Assembly (NCBI GenBank): GCA_905197955.1
Contig: CAJKAR010000014.1
Coordinates: 15,465 to 79,464, forward strand
DNA: 64,000 bases
Reading direction: 5' to 3'
DNA from: an uncultured Lentisphaeria bacterium
Lineage (GTDB): Bacteria; Verrucomicrobiota; Lentisphaeria; Victivallales; UBA1829
Made by a program: the position numbers and the translations under genes
Notes under the pieces: generated by a model
What the model saw: the letters and a program-made list of their open reading frames with translations, nothing else
Databases searched by the model: none
What the model was told of the DNA's origin: nothing
Part shown: piece after piece, positions 1-64,000 of the stretch
Layout of the letters: the number at the start of each line of letters is the position of its first letter
How positions within the stretch are numbered: the first letter of the stretch is position 1

Positions 1-285
1 AACCAGATCGAAGCCGCCCGTGTGGCGATTACCCGTCACATGAAACGCCGCGGTAAAGTCTGGATCAGGGTTTTCCCCTACAAGCCGTACACCAAGAAGC
101 CCTTGGAAGTTCGTATGGGTAAGGGAAAAGGAAACGTGGAATACTGGGTTGCGCCCATCAAGCCGGGAAGAATGCTCTTCGAGGTGAGTGGATGCACGGA
201 AAACGTTGCGAAGGAAGCGATGAGCCTCGCCGCAGCGAAACTTCCGATTAAATGCAAATTCATCATGCGTCAGCATGCTGTTTGA
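1..285 (+). CDS. rplP: 50S ribosomal protein L16, 5'-partial (runs off window start)
   Basis: Frame 1 is open from base 1 ([62 protein letters not shown]...), the conserved L16 C-terminal core. It lies directly upstream of L29-S17-L14 in canonical order. Confidence 0.95.
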
Positions 286-298
286 CGGAGATTTGCAA

Positions 299-499
299 AT
301 GAAGATGAAAGAAGTCAAAGAACTGACAGCGGAAGAGCTTGAGAACAAGATTGCGGAACTCCGCAAAGAGCACTTCACTCTCCGTCAGCAGTCCAAGACG
401 GGAACACTTGAGAAGCCCGCGCAGCTGAAGAACGTGCGCCGGGACATCGCAAGATGTTTGACGGAACAGAAAATCAGGGGCGCTGCTGTGCAGGCCTGA
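299..499 (+). CDS. rpmC: 50S ribosomal protein L29
   Basis: MKMKEVKELTAEELENKIAELRKEHFTLRQQ is the typical L29 N-terminus. ATG 299 is preferred over ORF-track start 275 because GGAG lies 8 nt upstream. Confidence 0.9.
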   Translation: MKMKEVKELTAEELENKIAELRKEHFTLRQQSKTGTLEKPAQLKNVRRDIARCLTEQKIRGAAVQA

Positions 500-528
500 T
501 GAACAGAGAATAAAATAGGAATTGTGCT

Positions 529-813
529 ATGAATGAAGAGAACAGCAGCGCGCCGCAGGTAGAACGCGGTAACCGCAAGCACAGAGTCGGCATCGTGGTC
601 AGCGACGTTCAGAACAAGACCATCGTCGTCGAAGTTCAGCGCAGAGCGGCGCACAAGAAATACAAGAAGGTCGTAAAAGTCCGTACGCGCTATGCCGTGC
701 ACGACGAGACGAATCAGGCGAAAGTCGGCGACACGGTCAGAATCGGTGAAACCAGGCCCATGAGCAAAATGAAGCGTTGGCGCCTTGAGGAAATAATCAG
801 CCACGCTGAATAA
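529..813 (+). CDS. rpsQ: 30S ribosomal protein S17
   Basis: 94 aa; the motif ...[42 protein letters not shown]...[15 protein letters not shown] and its position after L29 fit S17. Confidence 0.93.
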
Positions 814-836
814 GCGCGGTTTGGGAGATTACTGCA

Positions 837-1202
837 ATGGTCCAGATGCAATCAAATATGGAAGTTGCCGACAACTCCGGCGCGAAGAGAATCACCGTTA
901 TCACGATTCTCGGCCAGAAGCGTCGTTTTGCGAAAGTCGGCGACATTGTCACAGCCTCTGTCAAGGAAGCGATTCCTGGCGGCGGCGTGAAGAAGGGCGA
1001 CGTCGTGAAGGCTGTGATTGTAAGAACAGCCGCGAAGATTCGTCGCGCGGACGGTTCCTATCTGAGATTTGACGCCAACGCGGCTGTCGTAATCGACGAT
1101 CAGAAGAATCCGAAGGGAACCCGTATTTTCGGCCCTGTCGCACGTGAACTGCGCGACAAGAACTTCATGAAAATCATTTCGCTTGCTCCGGAGGTGCTTT
1201 GA
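837..1202 (+). CDS. rplN: 50S ribosomal protein L14
   Basis: [18 protein letters not shown]... is the canonical L14 N-terminus; 121 aa. Confidence 0.95.
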
Positions 1203-1474
1203 TGTTTTCTGAGAAATGCACGAAATCGTATCACGTCAAAAAAGGTGATGTGGTTGAAGTACTGAGCGGCGTATGGAAAAAAGAGACCGGTAAAATCACA
1301 GCCGTCATCAAGAAGACGGACCGTGTTGTTCTTGAGATCCAGAGCGTTGCGGCAGACAAGCTTGCCGAGCGCGTTGGCAAAAAGACGATCAAGAAATCCC
1401 AGGCCAATCCGAAAGGCGGTCTTGTGGAGAGATCTGTTTCGGTCCATGTTTCTAACGTCAGGAAGAAAGACTGA
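1202..1474 (+). CDS. rplX: 50S ribosomal protein L24
   Basis: KOW-type motif [24 protein letters not shown] 1202 overlaps the rplN stop (TGATG) with GGAGG 7 nt upstream; the ORF track begins one codon earlier at TTG 1199. Confidence 0.9.
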
Positions 1475-1488
1475 TCGGAGAATAAACT

Positions 1489-2025
1489 ATGCCTGACATG
1501 AAGAAAAAATACAATGAGGAAGTAGTGCCGGCTCTCAAAGCGAAGCTCGGTATTACCAATATTATGCGGGTTCCGAAACTTCAGAAGATTGTTCTGAGCA
1601 TCGGAATCAGCTCCAAAATGGAAAAAGACGCGCTTGCGGAAGCCCGCAACCATCTTACCGCTCTTGCGGGACAGGCTCCTGTTGTCTGCAAAGCGAAGAA
1701 GAACGTTGCCGGATTCAAACTGCGCGTTGGAATGCCCGTCGGTCTGATGGTCACGCTCCGCGGCAAGAAGATGTACGATTTCCTTGACAGATTCGTTCAC
1801 AATGCTCTTCCGCGAGTCAGAGACTTCCGCGGTGTTCCGAACAAGGGATTCGACGGAGTGGGGAATTACAACCTCGGCGTGCCCGATGTTTCCATCTTTA
1901 CCGAAGTCGATCTGGAAAAGATCAAATATCCCCTGGGATTGAACTTAACAATGGTGACCAGCGCGCCGAACGATGCGGAAGCAAAAGAACTGCTCGCGAT
2001 GCTGGAAGTCCCGTTTGCGCACTGA
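1489..2025 (+). CDS. rplE: 50S ribosomal protein L5
   Basis: 178 aa; LKAKLGITNIMRVPKLQKIVLSIGI... and FRGV...FDGVGNYNLG are typical L5 motifs. Confidence 0.95.
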   Translation: MPDMKKKYNEEVVPALKAKLGITNIMRVPKLQKIVLSIGISSKMEKDALAEARNHLTALAGQAPVVCKAKKNVAGFKLRVGMPVGLMVTLRGKKMYDFLDRFVHNALPRVRDFRGVPNKGFDGVGNYNLGVPDVSIFTEVDLEKIKYPLGLNLTMVTSAPNDAEAKELLAMLEVPFAH

Positions 2026-2039
2026 GAGGAGAATAGAAC

Positions 2040-2225
2040 ATGGCCAGAAAAAGTCTTATAGCCAAGCAGAAGCGCGGAAATAAGTTCCAGGTCCGGAACT
2101 ACAACCGCTGCCAGGCTTGCGGCAGACCTCGCGCATACATCCGCAAATTCAAACTTTGCCGTATCTGCTTCAGAGAGATGGCCCTGAACGGTCAGATCCC
2201 TGGCATTGTGAAGGCAAGCTGGTGA
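2040..2225 (+). CDS. rpsN: 30S ribosomal protein S14, short zinc-ribbon (type Z) form
   Basis: 61 aa with [10 protein letters not shown]...CRICFRE (four Cys) and a C-terminal KASW. Confidence 0.93.
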
Positions 2226-2241
2226 AAGGTGGAATCAGAAA

Positions 2242-2634
2242 ATGAGTATGCAGGATCCTATATCAGATATGTTGACCCGTCTGCGTAACGGCGGAATGTC
2301 AATGCAGAAGGAAGTTTCCATGCCCGCGTCGAAGATGAAATCCGCGATCGCCAAGGTTCTCCTTGACGAAGGATACATTGCCGGCTACCGCGTGGAAGGG
2401 GATGTCAAGAAAACGTTGACAATCGAAATGAAATATCATATGCGTCGTCCGGTGATCGAAGGTCTGGAAAGAGTAAGCAAACCTTCCTGCCGTCTCTATT
2501 GCGGCTGCAAAGAGATTCCGCGCGTCAAGGATGGACTCGGAATTGCCATTCTGTCCTCGCCGAAAGGCATCCTCAGCGGAAAAGATGCACAGAAACAGAA
2601 TGTCGGCGGAGAAGTTCTCTGCTACGTCTGGTGA
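2242..2634 (+). CDS. rpsH: 30S ribosomal protein S8
   Basis: MSMQDPISDMLTRLRNG... is the canonical S8 start; 130 aa. Confidence 0.95.
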   Translation: MSMQDPISDMLTRLRNGGMSMQKEVSMPASKMKSAIAKVLLDEGYIAGYRVEGDVKKTLTIEMKYHMRRPVIEGLERVSKPSCRLYCGCKEIPRVKDGLGIAILSSPKGILSGKDAQKQNVGGEVLCYVW

Positions 2635-2652
2635 TGAAACGAGGTATTGAAG

Positions 2653-3189
2653 ATGTCTAGAATCGGAAATAAGCCGGTCGCAATCACACCGGACGTTAAA
2701 GTCGCGGTCGCAGACGGCGTCGTGAATGTCGAAGGCAAGCTGGGCAAGCTCAGCTTCACGCTTCCTCCTCACGTCGGAGCGACGGTCGAAGGCTCTGAAG
2801 TTCACGTCAAATGTCTTGACGATGCGGATAACGCAAGCGCTCTCCATGGACTTTCGAGAAGCCTGATCAACAACATGGTCATTGGTGTCTCCCAGGGCTA
2901 CCGCAAAGAGCTCCAGATCGTCGGAGTCGGTTACAAAGCGACTCTCGCCGGCAAGAAGCTCACGCTCAATCTCGGGTATTCCCATCCGATCGAATACATG
3001 ATTCCCGACGGGGTCAAAGTCACCGTCACGGATGGTGTCAAAGTCCTGGTCGAAGGGACCGATAAACAGCTTGTCGGCGAAGTCGCCGCACGGATCAGAC
3101 GCTATAAGAAGCCTGAACCCTACAAGGGCAAAGGCGTCAGATACTCCGACGAGCATGTTGTTATCAAGCCCGGCAAGACCAACGCGTAA
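2653..3189 (+). CDS. rplF: 50S ribosomal protein L6
   Basis: MSRIGNKPV... is the L6 N-terminus. ATG 2653 is preferred to the track's TTG 2647 because GAGG lies 7 nt upstream. Confidence 0.92.
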   Translation: MSRIGNKPVAITPDVKVAVADGVVNVEGKLGKLSFTLPPHVGATVEGSEVHVKCLDDADNASALHGLSRSLINNMVIGVSQGYRKELQIVGVGYKATLAGKKLTLNLGYSHPIEYMIPDGVKVTVTDGVKVLVEGTDKQLVGEVAARIRRYKKPEPYKGKGVRYSDEHVVIKPGKTNA

Positions 3190-3205
3190 TGAAAGGGTTT
3201 GAATC

Positions 3206-3562
3206 ATGAAAACAGCAAAAGAACAGAGAATCAAACGTCATATGAGAGTACGCGGCAAGATTGCCGGTACCGCCGCGAGACCCCGTCTCTGCGTCAGCCT
3301 GACGGCGAACAATATGTACGTTCAGTTTATCGATGATGACGCGGGCAGAACTCTTGCCACCGCTTCCACACTCGGAGCTGATTTCAAGGCTCTCAACCTG
3401 AAGCGGAATGTCGAAGCCGCTGCCGCACTTGGCAAACTCGCCGGGGAAAAAGCGGTTGCGATCGGCATCAGCGAGGTTGTCTTCGATAGAAGCGGACACA
3501 AATATCACGGCAGAATCAAAGCAGTGGCCGACGCCGCTCGCGCTGCCGGACTTAAGTTCTAA
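3206..3562 (+). CDS. rplR: 50S ribosomal protein L18
   Basis: 118 aa; [12 protein letters not shown]...RPRLCV..., a C-terminal ...[26 protein letters not shown] and its position fit L18. Confidence 0.93.
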
Positions 3563-3573
3563 CGGAGTCTAAC

Positions 3574-4122
3574 ATGACAGTCGAAAAACAGAATATTGAA
3601 GAAAAGGCCGTGGAGGAAGTTGATCTTTCTTCCCTCACACCGGCAGCCGCCTCCGGCGAAATGGAGGAGGTCGTCCTCAGCATCAACCGTTGCTCCAAGG
3701 TTGTCAAGGGCGGCAGAAATTTCTCCTTCGGCGCCCTCGTGGTCGTCGGTGACAGAAACGGCAAAGTCGGTTACGGCTACGGCAAAGCAAACGAAGTTTC
3801 CGATGCGATTCGAAAAGCACAGGAAGCCGCGAAAAAGCATCTTGTTACGATTCCCCGTTTCGGAACCACCATTCCGCATACCGTGACTGCGAAGTTCAGC
3901 GGATCGAAGATTCTGCTCCGGCCCGCATCCGCCGGTACTGGTGTGATCGCCGGCGGCGCAATGCGCGCCGTCCTTGACCTCGCCGGTATTGTTGACGTAC
4001 TTGGAAAATCTCTCGGTTCCGGCAATCCCGCAAACGTTGTGAAGGCGACCTTCAAAGCCATCGAACAGATGCGCTCCAAGAACGAGGTCCTGACCAAACG
4101 CGGACTTGTCAAAGCCGAATAA
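3574..4122 (+). CDS. rpsE: 30S ribosomal protein S5
   Basis: [33 protein letters not shown] is the S5 signature. Confidence 0.95.
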
Positions 4123-4138
4123 GGAAGGAAATCTTACC

Positions 4139-4582
4139 ATGAAATTGCATGAACTTGCTCCGACACCCGGTTCCAAAAAGCGCCGGATGAGAGTCGGAAG
4201 AGGAGATGGATCCAACTGGGGCGGAACCGCAGGACGCGGTCATAAAGGCCAGAAATCCCGTACCGGTGCCGCAATCAGACATCACTTCGAAGGCGGTCAG
4301 ACCCCGACATTCCGTCGGATTCCGAAACGCGGCTTCAACAGCGGCGTCAAGGAGGTCTTCAACGTGATCAACGTTTCCACACTCGCTGCATCCTTCAAGG
4401 CGGGCGACGTGGTCGATGACAAGGCGATTCGCATGGCCGGACTGATCGGCAAGGCCGAGGCTCCTCTCAAGATCCTCGGAAACGGCGAAATCGCGATTGC
4501 TCTCACGGTCAAAGCCAACAAGTTCTCCGCTGCTGCCAAGGCAAAAATCGAGGCCGCCGGCGGAAAATGTGAAACCGTCTGA
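4139..4582 (+). CDS. rplO: 50S ribosomal protein L15
   Basis: MKLHELAPTPGSKKRRMRVGRG...GRGHKGQKSR is the L15 N-terminus. ATG 4139 is preferred to track start 4106 because AAGGAAGGA lies upstream. It follows rpsE directly, with no L30 gene between. Confidence 0.92.
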   Translation: MKLHELAPTPGSKKRRMRVGRGDGSNWGGTAGRGHKGQKSRTGAAIRHHFEGGQTPTFRRIPKRGFNSGVKEVFNVINVSTLAASFKAGDVVDDKAIRMAGLIGKAEAPLKILGNGEIAIALTVKANKFSAAAKAKIEAAGGKCETV

Positions 4583-4595
4583 AAAGACGGTTTTT
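4572..4595 (+). terminator. Terminator/attenuator-like hairpin overlapping the rplO stop codon
   Basis: AAACCGTC (4572-4579) pairs with GACGGTTT (4586-4593), a 6-nt loop contains the TGA stop, and TT follows. A 167-nt spacer precedes secY, which is atypically long for this operon. Confidence 0.4.
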
Positions 4596-4749
4596 CCCGC
4601 TTCGTTCTTTATTCATGAGGCAATTTGCAAAATACCTCGGAAGTGGAACTGGTTTTTTGCGGGTGTGCGTTCCTTCCGGACCGTTCACCCCAAAAGACCG
4701 TCTTCTCCGGATGTTTTGAAATTGGCTCTCTTAAAAGGGGACAGCCAAG

Positions 4750-6120
4750 ATGTTTTCAGCGTTTGTCAACGCATTCAAAATAAAAGAGCTGAGAAAAAAG
4801 ATTTTCTTCACAGCCGGCGTTATCGTCCTGTGCAGAATCGCTGCCAACATCCCGTGTCCGGGGGTTGACACCAAAAATCTTAAAACATACTTTGACAGCT
4901 TCGGCGCGGATTCCGCCGCCGGACAGTTCATGGGTATGTTTGATCTTTTCAGCGGAGGCGCTCTGCAGCAGTTCGCAATCGGCGCCCTCGGTATTATGCC
5001 GTACATCTCTGCATCCATTATCATGCAGCTGCTTGTACCGGTGGTTCCGTCTCTTGAGAAGCTTTCCAGAGAAGGGGAAGTCGGGCGGGGAAGAATCAAT
5101 CAGTATACTCGTTATCTCACCATTTTAATCTGTATCGTTCAGGGCGCCATGGCTGCTGTTGCCATGGGAAATCCCAGCAATCTCGGGCTTCCGGCTCCTG
5201 ACCCCGGCGCTCCGCTGGTCACAAATCCGGGACTCGGTTTTATTCTGATGTCTGTCTGCATTCTGACCGCGGGTACCATGATCCTTGTATGGCTTGGGGA
5301 AAGAATTACGGAACATGGAATCGGAAATGGTGTCTCGATCATTATTACCATCAATATCATTGAGCGTCTTCCGCAGGCGCTTGTCGGATTGTATGAAATG
5401 ATGGTCAGCGGCGCAACGGCCGGTGGTACCAGATTCCGTCTGGTGCATCTGTTTATCCTCTTCATGCTCTTTGTCGCGGTGACGGCTCTTACCGTTATCC
5501 TGACTCAGGGACAGCGGAGAATTCCAATTCAGATGGCTAAGAAAATTGTCGGAAGCAAAATGACCGGCGGCAGCACCTACATCCCCTTGAAAGTGAATTT
5601 CCCCGGCGTTATGCCGATCATTTTCGCAGGCGCGATCCTGATTTTCCCGGGAATCCTTCTCCGGGCAATTCCGGTTCCCTCCATTCAGCGGCTCGCTGTT
5701 TATTTCGGTCATGATACATATACATACATGGTGTGTTATGCTCTTCTGATTCTGATATTCTCGTATTTCTGGGTCGCCAATATGTTCAATCCGCTTCAGG
5801 TTGCTGATAATCTGAAGAAAGAAGGCGCGTATATCCCCGGAATTCGTCCCGGAAAACCAACTTCGGATTTCCTCGATTTCTCGATGACGCGCGTTACATT
5901 CGCTGGTGCTTTGTTCCTTCTCGGGCTGGCCATCATTCCGATGCTGCTCTACAAATGGTTCAAAATCCCCTACAATGTGGCATCCTTCTTCGGCGGAACG
6001 AGCTTGTTGATTATTGTCGGTGTGACGATCGACACTCTGAGCCAGATGGAATCTCATCTTGTTATGCGTAATTACGATGGATTCCTCAAACGGGGAAGAT
6101 TGAGAAGCCGGAGAGGCTGA
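4750..6120 (+). CDS. secY: Preprotein translocase subunit SecY
   Basis: 456 aa, multi-TM; motifs GIMPYISASIIMQLL and ...GGTSLLIIVGV and its position after rplO fit SecY. Confidence 0.95.
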   Translation: MFSAFVNAFKIKELRKKIFFTAGVIVLCRIAANIPCPGVDTKNLKTYFDSFGADSAAGQFMGMFDLFSGGALQQFAIGALGIMPYISASIIMQLLVPVVPSLEKLSREGEVGRGRINQYTRYLTILICIVQGAMAAVAMGNPSNLGLPAPDPGAPLVTNPGLGFILMSVCILTAGTMILVWLGERITEHGIGNGVSIIITINIIERLPQALVGLYEMMVSGATAGGTRFRLVHLFILFMLFVAVTALTVILTQGQRRIPIQMAKKIVGSKMTGGSTYIPLKVNFPGVMPIIFAGAILIFPGILLRAIPVPSIQRLAVYFGHDTYTYMVCYALLILIFSYFWVANMFNPLQVADNLKKEGAYIPGIRPGKPTSDFLDFSMTRVTFAGALFLLGLAIIPMLLYKWFKIPYNVASFFGGTSLLIIVGVTIDTLSQMESHLVMRNYDGFLKRGRLRSRRG

Positions 6121-6141
6121 TTCATTCTTACACTGCATTTT

Positions 6142-6169
6142 AAGCCGTCCTTCGGGACGGCTTTTTTTG
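6142..6169 (+). terminator. Rho-independent terminator after secY
   Basis: AAGCCGTCC-TTCG-GGACGGCTT is a 9-bp stem with a tetraloop, followed by TTTTTTT. Confidence 0.8.
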
Positions 6170-6192
6170 TCCTGTTGAATACTGAAAAACAG

Positions 6193-6270
6193 GATTTCGC
6201 CCGTTGGGCGCCCAGCTTGTTCAGCTGGACCGAAGCAGGTCACGGACCTGCACCGAGCCTGACGGCTCTC
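6193..6270. repeat. 78-nt GC-rich multi-hairpin repeat, copy 1
   Basis: 75/78 identical to 6387-6464. It contains four consecutive short hairpins: CGCCC-GTT-GGGCG, CCAGCT-TGTTC-AGCTGG, GCAGGTC-ACG-GACCTGC and GAGCC-TGAC-GGCTC. Confidence 0.85.
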
Positions 6271-6386
6271 CAGAAATACGGAAAAATGCGCGAGCATTTT
6301 TCTCGGGTCAAGGACAGTGTCCTTGTCGCGGTCCAGCGGCGAGACGCTGGTCGTGCGGAGCACGAAACAAAGTACGCAATACATAA

Positions 6387-6464
6387 GATTTCGCCCGTTG
6401 GGCGCCCAGCTTATTCAGCTGGACCGAAGCAGGTCACGGACCTGCACCGAGCCTTTCGGCTCTC
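6387..6464. repeat. 78-nt GC-rich multi-hairpin repeat, copy 2
   Basis: Direct repeat of 6193-6270. The three substitutions (G>A in loop 2, GA>TT in loop 4) all fall in hairpin loops. Confidence 0.85.
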
Positions 6465-6624
6465 TTGAACTACTAAACCTTCGCTTTGTGCTGTATTCTG
6501 CGGATGTTTTTTACTTTTCCAAATATTTTTTTATTTTTTTGAATGTTTTTTCTGGTTATAAGAAGATCTTTCCTTTGAAAAATGGAATATATTGTCGTAA
6601 AAACTTTAAAGGGAAAGGATAAAA

Positions 6625-7518
6625 ATGAAGGTATTTCAGGTAGATCAACACGCGGACAGCTTTCTGCCCGAGGACAAAAACTGGCAACTTGTTTGGAGTG
6701 ATGAGTTTGATGGAACGGAACTGGATCGTTCAAAATGGGGCTTCCGACTTAATTTCTGGGGGAAACGTTTTCCTGCTTTCACCGAGGAAGGCGTAGTTCT
6801 TGACGGCAAGAGTCATCTTCAGCTCCATCTGATCAAAAAGGATGGCCTCTATTGCTCTCCGCATCTTCAGACCGCTTCTCTTACTTATGACATACCGAGA
6901 GATACTTCCGGAATCTGGCCGTTCGGCAAACTGGAAAAACCAAGATTCCTGCATCGGTTCGGATATTATGAAATCCGCTGCCGTCTTCCGAAATGCGATG
7001 GCTGGCACTCTGCCTTCTGGCTTCAGGCTCCGGGCGTTGGATCGCACCCGGACCCGAAGTATGCAGGGGTTGAATGCGATATCATGGAAAATTATCGTCA
7101 GTACAAGGATGGAAAAATCATCGGAGGAAATCTCTGGGGTGGTTACGGAAAGGATTATCAGGGCTCCGGACACTTCTCCTGGGATTGGAAAGAAACCGAA
7201 GACGGTTGGCATTACTACGGCGTCGATTGGAGTCGCGAAGGCTACCGTTTCTATGCGGATCGGAAATTGATCGGCACAGTTGTTCCTCCGGAAAAAGCCT
7301 TCCTGAAAAACGCTGTCAAAGAAAAAGAGGATGCCAACTGGCTGAAAGAAGGAAGTGTTTCTGTCGGCCCCGTTTCGGAAACGGAACAGTTCATTCTCAT
7401 CTCCACGGAGTGCCACGGATATCGGGAAAAGGGAACCTATGATCCCCTCCTGGAAAAAGCGATCCTGCCGGATTACTTTGAAATCGACCATGTCCGTGTT
7501 TTCGACGCAATTCCGTAA
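6625..7518 (+). CDS. Glycoside hydrolase family 16 (beta-glucanase/laminarinase-like)
   Basis: WQLVWSDEFDG..LD.SKW, FGYYEIRCRLPK..GWHSAFWL and the catalytic ExDxxE motif (GVECDIME). No obvious N-terminal signal peptide. Confidence 0.8.
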   Translation: MKVFQVDQHADSFLPEDKNWQLVWSDEFDGTELDRSKWGFRLNFWGKRFPAFTEEGVVLDGKSHLQLHLIKKDGLYCSPHLQTASLTYDIPRDTSGIWPFGKLEKPRFLHRFGYYEIRCRLPKCDGWHSAFWLQAPGVGSHPDPKYAGVECDIMENYRQYKDGKIIGGNLWGGYGKDYQGSGHFSWDWKETEDGWHYYGVDWSREGYRFYADRKLIGTVVPPEKAFLKNAVKEKEDANWLKEGSVSVGPVSETEQFILISTECHGYREKGTYDPLLEKAILPDYFEIDHVRVFDAIP

Positions 7519-7556
7519 CAGGGAAACTCCGCCACCGTATAAACAAAAATCCTGAC

Positions 7557-7589
7557 TCCTGAATTCCGGATCCCTCCCGGAATTCAGGA
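7557..7589. other. Perfect 13-bp-stem palindromic hairpin flanked by 17/18-nt direct repeats
   Basis: TCCTGAATTCCGG-ATCCCTC-CCGGAATTCAGGA. It is flanked by GTATAAACAAAAATCCT (7537-7553) and GTATAAACAAAAAATCCT (7598-7615). Confidence 0.7.
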
Positions 7590-7888
7590 CATAAAAAGTA
7601 TAAACAAAAAATCCTTCTGACCTCTAAAATGATTTCATACCGCTTGTTCTCTTTTTGCCCTCATATCCTGTAGAATGGGCATCAAGGAGAAATGAGGTCG
7701 GAAATCCTTTTTTCAAACTCTCATGCAGCCTTCAGGAAGGGTGGATTCCTGATTGCGGAGTTCCTCACCAAACGTTTCAAAATCCAGTTTCTTTTCCGGA
7801 AAAATCGAATCTCCGGATTCTTTCCGCGATAAGCATCCCGCAAAGGTTACCTCTCACCGGAACCATCTTTTCCCGTAGAAGACGAGGA

Positions 7889-7922
7889 CAAAAAAAAATC
7901 GGCTCTGTCAAGAGAGCCGATT
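7889..7922 (-). terminator. Rho-independent terminator of rpsO
   Basis: The minus strand reads AATCGGCTCT-CTTGAC-AGAGCCGATT followed by a run of nine T. Confidence 0.85.
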
Positions 7923-7945
7923 CTGCATCGAACAATAAACGCCGA

Positions 7946-8215
7946 TTACTTCTGTCCGCGGATTCCGAGTTCGCTGGAAATCTCGACGAATTTCTCATGA
8001 TTCTCCTTGGAGAGATACTTGAGAAGGCTTTTGCGCTTGCTGACCATTCCGAGCAGTCCTCTGCGGGTGCTGTGGTCTTTCTTGTGGGAGCGCATGTGTT
8101 CTGTGATTTCAGCAATGCGCTGGGAAAGAAGGGCGATCTGGACCTCCGGAGAACCGGTGTCACCTTCTTTGCGGGCGAATTTTCCGATGATTTCTGTCTT
8201 TTTTGCTTTTTCCAT
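7946..8215 (-). CDS. rpsO: 30S ribosomal protein S15
   Basis: 89 aa; GDTGSPEVQIALLSQRIAEITEHMRSHKKDHSTRRGLLGMVSKRKSLLKYL is the S15 signature. Confidence 0.95.
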   Translation of the reverse strand: MEKAKKTEIIGKFARKEGDTGSPEVQIALLSQRIAEITEHMRSHKKDHSTRRGLLGMVSKRKSLLKYLSKENHEKFVEISSELGIRGQK

Positions 8216-8320
8216 GATTTCCGTTATCTTTCCTGAAAAGTTAAAATATCAGTCTCAAGACTTTTAATGTACCACGTTTTCGGGAAATTGCAAATTTAAA
8301 ATTGCTTTTTCCCGAAAAAG

Positions 8321-9142
8321 TCAGATTTCCACCGTTGCTCCTCCGGGGACCTTGACGACGGAACCGTCTACCTTGATCCAGACAGGCAGAGCCGAAGGAT
8401 TCGTAACTTTTGAAAGATCCATCGTGTAATACAGTCTGTTCTGGGCGGTGATGTAATCGTAGATTTCGATGTTGGTGGCATACCAGATATTGTCATGCCC
8501 GGACATCTTTTCACAAAATTCCTCCATCATCTTCCAGTTGTTGAGTTCGTTATCGGGATTGCGGTCGAATTCGAAACTGTGTCCCCAGACGTAAAGGGTG
8601 GAAAGATCGCGATCCTCTCCGAGGAACCGATCCGCCAGATCCAGAATGTGATGCGACTGATGCGCCGTCGGATGCCAGAGCAGCCAGTTTTCCGGAAGAG
8701 CGAAATTGTTGGTCGCGCGAGTCGTTCTGGAATAGACGATATCGGCCGCTTTGAGAATGTCGAGGGAATCCTGATTCCACGTTCCCATCGGATAGGACAT
8801 GCCGCGCACGGCGTAGCCACAGAGCTGTTCCAGATTCCGGCGGTCTTCCACGATTTCGTAGAACTGTATGTTTTTGGAAACACGATCCGGATACGGATGG
8901 GTCAGAGTATGAATGGAAACCTCATGTCCGGCATAAAGATCCTTGACTTCATCGGCCTTGATGTGCCAGGTGTCGTTCGGATCAAGAATTCCGCCGGAGT
9001 TCAGGTGGAAGGTTCCTTTGAGTTTGTTCTTATTGAAGATTCCGACCAGTTTTCTATCGGCGGTGCAGCCGTCGTCATAGCTCAGGGTGAAGGCTTTCTG
9101 TCTGCCTTCCGGATACACCAGCCGAACTGATTTCCTGTTCAT
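8321..9142 (-). CDS. Polysaccharide deacetylase (CE4 / NodB-homology family)
   Basis: FTLSYDDG (NodB motif 1) and HEVSIHTLTH (HxxxH motif 2). The start overlaps the upstream gene's stop (ATGA). Confidence 0.75.
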   Translation of the reverse strand: MNRKSVRLVYPEGRQKAFTLSYDDGCTADRKLVGIFNKNKLKGTFHLNSGGILDPNDTWHIKADEVKDLYAGHEVSIHTLTHPYPDRVSKNIQFYEIVEDRRNLEQLCGYAVRGMSYPMGTWNQDSLDILKAADIVYSRTTRATNNFALPENWLLWHPTAHQSHHILDLADRFLGEDRDLSTLYVWGHSFEFDRNPDNELNNWKMMEEFCEKMSGHDNIWYATNIEIYDYITAQNRLYYTMDLSKVTNPSALPVWIKVDGSVVKVPGGATVEI

Positions 9143-10308
9143 TCCGCAGTCTCCTTTTTTATTTCTGCAAGAGCGTCGATAAAACGCTGTACGTCTTCTT
9201 CTGTATGTTCCGCGTTCAGGGAAACGCGGAGTCGCGAGGTCCCCTCCGGCACGGTCGGCGGACGGACCGCAAGCGCCAGAAATCCTTTTTCATAAAGCCT
9301 GCGGGAAAATTCCAGCGTCTCGTTTGCATCGCCAATGATGACGGGAAGAATCATCGTTTCCGAATTTCCGCAGTTGAATCCCAGTGAACGGATCGCTTTC
9401 CTTGCGGAATCGGAAAGTGCGTGAAGATGCGCTCGGGCATCCTCCATTTCCTGGGTCTGTATCAGATCGACAGCCGCCGAGATGGCTCCCAGCGTCGATG
9501 GCGGCATGCCCGTACTGAAAATGAACGGAGAGCAGACATTCACAAAATACTCCCGGAGTTCCTTCGAGCAGAGAATGCAGCCGCCGAATGCTCCCATTGC
9601 CTTGCTGAATGTGGCAAGAGCAACATCGCAGTTTTCCGGCGAGGCCAGTCCTTTTCCGCGGCTTCCCGTGACACCCGTGCCGTGGGCGTCGTCAAGAAAC
9701 AGAATGGCATCGTTCTCCCGGGAGATACTGTACAGTTCGGAGAGCGGTGCAATATCGCCGTCCATGCTGAATACCGTATCGGAGGCAATCAGTTTTTCCG
9801 GATTCTGAGACATCGCAAGCATTTTCCGCAGATGCGCCGGATCGGAATGCCGGTAGCGGCGGAATTCCGCCTGAGAGAGAATACATCCTGTGTTGATGCT
9901 CGCATGATTCAGCTTGTCTGCAAAGATTGCCGAATCTCTTCCCGCAAGCGCGGAAACAATTCCGACATTCGCCGCATACCCGGAACTCAGAATCAATGCG
10001 CTTTCAAATCCTTTCCATGCGGCGATCTTCTCCTCCAGTTCAAGACACGCTCCGCTGGTTCCCGAAATGAGACGCGAAGCTCCGCAGGATGTTCCGTAAC
10101 ACTCCGTCCACTCCACCGCGCCCCGGATCAGTTCGGAGCGCATGGAAAGTCCCATATAGTCGTTGGAGGAGAAGTCTACCAGCTTTTTCCCGTCGATGAT
10201 GCATTCCCGCGATGAGATCCTCCGCACCGCCCGCAGAGAGCGCAGACATCCCCTGGAGCGGATGGATTCCATCCGCTCGCGGATTCTGCTTTCAATCGGA
10301 GAACTCAT
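9139..10308 (-). CDS. bioF: PLP-dependent alpha-oxoamine synthase, 8-amino-7-oxononanoate synthase-like
   Basis: 389 aa; FSSNDYMGLS, ISGTSGACLELEEKIAAW and the PLP-lysine context TFSKAMGAFGG. It could alternatively be another family member (Kbl/SPT-like). Confidence 0.6.
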   Translation of the reverse strand: MSSPIESRIRERMESIRSRGCLRSLRAVRRISSRECIIDGKKLVDFSSNDYMGLSMRSELIRGAVEWTECYGTSCGASRLISGTSGACLELEEKIAAWKGFESALILSSGYAANVGIVSALAGRDSAIFADKLNHASINTGCILSQAEFRRYRHSDPAHLRKMLAMSQNPEKLIASDTVFSMDGDIAPLSELYSISRENDAILFLDDAHGTGVTGSRGKGLASPENCDVALATFSKAMGAFGGCILCSKELREYFVNVCSPFIFSTGMPPSTLGAISAAVDLIQTQEMEDARAHLHALSDSARKAIRSLGFNCGNSETMILPVIIGDANETLEFSRRLYEKGFLALAVRPPTVPEGTSRLRVSLNAEHTEEDVQRFIDALAEIKKETAE

Positions 10309-12014
10309 TTCACCAGAATGTCCTTATAGGATTTTCCCGGAGGAATCATCGGCAGAACATGGTCATGGTAGAAGGTGTGACAGTCAAGGAGGAAGGGGCC
10401 CGGCGTTTCCAGCATTTCGCGGACCGCATCTTCAAGCTCCTCCTCGCGGAAGACTTCACGTCCCGGGATGTTGTAGCCCTTGGCGATCGTCACGAAATCG
10501 GGATAGGGTTTCTGACCTTCCAGCGTGAGATCGGTGTTTCCGCGGCGGCTGCCGTAGAAACGGTCCTCCCACTGAGCCACCATGCCGAGATGCTGGTTGT
10601 TGAGGATGACCATCTTGATCGGAATATCTTCGGCATAGACGGTTCCGAGTTCCTGAATGTTCATCTGGAAGGAGCCGTCGCCATCGATGTTGATGACCAT
10701 CTTTTCCGGTGCCGCGACCTTCGCTCCCATTGCGGCGGGAAGTCCGAATCCCATGGAGCCGAGTCCGCCCGATGTCAGAAGCTGGCGCGGATGCTTGAAC
10801 GTATAGAACTGCGCCGCCCACATCTGATGCTGGCCGACTCCGGGAACAATCACGGCTTCGCCTTTGGTCATGCGGCAGATTGTCTCAATGACGCTCTGCG
10901 GTTTGAGCACTCCCTCTTCCTTCTGATAGGTGAGGGGATACTCTTTTTTCCATCCGTCGATGATTTTCATCCATTCGGAATAGTCGTTTCGGACCGGTTC
11001 CTTGTTGAGCTCGATCAGAACGCTCCGGATATCAGCGACAACACCGAGATCCGCACGGACATTCTTGTTGATTTCCGACTGGTCGATATCCACGTGAACA
11101 ATGAACGCATCCTTTGCAAAGGATTCCACCGGCCCTGTGACACGGTCATCGAATCTTGCGCCGAACGCCAGAAGCAGATCGCACTCATTCGCCGCATAGT
11201 TTGCATAATAGGTTCCGTGCATTCCGAGCCACTTCAGGGAGAGCGGATGATCCTCCGGAATGGAGCCGACTCCCATCAGCGTGGTGACAACGGGAATCTG
11301 ATAGAGTTCCGCAAAGCGTGTCAGCTCCTTTGCCGCATCGGCCGCGATGATTCCACCGCCGGCGTAGAGGCAGGGACGGCGGGATTTCGCGATTGCCGCA
11401 CGAATCGCTTCAATGTCCTTCCTGTCCGGAGCGGGCGGCAGTTCATAGGCGGTCAGATTGGGCTTGTCGGAGAAATGGAACGGCAGTTTTTTCTGCTGAA
11501 TATTCTTCGGAATGTCAATCAGAACCGGTCCGGGGCGTCCGCTGTTCGCCAGATAGAAGGCGTTGACAATGGTGGAGACGATGTCGTTTTCATCCAGGAC
11601 CAGATAGCTGTGCTTCACAATCGGACGGGTCATGCCGATGATATCGGTTTCCTGAAACGCATTTTTTCCGATAAAGCTGGTTGCGACCTGTCCGGTGATG
11701 ATGACCATCGGAATGGAGTCCATGTAGGCATCGGCGATGCCGGTGAGCAGATTGGTTGCACCGGGACCGCTGGTTGCCATGCAGACACCGGTTTTGCCGG
11801 TGACACGGGCATATCCGTCCGCGGCGAAAGCTCCGCCCTGTTCATTTCTCGGCAGGATCACCCGGATCGGGGAATCCTTGAGTGCCTGGTGAAATTCGAT
11901 CGCGGCGCCTCCCGGATAGGCAAAAACGGTATCGACCCCAAGGGCTTCCAGTGTTTTGATTGCAATTTCCGCGCCTTTATAGAGTCTGGTGTCCTGATTC
12001 TGTGCTGTTGTCAT
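10305..12014 (-). CDS. ilvB: Acetolactate synthase large subunit (biosynthetic ThDP enzyme)
   Basis: 569 aa; GVDTVFAYPGGAAIEFHQAL, ATSGPGATNLLTGIADAYMDSIPMVIITGQV and the ThDP motif GGLGSMGFGLPAAMGAK...INIDGDGSFQMN. Confidence 0.88.
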   Translation of the reverse strand: MTTAQNQDTRLYKGAEIAIKTLEALGVDTVFAYPGGAAIEFHQALKDSPIRVILPRNEQGGAFAADGYARVTGKTGVCMATSGPGATNLLTGIADAYMDSIPMVIITGQVATSFIGKNAFQETDIIGMTRPIVKHSYLVLDENDIVSTIVNAFYLANSGRPGPVLIDIPKNIQQKKLPFHFSDKPNLTAYELPPAPDRKDIEAIRAAIAKSRRPCLYAGGGIIAADAAKELTRFAELYQIPVVTTLMGVGSIPEDHPLSLKWLGMHGTYYANYAANECDLLLAFGARFDDRVTGPVESFAKDAFIVHVDIDQSEINKNVRADLGVVADIRSVLIELNKEPVRNDYSEWMKIIDGWKKEYPLTYQKEEGVLKPQSVIETICRMTKGEAVIVPGVGQHQMWAAQFYTFKHPRQLLTSGGLGSMGFGLPAAMGAKVAAPEKMVINIDGDGSFQMNIQELGTVYAEDIPIKMVILNNQHLGMVAQWEDRFYGSRRGNTDLTLEGQKPYPDFVTIAKGYNIPGREVFREEELEDAVREMLETPGPFLLDCHTFYHDHVLPMIPPGKSYKDILVK

Positions 12015-12355
12015 GATTTAATACTTTCGTTCAAGTTTCTGTTTTTCATTACAAGATAAAAAAAGAGAGATCTCAGAGCACTGCAAAAAGAAAAACGCAG
12101 CAAGATGTCCGCCCGGCCGCATTACTGAGAAATGAGAGCGACCGGGCTGATAACAGAGACTTTTTCAATGAAAATCTTATTTCGGAACGTTTCAGACATT
12201 CTGTTCACCGTTTCTTGTTAATCTTTTAATATACTCTCTTTTTCAGAATTGTAAAGTTTTTCAGAAAAAAAAGTAGTGAACAGCGACAGAAAATGCAGGA
12301 GTGCGCCCCTCCGTCTTCCAGATCCGGCGTATCGGAAACGGCGGGGCTCCCGGTG

Positions 12356-13909
12356 TCATTCCGGTACGGCAATGATGTAGGTCGGCAGGCCCGTTACACG
12401 GAATTTTTCCATGACGGACTTGACGTTCGGATCCGAAACTGCGGTTGCATCGAATTTGACGAAATTGAATTTTTTCAATTCTTCCACGACTTTCGGATCT
12501 TTCAGCGTTCCGAGATCCATCGCCTTGCAGTTTTTGCACCATTCCGCCCAGAAATCAATCAGCACGGGTTTCCCGTTCTTTTTCGCCTCGGCAAAAGCCT
12601 TTTCGATGGAGCCCGCGGAGTGGAGTTCTGTTCCGGCGGATTGGGTGTCCGATGCACACAGAAGACGAATTCCCAGCCATCCGTAGTAGAATCCAACCAG
12701 CAGAATCAGAACACCGAATGCGTATTTGACCTTGACCATCCATTTTCCCGGCCGGGGCGCGACTGCGATTCCCGCAGCGATCAGCGGCCAGGGCAGTCCC
12801 ATGCCGATCCCCAGCAGGAACGGGAGGAAGAGTCCGAATGGATTTCCCGATGCGTAAAGTCCCGCCGAATGGATCAGCACCGCGATCACAACCGGAGCAA
12901 CACACGCTCCGGCAAGGAGCGCCGAAATGGCTCCCAGAAGAAACACACCCGCAAGACGTGCCGTGGAAGGTGTCTTCAAGTTCGAACCATAGCGGGAAAG
13001 GTCAATGGAGAATACATCGAACATGGAGAGTCCGAGCAGTACGAAAATCACGGCGACACCCAGATTGAAATACCAGTAGGAGTCCAGCGCGCCGAAGGTG
13101 GCTCCTCCGAGCACCGCCGCCAGACCGACAACGCCGTAGGCAATCGCGATTCCGGCCGCATAGACGCATCCGCGGATAAGTGCGTTTTTCCGGTCTCCCG
13201 TATCCGCTCCGATGATGGCCAGATTGATCGGGATCATCGGCAGGACGCACGGGGTCAGGTTCAGAGCCATGCCGCCGAGAACCGTCAGCAGAATGATCAG
13301 CACGATTCCCTTGCCTGCGAACGAGAGCGCAGAATGTTTTCCTTCCAGAAACGCAAGAAAATCGCCTGCATTCAGATAGCCGTAGGCGGTTCGTTCAATG
13401 CGGAATTCCGGACCGGAGGAATCGGCCTGCGGGGAATCTTTTGCCGGGACATTCGCCTGATTCCCGTAAAGGATTCCGGAAGAGGGGGCCAGAGTTTGAA
13501 ACTCTTTCCTGAGATCGGTCGGAAGGTAGCAGACTGGGGTGGAAGCATTCTTATCCATGCCGCATCCCTGCCAGGAAACAATAAGAGTAAACGGAAGATT
13601 CTCTGTTTTCAGCAGATAGGTCCAGACATTTCGTCCCGAATAGATCCGGGTTTTTCCCATGATCGGATCGTCCTTTTCGACGGAACGGGGAGCCGTTTCA
13701 GCTGGAAGCGTCTTTCCGGCGTGTTCCACTTTGACTTCCGTCATATTTTCGTAGACATATGCATCTTTCGGAGAGGAGAGAACAATCTCCAGACGGTTGT
13801 CCGCCAGCTTCCATGACCATTCAAACGGCTGATCCGCCGCGAAGACCGAAACGGCCGTCAGCAGCAGTCCGAGCGTGAGACACAAGAGCAGATTTTTTTT
13901 CACGGTCAT
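12356..13909 (-). CDS. dsbD: Thiol:disulfide interchange protein DsbD-like (alpha domain + CcdA-type TM core + thioredoxin)
   Basis: Signal peptide MTVKKNLLLCLTLGLLLTAVSVFA; SWQGCGMDKNASTPVCYLP (DsbD-alpha Cys pair); the TM motif LTPCVLPMIP; the C-terminal thioredoxin motif LIDFWAEWCKNCK. ATG 13909 is preferred to the track's 13963. Confidence 0.8.
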   Translation of the reverse strand: MTVKKNLLLCLTLGLLLTAVSVFAADQPFEWSWKLADNRLEIVLSSPKDAYVYENMTEVKVEHAGKTLPAETAPRSVEKDDPIMGKTRIYSGRNVWTYLLKTENLPFTLIVSWQGCGMDKNASTPVCYLPTDLRKEFQTLAPSSGILYGNQANVPAKDSPQADSSGPEFRIERTAYGYLNAGDFLAFLEGKHSALSFAGKGIVLIILLTVLGGMALNLTPCVLPMIPINLAIIGADTGDRKNALIRGCVYAAGIAIAYGVVGLAAVLGGATFGALDSYWYFNLGVAVIFVLLGLSMFDVFSIDLSRYGSNLKTPSTARLAGVFLLGAISALLAGACVAPVVIAVLIHSAGLYASGNPFGLFLPFLLGIGMGLPWPLIAAGIAVAPRPGKWMVKVKYAFGVLILLVGFYYGWLGIRLLCASDTQSAGTELHSAGSIEKAFAEAKKNGKPVLIDFWAEWCKNCKAMDLGTLKDPKVVEELKKFNFVKFDATAVSDPNVKSVMEKFRVTGLPTYIIAVPE

Positions 13910-13935
13910 TCCCCCGGTTGTTTTGATTTGAAAGG

Positions 13936-13963
13936 ACAATATCCCTTTTTTGGAGATTGTCAA
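13936..13963 (-). promoter_or_regulatory. Candidate sigma70 promoter for the dsbD-like gene
   Basis: The minus strand reads TTGACA, 16 nt, TATTGT, about 27 nt upstream of ATG 13909. Confidence 0.35.
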
Positions 13964-13965
13964 GA

Positions 13966-13996
13966 GGAAAGGGAAAAAACTTCTTTTTCCCTTTCC
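13966..13996 (-). terminator. Perfect 13-bp-stem hairpin after the prepilin-like gene (putative terminator)
   Basis: GGAAAGGGAAAAA-ACTTC-TTTTTCCCTTTCC lies between the end of 14015..14836 and the dsbD promoter. The T-rich 3' arm is present but no separate U-tract. Confidence 0.5.
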
Positions 13997-14014
13997 GCCG
14001 GAGGAGAAAAGGGA

Positions 14015-14836
14015 TCAGGGCCGATTCCAGGAGCCCCAGGTGCGAGTTTTCCCATCCCAGGTCCAGCAGTTGTTGGCATAGGCAGCGCCTTTGAGAGGAC
14101 CGTTGGCGCTCAGAAAGTTCTTGGCGACTTCTTCTGTCGTAAGACCGTAGCCGACAATGGTAGTACAGTGCCCGTCGCCCCAGAGAACATTAACATCCTT
14201 CTGGTGACGCGGATATACGGTGCAGTAGCCCCAGTTTGAATAGTTATCCACTCTCATATACGGTCGGGCTATGGAATCAAAGGTCCCGCTGCCATTTCCG
14301 CTTTCCGTGGCTACAAGGAAGTTGGAGGGCCTTTTTACCTCGCTTGCTCTGGTTTTCGCGGCATTTGCCGCATTTGCATCGTCACCGAATTCCCGGTAAT
14401 TGATGGCATAGTTCGCAAACTGCCAGCTGTTGGTATCTGTAATTTTTCCCTTTTCCCATTGGGAGAGGTAATAAGTTCCCATTGCATTTTTTGCAACAGG
14501 GCAGAGCAGACCTTTGTAGGTGATATATTTTGCCGAGGTAATAAAATATTTCGGCCAGTGGTAATAGTTTGTATCGGCGGAATTTCTTGCCCGCGGATAA
14601 TAATCGTCATTGTCGCTTGTATACCCCATGATGGCATAGCCGACCTGACGGAGATTGCTGGTGCAGGAAATTTTGTTTGCCTTTTCTCTTGCGGCATTCA
14701 GTGCGGGAAGCAGAATTGCGGCTAGGATCGCAATGATCGCAATCGTCACGAGCAGCTCTATGAGAGTGAAATGAATCTTCCACGCATGGGAAAAGGGAAG
14801 AGATGGCGGAATGTGACACTTTTGATTGTTTTTCAT
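14015..14836 (-). CDS. Prepilin-type N-terminal cleavage/methylation domain protein, H-X9-DG (DUF1559-like) family
   Basis: [32 protein letters not shown] is a pseudopilin N-terminus. The C-terminal H-X9-DG motif is [12 protein letters not shown]. Confidence 0.85.
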
Positions 14837-14860
14837 TTTGGATATCCTTTCCTGTTATGA

Positions 14861-17800
14861 TTATTCTGCCAGTTCGAAGAAGAGTGCCGGACCATCCGGA
14901 AGCTTTGCGGTATCGACTTCCGCGATGAAGGTACCGTTCCTGACGGAAAGAGGTTTGACGGGCGTACAGCGTTTTCCGTTCATCATCAGCGGATAGAGCT
15001 TCAGTTTTTCCGCATTTTTATTCCGGATTTCCACACGGAACCGGCCGGTTTCGATCATAGTCGGGTTCTCTCCGTAATAACGAATTTTTCTCATGGATTC
15101 GTCTTCGAAAGTCATTTTATTGGAGAGGGCATTGGTCGCGTAAACCAGAAGCAGACGGTCGGATTCGGCGATCGGCTTCTCTTTCCGGAGCGATGCCACA
15201 CTGACGATGCCTCTTGTTTTCAGAAGTTCAATGGAGACATCCCGGAGAGCGGCCTTCGCCTTCTCTTCTCCGCAGACACCCTGAAAACGGGGAGTGTTTA
15301 CGGTCATAAAGTTGTGTTCGGTATCGGTATAGAGTTCTTTTGTGGAAGACTCAAACACATACGCTCCGTCGCTCCGGTTCGCCCGGTCGATGATTCCCTT
15401 TTTGCGGAGCATCCCGATCTGATCGGCGAGACTGAAGTTTCCCGCTCCCGATTCCAGCGAGGACGCAAAACCCTGCGTGTTTTCGATGACCTGCGCGCCC
15501 CCGAGCAACGGAATGCGGAGATCATCTGCCGGAGCCGGAGGACGAAGCGATGGAGCCGGATCGGTCTGCTCCAGTCCGAACTTTGCAATCAGGGAGAGAC
15601 GCGACTGCATGGAGTTCAGGGCATCGCTCCAGATCATGTTTTTGGAAACCGCCTTTTCGGAGAAGGTCAGACGAACACCGCGCATCCCTTCCTTCACATC
15701 GCCGCGACCGTACAGCAGAGCGGTCTGCGCCAGCGATGCCTTGCAGATCGGATCATGGAACATGACCCAGGGGAAAATGCGTTCTCCATCAATCACATGA
15801 ATCGGCGAACCGTGGCGGAGAAGCATGTCGAATCCCTGGAACGAGGCGTAGGCACTGACCGCGAACGGCTCCTCGTAGCGATAGCGGTTCCAGTAGACGG
15901 AGGCGTATTCATTCACAAGGAAGGGACGTCCGGCGATTCGACCGTCAAGGAGTGTGCGGAGCTGTTTCAGTCCTCCGCCGATGTCGCTACCCTGCGATTG
16001 TGTCGCACTGTCAATCGCATGGGCATGATATGCGTGCATCATCACATAATCCAGATCGTTTCGGAGAATGTTGTAATGCATGGAGCTGGTCATTTCCCAG
16101 AGATTTGCCAGTCCTTTGTAGCCGATCTCCTGATGGATCGTCTTCCGGTACCATGCGAGCATTTCGCGCCATTTCATGGTGATGAATGCATTGATCTTTC
16201 TGCCTTTTTCGTTTTTGGTGTTCCACTCTTTCCGGGTGAACATCGGGGCATTCGGATCGCCGATGAATTTGCGCCATTCCGGCAGAGCGGCATTCCAGGA
16301 GTAGCGGGTGTTGATAAAGGCGAACTCCTGTTCGTTGCAGTAATTCAGGACAGCGAGAACTGGATCGTCGCGCATGGCGGTTTTCGTGTAGGGATTGACG
16401 TGTTCCAGAAACGCCTTCATGCCGATCCGGTACTCTTCGCGCATTGCTTTGCTGAAGAGCAGCTGGAATTTGGCATTGCGTTCCATTCCTTGACGGGACC
16501 ACTGGCTGAATTTGGAAAAACCCTGAACATGCATGGTGTCGATCTGAATGTAAATTCCGTTCTTTTTACATTCGGCGACGCACCAGTCCCAGAGATCAAT
16601 TTTTTCGGGATTCAAGGTCGCTGCACCGTCTGTCACGGTAACCATATCCATATCGTGCAGACGGATCATGTTGCATCCGTGGCGCCGGACTTCCTGAACC
16701 AGAGCGGAAATCTGTTCCTTGTTTTTCCAGAAAGCCCGCGCGTTGAGTTTTCTTTTGCCGTCGTCCTGAAAGACATAATGGTCTTTTGTGCCGGTTCCGA
16801 TCTGTACGGCGAAGAAGCGGAACGGTTCTTCCGGAGAGCTTTCTTTGGCAAGTCTTCCGTGGCGGTTGATGATGATCCGTTCAATTTTTCCCGTGTTGAG
16901 ATTTGAGAAATCCAGCGCGGAACCGGGAAGAATCTGCGGAGTCGGCGGACGTTTCAGCGCACGGAAGCGATCCCCCGCCCGCACCATGAACTTTTCTTTT
17001 TTCGGATGCGGGAAGTCGCTTCCGGAGAGTGTGATCCCGGCCACGATCCAGACTGCGCCGGTTGATCCTCCCTCCAGCAGAATCTCCCGAATCGTTCCGA
17101 GATCCGCTTTGACCGGGAACCGGCTGACATACAGTCCGTTGCTCCCGCCGGTCCGGTTATTCCAGACTGCTCCGACAAGTCCGTTTTTCAGTCCGGTCGG
17201 ATTCCACTGGTCGCCGAGATCGACCTTGAAGCGGACCGGGATTTTCTGTTCTCCATTCTTTCCCTTCAACGTGATTGTTCCGGCTTCCCCCTTGTCCGCC
17301 GCCCAGCAGGCGGTGTGAAGCAGATAGAGCATTTTCATTCCGTCGGCGGAAACCGGAATGCGAACGGTTTTCAATCCTTTCGGGAAATTGATCGATCCGA
17401 ACGTGAGAACGGATTTCCCGTTGTTTTTCGCCGGATCCATCACAGAAAAGGGAACATTGGCATAGGATTCCTTTTTGAAATCGAATCCGGAAGCGTCGTT
17501 GTCCGGTCCCTGATCGGACCATCCGCCCCTGCCGTCCTTCTCCTTCGGATCGGCAAATCCCATATTGGCGGAGGAGGAAAAATCGGCAAAGACTTCCGCC
17601 GGACGAATTTTCAGGTTCCGGACGCAGATGATTCCTTTCGCCTGCATTCCCAGGGAAATGGTGAATCTGCCGTTATCCGGAACCCTGAAGCGGAAGTCGT
17701 ATGTTTTCCATGGGGCGCTTCCCAGACGGTCCGCTGCTCCCCGGTAGATCTCTTTTCCATCTTTCCGGAAATGGATCATGAACTTGGTGCCGCTGTATTT

Positions 17801-18094
17801 CACGTTCGGCAGGGCGAAGACATTTTTCAGCATCAGTTCCGCGGAAAGAATCACATTTTTCCCGGCATATTTCTTGAGGACAGCCGTTTTCCATATTCCG
17901 AGAAGACCTTTGCCTTTGACGAGATCCTCAGCAGTCGGTTCAATTTTGATGTAACCGTTCTCCAGTGTAACGCCTTGAATCGTTTTTGTCCATGATTTCA
18001 GAGCGGATTCCGTTGTCAGCGGGATCTGTTCTGCGCAAAGCAGTCCGGCTGTAAGCAGGAGAATCAGCAGCAGAAATGGTTTTCCCTTCCTCAT
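14861..18094 (-). CDS. Large secreted protein (1077 aa), putative TIM-barrel glycoside hydrolase with N-terminal beta-sandwich region
   Basis: Signal peptide MRKGKPFLLLILLLTAGLLCAEQ. NMIRLHDMD, GIYIQIDTMH and NYCNEQEF resemble clan GH-A barrel strands with an NE acid/base. The family assignment is tentative. Confidence 0.6.
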   Translation of the reverse strand: MRKGKPFLLLILLLTAGLLCAEQIPLTTESALKSWTKTIQGVTLENGYIKIEPTAEDLVKGKGLLGIWKTAVLKKYAGKNVILSAELMLKNVFALPNVKYSGTKFMIHFRKDGKEIYRGAADRLGSAPWKTYDFRFRVPDNGRFTISLGMQAKGIICVRNLKIRPAEVFADFSSSANMGFADPKEKDGRGGWSDQGPDNDASGFDFKKESYANVPFSVMDPAKNNGKSVLTFGSINFPKGLKTVRIPVSADGMKMLYLLHTACWAADKGEAGTITLKGKNGEQKIPVRFKVDLGDQWNPTGLKNGLVGAVWNNRTGGSNGLYVSRFPVKADLGTIREILLEGGSTGAVWIVAGITLSGSDFPHPKKEKFMVRAGDRFRALKRPPTPQILPGSALDFSNLNTGKIERIIINRHGRLAKESSPEEPFRFFAVQIGTGTKDHYVFQDDGKRKLNARAFWKNKEQISALVQEVRRHGCNMIRLHDMDMVTVTDGAATLNPEKIDLWDWCVAECKKNGIYIQIDTMHVQGFSKFSQWSRQGMERNAKFQLLFSKAMREEYRIGMKAFLEHVNPYTKTAMRDDPVLAVLNYCNEQEFAFINTRYSWNAALPEWRKFIGDPNAPMFTRKEWNTKNEKGRKINAFITMKWREMLAWYRKTIHQEIGYKGLANLWEMTSSMHYNILRNDLDYVMMHAYHAHAIDSATQSQGSDIGGGLKQLRTLLDGRIAGRPFLVNEYASVYWNRYRYEEPFAVSAYASFQGFDMLLRHGSPIHVIDGERIFPWVMFHDPICKASLAQTALLYGRGDVKEGMRGVRLTFSEKAVSKNMIWSDALNSMQSRLSLIAKFGLEQTDPAPSLRPPAPADDLRIPLLGGAQVIENTQGFASSLESGAGNFSLADQIGMLRKKGIIDRANRSDGAYVFESSTKELYTDTEHNFMTVNTPRFQGVCGEEKAKAALRDVSIELLKTRGIVSVASLRKEKPIAESDRLLLVYATNALSNKMTFEDESMRKIRYYGENPTMIETGRFRVEIRNKNAEKLKLYPLMMNGKRCTPVKPLSVRNGTFIAEVDTAKLPDGPALFFELAE

Positions 18095-18111
18095 TTTTCT
18101 GTCCTTTCTGT

Positions 18112-18927
18112 TTATTTGAATTGCAATGAATTTTGTTTGAGAAACTCGAACGCGAGCCGGATTCCCGTCATGCGGGGAAGATCATTGGCTTCATATTCAA
18201 TATTGATCCATCCGGAGTAGCCGCTTTCTTCCACGGCACGGATCATACGGGTGTGATCGAATGCGCCTTTGCCGATCAGAGCAGGATGGTACCAGCGTCC
18301 GTCGAGTCCCCGCCAGAATCCGGGGGCTTCCGAGTCGCGGACCTGGAAGTCCTTGAAATGCATGTGGATAATAAAACGGAAGGTCTTGTGGAACGATTCC
18401 ACAGGATCTTCGCCGGTGAAGGCGTTGCCTGCATCAAAGGTCAGGCGCAGAGAGGGAATCTGCCGCTGAAACAGAAAAAAATCCTCTGCGGTAACGACTG
18501 GACTCAGTTCTCCCGGAAAATTTTCGACAGTCAGAATCAGATTTCTGGGAGCGCATTCCTCTGCTGCGCATCCAAGCACCTCCAGCCAGCGTTTCTGAAT
18601 TTCTCTGCGGTCCAGCAGTCCGGGAATCGGCATGGTCGGGACAAGAATCTTGTCCGCGCCGACTCCGACTGCACGATCCAGTTCCCATTTCAGTTCGTCA
18701 AATCCGCCGTTTTCCTTTCTGGAAAGTTTCGTCAGGAACGGAATGTAGCAGACAACTTTCAGTCCGGCATCTTCGGAAATTTTTTTCAGAAATTCCGGGG
18801 AGTCTCCGCGGAATGCCGCACTGGTCCAGTCGATGCCCTTCAGCCCGAGTTCCGCGGCTTCCTTCACAACCTGTTCTGCTGTCAGACTCTCCGAAAGGCA
18901 GAGACTCATCATGGAAAATTTCAACAT
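18112..18927 (-). CDS. Sugar phosphate isomerase/epimerase (xylose isomerase-like TIM barrel)
   Basis: 271 aa; overall pattern ...AAELGLKGIDW..., ...LILTVENFPG..., ...HMHFKD... and ...GWINIEYE is typical of the AP_endonuc_2 / IolE-like family. Confidence 0.7.
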   Translation of the reverse strand: MLKFSMMSLCLSESLTAEQVVKEAAELGLKGIDWTSAAFRGDSPEFLKKISEDAGLKVVCYIPFLTKLSRKENGGFDELKWELDRAVGVGADKILVPTMPIPGLLDRREIQKRWLEVLGCAAEECAPRNLILTVENFPGELSPVVTAEDFFLFQRQIPSLRLTFDAGNAFTGEDPVESFHKTFRFIIHMHFKDFQVRDSEAPGFWRGLDGRWYHPALIGKGAFDHTRMIRAVEESGYSGWINIEYEANDLPRMTGIRLAFEFLKQNSLQFK

Positions 18928-19004
18928 GGAAAATTACCTTTTTCTTTTTTCTTATATACCATTCTGCAACTTAAAAAGTGTATATCATTTCTGACGGCTT
19001 CCGA

Positions 19005-20120
19005 TTACAGCGGTTCCGTTCTGCTGCGGAAGATCAATTCCGATCTCGTATGATAAACGGGAAAGCGGGCAGCAGGATTTTTCAGAAGTTCAGCCATCAT
19101 TTCCGCAGCTTTATCACCGATTTCCTGGAACGGATAGCGGAGGGCATAGCCATGAAATTTTCCGGATTTGATGATATGCTGTTCTTCTGCGAAAAGACGA
19201 CAGCGGTCGATGATATCAATCCGATATTTTTTTGCCAGTTCCAGCATGACGAAAACATATTCGCCATTGCAATAGAATACATCGGGAATTTCTCCGGCGG
19301 CGAATTTTTTTTCCAGCTCTTCCGTGCAGTTCTGAACCGAGGTGAAAATCTCCAGCTTCATATCTGCTTCCGGGTGATGTGCAATATAATCTTCTATTCC
19401 GGCGACCCGTTGAAGGGTCCAGATATCTTCATTTGTCGGTGCATAAAAGATCAGGCGGCGCTTTTCCTCTGCTGCCAGTTTTGCAATTTTACAACCACTC
19501 TCAAAAAATGAATAGTCAATCGAGGGAATGTCCGGTTCACTGCATTTTACAGCGACCGTGGGGAAACCGTTATTCTGAAGTTTCCGGATGATCCCGTAAT
19601 AATCTTTGTGCGGGTGGATCCAGATCAGGCCGGAGAGATTTTGGGAGATCAGTTCTTCCAGCATATTCTCTTCGGAAGCGGTCAGCAAGGTTACGAATCG
19701 GGGGCGGGCTACATCCGGAGAAAGAGCCATTCCGCACCAGCCCTGCACCGCCCAGTCAATCGCATCATAGACCAGCAGTTTACCATCGGCCACCAGAATG
19801 CCAACCACCTTATGGCTGATCGCTCCGGGAATGAAGTGGACCTTGTCCGGATTCGTATAGGTTCCGGAGCCGCGTCTGCCGATCAGATAACCTTCTCGGA
19901 TCAGTTTCTGAAGTTCCAGCGTTACTGTCGAGGGCGATAGATGAAAGCGCGTCGCCAGTTCCCGCGCAGAGGGAATCTTCACAGAGATGTCCGGTGTCTG
20001 ATACAGTTTGTTGATAATCTCAAAACGAATCTTCAAACCGGCAGGAACAAAGGTGCCTCCTGTATTTTTATGTCGCCCCATTTTACACTCACTTTTTGGG
20101 TTTATCGTATAACTTATCAC
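19005..20120 (-). CDS. Transcriptional regulator, GntR-type winged HTH fused to a LacI/PBP-type sugar-binding domain
   Basis: IPSARELATRFHLSPSTVTLELQKLIREGYLIGRRGSGTYT is a GntR HTH, followed by a periplasmic-binding-protein-like fold. The start may be ATG 20120 (near-leaderless, see promoter) or ATG 20081. Confidence 0.75.
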   Translation of the reverse strand: MISYTINPKSECKMGRHKNTGGTFVPAGLKIRFEIINKLYQTPDISVKIPSARELATRFHLSPSTVTLELQKLIREGYLIGRRGSGTYTNPDKVHFIPGAISHKVVGILVADGKLLVYDAIDWAVQGWCGMALSPDVARPRFVTLLTASEENMLEELISQNLSGLIWIHPHKDYYGIIRKLQNNGFPTVAVKCSEPDIPSIDYSFFESGCKIAKLAAEEKRRLIFYAPTNEDIWTLQRVAGIEDYIAHHPEADMKLEIFTSVQNCTEELEKKFAAGEIPDVFYCNGEYVFVMLELAKKYRIDIIDRCRLFAEEQHIIKSGKFHGYALRYPFQEIGDKAAEMMAELLKNPAARFPVYHTRSELIFRSRTEPL

Positions 20121-20129
20121 ACAACTTTA

Positions 20130-20158
20130 ATTATACTATAAAACCTTTCTATTGTCAA
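20130..20158 (-). promoter_or_regulatory. Consensus sigma70 promoter (TTGACA-17-TATAAT)
   Basis: The minus strand reads TTGACA (20158-20153), a 17-nt spacer, then TATAAT (20135-20130). Only 9 nt separate the -10 from ATG 20120. Confidence 0.6.
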
Positions 20159-20203
20159 GAGGCAAAATGTTTGATCTTTATTTTTTTTTGATTTGGAGAT
20201 TAC

Positions 20204-20237
20204 AAAAAAACTTGCTTCTCCGTGAGAGAGGAGCAAG
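20204..20237 (-). terminator. Rho-independent terminator after the DUF362 gene
   Basis: The minus strand reads CTTGCTCCTCT-CTCAC-GGAGAAGCAAG (one mismatch) followed by TTTTTTT. Confidence 0.7.
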
Positions 20238-20293
20238 GGATGGAATGTGGAAAAGTTGTTGGAACAGTCGTTTTGAGTGTTTCTGAATGTTGG

Positions 20294-21274
20294 TCAGACA
20301 CTAATACGGATCAGCTGGTATTGTCTGGATCCGATTCCGAGTTTTGCTGCGGTATCAATGACTCGGGTTCCGCCGCGGGTTGTGACTCGTTCCAGAAAAT
20401 GATCGCGACCGGGATCTTTGGACTGGCGGATCAGATCCATGCAGGCCTGATCAAGGGCGACTGGATCGGTCGAAGAGAGAATTCCGATATCTTTCATGCA
20501 GGGATTTTCCGCCACAGCACAGCAGTCGCAATCCACGGAAAGATTGCACATCATGTTGACAAATGCAATCCGGCCTCTGAAGTAGGAGAGGATGGTTCCG
20601 GCGGCTTCCGCCATGGCGTCGCCGAATACTTCAGGAGTTGCCATGTGCTTCCAGCACTCTGCCTGATCCCCGGAGACTCCGCCGGAATGAATCAGCGCTT
20701 TGCCGCGAGTGGATGCGCAGCCGATGGAGAGCTGTTTCAGTGCTCCTCCGTAACCGGCAACCGGATGCCCTTTGAAATGGGAAAGCACCAGCATGGAACG
20801 ATAGTTCGCCATATTTTTCCCGACGTAATTCCGTTTCAGAATTTTTCCTTTGGGAATTGGCAGAACCAGATCCGGTCCTTCGGCATCCATCAGATCGACT
20901 TTGAAGTATTTTGTCCAGCCGTGTTCGGCAATGAGCTTCCGATGTTTTTCGGTGGAGTTTCTTGCTCCTTCGTAAGCGGTGTTGCATTCCACGACAGTTC
21001 CCTTGACCGCTTCGATCATCGGGCGCAGAAATTCAGGTCGCAGATAGTTCTGGTTCCCCTTTTCTCCGGAATGTACTTTGACGGCAACGTTTCCCGGGAG
21101 GGCTGTTCCCAGAGCATGATACATGCGGATGACACTTTCCGGAGAGATTTCCGGCGTAAAATAGACGGTCGCCGGAGAGAGCGCTTTTTTTTCCTCTGCT
21201 CTCATCAGAAATCCGGCCATGGGTGTCAATGCGGCCAGCGTCAGGGCGCTCTTTAAAAATTCACGTCTGTTCAT
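20294..21274 (-). CDS. DUF362-domain protein with twin-arginine signal
   Basis: MNRREFLKSALTLAALTP is a Tat-type N-terminus. LVLSHFKGHPVAGYGGALKQLSIGCAS and ...LSSTDPVALDQACMDLI resemble DUF362. Confidence 0.65.
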   Translation of the reverse strand: MNRREFLKSALTLAALTPMAGFLMRAEEKKALSPATVYFTPEISPESVIRMYHALGTALPGNVAVKVHSGEKGNQNYLRPEFLRPMIEAVKGTVVECNTAYEGARNSTEKHRKLIAEHGWTKYFKVDLMDAEGPDLVLPIPKGKILKRNYVGKNMANYRSMLVLSHFKGHPVAGYGGALKQLSIGCASTRGKALIHSGGVSGDQAECWKHMATPEVFGDAMAEAAGTILSYFRGRIAFVNMMCNLSVDCDCCAVAENPCMKDIGILSSTDPVALDQACMDLIRQSKDPGRDHFLERVTTRGGTRVIDTAAKLGIGSRQYQLIRISV

Positions 21275-21616
21275 AAGAGATCCTCCAAAAATATGGTTTC
21301 TGCATTGAACTCTCGTCAGGCATGTTTTCCGTAGGGATACCGCATACTTCTGCTCTCTTTTCCCGGAAAACGTTTCTTTTTCTTCTTTCAGAATAGCTGT
21401 TTTCAGAAAAATAGCAAATACTTATTTTCTATACCTTGGGATTACAAAAAAGCATACCACGGGAAAATGAGGAAAGGGACTTGCATAAAAGGGCGACAAC
21501 TTCTGCAAAGGACCCGCAATTCCGGAAAAGGAGAGAGCTTTCCGCTTTCTCGGGAACTTTCAGCAAAATGGTATTCGAATGCTTTGCAGGCATTGATTCT
21601 TATAATAAATAAGTAT

Positions 21617-21645
21617 TTGTTATTTGTTTAGGAAAAGAATATAAT
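21617..21645 (+). promoter_or_regulatory. Candidate sigma70 promoter upstream of 21795
   Basis: TTGTTA, 17 nt, TATAAT, about 150 nt upstream of the ATG. Confidence 0.3.
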
Positions 21646-21794
21646 AAATTCAGAAAAAGCAGCTGGGATTCCGTTTCGTAGGTGTTGCTCCGGGCGGAAG
21701 TGGTGTTTCAGCAGAGAGAGTTTCCGGATTTTGCGGGTGTTGTTCCGCCAGTTGTCCGGGAGTGTAGCCGAAAATGGAAAAATGAGGTAAACAA

Positions 21795-23102
21795 ATGAGA
21801 ATCATCAGAAAAACAAGTTTGTATTGTCTGTGGATGCTGCTTGGATTTTTGCCGATTGCGGGAAGGGGACTTTCTGCAGAGTCATCGGCATTTCTTTCCG
21901 CAAGACCGGCCGGAGCTCAGGAGGAAATGACACGAGCAGTTCGCCGTGCACTTGAGGGGAACTTTGAGGCTCTGAACCGTGTTCGTGAATCTCTGCTTCA
22001 GGATGTGGAACCGCCTGCCGGAATCCGGGTGGAGAATACCATGTCGGCGAATCGGAAGATCCGGTTTTACTATCCCGGCGCCAAACCGGGGCAGAGTGTG
22101 GTACTTTATCTGCATGGAGGGGGATGGACCATCGGAGGGCTTGAGGGGAGTGCGAAGTTCTGCGGAGAACTGGCAAAGGCAAGCGGACTGGATGTGGCGA
22201 CATTGGACTATCGGCTGGCTCCGGAGAATCGGGCGATGGCTGCTCTGGAGGATGTTCTTGCTTCGGTTCATCTGCTTCAGAAGCGCGGATACCGGCGGAT
22301 TTATCTGGCCGGAGACAGCGCGGGGGGCAATCTCGCCGCCTGTGCTGCATGGAAACTGCGATCCCGTATTTCGGGAATCATTCTTTACTATCCGGTTGTG
22401 CTGGCGAAGAGCGGTCATTCGGAGTCGTGGCAAAAGTATGGAAATGGATTCGGACTGGATGGAGCGTTGATGGAAGCATTCAATGAATCTTATGCGCCGG
22501 GGAATCTTGCGGATCATCCGCTTGTCTCTCCTCTGCTTGGTTCAGAATTTTCCGGTTATCCGGAGACTCTGATCGTGGCGGCGGAATGCGACATCCTTTA
22601 CGATCAGGGAAAAACGTTTGCGGAATTACTGAAAAAACACGGTATTTCTGTGATCCATCAGACGATTCCCGGAACGCTGCATGCCTTTATGACCTATCCC
22701 GGAATGGCAGACGCTTATCGTGCAGGATTTCGTCTTGCGGTGAATTTCCTAAACAGAAAGGAGAGTACAATGAAAAAGAATATGATTACGCCGGAAAGCA
22801 TCATTCGGATTTCTCGGATTGAGGTCAAACCGGAACGTTTGATGGAATATCTTGCGCTTGTCCGTGAGTGCGGACGCAAGTCCATGGCAAAGGAGACGGG
22901 CGTTTATCTGATGTATTCCATGCAGGAAAAAATGCATCCGGAGCGGATCTCCATTCTGGAAATCTACGCAGATCGTGATGCCTATGAGCGGCATATTCAG
23001 ATGGATCACTTTCAAACGTATAAGCGGAACTCCCTGGATATGATCCGGAAACTGGAACTGCTGGATCAGAATCCGCTCGTTCCTGAGATGAAGATGAAAT
23101 AA
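21795..23102 (+). CDS. Fusion protein: alpha/beta-hydrolase esterase (HSL-type) + C-terminal ABM (antibiotic biosynthesis monooxygenase-like) domain
   Basis: Signal-like N-terminus; oxyanion motif LHGGGWTIGG; nucleophile elbow GDSAGGN. The last 110 aa (ISRIEVKPERL...ILEIYADRDAYERHIQMDHFQ) look like an ABM ferredoxin-like fold. An in-frame AAGGAGAG + ATG sits at the junction (22770). Confidence 0.7.
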   Translation: MRIIRKTSLYCLWMLLGFLPIAGRGLSAESSAFLSARPAGAQEEMTRAVRRALEGNFEALNRVRESLLQDVEPPAGIRVENTMSANRKIRFYYPGAKPGQSVVLYLHGGGWTIGGLEGSAKFCGELAKASGLDVATLDYRLAPENRAMAALEDVLASVHLLQKRGYRRIYLAGDSAGGNLAACAAWKLRSRISGIILYYPVVLAKSGHSESWQKYGNGFGLDGALMEAFNESYAPGNLADHPLVSPLLGSEFSGYPETLIVAAECDILYDQGKTFAELLKKHGISVIHQTIPGTLHAFMTYPGMADAYRAGFRLAVNFLNRKESTMKKNMITPESIIRISRIEVKPERLMEYLALVRECGRKSMAKETGVYLMYSMQEKMHPERISILEIYADRDAYERHIQMDHFQTYKRNSLDMIRKLELLDQNPLVPEMKMK

Positions 23103-23127
23103 AATCAGAAAAAGAAGGAGGAAGCCC

Positions 23128-23604
23128 ATGGTCAGGAAACATTTTTTATTTTTGCTGTTTTCATGGCTGCTGTTTGTCATGAATGCCTGTGGAAATGCGG
23201 AATCATCCGATCATGCTGAAACGGAGGAGAAAAAAACAATGGCTCAGAAGATTCAAATTCAACTGGATGGACGTGTGTTCAATGCTGTGTTGTATGAAAA
23301 TGCCTCGGCAAAGGATTTCCTTGCACAGCTGCCGCTGACGTTGACATTAAGTGATTTCAACGGAACGGAAAAGATTGCGGATCTGCCGAAAAGAATTTCA
23401 GAGGAGGGCGCTCCGGCTGGATTCAAGCCCGAAGCTGGAGATATCGCCTATTATGCTCCATGGGGAAATCTCGCGATTTTTTATCGGGATTTCCGCTATT
23501 CGGAAAGACTGATCCGGATTGGAAAAATAGAAGGCGACGGCTTGAAATTCCTGCGGAATTGTGACAATCGGAAGATCGAGATCCGTCCAGTGGATTCCCA
23601 TTGA
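23128..23604 (+). CDS. Cyclophilin-like superfamily lipoprotein
   Basis: Lipobox-like LLFVMNACG. ...FNAVLYENASAKDFLAQLPLTLTLSDFNGTEKIADLP...GDIAYYAPWGNLAIFY matches the cyclophilin-like (PF18050-type) pattern as I remember it. Confidence 0.6.
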   Translation: MVRKHFLFLLFSWLLFVMNACGNAESSDHAETEEKKTMAQKIQIQLDGRVFNAVLYENASAKDFLAQLPLTLTLSDFNGTEKIADLPKRISEEGAPAGFKPEAGDIAYYAPWGNLAIFYRDFRYSERLIRIGKIEGDGLKFLRNCDNRKIEIRPVDSH

Positions 23605-23616
23605 TAGGTAAGACGC

Positions 23617-24273
23617 ATGAACAGGCGTGATTTTCTGAAAACATCGCTGACGGTCGCCGGAGGACTCGCCTGCCGGACTCTTCTGGCCGGCCCTCTGATT
23701 CAGAATGGTGTCACAGCAAAAATGGGAGGTAAAAAAGATAAAATGAAGATTCTTGTGATTACGGGCAGTCCCCGGAAAAATGGAAATTCCACCACGCTTG
23801 CCGAACATTTTATTCGGGGTGCAAAGGAAAACGGTCATGAGATTGTCCGTTTTGATGCGGCATTTCAAACGGTTCATCCCTGTATTGCATGCAATAAATG
23901 TTCCATGAATGGTGAGTGCGTGTTTCAAGATGATTTTGAATTTGTGCGCAGGCATATTCTGGACGCGGGTATGGTGGTGTTTGCCACGCCGATGTATTAT
24001 TTCGGCATGTCTGCGCAGATAAAAACGGTGATTGATCGCTTTTACGCGATCAATGGCTCCATTCATGTTCCGAAGAAATCGGCTTTGATTATGACTTATG
24101 CCGACAACAGTTTGCGCAAGGAGAAGGTGATCCGCGATCATTACAAGGTTCTGGTGGATTATCTTGGCTGGACCGATGTCGGCCAGATTGTTGCACCGGG
24201 CGTCTGGCCGGCGGGAGCCGTCAACCGGACGGAATTCCCGGAGCAGGCCTATCGCCTGGGAAGGAGTCTGTGA
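23617..24273 (+). CDS. Flavodoxin-like fold NAD(P)H-dependent FMN reductase / iron-sulfur flavoprotein-like, with Tat-type N-terminal extension
   Basis: MNRRDFLKTSLTVAGG is followed by MKILVITGSPRKNGNSTTL..., the usual start of cytoplasmic homologues. A CIACNKC motif is present. Confidence 0.65.
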   Translation: MNRRDFLKTSLTVAGGLACRTLLAGPLIQNGVTAKMGGKKDKMKILVITGSPRKNGNSTTLAEHFIRGAKENGHEIVRFDAAFQTVHPCIACNKCSMNGECVFQDDFEFVRRHILDAGMVVFATPMYYFGMSAQIKTVIDRFYAINGSIHVPKKSALIMTYADNSLRKEKVIRDHYKVLVDYLGWTDVGQIVAPGVWPAGAVNRTEFPEQAYRLGRSL

Positions 24274-24277
24274 GCGG

Positions 24278-25255
24278 ATGGACAGACGGAATTTTATCAG
24301 GACTCTTGGGGTTGCGGGTGGCGCCGTTCTGATCGGGCATTCCAGTGGATGTTCCTCTCCGGCATCCGCAGAGAACCGCTCTGCCGGTCCGGTGCCGGAT
24401 CCTCTGCTTTCCGGCGTATGCGATATCCATATTCATTGTCTGCCGGATACCCGTCCGCGCTGCGTGGATGAGCTGACTCTGGCAAAGCAGGCGAAAGAAG
24501 CTGGATATCGTGCTCTTCTGTACAAATCGAATGACTGGAGCTGCCATGACCGCGCGTTTCTGATCCGTCAGGCGGTTCCGGATTTTGAAGTGTTCGGCAG
24601 TCTCTGCATGAATCGTGTTCATGGAGAGAAGGTCAATGTCTATGCGGCGGAGCAGGCGTTGAAGACATCCGGGGGGCTTTGCCGGTGTATCTGGATGCCG
24701 ACTTTATCGGCGGTCTGGCAGCACCGCTGCGATCGGCTTCCCGGACCGGGAATTCCTGTGCTGGATGAGCGCGGAAATGTCCTGCCGGAAGTCATCCGGG
24801 TGATGGAACTTTGCGGGGAAGCAAATATCATTTTCGCAACCGGTCACAGTTCTCCGCAGGAAAGTCTGATTCTGGCACGCAAGGCAAAGGAAATCGGCAT
24901 AAGAAAATTTGTTGTGACCCATGTGAATTCTCTGATCTGGAAACTTGGTCACGACCAGATTCTGCAGGCGGTCGATTCCGGAGCGTTTGTGGAATACTGC
25001 TATCTGCCCCGTCTCTGGGGGCCGGGGACGGGAAATCCGCAGTTTGAACGGCAGAGCCGGGAGGAGTTCCTGAATTATGTGCGGACTGTTCCGGAGCGGA
25101 GTTTTATTTCGACGGATCTCGGTCAGCAGGGAAATCCGAATCCGATTGAGGGAATGCGCACATGCATCCGGGAGTTGCAGAGTGCCGGGATTCCTCAGAA
25201 GGATATTGATCGGATGGTGCGTCATAATCCGGCATATCTGATCGGATTGAAATAG
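24278..25255 (+). CDS. Tat-signal protein, putative metal-dependent hydrolase (amidohydrolase-like TIM barrel); function tentative
   Basis: MDRRNFIRTLGVAGGAVLIGHSSGCSS. CDIHIHCLPD resembles the HxH metal-binding start of amidohydrolase/PHP-type folds. ATG 24278 is chosen over track start 24164. Confidence 0.5.
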   Translation: MDRRNFIRTLGVAGGAVLIGHSSGCSSPASAENRSAGPVPDPLLSGVCDIHIHCLPDTRPRCVDELTLAKQAKEAGYRALLYKSNDWSCHDRAFLIRQAVPDFEVFGSLCMNRVHGEKVNVYAAEQALKTSGGLCRCIWMPTLSAVWQHRCDRLPGPGIPVLDERGNVLPEVIRVMELCGEANIIFATGHSSPQESLILARKAKEIGIRKFVVTHVNSLIWKLGHDQILQAVDSGAFVEYCYLPRLWGPGTGNPQFERQSREEFLNYVRTVPERSFISTDLGQQGNPNPIEGMRTCIRELQSAGIPQKDIDRMVRHNPAYLIGLK

Positions 25256-25277
25256 GGAAAAGAGGAAGGAGACGGAA

Positions 25278-26564
25278 ATGAATCGACGTGAGTTTTTGAA
25301 ATCCGCGGCATTGGTGACCGCTGCCGGAGCTGTCCTGGGGAAAGGGAGTGTGTTGAAGGCGGCGGAAGATTCGGCGAAGAAGCCGTCCGGACCGATTTTG
25401 AACTTTCAAGAGCAGATGCGCTATCGTCCGATGGGACGGACCGGAGTGAATGTTTCCGCTCTGGGATTCGGGCTTTTGCGTCTGCCGATGCTTCCCGATG
25501 GGAAAACAGTGAACTCCGATCTGAGCGTTGCCATGATTCATCGTGCGATTGAGGGCGGAGTGAATTACATTGATACCGGACGGGTCTATCTTGGCGGACA
25601 GAGCGAAGCCGTCGCCGGGAAGGCTCTGAAAGGCGGCTGGCGCGACCGGGTTTATGTGACATCCAAATCTCCATGGTGGATTATGGAGAATCCCGGCGAT
25701 TTTGAAAAATTCTTCGACGAGTCCCGACGTGCGATCGGCACCGATGTCATTGATTTTTACCACATTCACATGATTATGCATCGGGGATGGAAGGAAAAGG
25801 TGCTTCCGTTCCGGTTGATTGATCGAATCATGAAGCTCAAGGAACAGGGAAAAATCCGTTTTACCGGATTTTCTTTTCATGACCGTCTGCAGCTTTTCAA
25901 AGAGGTTGTGGAGTCTGCTCCCTGGGATTTCTGCCTGATTCAGCACAACTATCTGGATTACGAATATGAGGCTGGCTGTCTGGGACCGAAATATGCGGCG
26001 GCCAATGGCATGGGACTTGCCGTGATGAAACCGGTGCGGACCGGTTTTCTCGCGAATCTGCCTGCTTCGATGCGTGCTGCGCTGCGTTCGACCGGAGTGG
26101 AGAAGCCGGATACGGAGTGGGCTCTGGACTATCTCTGGGATATGCCGGAAGTTAGCGTAGCTGTCAGCGGCATGGGATCCATGGCGGATGTGGAAGCCAA
26201 TTTGAGATATGCGTCGAAGGCTGAACCGAACATGCTTACCCCGGATGAGCGAAAGGCGCTCGGGGCGGCGATCCGGGCTTTCCGGGAGACTCCGGGACAT
26301 ATTGACTGTACCGGCTGTTATCAGTGTATTCCGTGTCCGCATAATGTGGCGATCGGATATATCTTTGCGTATGTCTACAACAACTATCTTGTACATAAAG
26401 ACAAGAAACGGGCGATTGCCGATTATACCGTTTCGATGTCTCCGATTCAGCGGGGAGCACCTGCCTCCGCATGTGTGAACTGCGGAGCTTGTCTTCCCAA
26501 ATGTCCGCAGAAACTTGACATTCCGCAACTGCTCAAACGGGTCAGAAATGATTTGGAAGCCTGA
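25278..26564 (+). CDS. Aldo/keto reductase with C-terminal 2x[4Fe-4S]-type Cys motifs and twin-arginine signal
   Basis: MNRREFLKSAALVTAAG; MRYRPMGRTGVNVSALGFG is the AKR start; CTGCYQCIPCP and CVNCGACLPKCP are ferredoxin-like motifs. Confidence 0.8.
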   Translation: MNRREFLKSAALVTAAGAVLGKGSVLKAAEDSAKKPSGPILNFQEQMRYRPMGRTGVNVSALGFGLLRLPMLPDGKTVNSDLSVAMIHRAIEGGVNYIDTGRVYLGGQSEAVAGKALKGGWRDRVYVTSKSPWWIMENPGDFEKFFDESRRAIGTDVIDFYHIHMIMHRGWKEKVLPFRLIDRIMKLKEQGKIRFTGFSFHDRLQLFKEVVESAPWDFCLIQHNYLDYEYEAGCLGPKYAAANGMGLAVMKPVRTGFLANLPASMRAALRSTGVEKPDTEWALDYLWDMPEVSVAVSGMGSMADVEANLRYASKAEPNMLTPDERKALGAAIRAFRETPGHIDCTGCYQCIPCPHNVAIGYIFAYVYNNYLVHKDKKRAIADYTVSMSPIQRGAPASACVNCGACLPKCPQKLDIPQLLKRVRNDLEA

Positions 26565-26677
26565 GCGTAAAACAGATTATAGGTTTTCTGGTCTTTCATC
26601 AGATTTTCCCTTCTGTTCCGGAAAAGCGATCCTGTGCAGGAACAGCGTTCCGGAGCAGAAGAGGAAAAAAACGGAAA

Positions 26678-26710
26678 GAAGGGGGGAAATTTACCCCTTC
26701 AAGGTTTTTG
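26678..26710 (+). terminator. Possible terminator after the AKR gene
   Basis: GAAGGGG-GGAAATTTA-CCCCTTC is followed by AAGGTTTTTG. Confidence 0.4.
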
Positions 26711-26871
26711 GGGATCGCTTGATTTATTTTCTGCTTTTACAGTGTTTGAGACCTGATTCCAGAAAATAGCTGAGAAGAGGAAAAATCTTCTATTTTATAA
26801 AGACCTGAAATGATTTTTTGATTTGTCATGATGCGGAATTGAATCAGGAGAATGGTTTCGCTCTGGAATAG

Positions 26872-27708
26872 TCATTTTATGGAATGGAGCATATATTTTT
26901 TCCGATATTCTCGTGGAGCTTCGCAATCCGGATAACTTTTGAAGAAGCGGCAGAAGGAACTTTTGTCAGGGAATCCGCAACGGATTCCAATCTCTCCAAT
27001 GGAAAGATCGGTCTCTGTCAGCAGCTGTCGAGCTCTGGAATGGCGGCAATTCCGGATGTATTCACTGGGGGAAATGTGCACCTTCTCCATGAATTTCTGT
27101 GAAAATGTGGAACGATTCAGAGAGATTTCAGAACAGACATTGTTGACATTCAGGTTATTATTTGACAAATTGTTGTTGATATATTCTATCGCGTGTTCAA
27201 TAGAGTTTTGTGCAATGGAGTGCTGTTTCTCCAGAGACTCTCCGATATATTCAAAAAGGGAAAAAATTAAAAACGATGCCTTGCGTACAGAAAGGGGATC
27301 ATCGTGAGGAATCAGCTTCAATAACTGATGGTGAATATCATAAGGAAAACCGTTTTTCAAGTGGAGCAGACGGGGAAAACAGTAACTTGCAAAAATGGAC
27401 ATGGCAAGAGGTCCATCAATATTAATCCATGCGTTCTGACAGTCTTCTGTTTCTGGTTTGAAGCGATGTTTTTCGCCTGGATAATAGAAAATTACGTCTC
27501 CTTCCCGCATGGGAAAAGGTTCTTGAAAAAGAAAGGCCGTTCCAGAGCCTTTGACACAAAATGTCATGCCGATATAATCGGAAAGCAGGGGCGAGACCCC
27601 TCCATCGCATTCCTGGCTGCTGATGTGTTTTCCGACACTTCTCACATACAGAGGAAGCGGGATGTGAAGGGGTACTTTTTTTAATGGGCGTGAAGCAGAT
27701 TCATGCAT
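26872..27708 (-). CDS. AraC-family transcriptional regulator (cupin sensor + HTH)
   Basis: The C-terminal dual HTH reads ...STFSQKFMEKVHISPSEYIRNCRHSRARQLLTETDLSIGEIGIRCGFPDKSSFCRFFK. It is divergent from the 27823 operon. Confidence 0.85.
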   Translation of the reverse strand: MHESASRPLKKVPLHIPLPLYVRSVGKHISSQECDGGVSPLLSDYIGMTFCVKGSGTAFLFQEPFPMREGDVIFYYPGEKHRFKPETEDCQNAWINIDGPLAMSIFASYCFPRLLHLKNGFPYDIHHQLLKLIPHDDPLSVRKASFLIFSLFEYIGESLEKQHSIAQNSIEHAIEYINNNLSNNNLNVNNVCSEISLNRSTFSQKFMEKVHISPSEYIRNCRHSRARQLLTETDLSIGEIGIRCGFPDKSSFCRFFKSYPDCEAPREYRKKYMLHSIK

Positions 27709-27750
27709 TTTATTTCTTTCAAAAAGATAATTTTTACAACAATTTGTCTA

Positions 27751-27778
27751 TTGCTTTTTAGGGGAAATATATTATAAT
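27751..27778 (+). promoter_or_regulatory. Candidate sigma70 promoter of the 27823 operon
   Basis: TTGCTT, 16 nt, TATAAT, 45 nt upstream of ATG 27823. Confidence 0.35.
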
Positions 27779-27822
27779 TTCAGGAAAAAGCAACTAAGAA
27801 TAATCATAACAAGGATTTTTTT

Positions 27823-28605
27823 ATGAACGACTTCTCTTGCAGAAATAGAAAAGAAGAGTGCCCGTTGTTCCGGAAGTTTTTAAAATTCACAATTATAGAA
27901 TTACTTGTCGTTATCAGTATTATTGCAATTTTAGCTTCTATGCTGATTCCTGCATTGAACAAGGCTCGGGAATCAGCACGGTCCATCACATGTGTCGGGA
28001 ATTTGAAGCAGTGCGTTCAGGCGCAGTTCATGTATGCTGATACATACAAGGTCATTATTGGGAAAAGCAAGGCAAACTGGTCGTGGGCGAGGTTGTTTGT
28101 TCAGGAAAAACTGTTGCCGTATGGTCCTGTAATGCAATGTCCTGTCCGACCGCTCGGAACGGAATTCCGCTTTTCCAAAGACCAGAAGCCGGAGGCATGG
28201 GAATATGATTATTCTTATGGAGTTTACAATTCATGGGTGGAACAGAATCGCTATGATCAGACACATGTAATTCCTCGACTGGGGAATTTTATCAATAGAA
28301 ACAGCGTTGAACGATTTCTTTATCCTGATAGAATGAAGCGTCCGTCCGCCACGATTATCATGGGGGATTCCCGCAAGAAAGATTCCTCTGGGGTTTCCGA
28401 GTGTTACTCCTTTGTTTACAGCAATATGGATACAAATCATGCCCATCTCTGGCTTGGACACCTGAACAGGGCAAATTGTGTTTATGGAGATGGTCATATA
28501 GCAAGTTTAGATAGAAGATCGCTGGCATCTCAGGCTGTCCCGGTCCTGGTTGTCTCTCTTGTTGACGGATCCCTTCTTCAAATTGCCGTAGCAGACGCCG
28601 AATGA
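27823..28605 (+). CDS. Prepilin-type N-terminal cleavage/methylation domain protein, H-X9-DG family
   Basis: KFTIIELLVVISIIAILASMLIPALNKARE; the H-X9-DG motif is HLNRANCVYGDG. Confidence 0.85.
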   Translation: MNDFSCRNRKEECPLFRKFLKFTIIELLVVISIIAILASMLIPALNKARESARSITCVGNLKQCVQAQFMYADTYKVIIGKSKANWSWARLFVQEKLLPYGPVMQCPVRPLGTEFRFSKDQKPEAWEYDYSYGVYNSWVEQNRYDQTHVIPRLGNFINRNSVERFLYPDRMKRPSATIIMGDSRKKDSSGVSECYSFVYSNMDTNHAHLWLGHLNRANCVYGDGHIASLDRRSLASQAVPVLVVSLVDGSLLQIAVADAE

Positions 28606-31556
28606 GGGACCGTATGAAATTCTATTTACAGGCATTTATTTTCGTCATTCTGGCAAATGGATTTGTTCTGGCGGATTCCGGGGCTGAATGGAAGCAGTTT
28701 TCTCCGGCCGCAGATATCCGGAACTGGAAGGTTTACAACGGAAGCGAATTCCCAGGAGCAAAAGGAAAACTCTCGGAAGAGAAGAACGGAGGCTTACTGC
28801 TTTCCGGGAAATTCGAAGGACGCAGTGTTTACGTAGCGGCGGCACTCAAATTACGAATCTCGGATCCGAAAACCAGAATAAAAGTTACCGCGGTTACCGA
28901 TTGCCGGATTGCTCTCCGCTGCCAGGATCAAAAAGGACATTTCTGGCAAACTGCGACAACCCCTTTGAAAGCGAATGAAACATATACTCTTCTTCTTTCC
29001 CCGGATCAGCACTGGCCGATCTGCTGGGGAGGTGCGGAAAAGGGAAAACAGCCGATTTTTCCCTATCGAAGCATTCAAATCAATGCCATGAGGATTCCAA
29101 AAGCATCGGAATTGAAATTGTGCATTGATGAAGTGCAGATTCCGCAAGCTCCCGTTTCTCTGGAACCGATCTTTCTGCCTGTACAGGTTTTAAACAACTC
29201 CAAACAACCTTCTCCAAAACTTGTTTTGCGTAACAATTCCACGCAAGAGCTCCGGCTTTCAGGTGAAATTCAGGTGATGGCGTATGATGAATCAAGACAA
29301 ACTTTAAATGTGAGTCAGGATCTTCCCAGGGGCGGAAAGAGAGAGATTGAACTTCCCATTCCGGAAAATGTACAGGGATCATGGCGCGTTTTCTGGAAGC
29401 TTGAGGATTGCAAAGCGGGTATCGTCTTCAGAGGAGAAGACCGCTTTTCCCGAATGATTCCTGCTGGAGTCCGGAAGGTTCACTCTCGTCCGGAGTTTTT
29501 GTTCGGAATCGCGGCGCATCCGGAGCACTATCCCCTTGGGGAACGGGTAAAAATGGCAGAAGCTGCAGCTCTCTGTGGTGCTCATCTGATCCGGACGGAT
29601 GCCCGCTGGACGTATCATATTCAGCCGAAACCGAATCTTTGGGATTATAGAATATTGGATTCTGTTGTTGATATTTTTTCCGGAAAAGGTCTCGGAATCC
29701 AGTTGATTCTTGCGGGCTGTCCAAACTGGGCTGTCGCGAAGAACTGGATTCCGAAAAAGTCCGCGGTAAAACAACCGACCAGAGGTCGCCGTCCAGATTA
29801 TGACGCATGGAGAAAATTCGTTCGGAAGACCGTTCATCGTTATGCCGACAGAATTTCTCTGTACGAGGTTTGGAACGAACCGGATATTATCAGTTTTGCG
29901 AATTTTTCAACGGAAGATTACATGCGGCTTCTGGAGATCGCTTTTCGGGAGATTAAAGCGATCTCTCCGAATCTGAAAGTGATCAGTGGAGGGCTTTCCG
30001 GTTACCAGCCTGGCAGAGAAGACCTTTTTCAGCAGATTGCAAAGAGTTCCAGTTGTGATATCTTTGCGTTTCATGGCCACGGCTTTCCGGAAAATTATCT
30101 GCAACAGATCAAAGAACTGAAAAGAATTCTTACAATTTATCCGAAACCATGGTATTCGAATGAAACGGCCATCTCCTCTCTTTCCTGCGGGGAATATCAG
30201 CAGGCGATCGTTCTATTTCAGAAACTTTTCGCTGCATGGGAAAATGGTTCGATCGGATATACCTGGTATAATCTCAGGGAAAAGGGGGTCAATCCAAAAG
30301 ACAGTGAACATCATTATGGTATGATCACCTATGATTTCAAGGCAAAACCGGTTTATCTGACCTTTAATATGCTGACCACTCTTTTCCGAGGGGCTCAATT
30401 CGAGGGACGTTTTCCGCTTTCTTCAGAGGTGACTTCATACTGTTTTCGTGCGGCAAACGGCGACTGGCTCTATCCGATCTGGCAGGCTGGGGCTGTCTCG
30501 GAAGCTCTTTATGGTGTCGGCGGAATTTCTCAGAACAATGCAGAAGTGATAGATCTGGTCGGAAATCGTCATCCGGTTCCGGTTACGGCGGGCATGGCTG
30601 TCATCAGATCCTCCACAGAACCGCAGGTTTTGAGAATTCCTGCGCAATCCGGAAGACCCATTCCTTGGGGTAAGCTTTTTTCCGGTCCGGCGGTTTTGAG
30701 TGTGAGTCCGGAAGGGGAATCGACATGGGATTTTTCGATTCGGAATCCGTCAAAAAAAGCATTGCATTGGAATTTTGCTGCGGAATTGCCAGAATCTGTT
30801 TCTGTATTTTCATGGCCTTCTGAAATTAAGATCTCTCCCGGAGAGGAGAAGACTTTCCGCGTTCGGGCTCGAATGGCTTCCGGGTTTGCGGATCGAAAGG
30901 CTGTCATCCTGAAAGTTGGTGATGAAACATTGCATTTTCCTCTTCAAAGCAGGATTCAAATTCCCTGGAAAACGTTTCCTGAAACGGCTCAGTTTCAGCT
31001 CCGTCATGCGGAGCAGGTCGTTCCCCTGGTGGAGCATGAGCCCCGGAATGCTCATCTGTTCTGGTACGGACCGGGGGACCTCAGTGCTGAAGTCCGGCTT
31101 GCACGGGATTCCGACAAACTGAAATTGCGAATTGATGTCACAGATGATCGTCATGTGGTGAAAGATTTTAATGAATCCGCATGGAAAAGCGACAGCGTTC
31201 AATTCGCGATTGCTCTGAACTCTCAAAAAACTCCATGGAAAATCGGATTATCTCATATAAACGCTGGAAAATCCGCGGTTTTTATCTGGTCGGCACCGGA
31301 TGGGTTCAATGCGAAGAATACCGCAGAAAAAATTCATCTCAGAAGTTCACGGAATGAAAAAACAAAACAAACGGTTTATGAAGCAGAGATTCCTTTCCCG
31401 GCAATCGGTCTGAATCCGCAGAAGGCAGATAGCTTCCGCTTTAACTTGCTGGTAAATGATAACGATGGTGAGATCAGAGAATCCTACATCGCGATTGCTC
31501 CGGGTTTGGGCAATCGGCTGAATGCGGAAAATTATCCGACAGTCCATCTGAAGTGA
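28602..31556 (+). CDS. Large secreted glycoside-hydrolase-like protein (clan GH-A TIM barrel) with C-terminal CBM9/DOMON-like domain
   Basis: Signal-like FYLQAFIFVILANGFVLADSG; LYEVWNEPDI (NEP acid/base strand); the C-terminal ...WKSDSVQFAIAL...FNLLVNDNDGEIRES. The start overlaps the upstream stop (ATGA); ATG 28614 is an alternative. Confidence 0.65.
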   Translation: MRDRMKFYLQAFIFVILANGFVLADSGAEWKQFSPAADIRNWKVYNGSEFPGAKGKLSEEKNGGLLLSGKFEGRSVYVAAALKLRISDPKTRIKVTAVTDCRIALRCQDQKGHFWQTATTPLKANETYTLLLSPDQHWPICWGGAEKGKQPIFPYRSIQINAMRIPKASELKLCIDEVQIPQAPVSLEPIFLPVQVLNNSKQPSPKLVLRNNSTQELRLSGEIQVMAYDESRQTLNVSQDLPRGGKREIELPIPENVQGSWRVFWKLEDCKAGIVFRGEDRFSRMIPAGVRKVHSRPEFLFGIAAHPEHYPLGERVKMAEAAALCGAHLIRTDARWTYHIQPKPNLWDYRILDSVVDIFSGKGLGIQLILAGCPNWAVAKNWIPKKSAVKQPTRGRRPDYDAWRKFVRKTVHRYADRISLYEVWNEPDIISFANFSTEDYMRLLEIAFREIKAISPNLKVISGGLSGYQPGREDLFQQIAKSSSCDIFAFHGHGFPENYLQQIKELKRILTIYPKPWYSNETAISSLSCGEYQQAIVLFQKLFAAWENGSIGYTWYNLREKGVNPKDSEHHYGMITYDFKAKPVYLTFNMLTTLFRGAQFEGRFPLSSEVTSYCFRAANGDWLYPIWQAGAVSEALYGVGGISQNNAEVIDLVGNRHPVPVTAGMAVIRSSTEPQVLRIPAQSGRPIPWGKLFSGPAVLSVSPEGESTWDFSIRNPSKKALHWNFAAELPESVSVFSWPSEIKISPGEEKTFRVRARMASGFADRKAVILKVGDETLHFPLQSRIQIPWKTFPETAQFQLRHAEQVVPLVEHEPRNAHLFWYGPGDLSAEVRLARDSDKLKLRIDVTDDRHVVKDFNESAWKSDSVQFAIALNSQKTPWKIGLSHINAGKSAVFIWSAPDGFNAKNTAEKIHLRSSRNEKTKQTVYEAEIPFPAIGLNPQKADSFRFNLLVNDNDGEIRESYIAIAPGLGNRLNAENYPTVHLK

Positions 31557-31907
31557 ATGTCTGTTATCCTTGATCGAAAGCCAGGATCGGCGTGTATCTT
31601 TCTGCTGTCCGCAGAAAGAATCGCCGGCCGGGAGAACTCCCCCCTTAAAAAGTTTACCATGTTTCCTCAGGCTGCATATTTGCAATGGTCAGGTATGATC
31701 AGGTTATGCTTTGAGCAGAAATTTACGGAATAACAGCTCGTATTATTTCTATTTTCTTCAGGGAATCTTCCTTCAAATCATGGATTAGATCGGATTACAT
31801 ACGGGAGTACGCGGAAGCGCTCGTCTGACCGGATCGTGGCAAGGTTGAAGAGCTGATTCTTTGCATGATAAAACCAGTATTCTTTTTCTGAGCCTGAAAA
31901 AAGGGGG

Positions 31908-31935
31908 TTGACAAAATAAAAAAATCTGCTATAAT
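31908..31935 (+). promoter_or_regulatory. Near-consensus extended -10 sigma70 promoter (TTGACA-16-TGcTATAAT)
   Basis: TTGACA is at 31908-31913 and TGCTATAAT ends at 31935. Only 7 nt separate the -10 from ATG 31943. Confidence 0.6.
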
Positions 31936-31942
31936 TTAATTA

Positions 31943-33004
31943 ATGTATAATTTTTTAGACATTAATCTGTCGAAAAATGAAAGCTCTGCAATGGGAGAGA
32001 AAAAACAAGTTCTCCGGACAGAACCTGTCAAACAGTATCTGATCCAATGCTCTATGAAAGCGGGATCGGAGCAGGTACGTTTGATGGAAGAGATGGAACT
32101 TTGCCGGAAGTTCGGCGTTTCCCGTGGGACGGTGCGTCAGGCGATAGAAGAGACGATTCGTCTGGGTTATGCAACCCGTCTTCCGAAACGTCGCGGACTT
32201 TTTTCTCTTCCCGGTAACAGCCGGATTCCGGAGAAATGCCGGATGATAGCGCTTCTGTATGATAATCAGACCTTCTTTGTTTTGACTCGGCATGATGCGG
32301 CAATGGTTTCCGCTTTTTTCGAAGAATTGACTCAATATCCATGTAATTTCTGTGTTCCCAGAATGAATGAATTTACAGAGGAATCCATCTTGGGATTGGA
32401 AATGGACGGTCTGGTCTGGTTCCATCCTCCCAAAGAGAATGCGCCGCTGATCCGTCAGCTGATCGGCCGGGGATATCCGATTGTCGCAGTGCCTTTTTTC
32501 TATTCCGATTCATTTGATACTGATCCGGATCATTATCTTTATGTGGACTATCTGGGGGCGGCGAAAAAGCGGGCGGAAGTATTTGCCTGGAACAATTGCC
32601 GCAACCTGCTGATCTGCGGCGGAAGTTCTCCTTCCATCATCTTGCTGGAAAAGGAGTTCCGGAAGACTCCGCTGGCGGAAAATGTTTTCATCTCCGATGG
32701 AACTCCCTCTTCCCTGCAGACCATTCTGCGGAATGAAAATATTGACGCCATCTTTTCCTTTGGCGGAATTGATATTTATCAGACCGTCTTTCAAGTGGTC
32801 CGGAGCCTTCCGGATCCGCGGAAAATTCTGATTCAGATCGATCCGGGCTTTCTGGAGGATTCCCTGATTAAAAAAAATCCCGATTTGCATATCGTGAACG
32901 GGGATTTCACTGATCTTCACATTGCTCGTGCACGAGATGTCGGGAAAGAAGCCGCACTTCGATTAAAAAAAAATTTGAAAAACAAAGAGGTGAGAAAAGG
33001 ATGA
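31943..33004 (+). CDS. Transcriptional regulator, GntR-type HTH + PBP/LacI-type sugar-binding domain
   Basis: [37 protein letters not shown] is a GntR HTH. It is a paralogue of 19005..20120. The start is ATG 31943 (leaderless?) or ATG 31991. Confidence 0.7.
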
Positions 33005-33837
33005 GTCGCCGGAGTTCAAGTTTTACACTAATAGAACTTTTAGTTGTGATTGCAATTATTGCAATTCTCTCTTCTATTCTGCTTCCGTCCCTGAATTCTG
33101 CGCTTCGGAAAGCTCTGGCCGTCAACTGTACATCCAATTTAAAAGCAATCGGGAGTGCTGAGCACATGTATATCGGTGATTACGAGTATGTGGTTCCTTA
33201 CAATTACAAGCCGCGGGAAAACGGAGTCGTTTCTCCAGAAATTCCGTTTACCAATGCTTTGAATGGTGGAATCGGAACCCGAAGGAATGCTGGTCCCTAC
33301 GGAGTTTATTTTGAGCATGGAATCGGAAAGGGTGGAACTTATAAATGTCCGGCGGAAAAACGGGAACCAAACTTTGGCCCGGCGAATATATGGCCCCATG
33401 GTCACTATGGCGCCAATACCTATCTGCATGCCAATCTGACGGGTTCCAGTGAGGAGGATTGGGCGGCAATGAAAACAAAGTTCCGGAAAAGCAGTTTTTC
33501 TCTTCAGCCGGGCAGCACAATCAGTTTCGGAGATGCCGGACTGCTTTACATGAATGGGGTTCTTCAGTCCAATCCTGTGAGGGATGCGATTTCGACGATT
33601 TCCTATTTCAACTATCGTCACGGAATCGGTGATTCCCGCGAAATGAGTGCGAAAAGTCTTGGAAATGAAAGCATGCCTCCAGGTATGTTCCCGAAAGGAA
33701 GCGTCACCATTCTCTATTTCGACGGTCATGCCGCTTCCCGGACTGCCGATTCTTTGTATTTCATTCCGGAACCATCCCTCTATTCGGGTACAAACCGGTA
33801 TTCATGGGCTCTTGTTCAAGGACTTCAGAAACAGTAA
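33001..33837 (+). CDS. Prepilin-type N-terminal cleavage/methylation domain protein (degenerate H-X9-DG family)
   Basis: [32 protein letters not shown]. The C-terminal ...[11 protein letters not shown] retains DGH but not the His. The ATG overlaps the regulator stop (ATGA). Confidence 0.8.
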
Positions 33838-33848
33838 AGGAGAGAAAG

Positions 33849-36800
33849 ATGGCTTTGTTGAAAATCTGCATGATGAGTGTTATGGCTCTTGTATTAGTCG
33901 GCGCTGTTTCCGGCGCTCAGGTCTGCCACTTTGACTCCCCCGGGGAGATCGGAAGTTTTCTGAAACGGAAGAATCCTGAAGCATTCTTTGAATCCGGAAC
34001 GAAAGCCGCGGGCGCAGGAGCGTTGAAGGCTTCCGGGTTTTCGCGCACTTTCCGGCCGGAAGAGAAGATTTCCAAAGTCACATTTTACATTTACGACGAT
34101 ACGTTTTCCGCAAGAAAGACGGAATTCAACACGCTTCAGATCCGATTTGCCCGAACCGACAACAGCAAGGAACGGATCTCTCTCTGGCAGTTGATCAAAG
34201 GAAAGTCCGGCTGGCAGCTGCGGTATACGGAAGCAAACGGAATCCGCCGTTTTTTCCGTCTGACCGAAGCGCCGTCTCATGGCGGCTGGCTCCGGGTGGA
34301 TATTGTCAAGAGTGCCGAGGGGAGGGCTCCCTGCGTCATTGCCCTTGATGGACACGAAATCGTCCGGACTTTTGAACCTTACGACCGGATCCATTCCGCC
34401 GGAGGTTCCGGTTTCCCCTTTTACGACGAGTTCTATGCCGGTCCGGAAAACACCTTCCGTCTCAATGCCGTAGCCGCGATTCTGCCGGACAATCGTTACG
34501 GCGCTGCTGCTTTGAAACCGGAGGAAAAACTTACTGTGAAACTCAAAGCCGGTCGCAAACTGGAACCGGGAGAATCCATTACGCTGAATCTTTTGAATGG
34601 ACGGGCGGAAGTGGTCCGGAGCGTCAAAGGCGTTCCGCCGGTTCGGAATGGGGAAATGACCATGGCCCTGAATTCGCCTCCGCGCTCGGGGTCCTATATT
34701 CTTGAAACACGGACGGGGCGGTCGGGGGAAGCGCCCGAAGTTACGCGCCGAAGCATTGAGATTCAATTTCTCAATCCGGAATTTCACTCTTCCGCGCAAT
34801 CGGCCCCGATCCGCCTTTCGGATGCCTGCTGGGATTTCCTTCCGCAGGGCTCGTTCAATCCGCGTATCCATCCTCTGACCCTTCAGGAGCCGGAAAAAGG
34901 GATTTTCCAGATGCCGGAGCAGGTCCCCGCAGACTGGAGTTCCGCGAAATCTATACGCGGAGAATGGATGAATCTGGCAGATCATTTTAAAATCGGACAG
35001 AGCTGGTATGCCGGCTGGTATCGCCAGAAAACGACACTGCCCAGGGCATGGCGGGGAAAAAGGATTCGTCTTTTAATAGATGTTCCGCAGACGGTTGCGG
35101 CGGTTTTTCTCAATGGCCGTCACGGAGGCGTTCTGGAGTGGCCCGGCGGAGTGCTGGATGTTACCGATGCGGTCCGTCCAGGCAAGGAAAATGAAATCGC
35201 CATTCATGTGCAGGCGAATCCTCTACACGGGTATTACAAGGTTGCCCGTGAGATTCTGGGAAGCAGTTTCCGCCCTCCGCTTCCCGCCTGGCGCGGACTG
35301 CCCGGAGACGTTGTGCTTTTCACGGAATCAAAGACGGGGTCTCTGGAACATGTTTCCATTCGCCCTTCGGTCCGGGAAAAACGGCTTGACGCAGTCTTTG
35401 ACTGTACCGGGCTGACACCCGGAAAGCGGTATACGCTCCGCTGTTCGGTTTCCGCCGCTGGAAAAACGGTTCGGAGCTTTTCCGACCGAACGTTTACTGC
35501 CGGAGAAGAGCAGGAGACAATCCGTCTCTCGACCGAATGGAAGAATCCCTTGTTCTGGGAACTCGGACGACCGTATCTCTATGATCTGGACGCCGTCCTG
35601 CTGAATGCGGATGGAACCGTTTCCGATACTCTTTGGCCGGAACGCTTCGGATTCCGGGAAGTGTGGACGGAGAATTCGCTGCTCTTTCTTAACGGACGGA
35701 AGTTGACTCTGTTTGACGACAACGGCATTATCGCTCCCGTTCCGGAATCGGTTTCCCTGCAGGAATCCTTCGGGTTTACAAGTTTTTATCATTATCTGGG
35801 GATTCGGGATGCAAGGCGTTTGGACGAGGCCGGACTCAGCAGCGGAAGGGATTACTCATTTCTTCCGATTGCCCGTATCGCAACACAGCTCGCGTCCGCG
35901 GGAAAGATCGGCGATTCCCGTTTCTGGAAGACAGCGGAATCCATCATCCGCCATCAGGTCCGGAGGCGTGAAAATCATCCGGCAATTTTTTTCCATTACG
36001 GACCCATGGGCGGCGGAATGGCGCGCAACGGCGGAGCATACAATCCGATGTTCCAGAATGGCACATGGTTTAACCGGAACGAGGGAAAAGAACCCTATGC
36101 ATCCATGATTTCCGCAGCTCGGAGAATCTATTCGCTTGTGCGGAAAAATGATCCGGGACGGCTTGTCGTAGCACAGGACTCCGGGAGTTTGAACGATACG
36201 ATGATGATTACCGAATACCGCGGTTTCCAGCCGCTTCAGGAGATGATCGAGATCGGAGCGTTCTGGCGGAAAATCGCCTCCAAGCCGTTTTTTATTTCCG
36301 AAGAGGCTGCGCCGTTTCAGGCGAACTGGACCGATGCATGTGCGCAGGGAAAAGGATGGAACGGGGTGCCCTGTCTTCATGAATGGGCGGCGATCACGGA
36401 CGGAGACAGCGCTATGATCCGCACCGAAAACGACAACCGGCAGCTTGCCTCTTTGGAACAGTCCGTCCGGACTCGGCGGGAAAAACTTCCGAAAAACGAT
36501 CGTTCGGGCTGGATGCGGATTCGGATGACCTCTTCTATGGGAAGTGGCGGACTGAACGCCCGTGCGGAAAAGATTACAGCGGATCGGACACGCACTCAGG
36601 TCTTCTTCTGGCGTGCGGATCATCTCGGACTTTTGAATTTCCAGTATATTCCCCGCTTCCCCGGCAGGAACGCTCTGATTGCAGAAGTCCAGGCTCCGGT
36701 TACCGGTTTTTTAGCGGGGACTTCAAAGAGTAAAACAGCGCAGGATCATATCTTCCGTCCCGGCGAGCAGTTCGATCGGATTGCGATTCTGCTGAACAAT

Positions 36801-39359
36801 ATGGCCTGGCCGGAAAAGCTGACTTGTCAATGGAAACTGGAACTGGGAGGAGAGGTCCTTAAACAGGGAAAGGAGGAACGCACCATCCCGCCGGGAGAGA
36901 CGGTTTCCGTTCCGCTGACTTGTTCTCTGCCTTCCGGGACAGAGGACAAACAGGGCGTCCTCACGGTTGAGTTCCTGCGGAATGGAAAACTTCTGCGCAC
37001 GGCTTCCTGTCCGATTGACGTTCTGGCAAAGGAAACGGCTCTGCCTCAATGCCGCATCGGGCTGATTGATCCGGAGTTCCAGACGGCAAAACTGCTGGAC
37101 AAACTTGGCATTCCTTATCGCTTCCTGATGTTCGATGAGGACTTTTCAGGATTTGATCTGATTATTTTCGGGCGTCGGTCCTTCCGTTATGAGAAGAATC
37201 TTCTTCCTGCCGGACTGGATCTCGGGGATCTGCTTCGGAGCGGGAAGAAAATTCTGATTATGGAACAGGATGAGTCTGTGCTGCGGTCCCGGTTCGGCTT
37301 CCGGACGGAATACAGCTCTTCCCGCAACGTGTTCGGACGGCTCCGGAACGGATCGGTTCTTTTGAACGGGCTTCCCGACCGCGTTCTGAATCACTGGCGC
37401 GGGGCCGCCACGTTGACCGATGGATACGCACCTGCGCGGGAGAAAGGGATTCCGCATGTCACGGAACATTTTGGAAATGGAGGTACATGGAACTATCTCT
37501 GGAATGACGGGGAAAAACATCCGCGTCCGATGAAGTGGGGAAATACGCACAATGTTGCAACTGTCACGGTCATCAAGCCCGATACCGGGAACTTCCGCAC
37601 GCTTGTCGACTGCGAGTATGCTCTCAATTATGCCGCAGCATGGGAGTTCGAGTACGGCCGCGGCCGCATTGTTTTCAATCAGCTGGACGTCTGCGGACGG
37701 ACGGAAAACGATCCGGCGGCCGAACGGTATTTCCGCAATCTTCTCTTCCATTCCGCTGCGCCCGGAGTATTTCCGTATCGGCATATCGCATCATCGGAAG
37801 ATGCGGTGCCATTCCTCCGGAAACTGAATATCCCGCTGGAAAAGACGGAATCGCTGAATCCGGAACGGCATCTGTTCATTCTGGGGAAACAGGCGCCTGC
37901 AGGTCTGCATGAGTTTGTCCGCCGCGGGGGAATCGTCTTTTCCCTGCCGAAAACACAGGAGGAACTGAATGCTTTGAACCTGCCGTTTCCAATTACGGTT
38001 CGTTCCTGCATGATGAATCAGGGAGTCCTCGGCAAGACGGTTCATCCGCTTCTGTATGGACTTGCAAATGCGGATTTATTCTGGAAAGGAAATCTGCAGA
38101 TCAACCGGATGGAAAAGATTCCGCAGGGGGGCTTTCTCGGAGCCGATGGAATTCTGGCGGAAATCCCTTACGGGAAAGGGCGTTATATCTTCTGTCAGAT
38201 TTCTCCCGCGATGTTCGGCGATACGGAACTGGACCACTGGCTCCGTCCCTCCGAACGGAGAACAGAACGTCTGATAGCGATGCTTCTGAATAATCTGCAT
38301 GGATGTCTTGCGGAACCTGCTTTCCTGAATTCGCAGGGAGGAAATGGAACATTCGAGCGGCGTGTGGCGCTGGATGGCGAGTGGTTCGTTGCGAAAGGTG
38401 ATCGGCGGGAGGAGAGTGCTCCGCCGGAACAGTCGTCAGTCTGGAGAAGCGTTTCTCTGCCCGTTGACCTTCAGAAAAACATGCAGGACTGGGCTGGACG
38501 CCAGGGACGTTTCTGGTATCGGAAACGCTTTAACTGGAATTATCAGAACAGTCATGTCTATCTGAAAATTGCCTGTATCAGCGGAGAAAACCGGCTCTGG
38601 ATCAACGGAAAGCTGGTCGGAGTAACAAACTCGGAAACCGATGTGAACGCGGTTGCCGTGATTCCGCGAAATTATCCGGTCCCTCCGGAGGCCCTGCGGA
38701 AAGGGTCAAATGAGATCCTGATCTGTGTGGACTATGAAACGGATGCCGCTCTCGGATTGAATGGCAGTACTGGAAATATCCTGTTCCCGTTTGAGTTTCA
38801 TCTTTTCTCCGGAGATCGGGAAGAGAAGGAGCTTGCGGATCTGGACCTGACCGGAAAAGAGGGATGGCGCATTCAGAAAGTTTCCGGCCCCTCGGAAGCA
38901 TGGCAGATGGAGAAAAGCGTCTCGTTGGAAATTCCGTGTACCGTTCAGAGTCGTTTGCCGGAATGGGGCGGAAAAGCCGGCTGGTTCCGAATTGTACGCG
39001 AGGTCCAGCTGCCGGCATTCTCCGCTTCCGGAACCGCGCCGGCACTTCTGATCGGGGCTGTCGATGACGAAGATATCGTGTTTGTCAACGGGGTGGAGAT
39101 CGGACGGACCACGCGCAAAACAAATCCTGCCGACTACTGGAAGGCAATGCGCCGCTATCCGATTCCTCCCGGACTGCTGAAAAACGGAATCAACAGAATC
39201 GAAATTCTGCTTCACGATTTCAACGGCAGCGGCAGTATTGCCGCTCCGGTAAAACTTCTCTTCCGTTCGGAGGAACAGAAACGGAAGGAATTCCTTCGGA
39301 ATGGATATCTCCATCCTGTTGGCCGGGCGGAGGATCCCTACTGGCATCATGGCTTCTGA
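33849..39359 (+). CDS. Giant secreted multidomain glycosidase-like protein (1836 aa) with three GH2-type sugar-binding/jelly-roll modules
   Basis: Signal peptide MALLKICMMSVMALVLVGAVSGAQ. There are three copies of the GH2 N-terminal-like pattern: GWYRQKTTLPRAWRGKRIRLLIDVPQTVAAVFLNGRHGG, FWYRKRFNW...LKIACISGENRLWINGKLVG and GWFRIVREVQLP...LLIGAVDDEDIVFVNGVEIG. AAAGGAGAG lies upstream of ATG 33849. Confidence 0.6.
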   Translation: MALLKICMMSVMALVLVGAVSGAQVCHFDSPGEIGSFLKRKNPEAFFESGTKAAGAGALKASGFSRTFRPEEKISKVTFYIYDDTFSARKTEFNTLQIRFARTDNSKERISLWQLIKGKSGWQLRYTEANGIRRFFRLTEAPSHGGWLRVDIVKSAEGRAPCVIALDGHEIVRTFEPYDRIHSAGGSGFPFYDEFYAGPENTFRLNAVAAILPDNRYGAAALKPEEKLTVKLKAGRKLEPGESITLNLLNGRAEVVRSVKGVPPVRNGEMTMALNSPPRSGSYILETRTGRSGEAPEVTRRSIEIQFLNPEFHSSAQSAPIRLSDACWDFLPQGSFNPRIHPLTLQEPEKGIFQMPEQVPADWSSAKSIRGEWMNLADHFKIGQSWYAGWYRQKTTLPRAWRGKRIRLLIDVPQTVAAVFLNGRHGGVLEWPGGVLDVTDAVRPGKENEIAIHVQANPLHGYYKVAREILGSSFRPPLPAWRGLPGDVVLFTESKTGSLEHVSIRPSVREKRLDAVFDCTGLTPGKRYTLRCSVSAAGKTVRSFSDRTFTAGEEQETIRLSTEWKNPLFWELGRPYLYDLDAVLLNADGTVSDTLWPERFGFREVWTENSLLFLNGRKLTLFDDNGIIAPVPESVSLQESFGFTSFYHYLGIRDARRLDEAGLSSGRDYSFLPIARIATQLASAGKIGDSRFWKTAESIIRHQVRRRENHPAIFFHYGPMGGGMARNGGAYNPMFQNGTWFNRNEGKEPYASMISAARRIYSLVRKNDPGRLVVAQDSGSLNDTMMITEYRGFQPLQEMIEIGAFWRKIASKPFFISEEAAPFQANWTDACAQGKGWNGVPCLHEWAAITDGDSAMIRTENDNRQLASLEQSVRTRREKLPKNDRSGWMRIRMTSSMGSGGLNARAEKITADRTRTQVFFWRADHLGLLNFQYIPRFPGRNALIAEVQAPVTGFLAGTSKSKTAQDHIFRPGEQFDRIAILLNNMAWPEKLTCQWKLELGGEVLKQGKEERTIPPGETVSVPLTCSLPSGTEDKQGVLTVEFLRNGKLLRTASCPIDVLAKETALPQCRIGLIDPEFQTAKLLDKLGIPYRFLMFDEDFSGFDLIIFGRRSFRYEKNLLPAGLDLGDLLRSGKKILIMEQDESVLRSRFGFRTEYSSSRNVFGRLRNGSVLLNGLPDRVLNHWRGAATLTDGYAPAREKGIPHVTEHFGNGGTWNYLWNDGEKHPRPMKWGNTHNVATVTVIKPDTGNFRTLVDCEYALNYAAAWEFEYGRGRIVFNQLDVCGRTENDPAAERYFRNLLFHSAAPGVFPYRHIASSEDAVPFLRKLNIPLEKTESLNPERHLFILGKQAPAGLHEFVRRGGIVFSLPKTQEELNALNLPFPITVRSCMMNQGVLGKTVHPLLYGLANADLFWKGNLQINRMEKIPQGGFLGADGILAEIPYGKGRYIFCQISPAMFGDTELDHWLRPSERRTERLIAMLLNNLHGCLAEPAFLNSQGGNGTFERRVALDGEWFVAKGDRREESAPPEQSSVWRSVSLPVDLQKNMQDWAGRQGRFWYRKRFNWNYQNSHVYLKIACISGENRLWINGKLVGVTNSETDVNAVAVIPRNYPVPPEALRKGSNEILICVDYETDAALGLNGSTGNILFPFEFHLFSGDREEKELADLDLTGKEGWRIQKVSGPSEAWQMEKSVSLEIPCTVQSRLPEWGGKAGWFRIVREVQLPAFSASGTAPALLIGAVDDEDIVFVNGVEIGRTTRKTNPADYWKAMRRYPIPPGLLKNGINRIEILLHDFNGSGSIAAPVKLLFRSEEQKRKEFLRNGYLHPVGRAEDPYWHHGF

Positions 39360-39982
39360 TTCCATGCTTTAAGGAAGTTTCCGCTCTGAAACAAAACGTT
39401 GCGGCGGTGGAAGAATTCTGCAGTCGATTCTTCAATCGCCGCCTGTTTCCGTTTACAGCCTGAGTGCTGATCGGCTGATTTCTCCTGATTGCGGTGACTT
39501 CCTGCTGTGTTTTTTCTGGCTTTGCAATGGGGGGAACACTTAAATGTCTTTTCTGTTTTTTATCATACCTGGCTTGTTCCTCTGATTGTCCCTATTTTTC
39601 TGATAATGATTCTGAACGTGCCGGATGTTTGAAATCTTCCATGATTTTTCAAACGTTTTCAAAGTATAAAAGATCATAAGACAGGCACTTCCGATTCTTT
39701 CAGAAAGAGTTTTCTGACAGGACAAAAGATTTCTGGAAAAATATCGGAAACTCTCCCGCGTCAACCCCTGTTTCCGATTTGATTGCTTCCTTTCCGAGAG
39801 TTGGATGATTCGCGGATTCAGGTAGAAAAACAGATGTTTTCATCCAGATAACCTTCGTTTTCCGCATTCCTCAAATTCCAGGAGACATCATGCCGGTCTG
39901 CGGGGGAAAACAGGCTTCGGGCTGATTTTTCCAAACTTCATTCAGGAATGATTAGATTTCTGTTTCGTTTTTGCACCCTGTC

Positions 39983-40011
39983 TTGATTCTTTTTCCGCGT
40001 CTGGATATATT
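39983..40011 (+). promoter_or_regulatory. Candidate sigma70 promoter of the 40188 ABC-importer operon
   Basis: TTGATT (39983-39988), 17 nt, TATATT (40006-40011). It is immediately followed or overlapped by a LacI-type palindrome. Confidence 0.5.
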
Positions 40012-40024
40012 ACAAACGTTTGCA
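40011..40024. promoter_or_regulatory. LacI-family operator-like palindrome
   Basis: TACAAACGTTTGCA is a 14-mer centred on CG with 6 of 7 symmetric pairs (CAAACGTTTG is a perfect 10-bp palindrome). It matches the generic TGnAAnCGnTTnCA pattern and overlaps the -10/+1 region. Confidence 0.5.
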
Positions 40025-40187
40025 ATCCATAGGACATGAACAACGGAACCAAAGAACAGGGAGAATGGACTCAGCGATAGCAGGAACAAATCAATGACCG
40101 TAAAGAATCTCAGCAAACATGACAGTCAGGATAAGAAACAAATCATCAGAGAAACCTGAAGAAGAATCAAAAAGCAAGGATTGAATT

Positions 40188-40991
40188 ATGAAAACTTTTT
40201 ACAGGAAACAAACAAGTATATTTCAGGTGGTAAAATTCACGCTTATAGAACTTCTAGTTGTAATTGCAATTATTGCAGTTCTGGCATCTATGCTTCTTCC
40301 GGCTTTGACAAAGGTCCGGAAAAAGGTGATTGCAACGGCTTGCAGCAGCAATTTAAAACAGGCAGGAGCGGCATATCATTCCTATGCGGTGGACTGGGAT
40401 GACTGGTTCCCGAAAATGGGACAGGATCAGGGGTCCCGGATTCGTAAAAGCGGGGTGGATTCCATTCAGGCATTCAAACCATATATTGTAAATTACAAAG
40501 TATGGAACTGTCCGGCATACGGAGCTCTGCCTGCCATTGATGATCCGGTCAACAACAACGGGCACATGTATGGAACATATCTTTCCCCGGTTCGAGTGGA
40601 TGTCGCTACGCGCAGCGGAATCGATTACAGAGGAAAATTTGCGCAGAGAGCATCGGATAATCCTGTGTTCACGGTACTGGTGATGGATCAGATGATCCGT
40701 TATGCCAATGGCAGATGCTATACCAATCATACCGGCGGCGGAACTCTGAGATATTATAACGCGGCAAAAAATCCGACCGGAGTCTGGATGGAAACCTATC
40801 TGCAGGCGGGAGATCCGGATGGATTCAATTATGTGGCGCTCGACGGACATGCCGCATGGATCTCATGGCCGAAGGGATATATGAGTTACGATCATCGGGA
40901 ATTCACCATGTATTCCGATTCCACGAATCGCTCGACTTATATTCCCAACAACCGTCATTTGACCTTTGAAGACATTCAGGCTTCACGCTGA
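40188..40991 (+). CDS. Prepilin-type N-terminal cleavage/methylation domain protein (degenerate H-X9-DG family)
   Basis: [31 protein letters not shown]; the C-terminal motif is ...[10 protein letters not shown]. Confidence 0.8.
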
Positions 40992-41020
40992 AAACACAAT
41001 AGGTCGGAAAGAGTAAAAAC

Positions 41021-43795
41021 ATGAAAAAGCTGCAAATCTTTCTGAACAATCTGATCCGGGGCCGGAATCTTCTGTGTTCATGGTATGCTTGTTACAGAAA
41101 TTCGTTCACTTTTCAGGTTCTGTTCTGGATCACTCTTGCAGGAATTGCAGTGTTTTTACTCTATCCGGGGCGTGACAGGGATACGCAGGGGCGTCAGGAT
41201 ATCGTCCTCTGGGTGCCGCGTGCCGCAGGGGATCAGGTCAAGGCGTGTGTGGAGGAGTTTGAGCTTCGCTATCCGCAATACCGGGTTCGCATCGGATCCG
41301 CAACGGTTCGGGATTCGGTTGGGGATCCCACGCGCTTTTTGCTCGGTGTCGCCGGGGGTGTTCCGCCGGATCTGATCCATTTCGATCGCTTCGCCATCGT
41401 GGAATGGGCGGGACGGGGGGCTTTTCATCCGTTGAACGATTTCCTGGAACGGGAGAAGGGGAAAGCGGATGCGATCCGGAGAGAAAATTATGTTTCCGCT
41501 GCATGGGAGGAGGTCGAGTATCGGGGAAAACTGTATGCCGTGCCCGACAGCGTGGATACCCGCGCTCTTTATTATGATCGCGATGCTTTGCTTCGAGCCG
41601 GACTGGTATACAAGCCGGAGGATCCTGAGGTCAGAAGCGGGATTGCACGTGCCGGAGAGGTGCGTCCGCCCGCAACCTGGGAGGAACTCTGCCGGAAACG
41701 ACTGGATCTCACAGCTTCCGTTGCTGCGGATGGAAGTATCACATTCGACACCCCTCTCGACGGAAGCCGGAACCGGATTCAGGAAAATGACGTGATCTGT
41801 CTTTTTTCCCGTCAGAACCGGAGTCGCATTTTCCGTGCCCGGATCGGGAAAATCAGGGATTCCCGTACTGTTCAGGTCGATTTCCGCCGGGAACTGCCGC
41901 CGGGGGTGAACCGGATTCCGGAGGCGTTTCTGGGAAGAAACAGAATCAAGGTGTTTGACCGTGATTCCTATGTCGTCAGACTCACCCGCTTTGACGAGGA
42001 AAACGGAACAATGAAAACCGCCGGCTTTCTGCCTCTTTTCGGGAACAGCTGGCTCTATTTGTATGGCTGGCTCAATGGCGGAGAATTCATGAGCGCCGAT
42101 GGAACCCGATGTACGCTGGACGAACCGCGTGTGGTTTCCGCTCTTGAGTATATTACCGATGTATATGATTGCATGGGGGGAATGGAGGAGGCCAGAATTT
42201 TTCAAATGTCCGGTCTCGGTTCCTCCATGCTCGATTTGTTCCTGAGCCGCAGAATCGCGATGAAGATCGACGGCTCCTGGTTTATGAAAACCATCTGTGC
42301 CTATAAGCCCGAATTGAATTTCGGCATCGCTCCGCCGCCGCTTCCGGAAAAACGGCGGAACGCCGGTGCACAATCCCTTACCTGGATGGGCGGATGGGCG
42401 TATGCCATCCCGGCAACTGCCAAAAACAAGGAGGGGGCATGGCTGCTTCTGAAATGGCTCTGTTCACTGGAAAGCGACCGGATCGGGACAGGTTTTGCCA
42501 GTTCCGCCGCAAATTCCAAAGGACAGGTGTATCTTCCGGAACTGAGCGCGGATATCCGTTTTAATCGTCGGCGCTGTGAGGAGTATGTCAAAAATTCCAT
42601 CTTCCTTTCTGAAAATCTGAAACAGGCCTATACGGCATTTCTCGCGACCTTGAAATCCAGCCGGTTCCGTCCGGTGACTCCGGTCGGTCAGAAACTCTGG
42701 AATGAACAGAGCCGTGCAACGGAACTGGCCACCGGTCACGCCATGTCCGCTCAGGAAGCTCTTTCCCATGGCCGGACACGGGTGCAGAATGCTCTGGATA
42801 AAATTCTCCAGCCGCCGGCAGGGGGACGGATCGCCTGGCACACTCTGATCGGAATTTATGTGCTCTGCCTTGCGGGGGGAGGTGTTTTTCTCTTCTGCCG
42901 GAGCAGAAAAAGGGAACAGAAGAGTCTTCTGCATCATCGCTGGTTCGCGGGATATCTCTGTATCTCTCCATGGCTGATCGGGTTTCTGACATTCGGGGCG
43001 GGGGGATTCCTTTTTTCCATTATCATCAGTTTTTCCAGTTATGATATTCTCTCGCCTGCGCGCTTCACAGGACTGGAGAATTACCGGAATCTTTTTTCCG
43101 ATCCGATCTTCTGGCTCAGCATTCGGAACACCTGTTTTATGATCCTGTCTGTTCCGCTTGGAATTGCGGTTGGAATTGGTCTGGCACTGCTGCTGAACCA
43201 CTCTTTGAAAGGGATCCGGCTGTACCGGACTCTCTTCTATCTGCCGGCTGTTGTTCCGATGGTGGCTGCACTGCTGCTTTGGATGAAGATATTTGATCCG
43301 AACATCGGTTTTCTGAATCAGTTTTTGAGAGCTCTCGGAGTGGAGGAGCCGCCTTCCTGGTTGACTTCTCCGGTCTGGGCGAAGCCTTCGATTATTATCA
43401 TGGGACTCTGGAATGTCGGAGGAAGCATGGTCATCTGGCTTGCCGGATTGAAAAATATTCCGGAATCCTTATACGAGGCGGCAGCCATGGATGGAGCTGG
43501 AGCATTCAGCCGCTTCCGTCATATCACACTGCCGCTGCTGACCCCTTATATTTTCTTCAATCTGATTATGGGGATGATCGGTGTCTTCCAGATCTTTGAA
43601 CAGGCATACATCATGACCAGCGGCGGACCCGAGGATGCCACGTTGTTTTATGCCTATAAACTCTTCAATGAAGCATTCCGCTATCTGAACTTCGGAACGG
43701 CCGGAGCGATGGCATGGATGATGTTCCTTGTCATTCTGGCAATTACCTGGATTAATTTCCTCCTTGGGAAAAAATGGGTCCATTACGGCGATTGA
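41021..43795 (+). CDS. Fusion of an extracytoplasmic solute-binding protein with a carbohydrate-type ABC permease (MalF/UgpA-like)
   Basis: 924 aa: an N-terminal TM anchor, an SBP-like domain of about 550 aa (...LWVPRAAGDQ..., ...YAVPDSVDTRALYYDRDAL..., ...MKIDGSWF...), then a 6-TM permease with the EAA loop LYEAAAMDGAGAFSRFRHITLPLL. Confidence 0.7.
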   Translation: MKKLQIFLNNLIRGRNLLCSWYACYRNSFTFQVLFWITLAGIAVFLLYPGRDRDTQGRQDIVLWVPRAAGDQVKACVEEFELRYPQYRVRIGSATVRDSVGDPTRFLLGVAGGVPPDLIHFDRFAIVEWAGRGAFHPLNDFLEREKGKADAIRRENYVSAAWEEVEYRGKLYAVPDSVDTRALYYDRDALLRAGLVYKPEDPEVRSGIARAGEVRPPATWEELCRKRLDLTASVAADGSITFDTPLDGSRNRIQENDVICLFSRQNRSRIFRARIGKIRDSRTVQVDFRRELPPGVNRIPEAFLGRNRIKVFDRDSYVVRLTRFDEENGTMKTAGFLPLFGNSWLYLYGWLNGGEFMSADGTRCTLDEPRVVSALEYITDVYDCMGGMEEARIFQMSGLGSSMLDLFLSRRIAMKIDGSWFMKTICAYKPELNFGIAPPPLPEKRRNAGAQSLTWMGGWAYAIPATAKNKEGAWLLLKWLCSLESDRIGTGFASSAANSKGQVYLPELSADIRFNRRRCEEYVKNSIFLSENLKQAYTAFLATLKSSRFRPVTPVGQKLWNEQSRATELATGHAMSAQEALSHGRTRVQNALDKILQPPAGGRIAWHTLIGIYVLCLAGGGVFLFCRSRKREQKSLLHHRWFAGYLCISPWLIGFLTFGAGGFLFSIIISFSSYDILSPARFTGLENYRNLFSDPIFWLSIRNTCFMILSVPLGIAVGIGLALLLNHSLKGIRLYRTLFYLPAVVPMVAALLLWMKIFDPNIGFLNQFLRALGVEEPPSWLTSPVWAKPSIIIMGLWNVGGSMVIWLAGLKNIPESLYEAAAMDGAGAFSRFRHITLPLLTPYIFFNLIMGMIGVFQIFEQAYIMTSGGPEDATLFYAYKLFNEAFRYLNFGTAGAMAWMMFLVILAITWINFLLGKKWVHYGD

Positions 43796-43809
43796 ACAGG
43801 AGGTGTCTG

Positions 43810-45546
43810 ATGATGGAACAATCAAAAAAACTGCTGCCGCGCCTTGTACTGCACCTTTTCCTGATCACATTCAGCCTGGTTTTTCTCTTTCCTTTTCTAT
43901 GGATGATTTGCGGAAGCATGAAATTGAGGGAGGAGATGGCCGGTGAAAAAAGCCGTCTGTTGCCGGCAGCTCCGCGGGTCGTCGGGAAAACTCCATATTT
44001 CCGCTCAGGAACCGATTCGGTTGCGGATGTGCCGGAAGATATCCCGGAAGCCGTCTGGAAGAGGGTCCTGCCGGAGCTCGAAGAACGGATTCAGGCGGAG
44101 ATGAAGAGCTGGAAGCCGTCTCTTCCCGGAGAAAAAATTCCGATGGATCTTTCGTTCTCCAGGGACGGGGAGTGGCAGCCGGTCATGGTCCGGGAAATCA
44201 TTCGGATCCTCAGCAGCAGAATCAGCGACCGGGCCCGCAATGCCGCGTTCAATGCCGTGAAAAATTCCGCGGCAGCCGGCCAGATCCCGGCAGATGGGAT
44301 TGAAATGGGAAAAAAGGCGGTGCTGGAGGAGGTCGGAACGATTTTGACAACGGAGATTTATGAAAATGCATTCAACAGAATCTTTCAGCGGATTTGTCTG
44401 GGAGAAGTGAAATTCCGGGTGGATCACCGGATTCAGAAAAGTTCATCGGAAGCCGGATGGAAGGTGATCGAGGGAGAGGCTTCTCTGATAAACCGGAATT
44501 TCAACAACAGCATCTATCAGCTGGTGAATCTGGATTACCGGCGTTCCCCTCAAGTCTGCTTTGCCTATGCGCCGGAGACGGTGCCGGAAAAAGTCGACCG
44601 GATTTATCTGAGCCTTCGCGGAGATGCCGCCTGGAGCCGGATCTTCTTTGAAGTCATTTGCAACGGCAGACGCTACCGGACTGACGAAGCTATCCAGTTT
44701 TCCGGATCAGAATGGTTTGAAACCACCTTGCTTCCGGATTCCGGCAATATCCGGTCCGGGACATCCGGGGGAATCCAGCTTTATGAGTCCGGCCCGGCTC
44801 CGGAGAATGCCCCCTCGTTCGAAATCCGTATGTATATCCGGAAGAACTCGCAGTGGGGCGCCTGGGTGGACAAGGCTTTGCGGAATTATCGGATCGTATT
44901 CAAGGAGCTGCCGTTTGCCAGATATATCATGACAAGTTTTGCCCTGTGCATTCTGAATATTGTGCTGACTGTTTTTTCCTGCACCTTTGCTGCCTACGGA
45001 TTTTCCAGGCTCGAATGGTTCGGGCGGGATTTCTTCTTCGGCGTGATGATCGCCACGATGATGATTCCTCAGCAGGTGCTGATGCTGCCGAACTTTCTGA
45101 TCAACCGGGAACTGGGATTCTATAATACCTTGATTCCGCTCTGGCTCTACTCCGCATTCGGGAATGCGTTCTTCATCTTTCTGCTTCGTCAGTTCATGAA
45201 GACGATCCCGAAGAGTCTGGAGGAGGCCGCCATGATGGATGGCTGTGGTTTTCTGGGAATCTACTGGCATGTGATTCTGCCGCTGCTGAAACCGACGATT
45301 GCCACAATCTCCATTTTCACCTTTACCGGCTGCTGGAATAATTTCATGGGACCGCTGATTTATGTGAACGATGAGGCACTTTTTCCTCTGGCTCTGGGAT
45401 TGTTCAAGTTCAATCTGGTCAGCGGTTCCGATACCGGACTGATGATGGCCGGATCGTTCCTGATGACTCTGCCGGTGATCATTCTGTTCTTTTTCGCTCA
45501 GAAATATTTTATTCAGGGAATTACCCTTACAGGAAATAAAGAATAA
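43810..45546 (+). CDS. Carbohydrate ABC permease (MalG-like) with an extracytoplasmic insertion of about 330 aa after TM1
   Basis: TM1 is LVLHLFLITFSLVFLFPFLWMI; then a hydrophilic stretch of about 330 aa; then the TM core with the EAA loop LEEAAMMDGCGFLGIYWHVILPLLKP. AGGAGG lies 7 nt upstream of ATG 43810. Confidence 0.75.
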   Translation: MMEQSKKLLPRLVLHLFLITFSLVFLFPFLWMICGSMKLREEMAGEKSRLLPAAPRVVGKTPYFRSGTDSVADVPEDIPEAVWKRVLPELEERIQAEMKSWKPSLPGEKIPMDLSFSRDGEWQPVMVREIIRILSSRISDRARNAAFNAVKNSAAAGQIPADGIEMGKKAVLEEVGTILTTEIYENAFNRIFQRICLGEVKFRVDHRIQKSSSEAGWKVIEGEASLINRNFNNSIYQLVNLDYRRSPQVCFAYAPETVPEKVDRIYLSLRGDAAWSRIFFEVICNGRRYRTDEAIQFSGSEWFETTLLPDSGNIRSGTSGGIQLYESGPAPENAPSFEIRMYIRKNSQWGAWVDKALRNYRIVFKELPFARYIMTSFALCILNIVLTVFSCTFAAYGFSRLEWFGRDFFFGVMIATMMIPQQVLMLPNFLINRELGFYNTLIPLWLYSAFGNAFFIFLLRQFMKTIPKSLEEAAMMDGCGFLGIYWHVILPLLKPTIATISIFTFTGCWNNFMGPLIYVNDEALFPLALGLFKFNLVSGSDTGLMMAGSFLMTLPVIILFFFAQKYFIQGITLTGNKE

Positions 45547-45568
45547 CAAAAAAGGAAAGGAAATCCAG

Positions 45569-46480
45569 ATGAAAATCATTTCAACACTTCTCGGATTGGG
45601 ACTCTCCCTGCTGCCGATGCTGCTTCCGGGGGCGGAGGGGAAAGAAGGGCCGCTGGTTCGGTTCGGCATTGTCAGCGATGTGCACTATGCCGCCTATCAG
45701 TCGCCGCAGAAACATCCCAATTACCGGGCCTCTTTGCAGAAGATGCAGGAGTTCGTAAAAAACATGAATCGGGAAAAGGTTAACTTTGTGGTGGAACTCG
45801 GCGATTACGTCGGTCGCGGTGGGCCCAGTCGGGAGATGGTGCTGGAGTGGCTCAGAACGGTCGAAGCCGAATACGGCCGGTTTCAGGGGCCCCGCTATCA
45901 CGTCCTGGGAAACCACGACATGGCTCCGCTGGATAAGGAGACTTATCTGAATCAGGTGGAAAATACCGGGATACCCTATGGGCTCAGTTATTATCACTTT
46001 TACTTCGGGGGGATTCAGTTCATTGTGCTTGATACCGACTACCGCAGAGACGGCACCTCCTACGGCGACGGCCGTCCCTGGAAAGAGACCTTCATCCCCG
46101 CGGAACAGCTTTCCTGGCTGAAACGCACTCTGGCATCCCATTCCGGCAAGAGCATTGTCTTCATGCACCAGCCGCTCTACGATGATGGCGCCGACGGAAA
46201 TGTCGAAAACAGCCGCGAGGTCAGAAAAGTCCTTGAAGAATCCGGAAAAGTTCTCGCAGTCATCAACGGTCATTATCACGAAGGCGTCGGGAAACGGATC
46301 AATGGCATTTACTACTACAATATGAGATCCATGCTGAATGTTCCGTCGGAAAATTCCTATGCCCTCATGGAGGTCCTGCCGGATTACAGCATCCGGATCC
46401 GCGGTTACGGGAAAATCCGCAGCGGCGTGCTCTCCCCGGATGTCGCAACCCCGGACAAAAACGCTCTTTCCCGGAAGTGA
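45569..46480 (+). CDS. Secreted metallophosphoesterase (calcineurin-like)
   Basis: Signal peptide; motifs GIVSDVHY, ELGDYVGRG, LGNHD, FMHQPL and INGHYH. Confidence 0.8.
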   Translation: MKIISTLLGLGLSLLPMLLPGAEGKEGPLVRFGIVSDVHYAAYQSPQKHPNYRASLQKMQEFVKNMNREKVNFVVELGDYVGRGGPSREMVLEWLRTVEAEYGRFQGPRYHVLGNHDMAPLDKETYLNQVENTGIPYGLSYYHFYFGGIQFIVLDTDYRRDGTSYGDGRPWKETFIPAEQLSWLKRTLASHSGKSIVFMHQPLYDDGADGNVENSREVRKVLEESGKVLAVINGHYHEGVGKRINGIYYYNMRSMLNVPSENSYALMEVLPDYSIRIRGYGKIRSGVLSPDVATPDKNALSRK

Positions 46481-46506
46481 ATTCCGATGCGTTTTTCAAG
46501 GAAAAG

Positions 46507-46535
46507 TTGATTTTTAAGCAATAAAAGATTATAAT
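46507..46535 (+). promoter_or_regulatory. Candidate sigma70 promoter of the LacI-family gene
   Basis: TTGATT (46507-46512), 17 nt, TATAAT (46530-46535). Confidence 0.5.
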
Positions 46536-46613
46536 AAGAAATACGAGGAGCGGCGCGGAGTGAGATTTCTTCTCTGCGCGGCATGTCAGATGATGAGCAA
46601 ATTCAGCAACGGA

Positions 46614-47591
46614 ATGACTATGGCAACCACATTACGGGATATCGCGGAACACTGCGGAGTTGCGATTTCCACGGTTTCCCGTGCTCTGCGGAATGACGAA
46701 CTGGTGACCTCCAGCACGCGTCAGCGCATTACGGAAGCTGCCCGCCGAATGGGATATGAGCCCAATGTTGCGGCACGGACCCTGGTGGGCAGTCGGACAA
46801 ACACGGTCTGGTTTCTGGTCAGCGATCTGATGAATCTTTATCAGCAGACGATCGGAGAATACAGCAGCCGCTTTCTGGCTGCGAACGGATTCGATGTTTC
46901 CGTGGTTTCCTACCATAATTCGCCGGAGCGGTATGTAAAACTGCTTCAGCGTCTCTGCTGCGGAGTCACCGACGGCGCCATTGTTGTTTCCGCTTCCCAT
47001 CAGGGGGAAAAAGAGCTTCGGCTTCTGGAAGAGAAAAATTTTCCTCTGGTTTTTGCGGACCGCTGCCTGGAAACCGCCTCTCAGCCGACCGTGACCACGG
47101 ATAATATCCACGGAACCGGTATTCTGCTGGAGAAAATGCTTCAGCAGGGATGCCGGAAGTTTGTTCTCCTCTTTACCGACCGGAACAGTGTGGAGCGGAC
47201 GCGCCTGCGCGGAGCTGTGGAGTATCTCGGACGCCTTGGGGTGCCGTTCATTCTCGGTGACCGGTTCGATCCATCGTTCTTTGGTGAAAAAGAGGGGATC
47301 GGAATTCTGGGAACCTGGCAGTCTGATCTGCAAAAATTTGTCCGGAGGAATCCGCCGCCGGAATCCTGTTCCTGCATCTATGGCGTATTCGACACATGGT
47401 TCGGAGATCCTTATCCTGCGCGCCAGGTGTTTGTGTGCAAACAGGATTTCAAGAAAATTGCAGAACAGTCGGCCGATCTGCTGCTGAAGCTTCTGAGAGG
47501 CGAGACGGTTCCGGATTCTCTGTATCTGGTTCCGCCTCTGGAATGCCAGTTGCTCCACTCCTCGTTTCAGTCTGTCAAGGAGCAGAAATGA
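46614..47591 (+). CDS. LacI-family transcriptional regulator
   Basis: MTMATTLRDIAEHCGVAISTVSRALRN is a LacI HTH, followed by a PBP-type effector domain. The start is ATG 46614 or 46620 rather than the track's GTG 46560. Confidence 0.85.
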   Translation: MTMATTLRDIAEHCGVAISTVSRALRNDELVTSSTRQRITEAARRMGYEPNVAARTLVGSRTNTVWFLVSDLMNLYQQTIGEYSSRFLAANGFDVSVVSYHNSPERYVKLLQRLCCGVTDGAIVVSASHQGEKELRLLEEKNFPLVFADRCLETASQPTVTTDNIHGTGILLEKMLQQGCRKFVLLFTDRNSVERTRLRGAVEYLGRLGVPFILGDRFDPSFFGEKEGIGILGTWQSDLQKFVRRNPPPESCSCIYGVFDTWFGDPYPARQVFVCKQDFKKIAEQSADLLLKLLRGETVPDSLYLVPPLECQLLHSSFQSVKEQK

Positions 47592-48523
47592 TTCTTTCCG
47601 ATTCTACCCCGTCGGATTCCGTTTGCGATGGAGATCAGGCAGTCCGTAGCCAGCAGAAAACCACTTTGTTTCAGCTGGAGCTGGATTACCGGAACATCAA
47701 CTGCGGAATGTCTTATGTCATCCAGATGCGCAACGGAGAGTTTTTTCTCATCGACGGCGGCTATTTTACCGATGGCGAGGAAGAGCGGCTTTACCGTTTC
47801 CTTTCCGCCCGGGCTCCCGATGGAGATATCCGTATTGCCGGCTGGTTTTTCTCTCATGCGCATCAGGATCATATCGGGAACTTCATCAATTTCATCTCCC
47901 GGTACCGCGAGAGCGTAACGATCGGTTGTTTTCTGTACAGGATACAGCCGGTTGATTATTCCTGTATTCGCGGGGACTGGAAGAGCTGCGATGAGGCTAC
48001 GGTCAGGGAATTCCATCGCATTCTGGATGGTTATGTGCCCGATGTCCCGCGGAAAATTCTGAAGACCGGAGATCGGTTTTCCTTTCATGAACTGGAGTTC
48101 GAAGTTCTGTTCACTTATCCGGACCTCCGGTCGGGAGGAGCAACTTTCAACGATCATTCCACGATTTTGAGAATGACGATCGAAGGGCAGCGGATTCTCT
48201 GGCTGGGCGATATTGGGACTGCGGGCAGCAGAAGTCTGCTGCGTCTGCCGGAGGAGAAACTCCGTTGTGATATTGTGCAGGTAGCTCATCATGGCTACAA
48301 CGGGGCCTCTCTCGAACTATACAGAAAATTGAATGCCAGTGTTGCATTGTGGCCGACTCCCTCTTACAGTATGTCTGCCAACGCAAATTCACCTGTCAAC
48401 GATTTTCTGCTGAACGGTTCCGGCATTCGGGAGCACATCGTCGGCGGCGAGGGAACGGTGGAAATGACATTGCCGTATGTACCCTGTACGGCCCGCCGTG
48501 AGCTCCCGCAGTTTGTTTCCTGA
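47588..48523 (+). CDS. MBL-fold metallo-hydrolase (ComEC-C-terminal-like)
   Basis: HAHQDH (HxHxDH) and VAHHGYNG. The ATG overlaps the LacI stop (ATGA); the track ORF's 5' extension was rejected. Confidence 0.75.
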   Translation: MILSDSTPSDSVCDGDQAVRSQQKTTLFQLELDYRNINCGMSYVIQMRNGEFFLIDGGYFTDGEEERLYRFLSARAPDGDIRIAGWFFSHAHQDHIGNFINFISRYRESVTIGCFLYRIQPVDYSCIRGDWKSCDEATVREFHRILDGYVPDVPRKILKTGDRFSFHELEFEVLFTYPDLRSGGATFNDHSTILRMTIEGQRILWLGDIGTAGSRSLLRLPEEKLRCDIVQVAHHGYNGASLELYRKLNASVALWPTPSYSMSANANSPVNDFLLNGSGIREHIVGGEGTVEMTLPYVPCTARRELPQFVS

Positions 48524-48723
48524 TCCGGCAGACAAGGGATAAACGGGAAAAATACCGGGTCTTCTGTTTGCTTGCAGTTCCTCTTCCGTTTGGAATTCTG
48601 CTTGGGAAAAGACCCGGAGACATGACGGATCCATGACCCATTGGAGCCGATTTGTGCCGTTCGGGGAAAGGGTCCTCCGGAGAGACGGTCCCACTCCGGA
48701 GATTTTCCTGCTGTTTCGGAATG

Positions 48724-51612
48724 CTATTTTGCCGGAGCCAGCATCAGCAGTGGCGATTCCCGAGTCATCCGTTCCGCGGGATGGGTGCCTTCCTTTCCCA
48801 TGAAGGAGAGCTGGGATTCGCGGATTCCTGCATCGTTGTCATTCGCGAGGAGATTGAAATAGACGCCTTTTTGCCGCAGCTCCTCCAGGCTGCTTCCAAA
48901 CAGGGAAAGCGGGAGAAGCAGATGAAAATAATGTGCGTTTTTCGATTGTCTGCCGTGGACACGAATTCCATTCAGAGCTTTTGCAAGATCCATTCCATCC
49001 GGACCCTTCCAGATGTGTTTCAGGAATTTTCCGTCTTCTGTCATGGCAATTCCGAGTTCCCAGTAGTCTTTCTGTCCGGGGAACTGGAGCACGAGTTGAA
49101 TCGAATCGCCTTTCCAGAGTTCTTCCGCGGAAAAATGCTGAACATGGATATCATCGTATAAGCTGATCTGGAAGTGGAGGAGATCTCTGCCAGCCGTTGC
49201 CCCGAAATCGACGGCACAGTCTCTGGAATCATTCCAGAAGAGTTTTCCGTATTCCGGCGTATCCGGGAGCATGCGTCTCACCTGAGAAATGTGACGGAGA
49301 CTTCCGATTCGGGTCATTTTCCCGTATTGGATATAGTAAATCCGGCTGAGAGGAAACTCAATCGGTTCGCCTACTTTCACGCCGTTCTGAAGAATCCGGA
49401 CCTTGAACGTGCTCGACTGCTCCGGACGGAATTCTCTGGAAGCCTGGATCGGAATGCGGAATTCTCCGTTTTTTCCTTTGATTGCCGGCGAAGCGGAAAG
49501 GTGTTTTCCGGGAATAGCTTCCAGAACAACGTTTCCGGATAATTCGCAATGGAAGACGAATTCTTTTTTCTCTCCTGGTCTGATCCGCAGCGGTTCTGTC
49601 GCCGCCAGCACTTCCCGCGGAGCTTTCAGTGCGGCATTGGCCGGAGAAAGACGAAGGGTCTGTCCATTCGAGTCGAGGAGAATCCGGAAGCGTCCCTCTT
49701 CCGGGTGGATTTTTGTGACATTTCCGAAAAGGTCGATCAGTTCAATGCTTTCTGCATTGCTTTCAAACTGTACAAGTGTTTTCTGCTGATCTCTTTTTTC
49801 CAGCCATACGGCGTAAAGTGCGGAATCCGGCGATTCAAATCGCGCGGCAAAACAGTTTTTCCACGACGATTCCTGACGGAGAAAGACGGCATTTCCATAC
49901 AAAGCGGAAAGCATGTGGAAGGTCACGAATCCCGCCCGTGGATTCAGATCGTGCTCCAGCAGGCCGAAGTTGTGTTCTCTGTTCCCTGGATCAAAACCGC
50001 AGTTGCGCAGATTGTACCAGTGGAACAGTTTCAATCCGGCAACCCGGCTGCGGATCACTTTTTGAAAGAGTGTGACAAGCTGTTGATGGTCATTGGTGGT
50101 TCCTTCTCCGGTTTCCTCGGTGCAGAGCGGCTGTTTCAGTTTTTGCGAGTCCAGAAACCGGCGCATGTTAGCAAGATTTTCCGTAATTCTGCTGGTGGGC
50201 ATATAGAGATGAGTGGAAATGAGATCGGCGGATTCCGGAGCCGTTTTTCCCATTTGTTCGAGGACCTCCCGGCTGTATGGTGTAAACAGATGAGAGAATC
50301 CGCCGGCGATGACCGTATAATCCGGATTGACGGATTTCAGAATCCGGTATGCACTCGTCTGCAGTTTCAGGTATTCTTCCGGAGCAAAATCGGAGAAGTG
50401 AGCGATATCCGGTTCATTCCAGACACAGAATTTGCTGATTTTCCCATTGTAGTGCGATGCAAAGCGGCGAATCCATTCTTCAAACAGTTCCAGTTTCGGC
50501 AGATGCAGAGCCGCCTTTGAGTTCGTCCGATGATATCCTGTTGCTTCCGCATATTTCGGCGTTGCTCCGAGCAGGGCAAGAACGCCGATTCCTCTGGCGT
50601 TCAACTGATTGACCAGCCAGTCGGTCCGCTGAAAATCCCAGATATCGCGCTTCGGATTGATCTGGGGCCAGAGCCAGCTCAGACGGATCTCCTCCGCTCC
50701 GCAGAACGAGAGATATTCCAGCATTTTTTCAAGATCGCTTCTGCTGTATCTCTGAAAATGTTCGCAGAACCCGAGTGGAAACCGTTTTCCTGCGGACTTC
50801 TCTTTCCGCTGGAAGGTTCTGATGACGGCCATCCGTTCCCGGTAGGCACGAGTTTTGCCTTCTTCTGTGATGATGCAGCGGAGGGTGTAGACATCCTGAA
50901 GTTCCGGCCGCTTCAACGGAAAACACTTCTTCTCTCCGGGGCCGAGAACAAGATGCATTTTTCCGGACCCCGTCTCTTTTCCCGCACTGTTTGTGAGGCT
51001 GTAGGCGAGCGAAAGTTCTGCTCGTTTTCCGCCGTGGTTTTTGACTTCCAGTTCCGGAATTGTTTTCCGGTTCAGGTCCAGAACCGGAATCCGATGCCCT
51101 GTTTTCAGTCCGGGCATGACTCCGTGTTCAAAAAAGTTGAGGGAATGAAGATTCAGCGTTGATTTTTCTCCTTGTATTTCCAGCATCATGACTCGGAGCG
51201 GCTGTTCCGGGATTGCCTGTTCCGCTTTTCTATTCCGGATGCCGGGATATGCCTGCGCGGAATCAATGATGGCCGAAATGCGGATACGTCCGTTCTCTCT
51301 GGAGGACTCTTTCAGGAGGAATCGGAAAGAACGTCCGTTCCGGTCATGGATCACTGCGGAAAACGCAGGCACTTTGCTATAAGGAGTAATTCCACTGATG
51401 TCCAATCCTATTTCCCCTTTATGAAACTGTGGCAGAAATATCCCGCATGAAGGGAAGCGGATTTGTTCCTTTTTCTGGGATTTCAGCTGGATTTTCCCGT
51501 TGCGGACGTGCGTGATCGTTTCCAGCGGGTCGGAAAAATCGACCAGGGGCTGCCCCTGGCAGAAGAGCGTGAAGGTCAGAAGAAGAGTAAGCAGAATGTT
51601 CTGTCTGCACAT
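48724..51612 (-). CDS. Large secreted glycoside-hydrolase-like protein (GH-A TIM barrel) with C-terminal CBM9/DOMON-like domain; paralogue of 28602..31556
   Basis: Signal peptide MCRQNILLTLLLTFTLFCQG; FCVWNEPDIAHF; the C-terminal ...WKGDSIQLVLQFP...FNLLANDNDAGIRES. Confidence 0.65.
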   Translation of the reverse strand: MCRQNILLTLLLTFTLFCQGQPLVDFSDPLETITHVRNGKIQLKSQKKEQIRFPSCGIFLPQFHKGEIGLDISGITPYSKVPAFSAVIHDRNGRSFRFLLKESSRENGRIRISAIIDSAQAYPGIRNRKAEQAIPEQPLRVMMLEIQGEKSTLNLHSLNFFEHGVMPGLKTGHRIPVLDLNRKTIPELEVKNHGGKRAELSLAYSLTNSAGKETGSGKMHLVLGPGEKKCFPLKRPELQDVYTLRCIITEEGKTRAYRERMAVIRTFQRKEKSAGKRFPLGFCEHFQRYSRSDLEKMLEYLSFCGAEEIRLSWLWPQINPKRDIWDFQRTDWLVNQLNARGIGVLALLGATPKYAEATGYHRTNSKAALHLPKLELFEEWIRRFASHYNGKISKFCVWNEPDIAHFSDFAPEEYLKLQTSAYRILKSVNPDYTVIAGGFSHLFTPYSREVLEQMGKTAPESADLISTHLYMPTSRITENLANMRRFLDSQKLKQPLCTEETGEGTTNDHQQLVTLFQKVIRSRVAGLKLFHWYNLRNCGFDPGNREHNFGLLEHDLNPRAGFVTFHMLSALYGNAVFLRQESSWKNCFAARFESPDSALYAVWLEKRDQQKTLVQFESNAESIELIDLFGNVTKIHPEEGRFRILLDSNGQTLRLSPANAALKAPREVLAATEPLRIRPGEKKEFVFHCELSGNVVLEAIPGKHLSASPAIKGKNGEFRIPIQASREFRPEQSSTFKVRILQNGVKVGEPIEFPLSRIYYIQYGKMTRIGSLRHISQVRRMLPDTPEYGKLFWNDSRDCAVDFGATAGRDLLHFQISLYDDIHVQHFSAEELWKGDSIQLVLQFPGQKDYWELGIAMTEDGKFLKHIWKGPDGMDLAKALNGIRVHGRQSKNAHYFHLLLPLSLFGSSLEELRQKGVYFNLLANDNDAGIRESQLSFMGKEGTHPAERMTRESPLLMLAPAK

Positions 51613-51635
51613 GATGACGTGTGTCTCCTTGAAAA

Positions 51636-52391
51636 TTAGAATGGATTGATCTTATCCAGACTTTCTGAAACCAGAAAGAGCAGGCGGGTGGGCCAGGGAT
51701 AGAGCTGACTCCGGTTCAGCGCACTGACATGGCCGTCGAGAAATGCGATGCTGGCACAGTTCATGTGCCCGAGAAAAATACCGGCGGTTCCGCTTTCCGC
51801 AAAGTTGGAAAGTTCAAACTGATAACATCCGATTCCCTGGTATGTGCTGGCTTTGGAAAAAACGGTATCGGCAAGAACCGCCAGCTTGCCGGGTTGTTTT
51901 ACCTGTTTTGTCGTGAATCCCCAGCAGACATCCGGGAGATTGAAGTAGAAATTGTTTCCGAAATAGGGTTCTCTTCCCGCTGCGTTTCTGTAATTGCCCA
52001 TGCCGTAGCAATAACGGTAGATTTCCGATTTTATATCGGTTCCTGTATAGGGCTTTGTGCTCGGACAGATGGCGTTTTTCCGGTCCAGATATTTGTCCTG
52101 CATGATTTTGACCCAGGAAGCTCCCTTTTTTTTGTCAAACAGAATAATCTGTCCATCGTTGTCGGCATCATAGAAGAGACAGCTCTGCATGGTTTGTCTC
52201 AATCCGGAAAGGCACTGTATTCCCACCCCCTTCTGACGGGCTTTATTCAGTGCCGGAAGCAGAAGTGCCGCAAGAATTGCAATAATTGCAATAACGACAA
52301 GAAGTTCTATTAATGTAAAATGACTGCCGGTGATTCCGCGCTGCTTCTCCTGCCTTTTGCGCTCTGAGATTGTTTTTGATGTGATCTGCAT
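51636..52391 (-). CDS. Prepilin-type N-terminal cleavage/methylation domain protein, H-X9-DG family
   Basis: [32 protein letters not shown]; the H-X9-DG motif is HMNCASIAFLDG. ATG 52391 (AGGAGG upstream) is preferred to 52484, which would overlap the LacI gene. Confidence 0.85.
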   Translation of the reverse strand: MQITSKTISERKRQEKQRGITGSHFTLIELLVVIAIIAILAALLLPALNKARQKGVGIQCLSGLRQTMQSCLFYDADNDGQIILFDKKKGASWVKIMQDKYLDRKNAICPSTKPYTGTDIKSEIYRYCYGMGNYRNAAGREPYFGNNFYFNLPDVCWGFTTKQVKQPGKLAVLADTVFSKASTYQGIGCYQFELSNFAESGTAGIFLGHMNCASIAFLDGHVSALNRSQLYPWPTRLLFLVSESLDKINPF

Positions 52392-52428
52392 AATGTTCCT
52401 CCTGTTGGAAATTTGAAAAGCAAATGGG

Positions 52429-53469
52429 TTAGATTCCGCATGTTTTGCCGGATGTTGTTTCTGAATCTGGCTTTGGCTGCGCATCTTTGATTTCGGATGG
52501 GAAAAGATAACGGGCCGGAGCTGTTTTATTTTCCGTCTTTCCGGTCAGGATATCCAGTACGGCTTCTCCCATTTTTTCGAACGCCTGAACAACGGTGCCG
52601 ACCGGATAGTAAAGTTGACGCGCCAGAGTATTGCCGAATCCGAAGATCCGGCAGGAATCGGGGATCCGGATTCCGAATCGCAGAGCGGTAATCAGAACCT
52701 GGGCGGCGCGGTTGTCGTCGAAACAGATGAATGCCGTCGGGCGTTCTTCTTCCGTGAGGTGGAACCAGGATTCCAGATCCGCAAAATGTTCCACGGGATC
52801 ATGATGAGCGGAGATCCAGTGAGAATTGAGTTTCAGTCCGAATTCCTGGAGGCCGGCGGCGACGCCGTTGCAGCGTTCGACACTGTAACGGATATCATCT
52901 TCCGGCTTGACGACTGCAATTCGGCGATGTCCTTCCGCGAAGAGTTTCCGGACGATTTCTCTTGTGGCCGCCTGGTCGTCGGAATAGACCAGCGGAAAAT
53001 CATTCCGGCAACTGTCCTCGATATAGCAGAGAGCGATGTCGCGTGCTTTGCAGAAGTTTCCAATTTCCTCCTGAAGAAGCGGTGAAAAGGCAAAACAGGC
53101 GGCATAGCGGATATTGTACTTGATAAGTTCCTGCTGAACAAGTTCCAGATTGGACAGATTGCAGATTCGGACATTATATCCATGCTGTGCCGTTGCATTC
53201 AGAAGTCCGAGCAGGATTTCATTTGCCGCTGCGCCCCGGACTGCACTGTGACTGAATTCCAGCAGCAATGCAATTGTTTTGGAAAGTCCGGTCCGGATTT
53301 CCGCTGCAGCCTCGTTCCGGCTGTAACCGGATTCGATGACCGCTTGAAGAATTTTTGCCCGTGTTTCCGGTCGCAGAGCTTTTGCATGAGCGTGGTTGTT
53401 CAAGACCTGAGAGACCGCCGCTGTGCTGACTCCAGCTTTTTTTGCAATATCTGCAAGCGTTATGCGCAT
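52429..53469 (-). CDS. LacI-family transcriptional regulator
   Basis: MRITLADIAKKAGVSTAAVSQVLNN is a LacI HTH, followed by a PBP effector domain. Confidence 0.88.
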   Translation of the reverse strand: MRITLADIAKKAGVSTAAVSQVLNNHAHAKALRPETRAKILQAVIESGYSRNEAAAEIRTGLSKTIALLLEFSHSAVRGAAANEILLGLLNATAQHGYNVRICNLSNLELVQQELIKYNIRYAACFAFSPLLQEEIGNFCKARDIALCYIEDSCRNDFPLVYSDDQAATREIVRKLFAEGHRRIAVVKPEDDIRYSVERCNGVAAGLQEFGLKLNSHWISAHHDPVEHFADLESWFHLTEEERPTAFICFDDNRAAQVLITALRFGIRIPDSCRIFGFGNTLARQLYYPVGTVVQAFEKMGEAVLDILTGKTENKTAPARYLFPSEIKDAQPKPDSETTSGKTCGI

Positions 53470-54839
53470 GAAGAGGTCCTTTCCTTTTTCCGGTGGTTCG
53501 GCAGATAAGCGCCGATCTTGAGCAGAGCATCCTGAAGTTCCGATACCGGCAGTTCGCGGGGAGAAATCTTCCGTTCCGCAGCAAGCGCCGCCGCCATTCC
53601 TGCCGCCTGACCGGTGATGAAGCAGCCCGCCTGAACACGGAGAGACCCATGCATTCCGCGATCCGTACTGACACAGCGTCCGGCGGAAAGAACATTGTCC
53701 ACTTTTTGCGGAAGCAGGATCCGATAGGGAATTCCATAACTTTCCCCGGGCGTTCGATAGTGATAATGTTCGAAGAGAGAGGTTCCGGGATCCGGCTCCG
53801 AATCCGCCGGCGGACGGGTCCCGTGCAGATCAATCGGATAAGCGTAACGTCCGATCTCATCCTCGAAAACGGCCCGGCGGACAAAATCTTCCACTCCGAG
53901 CACATAGTCTCCGAGAATCCTGCGGGATTCCCGGATTCCGAGGGTCAGAGAGGTCCAGAGCATGTGCGCGTTTTCACATCCTGGGACATAGTTCCGATAG
54001 TATCGTTCGTATTCCAGAGCAAGTTTTCTTCCCTGGATCATGCCGCGGGTGACGGTGCGTTCGTCCCGTGCATCGATTCCGTAGACATGGCCGACATTCC
54101 CCCAGCCGGAATCCGCCACCGTGTGAAGGATTCCGGGCAATCCCGTATCGCGTTCGGAAAAGACTCCATCGTGATAGGCCTGCTTCAATGCTTTTCCATC
54201 GGTCCAGATCTCCTTGCGTGACCAGTCGATTCCGGACCAGAGGGAGCAGAGTGTCGCCGCCTGAGCCAATCCCTCCTCATCGCCGAATTCCACGGGAGCT
54301 CCCGCCATGGCGGCAAGATCTCCATCGCCGGTGGCATCGATAAACACTCCGGCTTTGATTGCGAAAACTCCGCTTTTTGCCGCACAGATGGCATGTGTGA
54401 CCCGGTTCCCTTCCATCTGCAAATCAATCAGAGAGGTATGGAATGTGAAATCCATGCCGGATTCTGCCGCCATTTCATCGTACACCCGTTTCAGGGATTC
54501 CGGATTGTAAATGAATCCGCCGATCTCAGAAGGATGACTGCCGTAACGCATCTCCGGCCCCGCTCCCCCTGAACGGAAAAGACGATCATAAACTTCTCTG
54601 CCGAATCCTCCGGCAAGAAAATGAATTCCATCGGTGGGCCGGCAGATGAATGGAATTCCAGCCGAGGTTCCCATGCCGCCGAAACCTCCAAGAGTTTCAA
54701 CAAGAAATACTTTTGCTCCGGCTCGCGCCGCTGTGACGGCGGCGGCCATACCAGCCGGACCGCCGCCCGCGACAAAAACATCCACAGAATCGCGAATCGG
54801 AAGTTGTCGGGTGTAGTCAAGTTTTTCCTGCATAGTCAT
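53460..54839 (-). CDS. FAD-dependent oxidoreductase
   Basis: VDVFVAGGGPAGMAAAVTAARAGAKVFLVE is the GxGxxG dinucleotide fold; 459 aa. It overlaps the LacI start by 10 nt. Confidence 0.75.
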   Translation of the reverse strand: MTMQEKLDYTRQLPIRDSVDVFVAGGGPAGMAAAVTAARAGAKVFLVETLGGFGGMGTSAGIPFICRPTDGIHFLAGGFGREVYDRLFRSGGAGPEMRYGSHPSEIGGFIYNPESLKRVYDEMAAESGMDFTFHTSLIDLQMEGNRVTHAICAAKSGVFAIKAGVFIDATGDGDLAAMAGAPVEFGDEEGLAQAATLCSLWSGIDWSRKEIWTDGKALKQAYHDGVFSERDTGLPGILHTVADSGWGNVGHVYGIDARDERTVTRGMIQGRKLALEYERYYRNYVPGCENAHMLWTSLTLGIRESRRILGDYVLGVEDFVRRAVFEDEIGRYAYPIDLHGTRPPADSEPDPGTSLFEHYHYRTPGESYGIPYRILLPQKVDNVLSAGRCVSTDRGMHGSLRVQAGCFITGQAAGMAAALAAERKISPRELPVSELQDALLKIGAYLPNHRKKERTSSCA

Positions 54840-54887
54840 AAGCCTCTGGCGTTTTTTTGAGTTAGTAAATCGTTTTATTAAAATTTA

Positions 54888-54915
54888 ATTATACAATAAA
54901 ATCTTAAAAAGTCAA
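54888..54915 (-). promoter_or_regulatory. Candidate sigma70 promoter of the FAD-oxidoreductase/LacI/prepilin/GH operon
   Basis: The minus strand reads TTGACT (54915-54910), 16 nt, TATAAT (54893-54888), about 48 nt upstream of ATG 54839. Confidence 0.55.
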
Positions 54916-55123
54916 GAGGGTATATCGTTTTTTTCTTTGTCGGGCGAAGAAAAAGGCAACTATCAGAGAGGTGTTTTTCCTATTCCGGACCGGTGCGCTG
55001 TCTGGAAGGAAGTCCGTTTCCCGCAAAAAACAGCCAGTAACAGTTCCGAAAGAGTTCTTTGTAAAAAATCGAAAAAAATCTATTTTCAATGCAACTTTTT
55101 TTCCTTTGAAACGTTTTTATAGT

Positions 55124-55133
55124 GAAAATTTTC
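55124..55133. promoter_or_regulatory. 10-bp perfect palindrome GAAAATTTTC, copy 1 (candidate regulator site upstream of the RiPP operon)
   Basis: The identical palindrome recurs at 55171-55180; TGAAAATTTTC is shared (11 nt). Confidence 0.3.
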
Positions 55134-55170
55134 TTCCGGACAGAAAATACTCTGTCATGGGGAGGAAAAT

Positions 55171-55180
55171 GAAAATTTTC
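55171..55180. promoter_or_regulatory. 10-bp perfect palindrome GAAAATTTTC, copy 2
   Basis: See copy 1. The centres are 47 bp apart, 143-199 bp upstream of ATG 55323. Confidence 0.3.
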
Positions 55181-55322
55181 AAAGGGAAAACGTCTCTGCC
55201 AATGGTACAACTCCTTTTCTTGAAAAGAAAATTATCACTTGTTTTTCTTTTAAGAACAGGATATGTTACCGCCGCAGTCGCTGTGTGGAAAAGAAACTCA
55301 TAACACGAAAAAGGAGGACCCT

Positions 55323-55640
55323 ATGGCTTGGACACAAGCAGAAATCGAAACATGTATCGAAAACTGCAAGAAGAAAGCTGCTGTTGATGCGGATTTCCGT
55401 AAGAAACTGCTCGCAGATCCCGTCGCTGCAGTAAAAGAGATCTCCGGCAAGGAGGTGCCGGCAGGATTCAAAATTAAAGTTCTCGAAAATGATCCGAGCT
55501 ACGATGCAACCTTCGTTCTTCCGCCGCTCGTTTCGGGAAATATTTCCGACAGCGAACTGGATGATGTTACCGCCGGAATCTGCGGTTTGCTGAGTTGCGG
55601 AATGAAGGCCTGCGCCACAGAGGGAAATGGATCAAAATAA
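55323..55640 (+). CDS. NHLP (nitrile hydratase-like leader peptide) family RiPP precursor 1; predicted core ICGLLSCGMKACATEGNGSK
   Basis: 105 aa; the leader ...KKAAVDADFRKKLLADPVAAVKEISGKEVPAGFKIKVLENDPSYDATFVLPPLVSGNISDSELDDVTAG matches the NHLP pattern and ends in a double-glycine-type AG. AGGAGG lies 6 nt upstream of ATG 55323; the track ORF's 5' extension was rejected. Confidence 0.88.
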   Translation: MAWTQAEIETCIENCKKKAAVDADFRKKLLADPVAAVKEISGKEVPAGFKIKVLENDPSYDATFVLPPLVSGNISDSELDDVTAGICGLLSCGMKACATEGNGSK

Positions 55641-55642
55641 TT

Positions 55643-55679
55643 ACAGAAACATCCGGTTTCGCAGAGACCCTGTTTCTGT
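55643..55679 (+). other. Stem-loop between precursor genes 1 and 2
   Basis: ACAGAAACA (55643-55651) pairs with TGTTTCTGT (55671-55679). The 19-nt loop can itself form a short helix. No U-tract follows. Confidence 0.5.
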
Positions 55680-55737
55680 GTTACGGAATAACTCAAACAT
55701 AGCAATCTGAAATCACTTAAATCAAGGAGTTCGAATT

Positions 55738-56055
55738 ATGACCTGGACACAGACAGAAATTGAAGCATGCATCGTCAACTGCAAGAAAAAAGCCGCCGTC
55801 GATGCTGATTTCCGTAAAAAACTGCTGGCGGATCCCGCTGCGGCAGTAAAAGAAATTTCTGGCAAGGAGATTCCAGCAGGATTCAAGATCAAAATCCTCG
55901 AAAACGATCCGGGCTATGATGCCACTTTCGTTCTCCCTCCGCTCGTTTCGGGAAATCTCTCCGATAAAGAACTCGATGAAGTGGCAGCCGGCATCTGCGG
56001 TTTGCAGACCTGCGCCATGGATGCGTGCGGCGTCGCCGGGAACGGATCAAAATAA
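55738..56055 (+). CDS. NHLP family RiPP precursor 2; predicted core ICGLQTCAMDACGVAGNGSK
   Basis: 105 aa; it is a paralogue of precursor 1 with the leader conserved and the core diverged. AAGGAG lies 8 nt upstream. Confidence 0.88.
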   Translation: MTWTQTEIEACIVNCKKKAAVDADFRKKLLADPAAAVKEISGKEIPAGFKIKILENDPGYDATFVLPPLVSGNLSDKELDEVAAGICGLQTCAMDACGVAGNGSK

Positions 56056-56106
56056 ATCCGTCGGAAAAACCTGTACCCGGAAAAATCAAATCAGGAGAAA
56101 AGAACC

Positions 56107-56418
56107 ATGGCTTGGACTCAACAGGAAATCAATGAGTGCATCGCAGCCTGCAAACAAAAGGCTGCAACAGATGCTCAGTTTCGTCAGAAACTGCTGAAGG
56201 ATCCGGGAGAGGCAATCCGGGAAATTTCCGGCAAGGAAATCCCGGCAGGATTCCGGATTAAAGTGCTGGAAAGCGATCCGAATTATGATGCGACATTCGT
56301 GCTGCCTCCTCCGATCTCCGGCAATCTTTCTGACAAGGATCTGGATGGTGTAACTGGCGGCAGTCTCGTCTGCCCGGTCGAGGTCTGTGCTGCAAACGCC
56401 TGCGGTTGGGATAAGTAA
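56107..56418 (+). CDS. NHLP family RiPP precursor 3; predicted core SLVCPVEVCAANACGWDK
   Basis: 103 aa; the leader ...DAQFRQKLLKDPGEAIREISGKEIPAGFRIKVLESDPNYDATFVLPPPISGNLSDKDLDGVTGG ends in GG. AGGAG lies upstream. Confidence 0.88.
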   Translation: MAWTQQEINECIAACKQKAATDAQFRQKLLKDPGEAIREISGKEIPAGFRIKVLESDPNYDATFVLPPPISGNLSDKDLDGVTGGSLVCPVEVCAANACGWDK

Positions 56419-56443
56419 TTGCAATGCCGGAGGGACTTCCGCG

Positions 56444-57739
56444 ATGATGTGGTCAAGATATAATCGGGTATTCCATTCGCAAAAACGGGGATGGCTCCTC
56501 TACAACGCCCTCTCCAACACGTTTCTTGCGCTGCCGGATTCGTTCGGCAAAACGTTCGAAGCTCTGCGCGCCGGGGAGGAGTTCCTCTGTGAGGATCCCG
56601 GTATGACATTGCAGCTGATTGCGGCAAAAGCGCTTGTCGATCCCGGCGAAGATGATCGGCTGCGCGATGTGCTCCGAATGAAACGGCGTATGGCGGATTT
56701 CAGCGAACGCATTTTGCTGCTGACCATTGCTCCGACCCGGAACTGCAACTTCGCATGTCCTTACTGCTTCGAGGAAAACCGCGCAGGGATCAACATGAGC
56801 CGCGAAACGGAAGAGGAGCTGGTTCGCTTTGCCGAACGCTTCCAGCCGGGACAGCTGTTCGGCGTGACCTGGTTCGGAGGAGAACCCCTGCTGCGCTTTG
56901 AACAGATCCGGCGCCTCTCTGAACGCTTCCAGTCCATGGATTTCAAACACTACCGGGCCTCCCTGATCACCAACGGATATCTGCTGGATGCGGACAAGGC
57001 GGCACGGCTGGATGAACTGGCGATCCAGGAGGTGCAGATCACTCTTGACGGTCCTGAAGAAGTCCACGACCGCCGCAGAACCCTTGTCTCCGGGGGGCCG
57101 ACCTTCCGGAAGATTCTGGGAAATATTGATACTCTGTTTGCCTCCGCATGGACGGGACATCTGCAGCTCAGGGTCAATGTGGACCGGACCAATGCGGAAG
57201 ATTACCATCGGATCTACGAATTTCTGTACAGCAGATATCCGGAAAAGAGGGATCGTCTGCATGTCTATCCGGGAATTGTGCATGCGATGGGCAAGGAGAA
57301 TCCGGATACCGTCTGTCTTTTCAATGTTGACGAGGCCGCGGATTTCCAGATCGAACAGTTCCGCCGGTATGGGGTGCGGAACCAGACGTTCTATCCTCTC
57401 CGTAAATTGTTCAACTGCATCGCGGCAAGACGGAACGGATATGTCGTCGGCCCGGGAGGAGAACTTTACAAGTGCTGGAACGACATCGGAATCGAAAAGC
57501 GAATCGTTGGCTATGTGGATCCCCGGAAAATGTGGAACAACGAATTGCTCGCAGAGTGGCTGGAAGGACAGAATGCTCTGAATGATCCGGAGTGTCTTGC
57601 ATGTGGGCTGATGCCGATCTGTGACGGAGGCTGTCCGGCTCAGCGCCGGGAAAAGGCTCCTCACTGTTCCCGTTACCGGAATCGCCTGCCGGAACTGCTG
57701 GAGGCTCATTATGACTCTGTGCGGAATGAAAAAAATTGA
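56444..57739 (+). CDS. Radical SAM / SPASM-domain peptide maturase
   Basis: The CX3CX2C motif is TRNCNFACPYCFE. The full seven-Cys SPASM pattern is CIAARRNGYVVGPGGELYKC (CX13GX4C), CLACGLMPICDGGC (CX2CX5CX3C) and a trailing C in KAPHC. About 105 aa precede the cluster motif. ATG 56444 has GGAGG upstream. Confidence 0.85.
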   Translation: MMWSRYNRVFHSQKRGWLLYNALSNTFLALPDSFGKTFEALRAGEEFLCEDPGMTLQLIAAKALVDPGEDDRLRDVLRMKRRMADFSERILLLTIAPTRNCNFACPYCFEENRAGINMSRETEEELVRFAERFQPGQLFGVTWFGGEPLLRFEQIRRLSERFQSMDFKHYRASLITNGYLLDADKAARLDELAIQEVQITLDGPEEVHDRRRTLVSGGPTFRKILGNIDTLFASAWTGHLQLRVNVDRTNAEDYHRIYEFLYSRYPEKRDRLHVYPGIVHAMGKENPDTVCLFNVDEAADFQIEQFRRYGVRNQTFYPLRKLFNCIAARRNGYVVGPGGELYKCWNDIGIEKRIVGYVDPRKMWNNELLAEWLEGQNALNDPECLACGLMPICDGGCPAQRREKAPHCSRYRNRLPELLEAHYDSVRNEKN

Positions 57740-58688
57740 AATCGAGCCGCTTCATCTTTTCAATCTGAAGCACCATCGGTCATTTTTCACGGCGCGTCAG
57801 CAGGCGCTGTTCGGCGATTCCATGCCGGGCGGAAAGCATCTGTTTTTCGGCGCGCGCTGCGGGGAGGGGGCCGCTGGAGTGATCTGGGGGGGGCCGGACA
57901 GGGATCCGACGGGGATGTTTCTGTTTCATCTCTATGTGGCGGAGGAGTTCCGGCGCTGCGGAATTGGACGGATTTTGCTGGAAAAACTCTGTGCAGCTGC
58001 GTCGGAGGAGGGGTTCCGGAAAGTTTATGTGCGTTTCCGTCGCAGGAACAGTCAGGAAAGCGCGTTGTGGTGCCTGCTGAAGGGTTTTCCCGGTCCCTGT
58101 GTCCGACTGGAGACGGTTTTCCGGCTGGAGCTTCCCTCGGGAGCCGAACGGGAGCTGCGGGTGCGGACCCGGACCGGCCGCTGGCAGATACTGCCGCTGG
58201 AAACGGTTGTCGCAGGGCTCGGAGAGGAAAAACGGATGGAAATGGTGGAACGGGAACGCCGTTTCCTGAAAGGACTCGAACATCTGTCGCTGACGGATCC
58301 GGCGGAATGGAGAAAATTTCTCCGTGGAGATGTCTTTCTTGCGCCGTTTGGCGGCGAGTCCGGACTGCCCCGGTTCGGACGGGCATGCGTGGAACGGGAA
58401 TCGGGCCGTCTCGCCGGATGGATTTCCGGAGAGATCAAAGAGGGGGAACTGCATGTGCGCCGCGCTTTTGTCGAACCGGAGTTCCGGGGCGCGGAAGTCA
58501 TGGCGCTGTTGGCAGAAGAAGTCTATGCGTGGATGCACCGGACCGGCGGAACGGCCCGGTGGGAAGTGAAATATTGGAATCAGGTGTTTCAGCGGGGATG
58601 TCTCCGCTACGCCCGACGGTTGAAAATAGGCGAATCCATCGAGGATTGCGTCAAAATAATCCCTGCAGGAACAGGAGAGGAAAAATGA
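57711..58688 (+). CDS. Two-domain GNAT-family acyltransferase (N-terminal domain intact, C-terminal domain degenerate)
   Basis: LFHLYVAEEFRRCGIGRILLEKL is GNAT motif A (R-x-x-G-x-G). The second half, LHVRRAFVEPEFRGAEVMALLAEEV, is GNAT-like but lacks GxG. GGAGG lies 6 nt upstream of ATG 57711, and the gene overlaps the rSAM gene by 29 nt. Confidence 0.7.
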   Translation: MTLCGMKKIEIEPLHLFNLKHHRSFFTARQQALFGDSMPGGKHLFFGARCGEGAAGVIWGGPDRDPTGMFLFHLYVAEEFRRCGIGRILLEKLCAAASEEGFRKVYVRFRRRNSQESALWCLLKGFPGPCVRLETVFRLELPSGAERELRVRTRTGRWQILPLETVVAGLGEEKRMEMVERERRFLKGLEHLSLTDPAEWRKFLRGDVFLAPFGGESGLPRFGRACVERESGRLAGWISGEIKEGELHVRRAFVEPEFRGAEVMALLAEEVYAWMHRTGGTARWEVKYWNQVFQRGCLRYARRLKIGESIEDCVKIIPAGTGEEK

Positions 58689-59026
58689 ACAAAATCGAAG
58701 AAAATCTGGTAAAATGGAAAGAGATTGAAGCAAAGGTTATTGCGCGCGCTCTGACGGATGAGGCCTTCCGCACACGTCTGGAACAGGATCCCCGTGAAAC
58801 CATCGAAACCGAGCTCCAGTGCAAAATCAGCGGCGATGTGACATTCAAAGTCCGCGAAGAAGAAAATCCCGGAGAAATGACGATCCTTCTGCCGAAACTC
58901 CCCAAAAAAGAGACGGGGGAACAGCTTTCCGATCGCGAAATCGACGATATCGTTGCGGCTGGAAATATCGGAATTTCGGTCGGTATTGTCACCACGGATA
59001 TCGTCCTGGTCAAGGGAATCGTCTGA
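58685..59026 (+). CDS. NHLP family RiPP precursor 4 (proteusin-like); predicted core NIGISVGIVTTDIVLVKGIV
   Basis: 113 aa; the leader ...ARALTDEAFRTRLEQDPRETIETELQCKISGDVTFKVREEENPGEMTILLPKLPKKETGEQLSDREIDDIVAAG is followed by a Cys-free beta-branched hydrophobic core. The ATG overlaps the GNAT stop (ATGA at 58685-58688). It is embedded in the longer track ORF 58067..59026. Confidence 0.8.
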   Translation: MNKIEENLVKWKEIEAKVIARALTDEAFRTRLEQDPRETIETELQCKISGDVTFKVREEENPGEMTILLPKLPKKETGEQLSDREIDDIVAAGNIGISVGIVTTDIVLVKGIV

Positions 59027-59046
59027 GGCCCCGAAGGAGAACTTGA

Positions 59047-60393
59047 TTGAACTTCCCCGATTACAAGCGTTTTTTGGAATTCTACATGGGCGACGGCTCC
59101 TTCCGAGAGCGTTTTGATCGTGCTCCTGCCGCCGCTCTGCAGGATGCGGATCTGCATCCGGAGATGCCCCTGGAGTTCCTGCAGGCGGTGGCCGCCGGCT
59201 GCCGCAGCCGTGATTTCCGGCAGGTGACGGAGCATTTTCCTGAGGTGCTGGCAGTTCTGCGTCATTTTGCGGAAGAGCAGGAGGAGTGCAATCCGTTCAC
59301 CGTGCGCTGTCGGAAAGAGTGTTCTTCCCCCAATGCGCGTTTTGAAGCATGGCGGGAACGGAAACGGCAGGGGAACCGGGCAGTTCTCCAGCCGCTGTAT
59401 TTTGACCGGGCGTTTAATATCGCGGCGGCTTTCGAGCTTGGAGTCGGATGTTCCGGACAGTGCCGGTTCTGCTGTTTTGACGCGCCGCCTCTGCGCGAGA
59501 ATTTCCGGTACACTCCGGAAAATCGTGCATTATGGCGGGATATCCTCTCCCTTTTCCGGGATCGTTTTGGCGGTCGGGCTGGAGCGGCGGCTCTCTACTG
59601 GGCTACCGATCCTTTTGACAATCCGGATCTGGAACTGTTTTATGCGGATTTTTATGAAACGAATCAGGTCTGGCCGCCGATCACCTCGCGCTGGCCGCTT
59701 CGAGATCCCGCTCGAACTCGCCGTTTTGCGGAAGAAGGAAGGAAACATGGACAGCCATGCTGCCGTTTTTCCATCACGCAACGCGGAGAGCTGCGGAGAT
59801 TCTTCCAGGAGTTTTCCGCAGCGGAAACGATGGATTGGAGTCTTGTTCTGAACAATCCGGAATCGCTGAACTGCTATTCAATCAGCGGACGCGCACGGGA
59901 AAGGGATCCCGAAACGCCGGAAAAGTATCAGGAGGGAACGACAAGCTGCTGTCTTTCCGGATTTCTGGTGAATCTCTGCCGCAGAACGGTTGCGCTGGTA
60001 TCGCCCTGTGAACCGGGGGAGGCGGATCCGTTTGGATATCATCAGTGGGATGCGGCGGAGTTCCGCGATGCGGGGGAACTGGAGCAGGTGCTTGAAAAAA
60101 TGCAGAAGGAGTTCTTTCTCCAGGGACCGGAGGAACTGGCACGTCTGCGACTTTCTCCGGAATGGAACTTTACGATTTCGGGGGGAAGGGCGGAATTTGT
60201 CTCCCGCTATCTGGTACGCCGTTTTGAGGTGTCGCCGTCGGAACAGAATCTGCTGGAAAAGTTGAAAGCCGGAATTTCCCGGCAGGAATTTGAACAGGAG
60301 TTCGGCGGAATGCTTTCGCTGTTCGGGAACGTGCATGCACTGCTCGACTCCCTGTGGAAATTCGGAATGTTGTCGGAGGAGGAAGCATGTTGA
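59047..60393 (+). CDS. Radical SAM-like protein of unassigned subfamily
   Basis: 448 aa. GVGCSGQCRFCCFD contains CX3CX2C with the usual aromatic before the third Cys. Further Cys pairs are QPCCRF and TSCCLSGFLVNLC...SPC. The TTG start at 59047 lies 7 nt after AAGGAG; ATG 59086 is an alternative. Confidence 0.55.
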   Translation: MNFPDYKRFLEFYMGDGSFRERFDRAPAAALQDADLHPEMPLEFLQAVAAGCRSRDFRQVTEHFPEVLAVLRHFAEEQEECNPFTVRCRKECSSPNARFEAWRERKRQGNRAVLQPLYFDRAFNIAAAFELGVGCSGQCRFCCFDAPPLRENFRYTPENRALWRDILSLFRDRFGGRAGAAALYWATDPFDNPDLELFYADFYETNQVWPPITSRWPLRDPARTRRFAEEGRKHGQPCCRFSITQRGELRRFFQEFSAAETMDWSLVLNNPESLNCYSISGRARERDPETPEKYQEGTTSCCLSGFLVNLCRRTVALVSPCEPGEADPFGYHQWDAAEFRDAGELEQVLEKMQKEFFLQGPEELARLRLSPEWNFTISGGRAEFVSRYLVRRFEVSPSEQNLLEKLKAGISRQEFEQEFGGMLSLFGNVHALLDSLWKFGMLSEEEAC

Positions 60394-62321
60394 ATCCCGT
60401 TGATATCACGCTGGTGAATATGCCGTTTGCGATGCCCCTGGTGGCTCCGCTGGGAATGAATGTGCTGTGCGGAGCGCTGCGCAAAGCCGGATTGAGGGTC
60501 CGCTGCCGTTTTGCCAATGTTGATTTTGCGGAACGGGTTCCGGAGGAGCTGTATGACTATCCGGCATCGAACGGATTGAATGTGGATGTGATGCTTGGAG
60601 ACTGGCTGTTTTCGGAATCGCTGTTCGGGGCGGATCCGGAACGGGACCGTCGCTTTCTGGAGATGTTGAAGGAGGAAAACGAGCATGACCGGCTGGTCTG
60701 GAACCGTCGTTACCGGTCGCTGGACGATCTTCTGCGCGATCTGCCGCTGCTGAAACGCGAAGCGGTCCGCTGCGTGGAGAAAACCGCGGCAGAACTGGCG
60801 GATGGTTCCACCCGGATTGTCGGGTGTTCAAGTACTTTTTTCCAGCGTCTGGCCTCTCTGGCTCTTCTGAAGCGGGTTCGGGAGCTGAATCCGGAAGTCG
60901 TGACCTTTCTGGGCGGATCCGATTGCGAAAGCGAAGCCGGGATGGAGGCGGTTCTCCGGTTTCCGTTTCTCGACTATGTGTTCTGCGGAGAAGGGGATCT
61001 GACCGTGCCGGAAATGGCTCTCCGGATTGTGCGGAACGAGCGTTCCGCCGCCCTGCCGTTCGGTGTGTTCGACCGGGCAAAGGCGGAACGGGGAATCCCG
61101 GAAGTTGCATGTGTCCCGGGGGAACTGATCGCGGAACCCGACCCCGCGGACTATTATGAACGAATGAACGGGAGCCGTTTGAACCGGGCATCGGTCCGGA
61201 AATATTTTCTGGAGAGTTCGCGCGGCTGCTGGAAGGGGCAGAAGCAGCACTGCAGTTTCTGCGGACTGAACGGAGGACGAATCGCCTACCGGCGCAAAGA
61301 TCCCGAGCGTGTTCTGGCGGAACTGCGCCGAGGTTACCGGGAATTCGGCTGCCGGCTTTTCCTGACTTCCGATACCGTGCTGGATCTGAACCGGATGCGC
61401 GCTCCGCTCCGCACCTTCGGAGAGGAAACGCCCGATACGGTCATCAGCTTTGAAACGGTTTCAACCCTGACCGAAGAGCAGGTGCGGTTTCTTGCCGACA
61501 GCGGTGTGATGGTTATTCAGAGCGGAATCGAAACGCTTCATCCGAATCATATCCGCCTTCTGAACAAAGGCAACGATACGCTGTCAAGCATTGCACTCCT
61601 GAAATTCACACTGGAGAACCGCATTCAAGTTCTCTGGAACATGCTCAGCGGCATACCGGGCGATTCTCCCGAAGAATATCGCTGGGTGAAGGAACTGGTT
61701 CCGAAAATCATTCATCTGCCGGGACCGAACTGGGGGGCGATCCGCTTCGACCGCTTCAGTTTGTACTGGAAGGAACCGGAACGTTTCAATCTCCGTCTGG
61801 AACCGATGAAAGGATATCGCATTCTTATGCCGGAAGGTTCGGTTTCACTGGATCGCTGGGCGCTCTTCTACGACAATCGGAACCCCGGAGCCTGCACGCC
61901 GCAGAAGGAGATCGCCGATGTGCGCAAAACAGTCGATGAATGGTATCATGATTCTCATCCGGCGAAATATCATCTGGAATTTGCCGAACCGGATCTTCTC
62001 CGTGATACCCGTCCCTGCGCGGCGGTTCCCGAATACCGGCTCAGCCGGGCGGAACAGGCGATCCTCCAGGCGGCACGCTCTCCGGCAGATCGGACCGCTG
62101 TGGAAGCTGCGACTGGAAATTCTATGAAAATCATTGAAAAATTGAAGGAATACGGTTATCTTATTGAAGTGGAAAATCGACTTCTGGCGCTTCCGCTGAT
62201 TCCTCCTTCCGCGGAACGGATCGCGAAAAGCAGACTGCGCTACCGGAGTCTTTTCCGGGGACATACACCACCTGCCGCGGCCGTGCCGGAGGATACTCCG
62301 CTGATCAGGGTCGGCTCTTAA
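60387..62321 (+). CDS. Cobalamin-binding-domain radical SAM enzyme (RiPP-maturation C-methyltransferase-like, class B)
   Basis: 644 aa. ITLVNMPFAMPLVAPLGMNVLCGALRKAGL is the typical B12-domain start of this family. ESSRGCWKGQKQHCSFCGLNG has CX7CX2C spacing, as I recall for the TIGR03975-type family. GGAGGAGG lies upstream of ATG 60387, which overlaps the previous stop by 7 nt. Confidence 0.75.
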   Translation: MLNPVDITLVNMPFAMPLVAPLGMNVLCGALRKAGLRVRCRFANVDFAERVPEELYDYPASNGLNVDVMLGDWLFSESLFGADPERDRRFLEMLKEENEHDRLVWNRRYRSLDDLLRDLPLLKREAVRCVEKTAAELADGSTRIVGCSSTFFQRLASLALLKRVRELNPEVVTFLGGSDCESEAGMEAVLRFPFLDYVFCGEGDLTVPEMALRIVRNERSAALPFGVFDRAKAERGIPEVACVPGELIAEPDPADYYERMNGSRLNRASVRKYFLESSRGCWKGQKQHCSFCGLNGGRIAYRRKDPERVLAELRRGYREFGCRLFLTSDTVLDLNRMRAPLRTFGEETPDTVISFETVSTLTEEQVRFLADSGVMVIQSGIETLHPNHIRLLNKGNDTLSSIALLKFTLENRIQVLWNMLSGIPGDSPEEYRWVKELVPKIIHLPGPNWGAIRFDRFSLYWKEPERFNLRLEPMKGYRILMPEGSVSLDRWALFYDNRNPGACTPQKEIADVRKTVDEWYHDSHPAKYHLEFAEPDLLRDTRPCAAVPEYRLSRAEQAILQAARSPADRTAVEAATGNSMKIIEKLKEYGYLIEVENRLLALPLIPPSAERIAKSRLRYRSLFRGHTPPAAAVPEDTPLIRVGS

Positions 62322-62333
62322 ACAGGATATAGA

Positions 62334-63665
62334 ATGAACAGAAATCTTTTCCGGAAAAATGCAATGCTCAAAGCGGCATCGCCATTTGAGTTGAATCGTC
62401 AGCTTTCGATTTTCAACGGGCGCGAAGCGCTGGCACTTCTGGTGCTGGGAATCACGGTGATTGCTCTGCTGGCATGGGGAATTCTCGGCGTGATTTACGA
62501 ACGGGTCAGCGGAAGCGGCATTGTGATGCTGCAAAGTCAGTTCGATACAATTCAGGCGCCCGCCGGAGGAGTGCTGATCTCCTTTGACATTGAAACGGGA
62601 GATTTTGTCAAGCGCGGGCAGATGGTCGGACGGCTCTATTCGTTTGCCGATCTGGAAAATCTGAGGGAGAACTTTCAGAAATTGAAAATGCTCCAGAGCA
62701 ATCTGGAGGAGGTGCGCCGTCATACCGAAGGTCTCCAGAAAGGAAACCGGACCCATATCCGGAACATGACCGGAGTGCTGGATGAAACAGTCAAACGGCT
62801 CGACAAGGAACTGGAATGGCTCGGGGAGTTCGTGAAAAAGGGGAAAGCCCTTGCCGAACGCGGCGCAATCTCGCAGAAACAGTGGCACGAGTATCAGGAA
62901 CAGTATCATACCAAGCTCAAAAACCGTTCGGATTACCTGCTCAAAAAACTGGAGGAAAGCAATTCGTTTTCCGAGACGGAATTCACTCTTGCCAAAGAGG
63001 TTATGTCGATGGAGGCCGAAGTGAAGTCGGCTTTGTTCGAAGTCGAGCAGCTCCGCAACAAACTGGAATACAATACACGGATCGTGAGCACCCATTCCGG
63101 AACCGTGACCAGCGTTAACTATACGCCGGGCTCCATTGTGACGGCGGAAGCGACGCTCGCCAGCCTGATCGACCTCGATGACGAAACCGATGAAACCTGG
63201 GAACTTTATGCCTATTTTTCCGTTGCCGACAGTAAAAAGATCCGTCCCGGAATGAGCGCGATCATAACACCTTCCTCGGTCAAAGCCGAACGCGACGGTT
63301 CCATTCGCGGCACCGTCACCCATGTCGGCACTTACATCCTTCCGGTGGAATCCATTGACCGCACATTTCGCAATGCTGCGTTTGCCCAGTATCTGCTCAA
63401 GGAATGTGCGAATATGCCGGTCGAGGTCCGCATTCTGATGTCCCGGGATCGGAACTCCCCGAACGGTTTCCGCTGGACCTCCGGTTCTGGACCGGATATC
63501 AGAATCACTGCGGGAACTCTCTGTTCCGCCAGTGTGGTCGTGGAGAAGGATCCGCCGCTTGAATTGGTTTTTTCCGGACTGCGCAAATTCATGTTCGGCA
63601 GGGGCGTCATGGAAGAGTTCCAGTTGAAAAATGCCCGGACCGGCGCAGGAGGATCCGCCGAATGA
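62334..63665 (+). CDS. HlyD-family membrane-fusion / bacteriocin secretion adaptor protein
   Basis: 443 aa. It has an N-terminal TM (ALALLVLGITVIALLAWGILGVI), a lipoyl-like IQAPAGGVLISFDIETGDFVKRGQMVGRL, a long coiled-coil and a C-terminal beta-barrel. Confidence 0.8.
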   Translation: MNRNLFRKNAMLKAASPFELNRQLSIFNGREALALLVLGITVIALLAWGILGVIYERVSGSGIVMLQSQFDTIQAPAGGVLISFDIETGDFVKRGQMVGRLYSFADLENLRENFQKLKMLQSNLEEVRRHTEGLQKGNRTHIRNMTGVLDETVKRLDKELEWLGEFVKKGKALAERGAISQKQWHEYQEQYHTKLKNRSDYLLKKLEESNSFSETEFTLAKEVMSMEAEVKSALFEVEQLRNKLEYNTRIVSTHSGTVTSVNYTPGSIVTAEATLASLIDLDDETDETWELYAYFSVADSKKIRPGMSAIITPSSVKAERDGSIRGTVTHVGTYILPVESIDRTFRNAAFAQYLLKECANMPVEVRILMSRDRNSPNGFRWTSGSGPDIRITAGTLCSASVVVEKDPPLELVFSGLRKFMFGRGVMEEFQLKNARTGAGGSAE

Positions 63666-64000
63666 TCTTCCGGAAGAAGCGGGTTGACTGCCCGATGGTT
63701 CTGCAGATGGAGGCCGCTGAATGCGGCGCCGCTGCGCTGTCAATGGTGATGTCGTACCACGGAGTGATTGTTCCGCTGGAACGTCTCCGTGATGAATGCG
63801 GCGTTTCCCGCGACGGCAGCAAGGCGTCCAGTCTGCTCAAAGTCGCCCGCAGCTACCATTTCAAAGCGCAGGGGTATCGGGAGGAGGAACTCGATGCGCT
63901 GAATCATCACGCTCTGCCCATGATCCTGTTCTGGAATTTCAATCATTTTGTGGTTTACACGGGGCGCAAAGGCAGAAAGTTCTGCATCAATGATCCGGCG
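63662..64000 (+). CDS. Peptidase-C39-domain bacteriocin ABC exporter, 3'-partial (runs off window end)
   Basis: MIFRKKRVDCPMVLQMEAAECGAAALSMVMSYHG... contains the catalytic Q...C of C39, and ...NFNHFVVY contains the catalytic His. The ATG overlaps the HlyD stop (ATGA). The frame stays open to base 64000, and the ORF is not in the ORF track because it has no stop. Confidence 0.85.
   Translation, partial: MIFRKKRVDCPMVLQMEAAECGAAALSMVMSYHGVIVPLERLRDECGVSRDGSKASSLLKVARSYHFKAQGYREEELDALNHHALPMILFWNFNHFVVYTGRKGRKFCINDPA

What the first reader, a model, noticed from the sequence alone, without database searches (positions are those of the whole stretch)
55323..64000. Multi-precursor NHLP-leader RiPP cluster with three radical-SAM enzymes, a tandem GNAT and dedicated C39/HlyD export
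Ten co-directional genes run from 55323 to the window edge. They are separated by 0-97 nt and have four start/stop overlaps (57711/57739; ATGA at 58685-58688; 60387/60393; ATGA at 63662-63665), so they form one operon-like unit. In order they are three tandem nitrile-hydratase-like leader peptide (NHLP) precursors with 3-Cys cores, a radical SAM/SPASM enzyme and a two-domain GNAT. Then come a fourth NHLP precursor with a Cys-free Val/Ile/Gly/Thr core, a CX3CX2C radical SAM protein and a cobalamin-type radical SAM enzyme (CX7CX2C). An HlyD adaptor and a C39-peptidase ABC exporter close the series. Each family is known individually from proteusin, sactipeptide/ranthipeptide and NHLP-bacteriocin systems. 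I know of no characterised cluster that places two chemically unrelated core classes on the same leader family with this enzyme set. It sits next to glycan-utilisation loci of a PVC-type genome. The product chemistry cannot be deduced from sequence alone. The cluster is cut by the window edge, so a second ABC subunit, immunity genes or a regulator may follow.
Basis: partly seen in the sequence, partly recalled or inferred. Interest (0 to 1): 0.9.

Follow-up and report, generated by a model that had tools for sequence, protein, structure and literature searches.

The report
Two-module NHLP peptide gene cluster, Victivallales
This is a real, uncharacterised gene cluster from a Victivallis-type bacterium (PVC group) that should make two kinds of heavily modified secreted peptides, cysteine-bridged probably acylated ones and a short hydrophobic D-amino-acid/methylated one, through a shared exporter; every part belongs to a known enzyme family.

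Summary
Ten co-directional genes run from 55323 to 64000, with gaps of 12-97 nt and four overlaps. All predicted families are recovered by HMMs.

The organism is a Victivallales bacterium (Lentisphaerota). The same cluster is present in the cultured type strain Victivallis vadensis DSM 14823. Its NHLP and transporter genes were already listed in the 2010 paper that defined the NHLP family.

Related contigs show the full unit continues past the window edge: C39-ABC1, ABC2 and a membrane-anchored periplasmic-binding-fold protein, then unrelated genes.

The cluster is two modules sharing one exporter:
- **Module 1:** leader subtype 1, cores with Cx4Cx4C and an invariant C-terminal Lys, a SPASM radical SAM enzyme and a rare tandem GNAT. 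It occurs on its own in a distant metagenomic relative, with no epimerase or methyltransferase between GNAT and HlyD.
- **Module 2:** leader subtype 2, a 20-residue Val/Ile core under strong purifying selection, a PoyD-like epimerase and a PoyC-like B12 C-methyltransferase with Cx7Cx2C.

The predicted products are thioether-bridged, Lys-acylated peptides plus a short D-amino-acid, C-methylated hydrophobic peptide. No characterised product was found. I rate it a new variant of known kinds: a good genome-mining lead, not a categorically new system.

The parts
54860..55322 (+). AT-rich (about 44% GC) intergenic region upstream of the operon, the probable promoter region
   Evidence: Composition drop. 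Sigma-70-like sites lie at 54857-54884(+) and 54915-54888(-). No Rfam riboswitch was found. Promoter function is inferred.
55323..55640 (+). Precursor A1: NHLP leader subtype 1, predicted cleavage after ...DDVTAG, core ICGLLSCGMKACATEGNGSK (Cx4Cx4C, C-terminal Lys)
   Evidence: TIGR03793 51.6 bits against cutoff 50.9. The core pattern is conserved across loci.
55655..55679 (+). Stem-loop followed by a T-rich tail just after A1, a possible attenuator
   Evidence: Terminator-like scan hit at 55655-55669. The scan found no more such sites than shuffled sequence gives, so this is weak.
55738..56055 (+). Precursor A2: NHLP leader subtype 1, core ICGLQTCAMDACGVAGNGSK
   Evidence: TIGR03793 58.3 bits. 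It is 80% identical in DNA to A1.
56107..56418 (+). Precursor A3: NHLP leader subtype 1, cleavage after GG, core SLVCPVEVCAANACGWDK. C-x2-E/D, C-x2-N, C-x2-D and the terminal K are invariant across loci.
   Evidence: TIGR03793 55.8 bits. Core comparison.
56444..57739 (+). Radical SAM/SPASM peptide maturase (431 aa), the predicted thioether-forming enzyme for A1-A3
   Evidence: PF04055 and TIGR04085 are above cutoff. The best named families are Clo7bot, TIGR04463, FlmE/OhkG, CefB, geopeptide and PapB, all far below their equivalog cutoffs. The best solved structure by sequence is 5wgg/5why, E = 8e-17; I recall this entry as the thioether synthase CteB. CX3CX2C is at residue 101. It is 46% identical to the rSAM of the stand-alone module in L022.
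57711..58688 (+). Tandem (two-domain) GNAT acyltransferase (325 aa), the predicted Lys N-acyltransferase of module 1
   Evidence: PF00583 is matched in two stretches. The AF2 model has pLDDT 77, and its best Foldseek hits are tandem GNATs (2wpw, 9en3, VipF, MAB_4324). The family is very small: 12 hits at E<=1e-10 among 1.84 billion representatives.
58685..59026 (+). Precursor A4: NHLP leader subtype 2, cleavage after ...VAAG, core NIGISVGIVTTDIVLVKGIV
   Evidence: TIGR03793 53.3 bits. The leader is only 28% identical to A1. The core shows 10 synonymous against 0 non-synonymous codon differences versus L013, and 14 against 2 versus L005.
59047..60393 (+). PoyD-like radical SAM peptide epimerase (448 aa, TTG start)
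   Evidence: TIGR04517 E = 5e-91, 305.8 bits over model positions 4-445 of 446, just under the 325-bit cutoff. CX3CX2C is at residue 135. It is 32% identical over 98% of its length to a Trichormus variabilis ATCC 29413 protein, and other hits are named 'RiPP maturation amino acid epimerase'.
60387..62321 (+). PoyB/PoyC-type cobalamin-dependent radical SAM C-methyltransferase (644 aa)
   Evidence: TIGR03975 618 bits against cutoff 282. Cx7Cx2C is at residue 281, the motif described as unique to PoyC (PMC11285071). The Pfam B12-binding hit is weak.
62334..63665 (+). NHLM-type HlyD membrane-fusion protein (443 aa)
   Evidence: TIGR03794 464 bits against cutoff 156.
63662..64000 (+). N-terminal 112 aa (C39 peptidase domain, with a Cys in ...EAAECGAAAL...) of the NHLM ABC1 peptidase/permease/ATPase, cut by the window edge
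   Evidence: Peptidase_C39 E = 7e-28. TIGR03796 E = 3e-50 on the fragment. The full-length 723-aa homologue in L003 scores 1007 bits against cutoff 853. Translation; that this Cys is the catalytic one is my reading of the motif.

Best explanation
This is one operon of a Victivallales (Lentisphaerota) bacterium. It encodes a multi-peptide, bacteriocin-like RiPP system built from two biosynthetic modules that share one NHLM-type exporter.

**Module 1 (55323-58688).** Three tandemly duplicated NHLP precursors carry leader subtype 1. Their 18-20-residue cores have three Cys spaced five apart and an invariant C-terminal Lys. A SPASM radical SAM enzyme modifies them; I infer three intramolecular Cys-S to carbon thioether bridges. 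In the A3 type these most likely run from each Cys to the invariant Glu/Asp, Asn and Asp three residues downstream. A rare tandem GNAT then acts; I infer acyl-CoA-dependent N-acylation of a core Lys, most likely the C-terminal one. The acyl group (acetyl or fatty acyl) is unknown.

**Module 2 (58685-62321).** One NHLP precursor carries a different leader subtype and a nearly invariant 20-residue Val/Ile/Gly/Thr core. A PoyD-like radical SAM epimerase converts several L residues to D. A PoyC-like B12 radical SAM enzyme C-methylates some side chains, probably Val or Ile at the beta carbon.

**Export.** The C39 domain of ABC1 removes the leaders after the GG/AG motif. ABC1 and ABC2 (outside the window) export the cores together with the HlyD adaptor. 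A conserved membrane-anchored periplasmic-binding-fold protein closes the unit.

**Shown:** gene content, family assignments, motifs, the conserved architecture and boundaries, selection on the cores, and the existence of module 1 alone.

**Inferred:** all the chemistry, the substrate assignment of the GNAT, and an antimicrobial or signalling role.
For: **Family assignments and motifs:**

**Conserved architecture.** The same gene order, from Cys precursors through SPASM, GNAT, the hydrophobic precursor, epimerase and C-MT to at least HlyD, is found in every related locus retrieved. GNAT identity runs from 99% down to 29%, and the loci include V. vadensis DSM 14823. Where the contig reaches far enough (L003, L008, L013-L017), ABC1, ABC2 and the binding-fold protein follow. 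The searches were anchored on three different genes: GNAT, ABC2 and the epimerase. Flanking genes differ beyond the binding-fold protein and upstream of the first precursor, which sets the boundaries.

**Two modules.**
- Leaders A1 and A4 are 28% identical.
- The distant metagenomic contig L022 carries a subtype-1 precursor with three Cys and a terminal Lys, a SPASM rSAM (46% identical), a tandem GNAT, and then HlyD directly, with no A4, epimerase or C-MT between them.

**GNAT assigned to the Cys peptides.**
- Every intact Cys core recovered ends in Lys.
- The Lys in the A4 core is Thr in L021, although the GNAT is kept there.

**Purifying selection on the A4 core:**; core against leader identity.

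**Precedents.**
- PapB forms Cys-Xn-Asp/Glu thioethers (PMC9413430).
- The epimerase AerD and the B12 C-methyltransferases AerC, PoyB and PoyC act on Val/Ile-rich proteusin cores, and PoyC has Cx7Cx2C (PMC9060474 and PMC11285071).
- GNATs in NHLP clusters acylate Lys/Orn side chains before leader removal, and KspN can acylate a C-terminal Lys (PMC8784127 and PMC13647313).
Against: - No chemistry was or could be tested here.
- The SPASM enzyme reaches no equivalog cutoff (for example 197 bits against 600 for Clo7bot), so its reaction and linkage sites are extrapolated.
- In the A1/A2-type cores the residues three positions after each Cys are not conserved, so the C-x2-acceptor reading holds cleanly only for A3-type cores.
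- The epimerase scores slightly below the TIGR04517 cutoff.
- The GNAT shows no significant sequence similarity to the one other NHLP-cluster GNAT I could compare. Its relation to the selidamide GNATs is untested.
- L022 is a 3.7-kb fragment, so an epimerase module elsewhere on that genome cannot be excluded.
- In one lineage (L005-L007, L012) several genes appear broken, so the cluster is not always maintained.
Confidence: 0.72

Rival explanations
1. One integrated pathway: all four enzymes act on all four precursors. For example, the epimerase would also put D-residues into the Cys peptides, or the SPASM enzyme and GNAT would also act on A4. The products would then be hybrids rather than two separate classes.
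For: All genes are translationally coupled in one operon. The combination is strictly conserved in the Victivallales-type loci. PapB-type enzymes tolerate D-residues (PMC9413430).
Against: There are two leader subtypes only 28% identical. Module 1 occurs without module 2 genes between GNAT and HlyD in L022. A4 has no Cys, and its Lys is not invariant.
Confidence: 0.1
2. The tandem GNAT is not a maturase. It is a self-protection or regulatory enzyme, for example one that acetylates a peptide amine to keep it inactive inside the producer. Alternatively it acts on the new N-terminus after leader removal.
For: GNAT-based self-immunity and N-terminal acylation after leader removal are both known in RiPP systems; N-terminal cases are listed in PMC13647313. 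No dedicated immunity gene is evident in the cluster.
Against: The gene overlaps the SPASM gene and the A4 gene. It stays next to the SPASM enzyme in the stand-alone module L022. Leader removal is coupled to export by the C39-ABC, which leaves a cytoplasmic GNAT little access to a free N-terminus. The invariant C-terminal Lys fits a side-chain acceptor.
Confidence: 0.13
3. The peptides are signalling molecules (quorum sensing or development) rather than antimicrobials. The conserved periplasmic-binding-fold protein would be their receptor.
For: A membrane-anchored Peripla_BP_6 protein always closes the unit, and one also accompanies an unrelated NHLM exporter. From my own knowledge, some ranthipeptides have been linked to quorum sensing in clostridia. 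The near-invariant A4 core fits a specific receptor as well as it fits a specific target.
Against: No kinase or response regulator is conserved next to the cluster. The closest characterised relatives of module 2 are membrane-active toxins (PMC9060474). A hydrophobic D/L, C-methylated 20-mer is more typical of membrane insertion.
Confidence: 0.15

Closest known systems
Polytheonamide/aeronamide-type proteusins (poy and aer clusters: PoyD/AerD epimerase, PoyB/PoyC/AerC B12 C-methyltransferases)
   Same: NHLP leader. A radical SAM epimerase homologue (TIGR04517, E = 5e-91). A TIGR03975 C-methyltransferase with PoyC's Cx7Cx2C motif. A Val/Ile/Gly/Thr-rich core.
   Different: The core is 20 residues rather than about 45-49, it is not Asn-rich, and it contains Asp and Lys. 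There is no N-methyltransferase (PoyE/AerE), no LanM-like dehydratase (PoyF/AerF), no hydroxylase and no AerH-type protease. Export and cleavage are by C39-ABC instead. The host is a Lentisphaerota bacterium. The epimerase is only about 32-36% identical to its nearest outside relatives.
Ranthipeptides/sactipeptides (PapB/freyrasin, CteB/thermocellin, QhpD-type Cys-Asp/Glu thioethers; NCBIfam Clo7bot, TIGR04463, CefB 'Cys-every-fifth')
   Same: A SPASM radical SAM enzyme with the full CX2CX5CX3C auxiliary-cluster motif. Its best solved relative is 5wgg/5why, which I recall as CteB. The cores have regularly spaced Cys, each followed by Asp/Glu/Asn in the A3 type.
   Different: It is far below every equivalog cutoff. 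The leader is a roughly 85-residue NHLP domain rather than a short leader. The spacing is C-x2-acceptor rather than PapA's C-x3-D. The enzyme is paired with a tandem GNAT.
Selidamides (KspN/PhaN/NpuN GNAT-acylated NHLP/Nif11 lipopeptides)
   Same: A GNAT encoded in an NHLP cluster with double-Gly leaders and C39-ABC export. Lys is available in the core. Acylation is expected before leader removal.
   Different: The selidamide GNATs act on the most N-terminal Lys/Orn and are accompanied by LanM and an arginase. Here the conserved Lys is C-terminal, the partner is a SPASM enzyme, and there is no arginase or LanM. Clade membership of this GNAT is untested, and the acyl donor is unknown.
NHLM (NHLP/Nif11 microcin) export cassette of Haft et al. 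2010 (TIGR03794/03796/03797)
   Same: HlyD, ABC1 and ABC2 are all above their equivalog cutoffs. The V. vadensis copy of this very cluster was among the genomes used in that paper.
   Different: Nothing essential differs. The trailing Peripla_BP_6 protein is an extra conserved gene that is not part of the published cassette.

Membership tests
NHLP-leader (proteusin-type) RiPP precursors, TIGR03793 | Leader matches the NHLP model above the curated cutoff | tested here: met
   A1 51.6, A2 58.3, A3 55.8 and A4 53.3 bits against cutoff 50.9.
NHLP-leader (proteusin-type) RiPP precursors, TIGR03793 | Double-Gly-type (GG/AG) leader-core junction, with an adjacent C39 peptidase ABC exporter | tested here: met
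   ...VTAG|I...VAAG|I...VTGG|S and ...VAAG|N. C39 domain with a Cys in ...AAECG.... TIGR03794 is above its cutoff; TIGR03796 and TIGR03797 are above theirs in the full-length homologues.
PoyD-type radical SAM peptide epimerases, TIGR04517 | Score at or above the curated cutoff (325 bits) | tested here: not met
   305.8 bits (E = 5e-91), aligned end to end over model positions 4-445 of 446. The V. vadensis orthologue scores 300. This is a near miss, so I treat the enzyme as a divergent homologue.
PoyD-type radical SAM peptide epimerases, TIGR04517 | CX3CX2C radical SAM motif, and a gene adjacent to an NHLP precursor with an aliphatic core | tested here: met
   CSGQCRFC at residue 135. The gene lies 20 nt downstream of A4.
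PoyD-type radical SAM peptide epimerases, TIGR04517 | Irreversible L-to-D epimerisation of core residues | not testable with these tools
   Needs co-expression in D2O, or Marfey analysis.
RiPP B12-radical SAM C-methyltransferases, TIGR03975 (PoyB/PoyC type) | Score above the curated cutoff, with the Cx7Cx2C motif | tested here: met
   618.3 bits against 281.85. CWKGQKQHCSFC. The motif is described for PoyC in PMC11285071.
RiPP B12-radical SAM C-methyltransferases, TIGR03975 (PoyB/PoyC type) | N-terminal cobalamin-binding domain | tested here: inconclusive
   Pfam B12-binding scores 28.2 bits, below the gathering score of 32.1.
Channel-forming polytheonamide/aeronamide class | Core of about 45-49 residues, Asn N-methyltransferase, and N-terminal dehydratase/protease set | tested here: not met
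   The core is 20 residues. No PoyE/AerE, PoyF/AerF or AerH homologue is present in the unit, whose boundaries are defined.
Ranthipeptide/sactipeptide SPASM maturases | Radical SAM core plus a SPASM domain with auxiliary-cluster cysteines | tested here: met
   PF04055 67 bits and TIGR04085 53 bits against cutoff 27. C-x2-C-x5-C-x3-C (CLACGLMPICDGGC) is read from the translation.
Ranthipeptide/sactipeptide SPASM maturases | Membership of a named equivalog family (Clo7bot TIGR04334, TIGR04463, CefB NF038107, PapB NF047865, SCIFF TIGR03974) | tested here: not met
   197/600, 192/525, 155/600, 101/340 and 74/425 bits.
Ranthipeptide/sactipeptide SPASM maturases | Cys-S to carbon thioether formed in the core | not testable with these tools
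   Only the invariant Cys triad and the conserved downstream Asp/Glu/Asn in A3-type cores speak for it.
Selidamide-type RiPP GNAT acyltransferases | A GNAT-fold enzyme encoded in an NHLP/Nif11 cluster, with Lys/Orn in the core | tested here: met
   PF00583 in two stretches. Tandem-GNAT fold. Invariant core Lys.
Selidamide-type RiPP GNAT acyltransferases | Placement in the KspN/PhaN/NpuN clade, and fatty-acyl transfer to a side-chain amine | not tested
There is no significant BLAST similarity to the GNAT of another NHLP cluster, L018. The chemistry is untestable here.

The most novel reading that the evidence does not exclude
The system is an obligate multi-component weapon of a gut Lentisphaerota bacterium. 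Small thioether-stapled, Lys-lipidated peptides would act together with a ribosomally made, gramicidin-like 20-residue D/L, C-methylated beta-helical peptide that dimerises to form a membrane channel. This would be the first 'mini-polytheonamide' and the first thioether-plus-GNAT lipopeptide on an NHLP leader. It would explain why the two modules and the invariant core are kept together across the order.
Probability: 0.12. Interest if true: 0.8.

Novelty: new variant of a known kind. Interest (0 to 1): 0.5.

Why it matters
If the predicted chemistry holds, the cluster would give three things:
- A minimal, 20-residue substrate and enzyme pair for PoyD/PoyC-type epimerisation and C-methylation. 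That would be far easier to handle than the 49-residue polytheonamide system.
- A new SPASM-plus-tandem-GNAT combination on NHLP leaders, possibly yielding stapled lipopeptides.
- A first natural product from Lentisphaerota.

It is directly testable because V. vadensis DSM 14823 is a cultured type strain. None of this changes a concept, though. It extends known RiPP logic: leader-guided modules mixed and matched around a shared exporter.

Tried and rejected
- **Riboswitch or other structured RNA upstream of the operon:** the Rfam E-value scan of 54600-56500 gave only a spurious miRNA hit.
- **Literature on FlmE/OhkG and CefB:** the search returned only unrelated papers.
- **GNAT against solved structures by sequence:** nothing better than E = 0.07. 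Only the fold search was informative.
- **Names for distant GNAT relatives:** none of the clusters carries a name or organism.
- **Supplementary tables of the selidamide paper:** not held, so I could not check whether this cluster was among its 184 GNAT-containing BGCs.
- **Similarity of the window GNAT to the GNAT of the lipopeptide-type NHLP cluster L018:** not significant by BLAST.
- **A4 Lys as the GNAT target:** rejected as the main hypothesis, because L021 has Thr there yet keeps the GNAT.
- **A plain alternating D/L register for A4 read from the Gly positions:** Gly sits at positions 3, 7 and 18, which fits neither register fully, so no epimerisation pattern is claimed.
- **Nitrile hydratase subunits as an explanation for the small ORFs:** rejected. 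Scores are 16-24 bits against a cutoff of 250, and each ORF is a leader plus a GG-type site plus a core.

Full report
**1. Observation**

ORF listing and junction reading give:
- A1 55323-55640
- A2 55738-56055
- A3 56107-56418
- SPASM radical SAM 56444-57739
- GNAT 57711-58688
- A4 58685-59026
- second radical SAM 59047-60393 (TTG start)
- B12 radical SAM 60387-62321
- HlyD 62334-63665
- C39-ABC from 63662 to the window edge

Intergenic gaps are 97, 51, 25, 20 and 12 nt. There are four overlaps: 29 nt, ATGA, 7 nt and ATGA. Eight of the ten genes have a GGAG-type ribosome-binding site upstream; HlyD has a weaker AGGA and A3 AGGAGA. An identical public contig carries the same ten gene calls. 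A 460-nt AT-rich spacer with promoter-like sites precedes A1. No riboswitch was found there.

**2. Family assignments**

*NCBIfam and Pfam*
- All four small proteins pass the NHLP leader model TIGR03793.
- The first enzyme is a radical SAM/SPASM protein. PF04055 and TIGR04085 are above their cutoffs. Its best matches are peptide maturases (Clo7bot, TIGR04463, FlmE/OhkG, CefB, geopeptide, PapB), but all are far below their equivalog cutoffs.
- Its closest solved relative by sequence is 5wgg/5why, E = 8e-17. I recall that entry as the thioether synthase CteB.
- The third enzyme matches the PoyD-type epimerase model TIGR04517 end to end. E = 5e-91 and 305.8 bits, just below the 325-bit cutoff.
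- The fourth is a clear TIGR03975 RiPP C-methyltransferase (618 bits). It has the Cx7Cx2C motif that the literature describes as peculiar to PoyC (PMC11285071).
- HlyD is TIGR03794 (464 bits).
- The truncated last gene is the C39 domain of TIGR03796.

*GNAT*
- It has two Pfam GNAT stretches.
- An AlphaFold model (pLDDT 77) finds tandem-GNAT proteins as its best structural matches.
- The N-terminal domain keeps the R-x-x-G-x-G acyl-CoA motif (RRCGIG), read from the alignment. The identity of that motif is my own knowledge.

**3. Organism and prior sighting**

A scan of one genome per species found the same GNAT in Victivallis vadensis DSM 14823 (74% identity) and in Victivallales MAGs. Victivallis belongs to Lentisphaerota in the PVC group. 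The V. vadensis locus has the same gene order, and its small proteins and epimerase hit the same models.

Haft et al. 2010 defined the NHLP family. That paper lists V. vadensis ATCC BAA-548 with three consecutive NHLPs and the three transporter genes a few genes downstream (PMC2887384). That is evidently this cluster. The paper does not discuss the maturases.

I found no paper linking Victivallis to proteusins, polytheonamides or a RiPP product. The library does not hold most subscription-journal papers.

**4. Full extent of the unit**

Searches were anchored on three different genes: the GNAT, ABC2 and the epimerase. Every related contig they retrieved shows the same order:
1. two or three Cys-core NHLPs
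2. SPASM rSAM
3. tandem GNAT
4. hydrophobic-core NHLP
5. epimerase
6. C-MT
7. HlyD
8. ABC1
9. ABC2
10. a roughly 410-residue membrane-anchored Peripla_BP_6 protein

. ABC1 and ABC2 pass the TIGR03796 and TIGR03797 equivalog cutoffs.

Beyond the binding-fold protein the genes differ between lineages. One has an SSF transporter, LacI and a heparinase; another has lyxose isomerase and a PfkB kinase. The upstream genes differ too. The unit is therefore about 15 kb, and the window holds the first 8.7 kb. No regulator or obvious immunity gene follows.

Identity between the window and the most distant members is 59-63% for the SPASM enzyme, 29-40% for the GNAT, 45-58% for the epimerase and 53-62% for the C-MT. 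The architecture has therefore been kept over considerable divergence.

**5. Two modules, not one enzyme set on one leader**

- The leaders of A1-A3 and of A4 both belong to TIGR03793 but are only 28% identical.
- The GNAT family is tiny. An exhaustive profile search of 1.84 billion representative proteins gave 12 hits at E<=1e-10.
- One distant full-length relative (P0097) was located on a 3.7-kb metagenomic contig (L022).
- That contig encodes a subtype-1 NHLP precursor with core IASCGRFHAPDGCGLFTTCNRDNAGK (three Cys, terminal Lys). It then encodes a SPASM enzyme 46% identical to the window's, the tandem GNAT, and directly the NHLM HlyD.
- No hydrophobic precursor, epimerase or C-methyltransferase lies between GNAT and HlyD there.

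Module 1 (Cys precursors, SPASM, GNAT) is therefore a unit in its own right. In the Victivallales, a module 2 (A4, epimerase, C-MT) sits between it and the exporter. The nearest outside relative of the epimerase (36% identity) lies in a typical multi-module NHLP/Nif11 cluster with LanM and another radical SAM enzyme. This shows that such mixing is ordinary for this RiPP class (see also PMC8784127).

**6. What the cores say**

*Cys cores.* All have Cys at a spacing of five, and every intact one ends in Lys.

| Type | Pattern |
|---|---|
| A1/A2 | I-C-G-[LM]-x-[ST]-C-[AG]-M-x-A-C-...-K |
| A3 | x-x-x-C-x-x-[ED]-x-C-A-x-N-x-C-x-x-D-K |
| Third type, in other loci | CGS[YH]AC[DS]PHACG..PK |

In the A3 type, an acidic or amide residue lies invariantly three positions after each Cys. 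This resembles the Cys-Xn-Asp/Glu thioether motifs of PapB substrates (PMC9413430). It is the basis for predicting C4-E7, C9-N12 and C14-D17 bridges. In the A1/A2 type the corresponding positions vary, so the linkage there is open.

*A4 core.* The sequence NIGI[SA]V[GS][IVC][VI]T[TS]DIVLV[KT][GA]I[VA] is more conserved than its leader: 17 of 20 residues against 60% leader identity in L015. Codon differences are overwhelmingly synonymous: 10 to 0 against L013 and 14 to 2 against L005. That is strong purifying selection on the mature peptide.

*GNAT target.* The A4 Lys is Thr in L021, which keeps its GNAT, while the C-terminal Lys of the Cys peptides is invariant even in L022. I therefore assign the GNAT to module 1, with the C-terminal Lys as the likeliest acceptor. 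Precedent exists: NHLP-cluster GNATs acylate Lys/Orn side chains before leader removal, and KspN can use a C-terminal Lys (PMC8784127 and PMC13647313). The acyl group cannot be predicted.

**7. Mechanism proposed**

- The SPASM enzyme makes up to three thioether rings in A1-A3.
- The GNAT acylates a Lys.
- The epimerase introduces D-residues into A4, and the B12 enzyme C-methylates some of its aliphatic side chains. This follows AerD/AerC and PoyB/PoyC (PMC9060474 and PMC11285071).
- The C39 domain cuts after GG/AG (a Cys is present in ...AAECG...).
- ABC1, ABC2 and HlyD export the products.
- The role of the binding-fold protein is unknown. A similar gene sits beside the HlyD of an unrelated NHLM cluster (L018), so it may be a general accessory of these exporters.

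Whether the peptides are toxins or signals, and whether they act together, is not decidable from sequence.

**8. Comparison and novelty**

Each enzyme belongs to a known kind. The exporter is the canonical NHLM cassette. Module 2 is a stripped-down relative of the polytheonamide/aeronamide machinery, with a core less than half as long and without the N-methyltransferase, dehydratase, hydroxylase or protease. It is not a member of the channel-forming class as defined.

Module 1 combines a SPASM enzyme that fits no named equivalog family with a very rare tandem GNAT on an NHLP leader. I found no characterised example of that pairing, nor of the two modules together.

I therefore rate the locus a new variant of known kinds.
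- The cluster type has been visible since 2010.
- It sits in a cultured type strain.
- Modular mixing on NHLP leaders is the rule.

Interest is moderate (0.5). It is a well-defined, experimentally accessible genome-mining target, with a small chance of yielding a gramicidin-like ribosomal peptide or a multi-component stapled lipopeptide system.

Noticed in passing
L003 12638-12764; L013 12718-13947; L015 12700-13935; L016 12538-13761; L017 12694-13929; L018 5625-6764: A membrane-anchored Peripla_BP_6/ANF_receptor-fold protein of about 410 residues always follows ABC2, overlapping it or within about 20 nt, and marks the 3' boundary of the unit. A related gene sits next to the HlyD of an unrelated NHLM cluster (L018). 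It may be a recurrent accessory of NHLM exporters and is not part of the published cassette. Its function is unknown.
   Followed up: partly
L005, L006, L007, L012 (e.g. L005 2760-3749, 7385-10875): In one lineage, seen in four assemblies, the GNAT is split (220 + 81 aa), HlyD is in three fragments, ABC1 is split (254 + 455 aa) and the third Cys precursor is truncated. The rSAM genes, A4 and ABC2 look intact. This is either cluster decay or a recurrent assembly error.
   Followed up: partly
L018 13018-20342: The closest outgroup ABC2 (42% identity) belongs to a different NHLP cluster. It has a subtype-1-like leader, a roughly 300-residue two-stretch GNAT, a ketosynthase, two short-chain reductases, a small ORF in the position of a possible carrier protein, and a phosphopantetheinyl transferase. 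It looks like a lipopeptide pathway that makes its own acyl chain.
   Followed up: no
window 55655-55679 (+): A short GC-containing stem-loop followed by a T-rich stretch lies directly after the first precursor gene. It may be an attenuator that sets precursor-to-enzyme stoichiometry. The terminator scan as a whole was not enriched over shuffled sequence.
   Followed up: no
window 55322-56405: The three Cys-precursor genes are tandem DNA duplicates, 80% and 64% identical to the first copy over 300 nt. Copy number varies between related loci (two or three, one sometimes truncated).
   Followed up: partly
window 40188-54839: The upstream context is carbohydrate-related: two LacI-family regulators, a GH39-like 962-residue protein, fused sugar ABC transporter components and an FAD-dependent oxidoreductase. 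There is also a protein with a prepilin-type N-terminus ([24 protein letters not shown], 51636-52484, - strand), which I recall as typical of PVC genomes. None of these is conserved next to the cluster in other genomes.
   Followed up: partly
L019 6991-16337: The nearest outside relative of the epimerase (36% identity) lies in a cluster with four NHLP precursors, a Nif11 precursor, a LanM-type enzyme and another radical SAM enzyme. This is another example of several modification modules around NHLP/Nif11 leaders.
   Followed up: no
window 61845-63743 (-) and other long antisense ORFs, e.g. 56453-57709 (-): Very long ORFs run antisense to the HlyD/C-MT genes and the SPASM gene (632 and 418 codons). 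They have no family support and overlap well-supported + strand genes. They are most likely by-products of composition rather than genes.
   Followed up: no

Follow-up and report, generated by a model that had tools for sequence, protein, structure and literature searches.

Three tandem genes in a gut Victivallales bacterium encode paralogous peptide precursors, in each of which a folded NHLP leader of 85 residues precedes a core of 18–20 residues made up of three tandem pentads. We give a probability of roughly one half to a model in which these are secreted, ribosomally made, enzyme-modified peptides that acquire one thioether ring per pentad before C39 export. Judged from their sequences, the cores appear to be of the “Cys-every-fifth” type in a short form that follows an NHLP leader, and the system encoded in the window (the whole 64,000-nucleotide stretch of DNA analyzed) belongs with the known radical-SAM peptide systems as an uncharacterized yet widespread variant.

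All features described here lie on the forward strand. Precursors 1 (55323–55640, 105 aa), 2 (55738–56055, 105 aa), and 3 (56107–56418, 103 aa) are open reading frames with a Shine-Dalgarno-like AGGAG upstream of each (AAGGAGG as the ribosome-binding site 5′ of precursor 1). They match the NCBIfam NHLP leader model TIGR03793 with 51.6, 58.3, and 55.8 bits, respectively, all above the curated cut-off of 50.9 bits. In each precursor the match ends at residue 85, the last G of AG, AG, and GG, and the solved NHLP leader 9cjx (E = 2e-16) stops at the same position. The leaders occupy 55323–55577 (85 codons, ending in VTAG), 55738–55992 (VAAG), and 56107–56361 (VTGG), and are followed by the cores ICGLLSCGMKACATEGNGSK (55578–55637, with the stop codon next), ICGLQTCAMDACGVAGNGSK (55993–56052), and SLVCPVEVCAANACGWDK (56362–56415). 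The core cysteines fall at positions 2, 7, and 12 in precursors 1 and 2 and at positions 4, 9, and 14 in precursor 3, and all three cores end in Lys. The first-pass annotation had described three tandem precursors with CX4CX4C cores and a C-terminal Lys, and every checkable detail of that description is correct; the cleavage it placed after AG/AG/GG agrees with the end of the NHLP model and with the C39-peptidase exporter gene that starts at 63662. Among homologous loci (designated by L numbers), orthologs of precursor 1 occur in L004, L012, and L013, the core of precursor 2 is almost the same in its L004 ortholog, and synteny is kept in L001, L004, L006, L012, and L013. This conservation of synteny in five loci, together with dN/dS values far below 1, establishes that the precursor genes are real.

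The leaders also share a CX3C motif at residues 11–16, reading CIENCK in precursor 1 (55353–55370), CIVNCK in precursor 2 (55768–55785), and CIAACK in precursor 3 (56137–56154). A fourth precursor in the same operon has KVIARA at this position. As had been suspected, the motif is atypical for NHLP leaders: 122 other NHLP relatives carry hydrophobic residues or Thr at the two Cys positions (V/A/L/T/I and V/I/L/A/M), and 9cjx has V and I. In an AF2 model of precursor 1, which is uncertain at a pLDDT of 56.7, Cys11 and Cys15 share one predicted helix (residues 5–21) and the core is disordered.

Leader and core differ in how they have evolved. Between genes 1 and 2, the leader codons show 28 synonymous-only and 12 amino-acid-changing differences and the core codons 3 and 7 (Fisher test, p = 0.03), counts that reproduce the earlier hand alignment exactly. 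Nei-Gojobori estimates for this pair are dN 0.075, dS 1.12, and dN/dS 0.067 for the leader and dN 0.24, dS 0.77, and dN/dS 0.31 for the core, values that are rough, as are all our dN/dS ratios, because dS is saturated in many pairs. The old duplication and the purifying selection on the leader that had been proposed are both borne out, the former by a dS of about 1.1 and the latter strongly. The formal leader-versus-core comparison does not support the proposed diversification of the core: its dN/dS of 0.31 between paralogs falls to 0.03–0.15 between orthologs, and precursor 2 of the window against that of L004 gives 0.033 (1 non-synonymous change, 6 synonymous). We reject positive selection on the core, dN/dS being below 1 wherever it is estimable given the saturated dS. 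The core paralogs diverged, and each was afterwards held constant.

The three window genes are paralogous and cannot be counted independently; independent support comes from the Victivallales homologs described below and from cores of other loci. The conserved core unit is the pentad C-[G/A]-x-[D/N/Q/E/H/K]-[A/V/G], three of which make up each core in precursors 1–3. A set of 36 non-redundant cores drawn from other loci contains 84 Cys-Cys gaps, of which 34 (40%) are CX4C, compared with 6.9 ± 2.6 (about 8%) in shuffled cores, and none of 5000 shuffles reaches 34. The residue at Cys+3 is N, D, Q, E, H, or K in 83 of 119 cases (70%; background 24%); shuffles give 33 ± 4.4, and again 0 of 5000 reach the observed value. 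This polar enrichment holds per locus even where CX4C is rare (8/9 in L017, 4/5 in L010), and K, H, N, and Q are all common. Cys+1 (G/A) and Cys+4 (A/V/G) are constrained as strongly as the polar Cys+3, contrary to the claim that the residues between the cysteines vary. The polar residue is missing from two of the nine window pentads (L in unit 1 of precursor 1, A in unit 3 of precursor 2), and the pentad fits poorly in L008 and the Muiribacteriota loci. A fixed Cys scaffold, as first described, is found within the Victivallales clade, where all full-length, frame-intact homologs retain CX4CX4C and the terminal Lys, but not in the wider family, where cores have between 1 and 13 cysteines and a first loop of 4, 6, 8, or 9 residues. 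The conserved unit is the pentad rather than a three-Cys scaffold.

Cys is the sole core residue shared by all family members. Cores with a single Cys occur (NINVCGAQAGSVTKE) and the commonest count is three, which excludes the cysteines as general disulfide formers and rules out a disulfide-only reading. The same counts weigh against a broader alternative that we consider improbable, in which free thiols together with Asp, Asn, His, or Glu at i+3 bind metal or form disulfides and the radical SAM enzyme modifies the peptide in some other way, such as epimerization or a C-C link. Cys followed by D, E, or H at i+3 could plausibly ligate a metal, and both the two additional leader cysteines of this clade and the chelation of copper by other Cys-rich modified peptides, for example the bufferins (PMC12452194), can be counted in its favor. 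However, Cys+3 is often N, Q, or K, the 64-kb window has no genes for metal transport or metal sensing adjoining the cluster, and every family core contains Cys and always lies beside an enzyme most closely related to others that act on Cys.

That enzyme, the proposed cross-linker, is a radical SAM/SPASM peptide maturase of 431 aa (56444–57739), assigned by its motifs, its match to TIGR04085, and its AF2 fold. It has the CX3CX2C radical SAM cluster motif at residues 101–108 and a complete set of SPASM cysteines (C325-X13-G-X4-C344, C384-X2-C-X5-C-X3-C397, and C408, plus C291), and scores 53 bits against the SPASM model TIGR04085 (cut-off 27). Neither this enzyme nor 20 of its relatives reaches any NCBIfam equivalog cut-off. 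Its best equivalog score is 197 bits for the Clo7bot maturase TIGR04334 (cut-off 600), followed by TIGR04463 (192 versus 525), the FlmE/OhkG maturase model (159 versus 500), CefB NF038107 (155 versus 600, with 0 of the 20 relatives reaching the cut-off), and the geopeptide maturase model (149 versus 400). The best PDB match to the AF2 model (pLDDT 88.8) is CteB (5why/5wgg), the thioether synthase of the thermocellin system (a SCIFF ranthipeptide), with a TM score of 0.68 over the full length; CteB is also the closest solved sequence, at ∼18% identity in the structural alignment. Both have a radical SAM barrel, a peptide-recognition domain at the N terminus, and two auxiliary clusters in the SPASM domain. 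In contrast, SCIFF precursors such as CteA are short, with a different Cys pattern and no NHLP leader, and the window enzyme reaches only 75 bits with the SCIFF maturase model (cut-off 425). The second-best match by both structure and sequence is anSME, which lends some weight to a reading in which the cysteines are oxidized in the manner of an anaerobic sulfatase maturase, to formylglycine, or undergo another change that forms no cross-link, perhaps followed by condensation with the terminal Lys. We regard this as very unlikely: the enzyme scores 81 bits with TIGR03942, the anaerobic sulfatase maturase model (cut-off 349), the cores lack the sulfatase-type C-x-P/A-x-R motif, and we found no precedent in modified-peptide systems.

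Of the enzymes encoded, the radical SAM/SPASM maturase alone always adjoins such precursors, with the GNAT-like protein usually present, and it occurs beside Cys-core NHLP precursors in Victivallales, Lachnospiraceae, Streptococcaceae, Clostridiales, Defluviitaleaceae, Acidobacteriota, and Muiribacteriota. The minimal loci comprise precursor, radical SAM enzyme, and exporter only (L007), or these with the GNAT-like protein but no epimerase or methyltransferase (L008). These observations support the initial choice of this enzyme as the candidate. A single enzyme is paired with 3 to 7 different cores, in keeping with the substrate tolerance that had been ascribed to it.

A strict five-residue Cys period also characterizes the CefA/CefB system (NF038108/NF038107), with pentads of the flavor C-G/A-x-D/N-A and a radical SAM/SPASM maturase of the same broad clade. 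The two are linked by L061 (Prolixibacteraceae), in which 13 pentads lie beside a homolog of the window enzyme and the precursor passes the CefA model at 59.4 bits. Precursors 1–3 likewise have Cys at each fifth core residue, in three repeats only, but their 85-residue NHLP leader and short cores set them apart; cores 1 and 2 do not match the CefA model, and core 3 scores 16.1 bits (E = 0.008; cut-off 30). No published CefA/CefB chemistry was found in the literature searched. Our searches, whose coverage left out most subscription journals, likewise found no description of this peptide family and no matches for “Cys-every-fifth” or “Clo7bot,” and the matches for CefB, FlmE, and OhkG were unrelated.

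In the model that we favor, the leader would dock onto the neighboring radical SAM/SPASM enzyme, probably assisted by the GNAT-like partner. The enzyme would cleave SAM and abstract hydrogen from an acceptor residue, whose carbon would then be bonded to a Cys sulfur held at an auxiliary Fe-S cluster. Each pentad would in this way gain a small in-line thioether ring, most likely from Cys(i) to i+3, giving three rings and a shift of −6 Da per core. PapB, the maturase of the ranthipeptide freyrasin, which closes each of six tandem CX3D/E motifs into an in-line thioether ring and accepts CXnD spacings with n = 0–6 (PMC9413430), offers a precedent, by analogy, for tandem rings. Tandem short Cys motifs handled by one tolerant SPASM enzyme are common to both systems, with thioether rings demonstrated in PapA/PapB (PMC9413430). 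They differ in leader type and in the motif itself: in PapA, CX3D/E recurs about every six residues, and in the window C-x-x-Z recurs every five, with Z also including N, Q, H, and K. The window enzyme scores 101 bits with the PapB model NF047865 (cut-off 340). PapB-type chemistry needs a carboxylate, and non-carboxylate residues are common at Cys+3, so a bond to Cα or another role for the polar residue is possible. The polar Cys+3 could instead serve solubility or metal binding.

The sulfur is joined to Cα in a sactipeptide and to Cβ or Cγ in a ranthipeptide. An unlikely alternative to the i+3 rings is that the thioethers have a different topology or acceptor atom, for example as sactionines to the small residues adjacent to Cys or as a nested hairpin of the kind seen in classical sactipeptides, with Cys+3 playing a structural part. 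Sactionine formation is independent of the side chain and would be compatible with K, H, N, or Q at Cys+3, and both the equally strong constraint on Cys+1 and Cys+4 and the structural proximity to CteB and related enzymes favor such a scheme. However, a side chain of no importance would hardly account for so strong a residue preference at precisely Cys+3, and a nested hairpin requires acceptors beyond all donors, where precursor 3 has four residues past its last Cys. A further reading, advanced tentatively and with a low probability, is that the system could represent a new class of ribosomal peptide in which the SPASM enzyme would zip tandem C-x-x-Z pentads, giving a ladder whose thioether rings span four residues each. 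Its acceptors would extend to Asn, Gln, His, and Lys, which are not known in that role for this chemistry. A GNAT-derived partner would bring the NHLP leader to the enzyme or, alternatively, attach a lipid to the invariant C-terminal Lys; the two leader cysteines peculiar to this clade might contribute to substrate Fe-S or redox handling.

The GNAT-like protein (57726–58688, 320 aa; Pfam Acetyltransf_1, E = 1.3e-16) is two-lobed, and its gene overlaps the stop of the radical SAM gene by 14 nt and the start of precursor 4 by 4 nt. Its CoA motif RRCGIG (R-x-x-G-x-G) is intact, and acylation of Lys by this protein is possible, with the invariant C-terminal Lys as the candidate site. Selidamides, NHLP/Nif11 lipopeptides that a GNAT fatty-acylates on a Lys or Orn side chain, similarly involve a GNAT encoded within an NHLP cluster and a core-terminal Lys; core-terminal Lys-type residues are listed as putative acylation sites in selidamides (PMC8784127), and KspN can acylate a C-terminal Lys (PMC13647313). 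The window cluster differs in having neither an arginase nor a lanthionine synthetase. The protein is also homologous (hhalign probability 99.1%) to Pfam-negative proteins of ∼300 aa at loci in other phyla, which, in a further departure from selidamides, lack the CoA motif: it is degenerate in Firmicutes and Acidobacteriota, and cores there keep a terminal K or R. The same kind of terminus occurs in L007, a locus that lacks the GNAT-like gene altogether. The retention of K/R termini where the motif or the whole gene is lost weakens the Lys-acylation idea, and with it GNAT activity as the explanation for the C-terminal Lys. A PDB sequence search with the protein returned nothing informative.

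The remainder of the operon resembles a proteusin (polytheonamide-type) cluster, with NHLP leaders, a putative PoyD-like radical SAM amino-acid epimerase (59047–60393; TIGR04517, 305.8 bits, just below the cut-off of 325), a B12-binding radical SAM RiPP C-methyltransferase (60354–62321; TIGR03975, 618 bits, cut-off 282), an HlyD-type secretion adaptor of the NHLP bacteriocin system (62334–63665; TIGR03794, 464 bits, cut-off 156), and a C39-peptidase ABC exporter. The exporter N terminus (63662–64000) continues past the window end; its translation, which includes MVLQMEAAECGAAALSMV, matches the start of the L004 C39-ABC gene, which is Pfam-assigned in that locus. This exporter is the expected leader-cutting enzyme and, with HlyD, would cut after AG/GG and release the product, with any biological activity that it may have, outside. 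Precursor 4 (58685–59026) looks like a typical proteusin member, with a Cys-free hydrophobic core, NIGISVGIVTTDIVLVKGIV, that is nearly invariant in L001, L004, L006, and L013. The leaders of precursors 1–3 are of a separate type, that of precursor 4 being 28% identical to precursor 1, and we know of no report of Cys cross-linking by a SPASM enzyme among characterized proteusins.

A Cys-rich precursor beside a SPASM radical-SAM enzyme is familiar from genome mining, and precursors 1–3 are not surprising but make a promising lead for natural-product chemistry. What is new is an enzyme clade that falls under no named equivalog and is widespread among gut and rumen anaerobes of several phyla, together with a sharply defined substrate pentad, from which a particular ring pattern is predicted that can be tested. 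Working out one member would yield the chemistry for a large family that includes the uncharacterized “Cys-every-fifth” peptides of NCBIfam, a tolerant enzyme for stapling short peptides with a five-residue period, and the role of a catalytically degenerate GNAT-like protein in such pathways.

An Rfam scan of 54700–56500 gave no credible match, and promoter and terminator scans gave counts near shuffle expectation. Directly 3′ of the precursor 1 stop codon there is a hairpin (55642–55680), whose inner stem (55655–55669) is detected by the terminator scan; the 105-nt spacer folds at −21.2 kcal/mol (z = −2.05), and the hairpin may, on this weak signal, act as a partial terminator or mRNA stabilizer.

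Three tandem forward-strand genes, each preceded by a good ribosome-binding site, encode precursor 1 (55323-55640, 105 aa), precursor 2 (55738-56055, 105 aa) and precursor 3 (56107-56418, 103 aa), with the Cys-containing cores ICGLLSCGMKACATEGNGSK, ICGLQTCAMDACGVAGNGSK and SLVCPVEVCAANACGWDK, respectively. All three pass the NCBIfam model of the NHLP leader, TIGR03793, at 51.6, 58.3 and 55.8 bits (cut-off 50.9). In each case the match stops at residue 85, at an AG, AG or GG, and the solved NHLP leader 9cjx, which itself ends in VAGG, aligns to residues 3-85, supporting the predicted cleavage at this point. The Cys positions in the cores, the terminal Lys and the leader motif CI(E/V/A)(N/A)CK at residues 11-16 were all correct on re-examination. 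The observation of three Cys-core precursors made in the first-pass annotation is confirmed, and its interpretation is partly supported. Directly 3′ of the precursor 1 stop codon lies a hairpin (55642-55680, z = -2.05), with none comparable after precursor 2 or precursor 3. Upstream of precursor 1, a block at about 55086-55135 (ATGCAACTTTTT..TGAAACGTTTTTATAGTGA.AATTTTC) is kept in the related locus L004 and not in L013, and may be a promoter or operator.

CX4CX4C and the terminal Lys are kept by every full-length, intact-frame precursor homologue in the Victivallales clade, so that the loss of Cys spacing among homologues, named in the first-pass annotation as refuting its proposal, is not what was seen here. 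The fixed three-Cys scaffold is, however, a property of this clade and not of the wider family, in which cores have from 1 to 13 Cys with varied gaps, such as CX8CX4C in P0026, CX3C in L007, CX8-9CX5C in L008 and CX6CX4C in L014. We gathered 80 loci around homologues of the radical SAM/SPASM enzyme from a genome collection, retrieved NHLP precursors with a profile of known ones, and calculated motif statistics on 36 non-redundant cores, all from outside the Victivallales clade. CX4C accounts for 34 of the 84 Cys-Cys gaps, against 6.9 ± 2.6 in shuffled cores, with 0/5000 shuffles attaining 34. The residue at Cys+3 is N, D, Q, E, H or K in 83/119 cases (70%, background 24%); shuffles with Cys held fixed give 33 ± 4.4, and 0/5000 attain 83. 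G or A occupies Cys+1 in 53% of cases, and in 82% of those from the Victivallales clade; Cys+4 is A, V or G, and 24 of the 36 cores have K or R at the C-terminal end. The repeating unit is a pentad, C-[G/A]-x-[polar]-[A/V/G], because the polar preference at Cys+3 is seen in individual loci, including those with few CX4C gaps (8/9 in L017, 4/5 in L010); head-to-tail packing of such pentads yields CX4C. Each core in the window comprises three pentads, with a polar Cys+3 in 7/9. Searching 1.8 billion representative proteins with a profile returned 414 NHLP relatives at E ≤ 1e-10, and many of the top matches have the same kind of core. In many related clusters (L010, L011, L014, L016, L017, L020, L023, L071 and P0026), one precursor per cluster has a hydrophobic stretch (VS..LIIS.CA.A..G) before its Cys pentads, which hints at a multi-component product, a membrane-active peptide plus several short ones.

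The hand codon counts for genes 1 and 2, namely 28 synonymous-only and 12 amino-acid-changing differences in the leader against 3 and 7 in the core, were reproduced exactly (Fisher p = 0.03 for leader versus core). By the Nei-Gojobori method, the leader has a dS of 1.12 and a dN/dS of 0.067, so the duplication is old and the leader tightly constrained, as already suggested; the core dN/dS is 0.31. In formal terms the claim of a diversifying core does not stand: dN/dS is below 1 in every estimable comparison, these values being rough because dS is close to saturation in many pairs and saturated in several. Conservation is strong among orthologous cores; between the window and L004, the precursor 2 core has one non-synonymous and six synonymous changes (dN/dS 0.033), and the precursor 1 core has a dN/dS of 0.09. 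The picture is one in which the paralogues diverged and each was afterwards kept constant, which fits three distinct products.

The leader CX3C motif is real and, as suspected, atypical for NHLP. Cys11 and Cys15 fall within one predicted helix (AF2 model of precursor 1, modest confidence), and their positions are occupied by V/A/L/T/I and V/I/L/A/M in 122 other NHLP relatives and by V and I in 9cjx. The pair is restricted to the Victivallales clade (11 unique leaders), with the second Cys alone retained in L007 and L008, and is not required by the wider family.

The genes downstream are tightly packed or overlapping, all on the forward strand, and encode the radical SAM/SPASM enzyme (56444-57739; CX3CX2C and a full SPASM Cys set), a GNAT-like protein (57726-58688; Pfam Acetyltransf_1), a fourth NHLP precursor, precursor 4 (58685-59026; Cys-free hydrophobic core), a PoyD-like epimerase (59047-60393; 306 bits, cut-off 325), a B12 radical SAM C-methyltransferase (60354-62321; 618 bits, cut-off 282), an NHLP-type HlyD adaptor (62334-63665; 464 bits, cut-off 156) and the start of a C39-peptidase ABC exporter (63662 onward), which matches its L004 orthologue and whose C39 domain is expected to cleave at AG/GG. 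The nearest relatives are uncultured Victivallales and Victivallis, of the phylum Lentisphaerota. This order, beginning with two or three Cys precursors, is kept in L001, L004 and L013; L006 shares it up to HlyD, where that locus ends, and L012 stops after the GNAT-like gene. L008 comprises three Cys precursors, the radical SAM enzyme, the GNAT-like protein and the exporter, without precursor 4, epimerase or methyltransferase, and L007 only a precursor, the radical SAM enzyme and the exporter. The SPASM enzyme is the sole constant partner of the Cys precursors across the compared loci, and this co-occurrence, including in the minimal loci L007 and L008, supports its earlier selection as the enzyme for precursors 1-3. 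Precursors 1-3 may conceivably also be epimerised, since in Firmicutes loci the epimerase directly follows the SPASM enzyme and only Cys-type precursors are present.

The AF2 model of the enzyme (pLDDT 88.8) matches the full-length fold of CteB, the thermocellin thioether synthase, including its N-terminal peptide-recognition domain (TM 0.68, E 7e-19). Matches to anSME, TigE, SuiB and ChlB follow, and CteB is again the top match in a sequence search of the PDB. The one-Cys cores, and the fact that three Cys is the commonest count, speak against disulfides as the general role of the core Cys. PapB forms in-line thioether rings on six tandem CX3D/E motifs and tolerates CXnD with n = 0-6 (PMC9413430). 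Given the CteB-like fold, the complete SPASM Cys set, the one-Cys and three-Cys cores and the PapB precedent, we favor a model in which the SPASM enzyme would make one ring per pentad, from Cys(i) to residue i+3. However, K, H, N and Q at Cys+3 are without PapB-type precedent, which makes a thioether link to C-alpha instead a serious alternative.

Every top NCBIfam match of the enzyme is a model for a Cys-rich peptide maturase, and each score lies far under cut-off: the Clo7bot model (197, cut-off 600), TIGR04463 (192, cut-off 525), FlmE/OhkG (159, cut-off 500), the "Cys-every-fifth" model CefB (155, cut-off 600) and the geopeptide model (149, cut-off 400). Twenty relatives of the enzyme likewise all scored under cut-off against the NCBIfam maturase models. 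The precursor 3 core matches the corresponding precursor model, CefA, weakly (16 bits, E 0.008, cut-off 30). In the Prolixibacteraceae locus L061, whose enzyme is 33% identical to that of the window, the adjacent precursor (7508-7837) combines a short leader of the GG type with 13 Cys, one exactly every five residues (CVSNQCGADACAGWVCGGDACAGNACGGDAC...). This precursor scores above the CefA cut-off, at 59 bits, although the L061 enzyme reaches only 175 for CefB, under cut-off. The window cores thus represent this type of core in a short version with an NHLP leader. A literature search turned up no paper on the chemistry of CefA/CefB. Overall, the system belongs with the radical-SAM/SPASM Cys-rich peptides as an uncharacterised variant with a well-defined, widespread pentad, unsurprising in kind and a solid lead for chemistry.

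The GNAT-like protein of the window has an intact CoA motif (RRCGIG) and shares homology, at an hhalign probability of 99.1% (E 6e-19), with proteins of roughly 300 aa, negative in Pfam, that adjoin the enzyme in Firmicutes, Acidobacteriota and Muiribacteriota. Neither Pfam nor NCBIfam recognises these homologues from other phyla (L010 3589-4533; L011 3685-4596; L020 and L071 9301-10239; L014 5487-6404), and in most of them the acetyl-CoA motif R-x-x-G-x-G is degenerate. The family-wide role may be non-catalytic, and in other phyla the GNAT fold may have been turned into an accessory protein. GNATs of NHLP clusters acylate Lys/Orn side chains, with terminal Lys listed as likely sites by the selidamide authors (PMC8784127), and a C-terminal Lys can be acylated by KspN (PMC13647313); by analogy, and with its CoA motif intact, Lys acylation is possible in the window system.

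Precursor 4 has a leader of a different type, 28% identical to that of precursor 1, and its core NIGISVGIVTTDIVLVKGIV hardly varies among loci with enzymes of only 59-91% identity. It lies before the epimerase and methyltransferase (59047-62321), to which it probably belongs, and resembles a polytheonamide-style proteusin that uses the exporter of the Cys peptides.

Long reverse-strand ORFs overlapping the radical SAM, GNAT and HlyD genes (56453-57709, 57780-58733 and 61845-63743) have no family matches and are most likely composition artefacts. In L003, three small, very hydrophobic ORFs ahead of the precursors (34-1196), with no counterpart in the window, could encode immunity proteins. On the reverse strand at 52429-54839, a regulator of the LacI type and an ORF of 459 aa with a putative N-terminal dinucleotide-binding glycine motif are transcribed away from the cluster; they appear unrelated to it and mark its upstream edge.

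Follow-up and report, generated by a model that had tools for sequence, protein, structure and literature searches.

A probable proteusin-type precursor beside a predicted radical-SAM epimerase and C-methyltransferase in a larger NHLP RiPP operon of a Victivallis-like gut bacterium

To our knowledge, few proteusins that undergo both radical-SAM epimerisation and C-methylation have been characterised, and their sources are sponge symbionts, cyanobacteria and a few proteobacteria. Polytheonamide (poy, from 'Candidatus Entotheonella') and aeronamide A (aer, from Microvirgula aerodenitrificans) are channel-forming proteusins. Gramicidin A, a 15-mer of alternating D- and L-residues, is a non-ribosomal peptide that is made by an NRPS, N-formylated and capped with ethanolamine. 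In the cyanobacterial OspD/landornamide, AvpD and PlpD systems a short-core NHLP precursor adjoins a PoyD-family epimerase, and the selidamides (kamptornamide, phaeornamide, nostolysamide) have a GNAT within an NHLP RiPP operon. RiPP-associated GNATs fatty-acylate Lys or Orn in NHLP/Nif11 peptides (PMC8784127). On Victivallis combined with proteusin, RiPP or radical SAM, our literature search found nothing, the cluster being mentioned only by Haft et al. 2010.

The window, which is the whole stretch of DNA analysed here, covers 64,000 nucleotides of an uncultured Lentisphaeria bacterium. It carries the following features, of which the fourth precursor is the subject of this report.

55323..55640, plus strand: precursor 1, NHLP leader (TIGR03793, 51.6 bits) and 3-Cys core ICGLLSCGMKACATEGNGSK
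55738..56055, plus strand: precursor 2, NHLP leader (TIGR03793, 58.3 bits) and 3-Cys core ICGLQTCAMDACGVAGNGSK
56107..56418, plus strand: precursor 3, NHLP leader (TIGR03793, 55.8 bits) and 3-Cys core SLVCPVEVCAANACGWDK
56444..57739, plus strand: radical SAM/SPASM peptide maturase (PF04055, SPASM domain TIGR04085)
57711..58688, plus strand: tandem GNAT acyl/acetyltransferase, 325 aa (PF00583 in two stretches)
58685..59026, plus strand: precursor 4, NHLP-leader RiPP precursor of proteusin type, 113 aa (TIGR03793 match, called gene, conserved, purifying selection)
58685..58960, plus strand: leader of precursor 4, approximately residues 1–92 (TIGR03793)
58961..59023, plus strand: probable core of precursor 4, GNIGISVGIVTTDIVLVKGIV, approximately residues 93–113 (94–113 if cut after G93)
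59047..60393, plus strand: predicted PoyD-family radical-SAM peptide epimerase, 448 aa (TIGR04517, homologue annotation, invariant Cys)
60387..62321, plus strand: predicted B12-binding radical-SAM peptide C-methyltransferase of PoyB/PoyC type (TIGR03975, PF04055, Cx7Cx2C)
62334..63665, plus strand: HlyD-type secretion adaptor of an NHLP bacteriocin system (TIGR03794, 464 bits, cutoff 156)
63662..64000, plus strand: N-terminus, with C39 peptidase domain, of an NHLP export ABC transporter (TIGR03796, 171 bits, cut by the window end)

The precursor 4 system is another example of the known proteusin class and not a new kind of system. Like poy and aer, it combines an NHLP precursor with an epimerase of the PoyD/AerD family and a methyltransferase of the PoyB/C/AerC type bearing Cx7Cx2C, and the core of precursor 4 is likewise Cys-free and rich in Val, Ile, Gly and Thr. 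Unlike in poy and aer, this core has 20–21 residues instead of about 46–49 (49 in polytheonamide; PMC9060474), and it contains a conserved Asp and a mostly conserved Lys. The locus also differs in having no Asn ladder, PoyE/AerE N-methyltransferase, LanM-like dehydratase or hydroxylase, and no dedicated serine/cysteine protease, the leader being predicted to be removed by the C39-ABC exporter instead. The pairing of a short-core NHLP precursor with an adjoining PoyD-family epimerase is shared with the OspD/landornamide, AvpD and PlpD systems; the source organism of AvpD, Trichormus variabilis ATCC 29413, has a homologue among the nearest epimerase matches outside the clade, and the cyanobacterial loci L032, L035, L051 and L052 encode 15–16-aa cores together with a B12 radical-SAM enzyme. 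In contrast to the OspD, AvpD and PlpD systems, the present one belongs to a member of the Lentisphaerota from the gut, lacks an arginase and a lanthionine synthetase, and has a SPASM/Cys-peptide module and a clade-specific tandem GNAT joined to the cluster; its epimerase is only about 30% identical to the cyanobacterial relatives. With the selidamides it shares the GNAT within an NHLP RiPP operon and Lys at the core termini (C-terminal in the Cys-type precursors, K110 in precursor 4). It differs from them in having no LanM or arginase and in its tandem-domain GNAT, whose homologues were found only within the clade and whose kinship with KspN, PhaN and NpuN is conjectural.

Precursor 4 is a real conserved gene and not a chance open reading frame. 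It starts at ATG 58685–87 and stops at TGA 59024–26, with AGGAGAGG upstream at 58673–58680, and it lies in the same frame within a longer ORF (58067..59026, 319 aa, GTG start), the first 206 codons of which are an out-of-frame overlap with the GNAT gene. The first-pass annotation had proposed a 113-aa precursor hidden inside this longer ORF, and both its position and its sequence proved right. Gene callers called exactly this product in metagenome assemblies, and the identical protein occurs in 175 indexed blocks of the assembly collection. All six contigs listed with it come from ENA metagenome assemblies, and one carries the title human gut metagenome. In five lineages with 65–70% identity, the frame, start and length were all retained. 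Synonymous sites were close to saturation (pS 0.5–0.99), while non-synonymous divergence was low in the leader (pN 0.19–0.28) and in the core (pN 0.08–0.21), the close pair L007/L009 falling below these ranges. These comparisons show that purifying selection acts strongly on precursor 4, and most strongly on its core. The coupling to the GNAT that had been read from the window held only locally, in that the GNAT stop and the precursor ATG do overlap as ATGA (58685–58688) but the overlap is not kept in relatives, where the gaps are 1–72 nt. A fourth precursor of this kind is easily overlooked; the 2010 paper on the NHLP family (PMC2887384) counted just three NHLPs in the V. vadensis cluster.

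The leader of precursor 4 scored 53.3 bits (E 1.8e-14) against TIGR03793 (leader_NHLP) and so exceeded its curated cutoff of 50.9, as expected from the NHLP leader recognised earlier; weaker matches were to PF02979 (NHase_alpha) and TIGR01323. The junction VAAG was invariant across all complete sequences aligned, apart from AGG|G in the distant relative P0094, and this double-Gly-type site lines up both with position 77 of the NHLP model and with the site at which precursors 1–3 would be cleaved. The 20-aa stretch NIGISVGIVTTDIVLVKGIV previously given as the core indeed contains no Cys, and 15 of its 20 residues (75%) are Val, Ile, Gly or Thr; its start, however, is probably G93 and not N94, which places the leader/core boundary one residue earlier (A92|G93) and makes the predicted core 21 aa long (GNIGISVG…). 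No part of the protein is better conserved than the core, which is almost invariant in the five lineages. Even P0094, at 39% identity, keeps it: GNVGVSVAAVTSDIVIFTAIV. The Asp is conserved and the Lys (K110, the fourth-last residue, ...VLVKGIV) mostly so, with Thr at this position in P0017 and in P0094. The contigs of P0094 and of two further distant proteins resembling precursor 4, P0103 and P0211, measure 0.5–1.1 kb and are too short to reach the enzyme genes.

The gene that follows 20 nt after the end of precursor 4 starts at TTG 59047, preceded by GAAGGAG, although some gene callers begin it at ATG 59086. Its sole NCBIfam match was TIGR04517 (rSAM_PoyD), covering model positions 4–445 of 446 at 305.8 bits against a cutoff of 325. 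Relatives from other phyla were 27–37% identical, and several are annotated as RiPP epimerases by their sources; the nearest matches outside the clade carried the annotation RiPP amino-acid epimerase, and one of these, at 32% identity across 98% of the query, came from Trichormus (Anabaena) variabilis ATCC 29413. In an alignment of 12 sequences, the only invariant Cys residues were C135, C139 and C142 (CxxxCxxC) and C302. PoyD has one strictly conserved additional Cys, Cys372, which was proposed as the H-atom donor (PMC8326336). We infer that C302 is its equivalent, by analogy from an alignment of sequences other than PoyD. A PDB sequence search with the epimerase returned no matches. The product of 59047..60393 is best described as a diverged PoyD-family radical-SAM epimerase with predicted activity, in keeping with the radical-SAM epimerase suggested at first reading. 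Since the score lies just below the cutoff and identity outside the clade is only 27–37%, its chemistry may be altered.

The second downstream gene had been taken for a B12-type radical-SAM enzyme and possible C-methyltransferase, an assignment strengthened here by a match to TIGR03975 ('RiPP maturation radical SAM C-methyltransferase') at 618.3 bits against a cutoff of 281.85, over model positions 1–606 of 606. Gene callers start it at ATG 60387, and a longer ORF starts at GTG 60354. PF04055 was present, and PF02310, the model for a cobalamin-binding domain, matched residues 142–220 at 28.2 bits, under its cutoff of 32.1. The protein carries the Cx7Cx2C motif as CWKGQKQHCSFC, and of 70 homologues in the loci retrieved, 68 have this motif, which a review terms unique to PoyC (PMC11285071). 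The PDB sequence search found no relative of this protein.

A single NHLP export set follows the enzymes (TIGR03794, TIGR03796 and TIGR03797), so that the shared exporter suggested earlier is indeed there. The gene for the second ABC subunit falls outside the window; in the identical locus L001, the full-length ABC genes scored 1016 bits for TIGR03796 (cutoff 853) and 891 bits for TIGR03797 (cutoff 709). The order precursor 4, epimerase, B12 radical-SAM enzyme, HlyD adaptor, first and second ABC subunit was kept in five lineages (precursor identity 65–70%, epimerase identity 44–57%) and was the same in V. vadensis DSM 14823. A promoter and terminator scan of the operon found 13 terminator-like sites against 12.0 expected, and because this is the background level there was no sign of an internal transcription unit.

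Upstream, the three Cys-type precursors have mutually near-identical leaders, and leader 4 is only 37% identical to leader 2 over a gapped, partial alignment. The earlier idea of one leader family therefore stood in that all four leaders are NHLP, but not in closeness, as the two types resemble each other only remotely. The best sub-cutoff matches of the SPASM enzyme were maturases of Cys-rich peptides (Clo7bot, TIGR04463, FlmE/OhkG, CefB), and this enzyme is presumed to partner the three Cys-type precursors. A SPASM-type cross-link was also considered for precursor 4 and is unlikely, because its core has neither Cys nor an aromatic residue.

To see which kind of precursor PoyD-family epimerases accompany elsewhere, we compared 77 epimerase loci from other phyla. 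A homologue of the B12 radical-SAM enzyme lay within 8 kb in 40 of the 77, a SPASM homologue in one and this GNAT in none. Among the 47 NHLP cores adjoining foreign epimerases, 35 were Cys-free and none had at least three Cys. The core of precursor 4 ranked at the 89th percentile of these 47 for Val/Ile/Gly/Thr/Ala/Leu content and at the 98th for Val/Ile/Thr, while the three Cys-type cores fell between the 9th and 38th percentiles. The Cys-free, beta-branched core of precursor 4 fits the neighbours of foreign PoyD-family enzymes, and the three Cys-type cores do not, which supports the likeness to epimerase-type proteusin cores noted at first reading.

Because foreign epimerases pair with a B12 homologue, rarely with SPASM and never with this GNAT, and adjoin cores that are never Cys-rich, a reading in two modules holds on comparative grounds: Cys peptides would belong with the SPASM enzyme (and perhaps the GNAT), and the hydrophobic peptide with the epimerase and C-methyltransferase, all served by one NHLP exporter. 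Both the co-occurrence in foreign loci and the core composition support the two sub-pathways with a common exporter that the first-pass annotation had put forward, the pairing of substrates and the chemistry being predictions.

The alternative that survives best is that the epimerase and/or the C-methyltransferase act also, or mainly, on the Cys-type peptides, so that four peptides pass through a single pathway with all enzymes. We regard this as unlikely, though it has several points in its favour. All four precursors carry NHLP leaders, and aeronamide maturases tolerate foreign cores according to a review (PMC11285071). The NHLP leaders adjoining the 77 foreign epimerases were equally like leader 4 and the Cys-type leaders (21.8 vs 21.8 bits, 45 of 89, Wilcoxon p 0.52), in a test without power to assign substrates. 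The two modules were together on every contig long enough to judge, and because of this co-occurrence no natural 'knock-out' separates them. Against shared enzymes stand the absence of cores with at least three Cys among the 47, the single SPASM locus among the 77, and the fact that in every lineage precursor 4 immediately precedes the epimerase. The split into near-identical leaders 1–3 and a leader 4 with 37% identity is, moreover, the pattern expected for orthogonal recognition.

The GNAT raises a second alternative, in which a selidamide-type lipopeptide is formed and the coupled enzyme acylates K110 of precursor 4 as the defining modification. The ATGA overlap, the fatty-acylation known for RiPP-associated GNATs and the single Lys close to the core C-terminus speak for it, but this Lys is replaced by Thr in P0017, whose locus L012 retains the GNAT, and in P0094; the gene preceding P0094 on its contig matched no Pfam family and does not encode a GNAT, and the overlap is not kept in relatives. 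Lys instead terminates every Cys-type precursor examined (about 18 sequences). Neither a homologue search nor a metagenome scan with the GNAT alignment found homologues outside the clade (Victivallales only). The AlphaFold model of the GNAT (pLDDT 77) had tandem GNATs as its best PDB matches, and Foldseek indicated only a generic tandem-GNAT fold (TM 0.34–0.42) that gives no clue to the substrate. Acylation of K110 as the defining step is judged distinctly improbable. As Lys is not conserved in the precursor 4 core and the Cys-type precursors all end in it, the GNAT probably serves the Cys-type peptides rather than precursor 4, as part of the Cys-peptide branch.

It is very improbable that precursor 4 is a non-exported accessory of the pathway, for instance an NHLP protein acting as a decoy or regulator, or an immunity factor held in the membrane by its hydrophobic tail. 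In favour of such a role, conservation is higher in the core than in the leader, which is unusual for a RiPP, the tail is about half a membrane span long, and the operon has no obvious gene dedicated to immunity. Against it, the invariant double-Gly-type junction is in register with precursors 1–3 and NHLP model position 77, and the gene lies directly 5' of two core-modifying enzymes whose families are partnered in other loci by NHLP precursors with tails of a similar kind.

We therefore favour, with reasonable though not full confidence, the reading that precursor 4 is a genuine translated precursor and the dedicated substrate of a canonical proteusin module that forms part of a larger RiPP operon in a gut bacterium resembling Victivallis. 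Its tail is most likely converted to a D-amino-acid-containing, C-methylated peptide by the two adjoining radical-SAM enzymes. In such a pathway, the structured NHLP leader would offer the Cys-free core to the enzymes, and the epimerase would abstract C-alpha hydrogens, with the conserved C302 giving the hydrogen back, so that several L-residues become D-residues. The B12/radical-SAM methyltransferase would then methylate unactivated side-chain carbons, most likely those of Val and Ile. The C39 domain of the NHLP ABC transporter would take off the leader by cutting at the double-Gly-type site, either VAA|G or AAG|N, and the transporter and HlyD adaptor would export a hydrophobic peptide of ~21 residues. 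The Cys-type precursors would pass through the SPASM enzyme, probably the GNAT, and then the same exporter. The product is predicted to be membrane-active and may be beta-helical, the substrate pairing, modification sites and cleavage site being likewise predicted.

Like gramicidin A, the core of precursor 4 is short, uncharged to weakly charged and rich in Val, Ile and Gly, and if it were epimerised alternately, a gramicidin A-like beta-helix that needs a dimer to span the membrane would be possible. Its mid-core Asp and Lys, unlike gramicidin A, would be unusual for such a channel. Carried further, the product might be a minimal ribosomal, gramicidin-like, beta-branched peptide of ~21 residues with alternating D/L configuration and tert-Leu-type C-methylations that forms dimeric beta-helical ion channels. 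A prevalent Lentisphaerota commensal of the human gut would make it and release it alongside Lys-acylated partner peptides with thioether bridges, the products of a single operon acting as a multi-component weapon; we consider this full picture a long shot.

The same epimerase and methyltransferase machinery that is known from proteusins is now found in a Victivallis-type bacterium. The precursor 4 cluster is a good genome-mining lead, and its predicted substrate is unusually short and unusually conserved, so that both heterologous expression and total synthesis would have a compact target. The hybrid operon joins two sub-types of leader and two sets of enzymes to a single exporter and would offer a natural test case for how NHLP leaders direct substrates to the right maturases.

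The fourth NHLP-leader precursor of the operon (precursor 4) is a real gene. The features of its neighbourhood are as follows.

55323..56418: precursors 1–3, Cys-type NHLP precursors
56444..57739 (+): radical SAM/SPASM maturase
57711..58688 (+): tandem GNAT
58685..59026 (+): precursor 4, 113 codons
59047..60393 (+): predicted PoyD-family epimerase
60387..62321 (+): B12-type radical SAM enzyme

The ORF sequence agreed with that in the first-pass annotation, which had correctly described it as hidden inside a longer ORF: in the mechanical ORF list it appeared only as the C-terminal end of a 319-aa ORF with a GTG start (58067..59026), the first 206 codons of which read through the GNAT gene out of frame. 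Gene callers predicted the same 113-aa product, and the index of the assembly collection had identical copies in 175 blocks; the six contigs shown were all from ENA metagenome assemblies, one titled human gut metagenome. Its start, length, and frame were kept in relatives at 65–70% identity. In pairwise codon comparisons among five lineages, synonymous sites were near saturation (pS 0.5–0.99) and non-synonymous divergence was low, being lower in the core (pN 0.08–0.21) than in the leader (pN 0.19–0.28); the close pair of related loci L007/L009 fell below these ranges. The precursor 4 ATG (58685–58687) overlaps the TGA of the GNAT gene (ATGA), with AGGAGAGG just upstream. This overlap, previously read as translational coupling, is present in the window, but the coupling is not conserved in related loci. 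Three metagenome variants of precursor 4 (P0007, P0008, and P0009) were 137 aa long; beyond ...GIAVGIV their cores give way to 34 unrelated residues. This looks like a frameshift, either an error of assembly or a natural inactivation.

Precursor 4 scored above the NCBIfam TIGR03793 cutoff (53.3 vs 50.9 bits, E = 1.8e-14), bearing out the proposed NHLP leader. In precursors 1–3, the last leader residue (G85) corresponds to NHLP model position 77; the precursor 4 match ended at model position 74 (residue 89), and by extrapolation position 77 falls on A92. When 1.84 billion representatives were searched exhaustively with a profile, a distant member of the family emerged, P0094 (39% identity), with the canonical leader end ...LQSIAGG followed by GNVGVSVAAVTSDIVIFTAIV; its AGG aligned with VAA of precursor 4. 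A cut after A92 puts hydrophobic residues at −4, −7, and −12 (I89, I86, L81), matching precursors 1–3. Because of the model position, the P0094 alignment, and this hydrophobic register, the core is probably the 21-mer GNIGISVGIVTTDIVLVKGIV (58961..59023). The earlier description of a Cys-free hydrophobic core thus stands, but the boundary probably lies one residue earlier than its 20 aa implied; a cut after G93 is a possible alternative. The 21-residue core was the most conserved part of precursor 4, with 12 of 21 residues identical in P0094 and all remaining changes conservative. Such high core conservation is uncommon among RiPPs and points to a structure or target under tight constraint. 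The representative library also contained P0093, a 406-aa protein with an unusual multi-leader precursor architecture of four tandem NHLP-like domains and a Gly/Tyr-rich tail (GGLYGGLYGGYGGLGLYGGYSSYYGYYGG...).

The sole NCBIfam match of 59047..60393 was TIGR04517, 'radical SAM family RiPP maturation amino acid epimerase (PoyD)', at 305.8 bits over the whole model, slightly below the cutoff of 325. Its nearest proteins outside its own clade, including one from Trichormus variabilis ATCC 29413, were 27–37% identical, and several were annotated at source as RiPP maturation amino acid epimerases. The invariant Cys residues shared with eleven non-clade relatives were the CxxxCxxC triad (C135/139/142) and C302, with no others; about 70 PoyD homologues likewise share a single Cys under strict conservation, Cys372, which is proposed to donate the H atom (review, PMC8326336). 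The whole-model match and the one extra invariant Cys argue for the epimerase role suggested at first pass. Victivallis vadensis DSM 14823 has the cluster, with an epimerase 73% identical to that of the window, which places the window in a relative of this species within the Victivallaceae (phylum Lentisphaerota). The epimerase N-terminus (59047..59130), YKRFLEFYMGDGSFRERFDRAP, is similar to the NHLP leader motif found in the substrates, ARALTDEAFRTRLEQDP; the family consensus of this N-terminus is KRFxExWxADPxFRxxFxxxP. In the alignment, a 35–50-residue N-terminal extension of cyanobacterial homologues was absent from the Victivallales enzymes. The following gene, 60387..62321, scored 618 bits, with a cutoff of 282, against TIGR03975, 'RiPP maturation radical SAM C-methyltransferase', and its motif CWKGQKQHCSFC is Cx7Cx2C, as in 68 of 70 homologues of the fetched loci. 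PoyC is reported to have a 'unique Cx7Cx2C' motif and to methylate Ile and Val side chains (PMC11285071). The score and motif favour the predicted B12-type methyltransferase.

The complete gene order was kept in every related locus of sufficient length (L007, L009, L011, L012, L013–L015), so synteny alone cannot split the operon and the wider family was used. Scanning one genome per species yielded 77 epimerase loci from other phyla, including cyanobacteria, Actinomycetota, Acidobacteriota, and Vulcanimicrobiota. Within 8 kb of the epimerase, homologues of the B12 enzyme occurred in 40 of the 77, of the SPASM enzyme in one, and of the GNAT in none. From 29 of these loci we obtained 47 NHLP ORFs with a recognisable leader end; 35 cores contained no Cys, ten had one, two had two, and none had three. 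Compared with these 47, the precursor 4 core lay at the 89th percentile for V/I/G/T/A/L and the 98th for V/I/T, and the three Cys-type cores at the 9th–38th percentiles. Judged from this co-occurrence and composition, an epimerase, a B12 methyltransferase, and a hydrophobic Cys-free NHLP core form a recurrent cross-phylum module. Precursor 4, directly 5' of the epimerase, is the operon's only peptide that fits it, and the SPASM/Cys-peptide/GNAT part is a lineage-specific addition. Leaders 1–3 were nearly identical to each other, and only a gapped stretch aligned with leader 4 (37% identity). The foreign epimerase-associated leaders scored equally against leader 4 and Cys-type leader profiles, giving no signal. 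Overall, the sequence evidence supports the proteusin-like interpretation of precursor 4.

Upstream of precursor 4 lie three NHLP precursors with 3-Cys cores, the radical SAM/SPASM maturase, all of whose best matches (below cutoff) were Cys-rich-peptide maturases, and the tandem GNAT. Every Cys-type precursor (~18 sequences; window 55323..56418, L007, L009, L011–L015) had exactly three conserved Cys, spaced C-x3/4-C-x4-C. All those examined (~18 sequences, eight lineages) also ended in Lys (...GSK, ...ADK, ...WDK, ...SPK), and an invariant Lys in precursors encoded beside a GNAT suggests that the Cys-type peptides are acylated or acetylated on Lys. The single Lys of the precursor 4 core is replaced by Thr in P0094 and in P0017, from locus L012, where the GNAT is still there. 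In NHLP/Nif11 peptides, Lys/Orn residues at the ends of the core are known targets of acylation by RiPP GNATs (PMC8784127). Since neither the precursor 4 Lys nor the ATGA is conserved and the Cys-type Lys is invariant, we tentatively assign the GNAT to the Cys branch. Its structure model showed a generic tandem-GNAT fold, and a homologue search and metagenome scan detected no homologues outside the clade. The protein upstream of P0094 (contig L102, 3..698) carries an ...VVLDIDLDYFCC... motif, has no Pfam match, and is not the GNAT.

Several other features were observed around the precursors. For precursor 1, another ATG further upstream (55263..55640) gives a 125-aa product, and gene callers choose 125 aa in some assemblies and 105 aa in others; its stop is closely followed by a weak hairpin and then a T-rich stretch (55655..55669). 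In L007, the most divergent lineage, the stretch immediately 5' of the precursors (5166..5790) contains a 370-aa ORF and two short, highly hydrophobic ORFs of 98 and 91 aa; the window lacks all three, which could encode immunity proteins. The product of 51636..52484 (−) carries at its N-terminus a prepilin-type cleavage/methylation motif typical of PVC-group bacteria; its neighbours are a GH39-like protein of 962 aa (48724..51612) and a regulator of LacI type (52429..53469), and none of these is related to the RiPP cluster.

Three NHLP-system export genes lie downstream, all above cutoff: TIGR03794, TIGR03796 (C39 peptidase domain), and TIGR03797, the latter two extending past the window end. 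Directly after the second ABC transporter gene, all lineages have a Peripla_BP_6/ANF_receptor-type periplasmic binding protein gene (L001, the locus identical to the window's, 19869..; L007 19837..; L009 13939..; L011 12538..; beyond the window end). It keeps its place even in lineages with a different upstream flank and may be part of the cluster, e.g. in sensing or regulation.

In the most likely mechanism, precursor 4 would be synthesised ribosomally and undergo leader-guided radical-SAM C-alpha epimerisation at several core residues; PoyD acts at every second position from the C-terminus to the N-terminus (PMC8326336). The B12/radical-SAM enzyme would then methylate Val/Ile side chains, and the C39 domain would remove the leader for export via the HlyD/ABC system. 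The gene, the enzyme families, their motifs, and the module co-occurrence are established by the sequence analysis; the precursor–enzyme pairing, modification sites, step order, and product activity are inferred. The composition of the core makes a membrane-active product plausible, but the core is under half the length of that of polytheonamide and carries an Asp that is conserved and a Lys that mostly is; to propose a gramicidin-like dimeric beta-helix is no more than speculation.

With all sequence-level defining features tested present or nearly so, the system is of predicted proteusin type. Unlike the characterised channel-forming proteusins, it has a short core, less than half the length of that of polytheonamide (49 residues, PMC9060474), lacks an N-methyltransferase, dehydratase, and hydroxylase, has its protease linked to the exporter, is fused with the SPASM/Cys-peptide/GNAT module, and occurs in a human-gut member of Lentisphaerota. 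Cyanobacteria, too, have epimerase + B12 clusters with short cores (e.g. L032, L035, L051, and L052), so the module itself is not new. The original NHLP paper lists three NHLPs and transporters for the V. vadensis cluster and does not mention the fourth precursor or the epimerase/methyltransferase pair (PMC2887384); in the library searched, there were no later papers on that cluster. The precursor 4 system is worth pursuing by genome mining but is not a surprising find.
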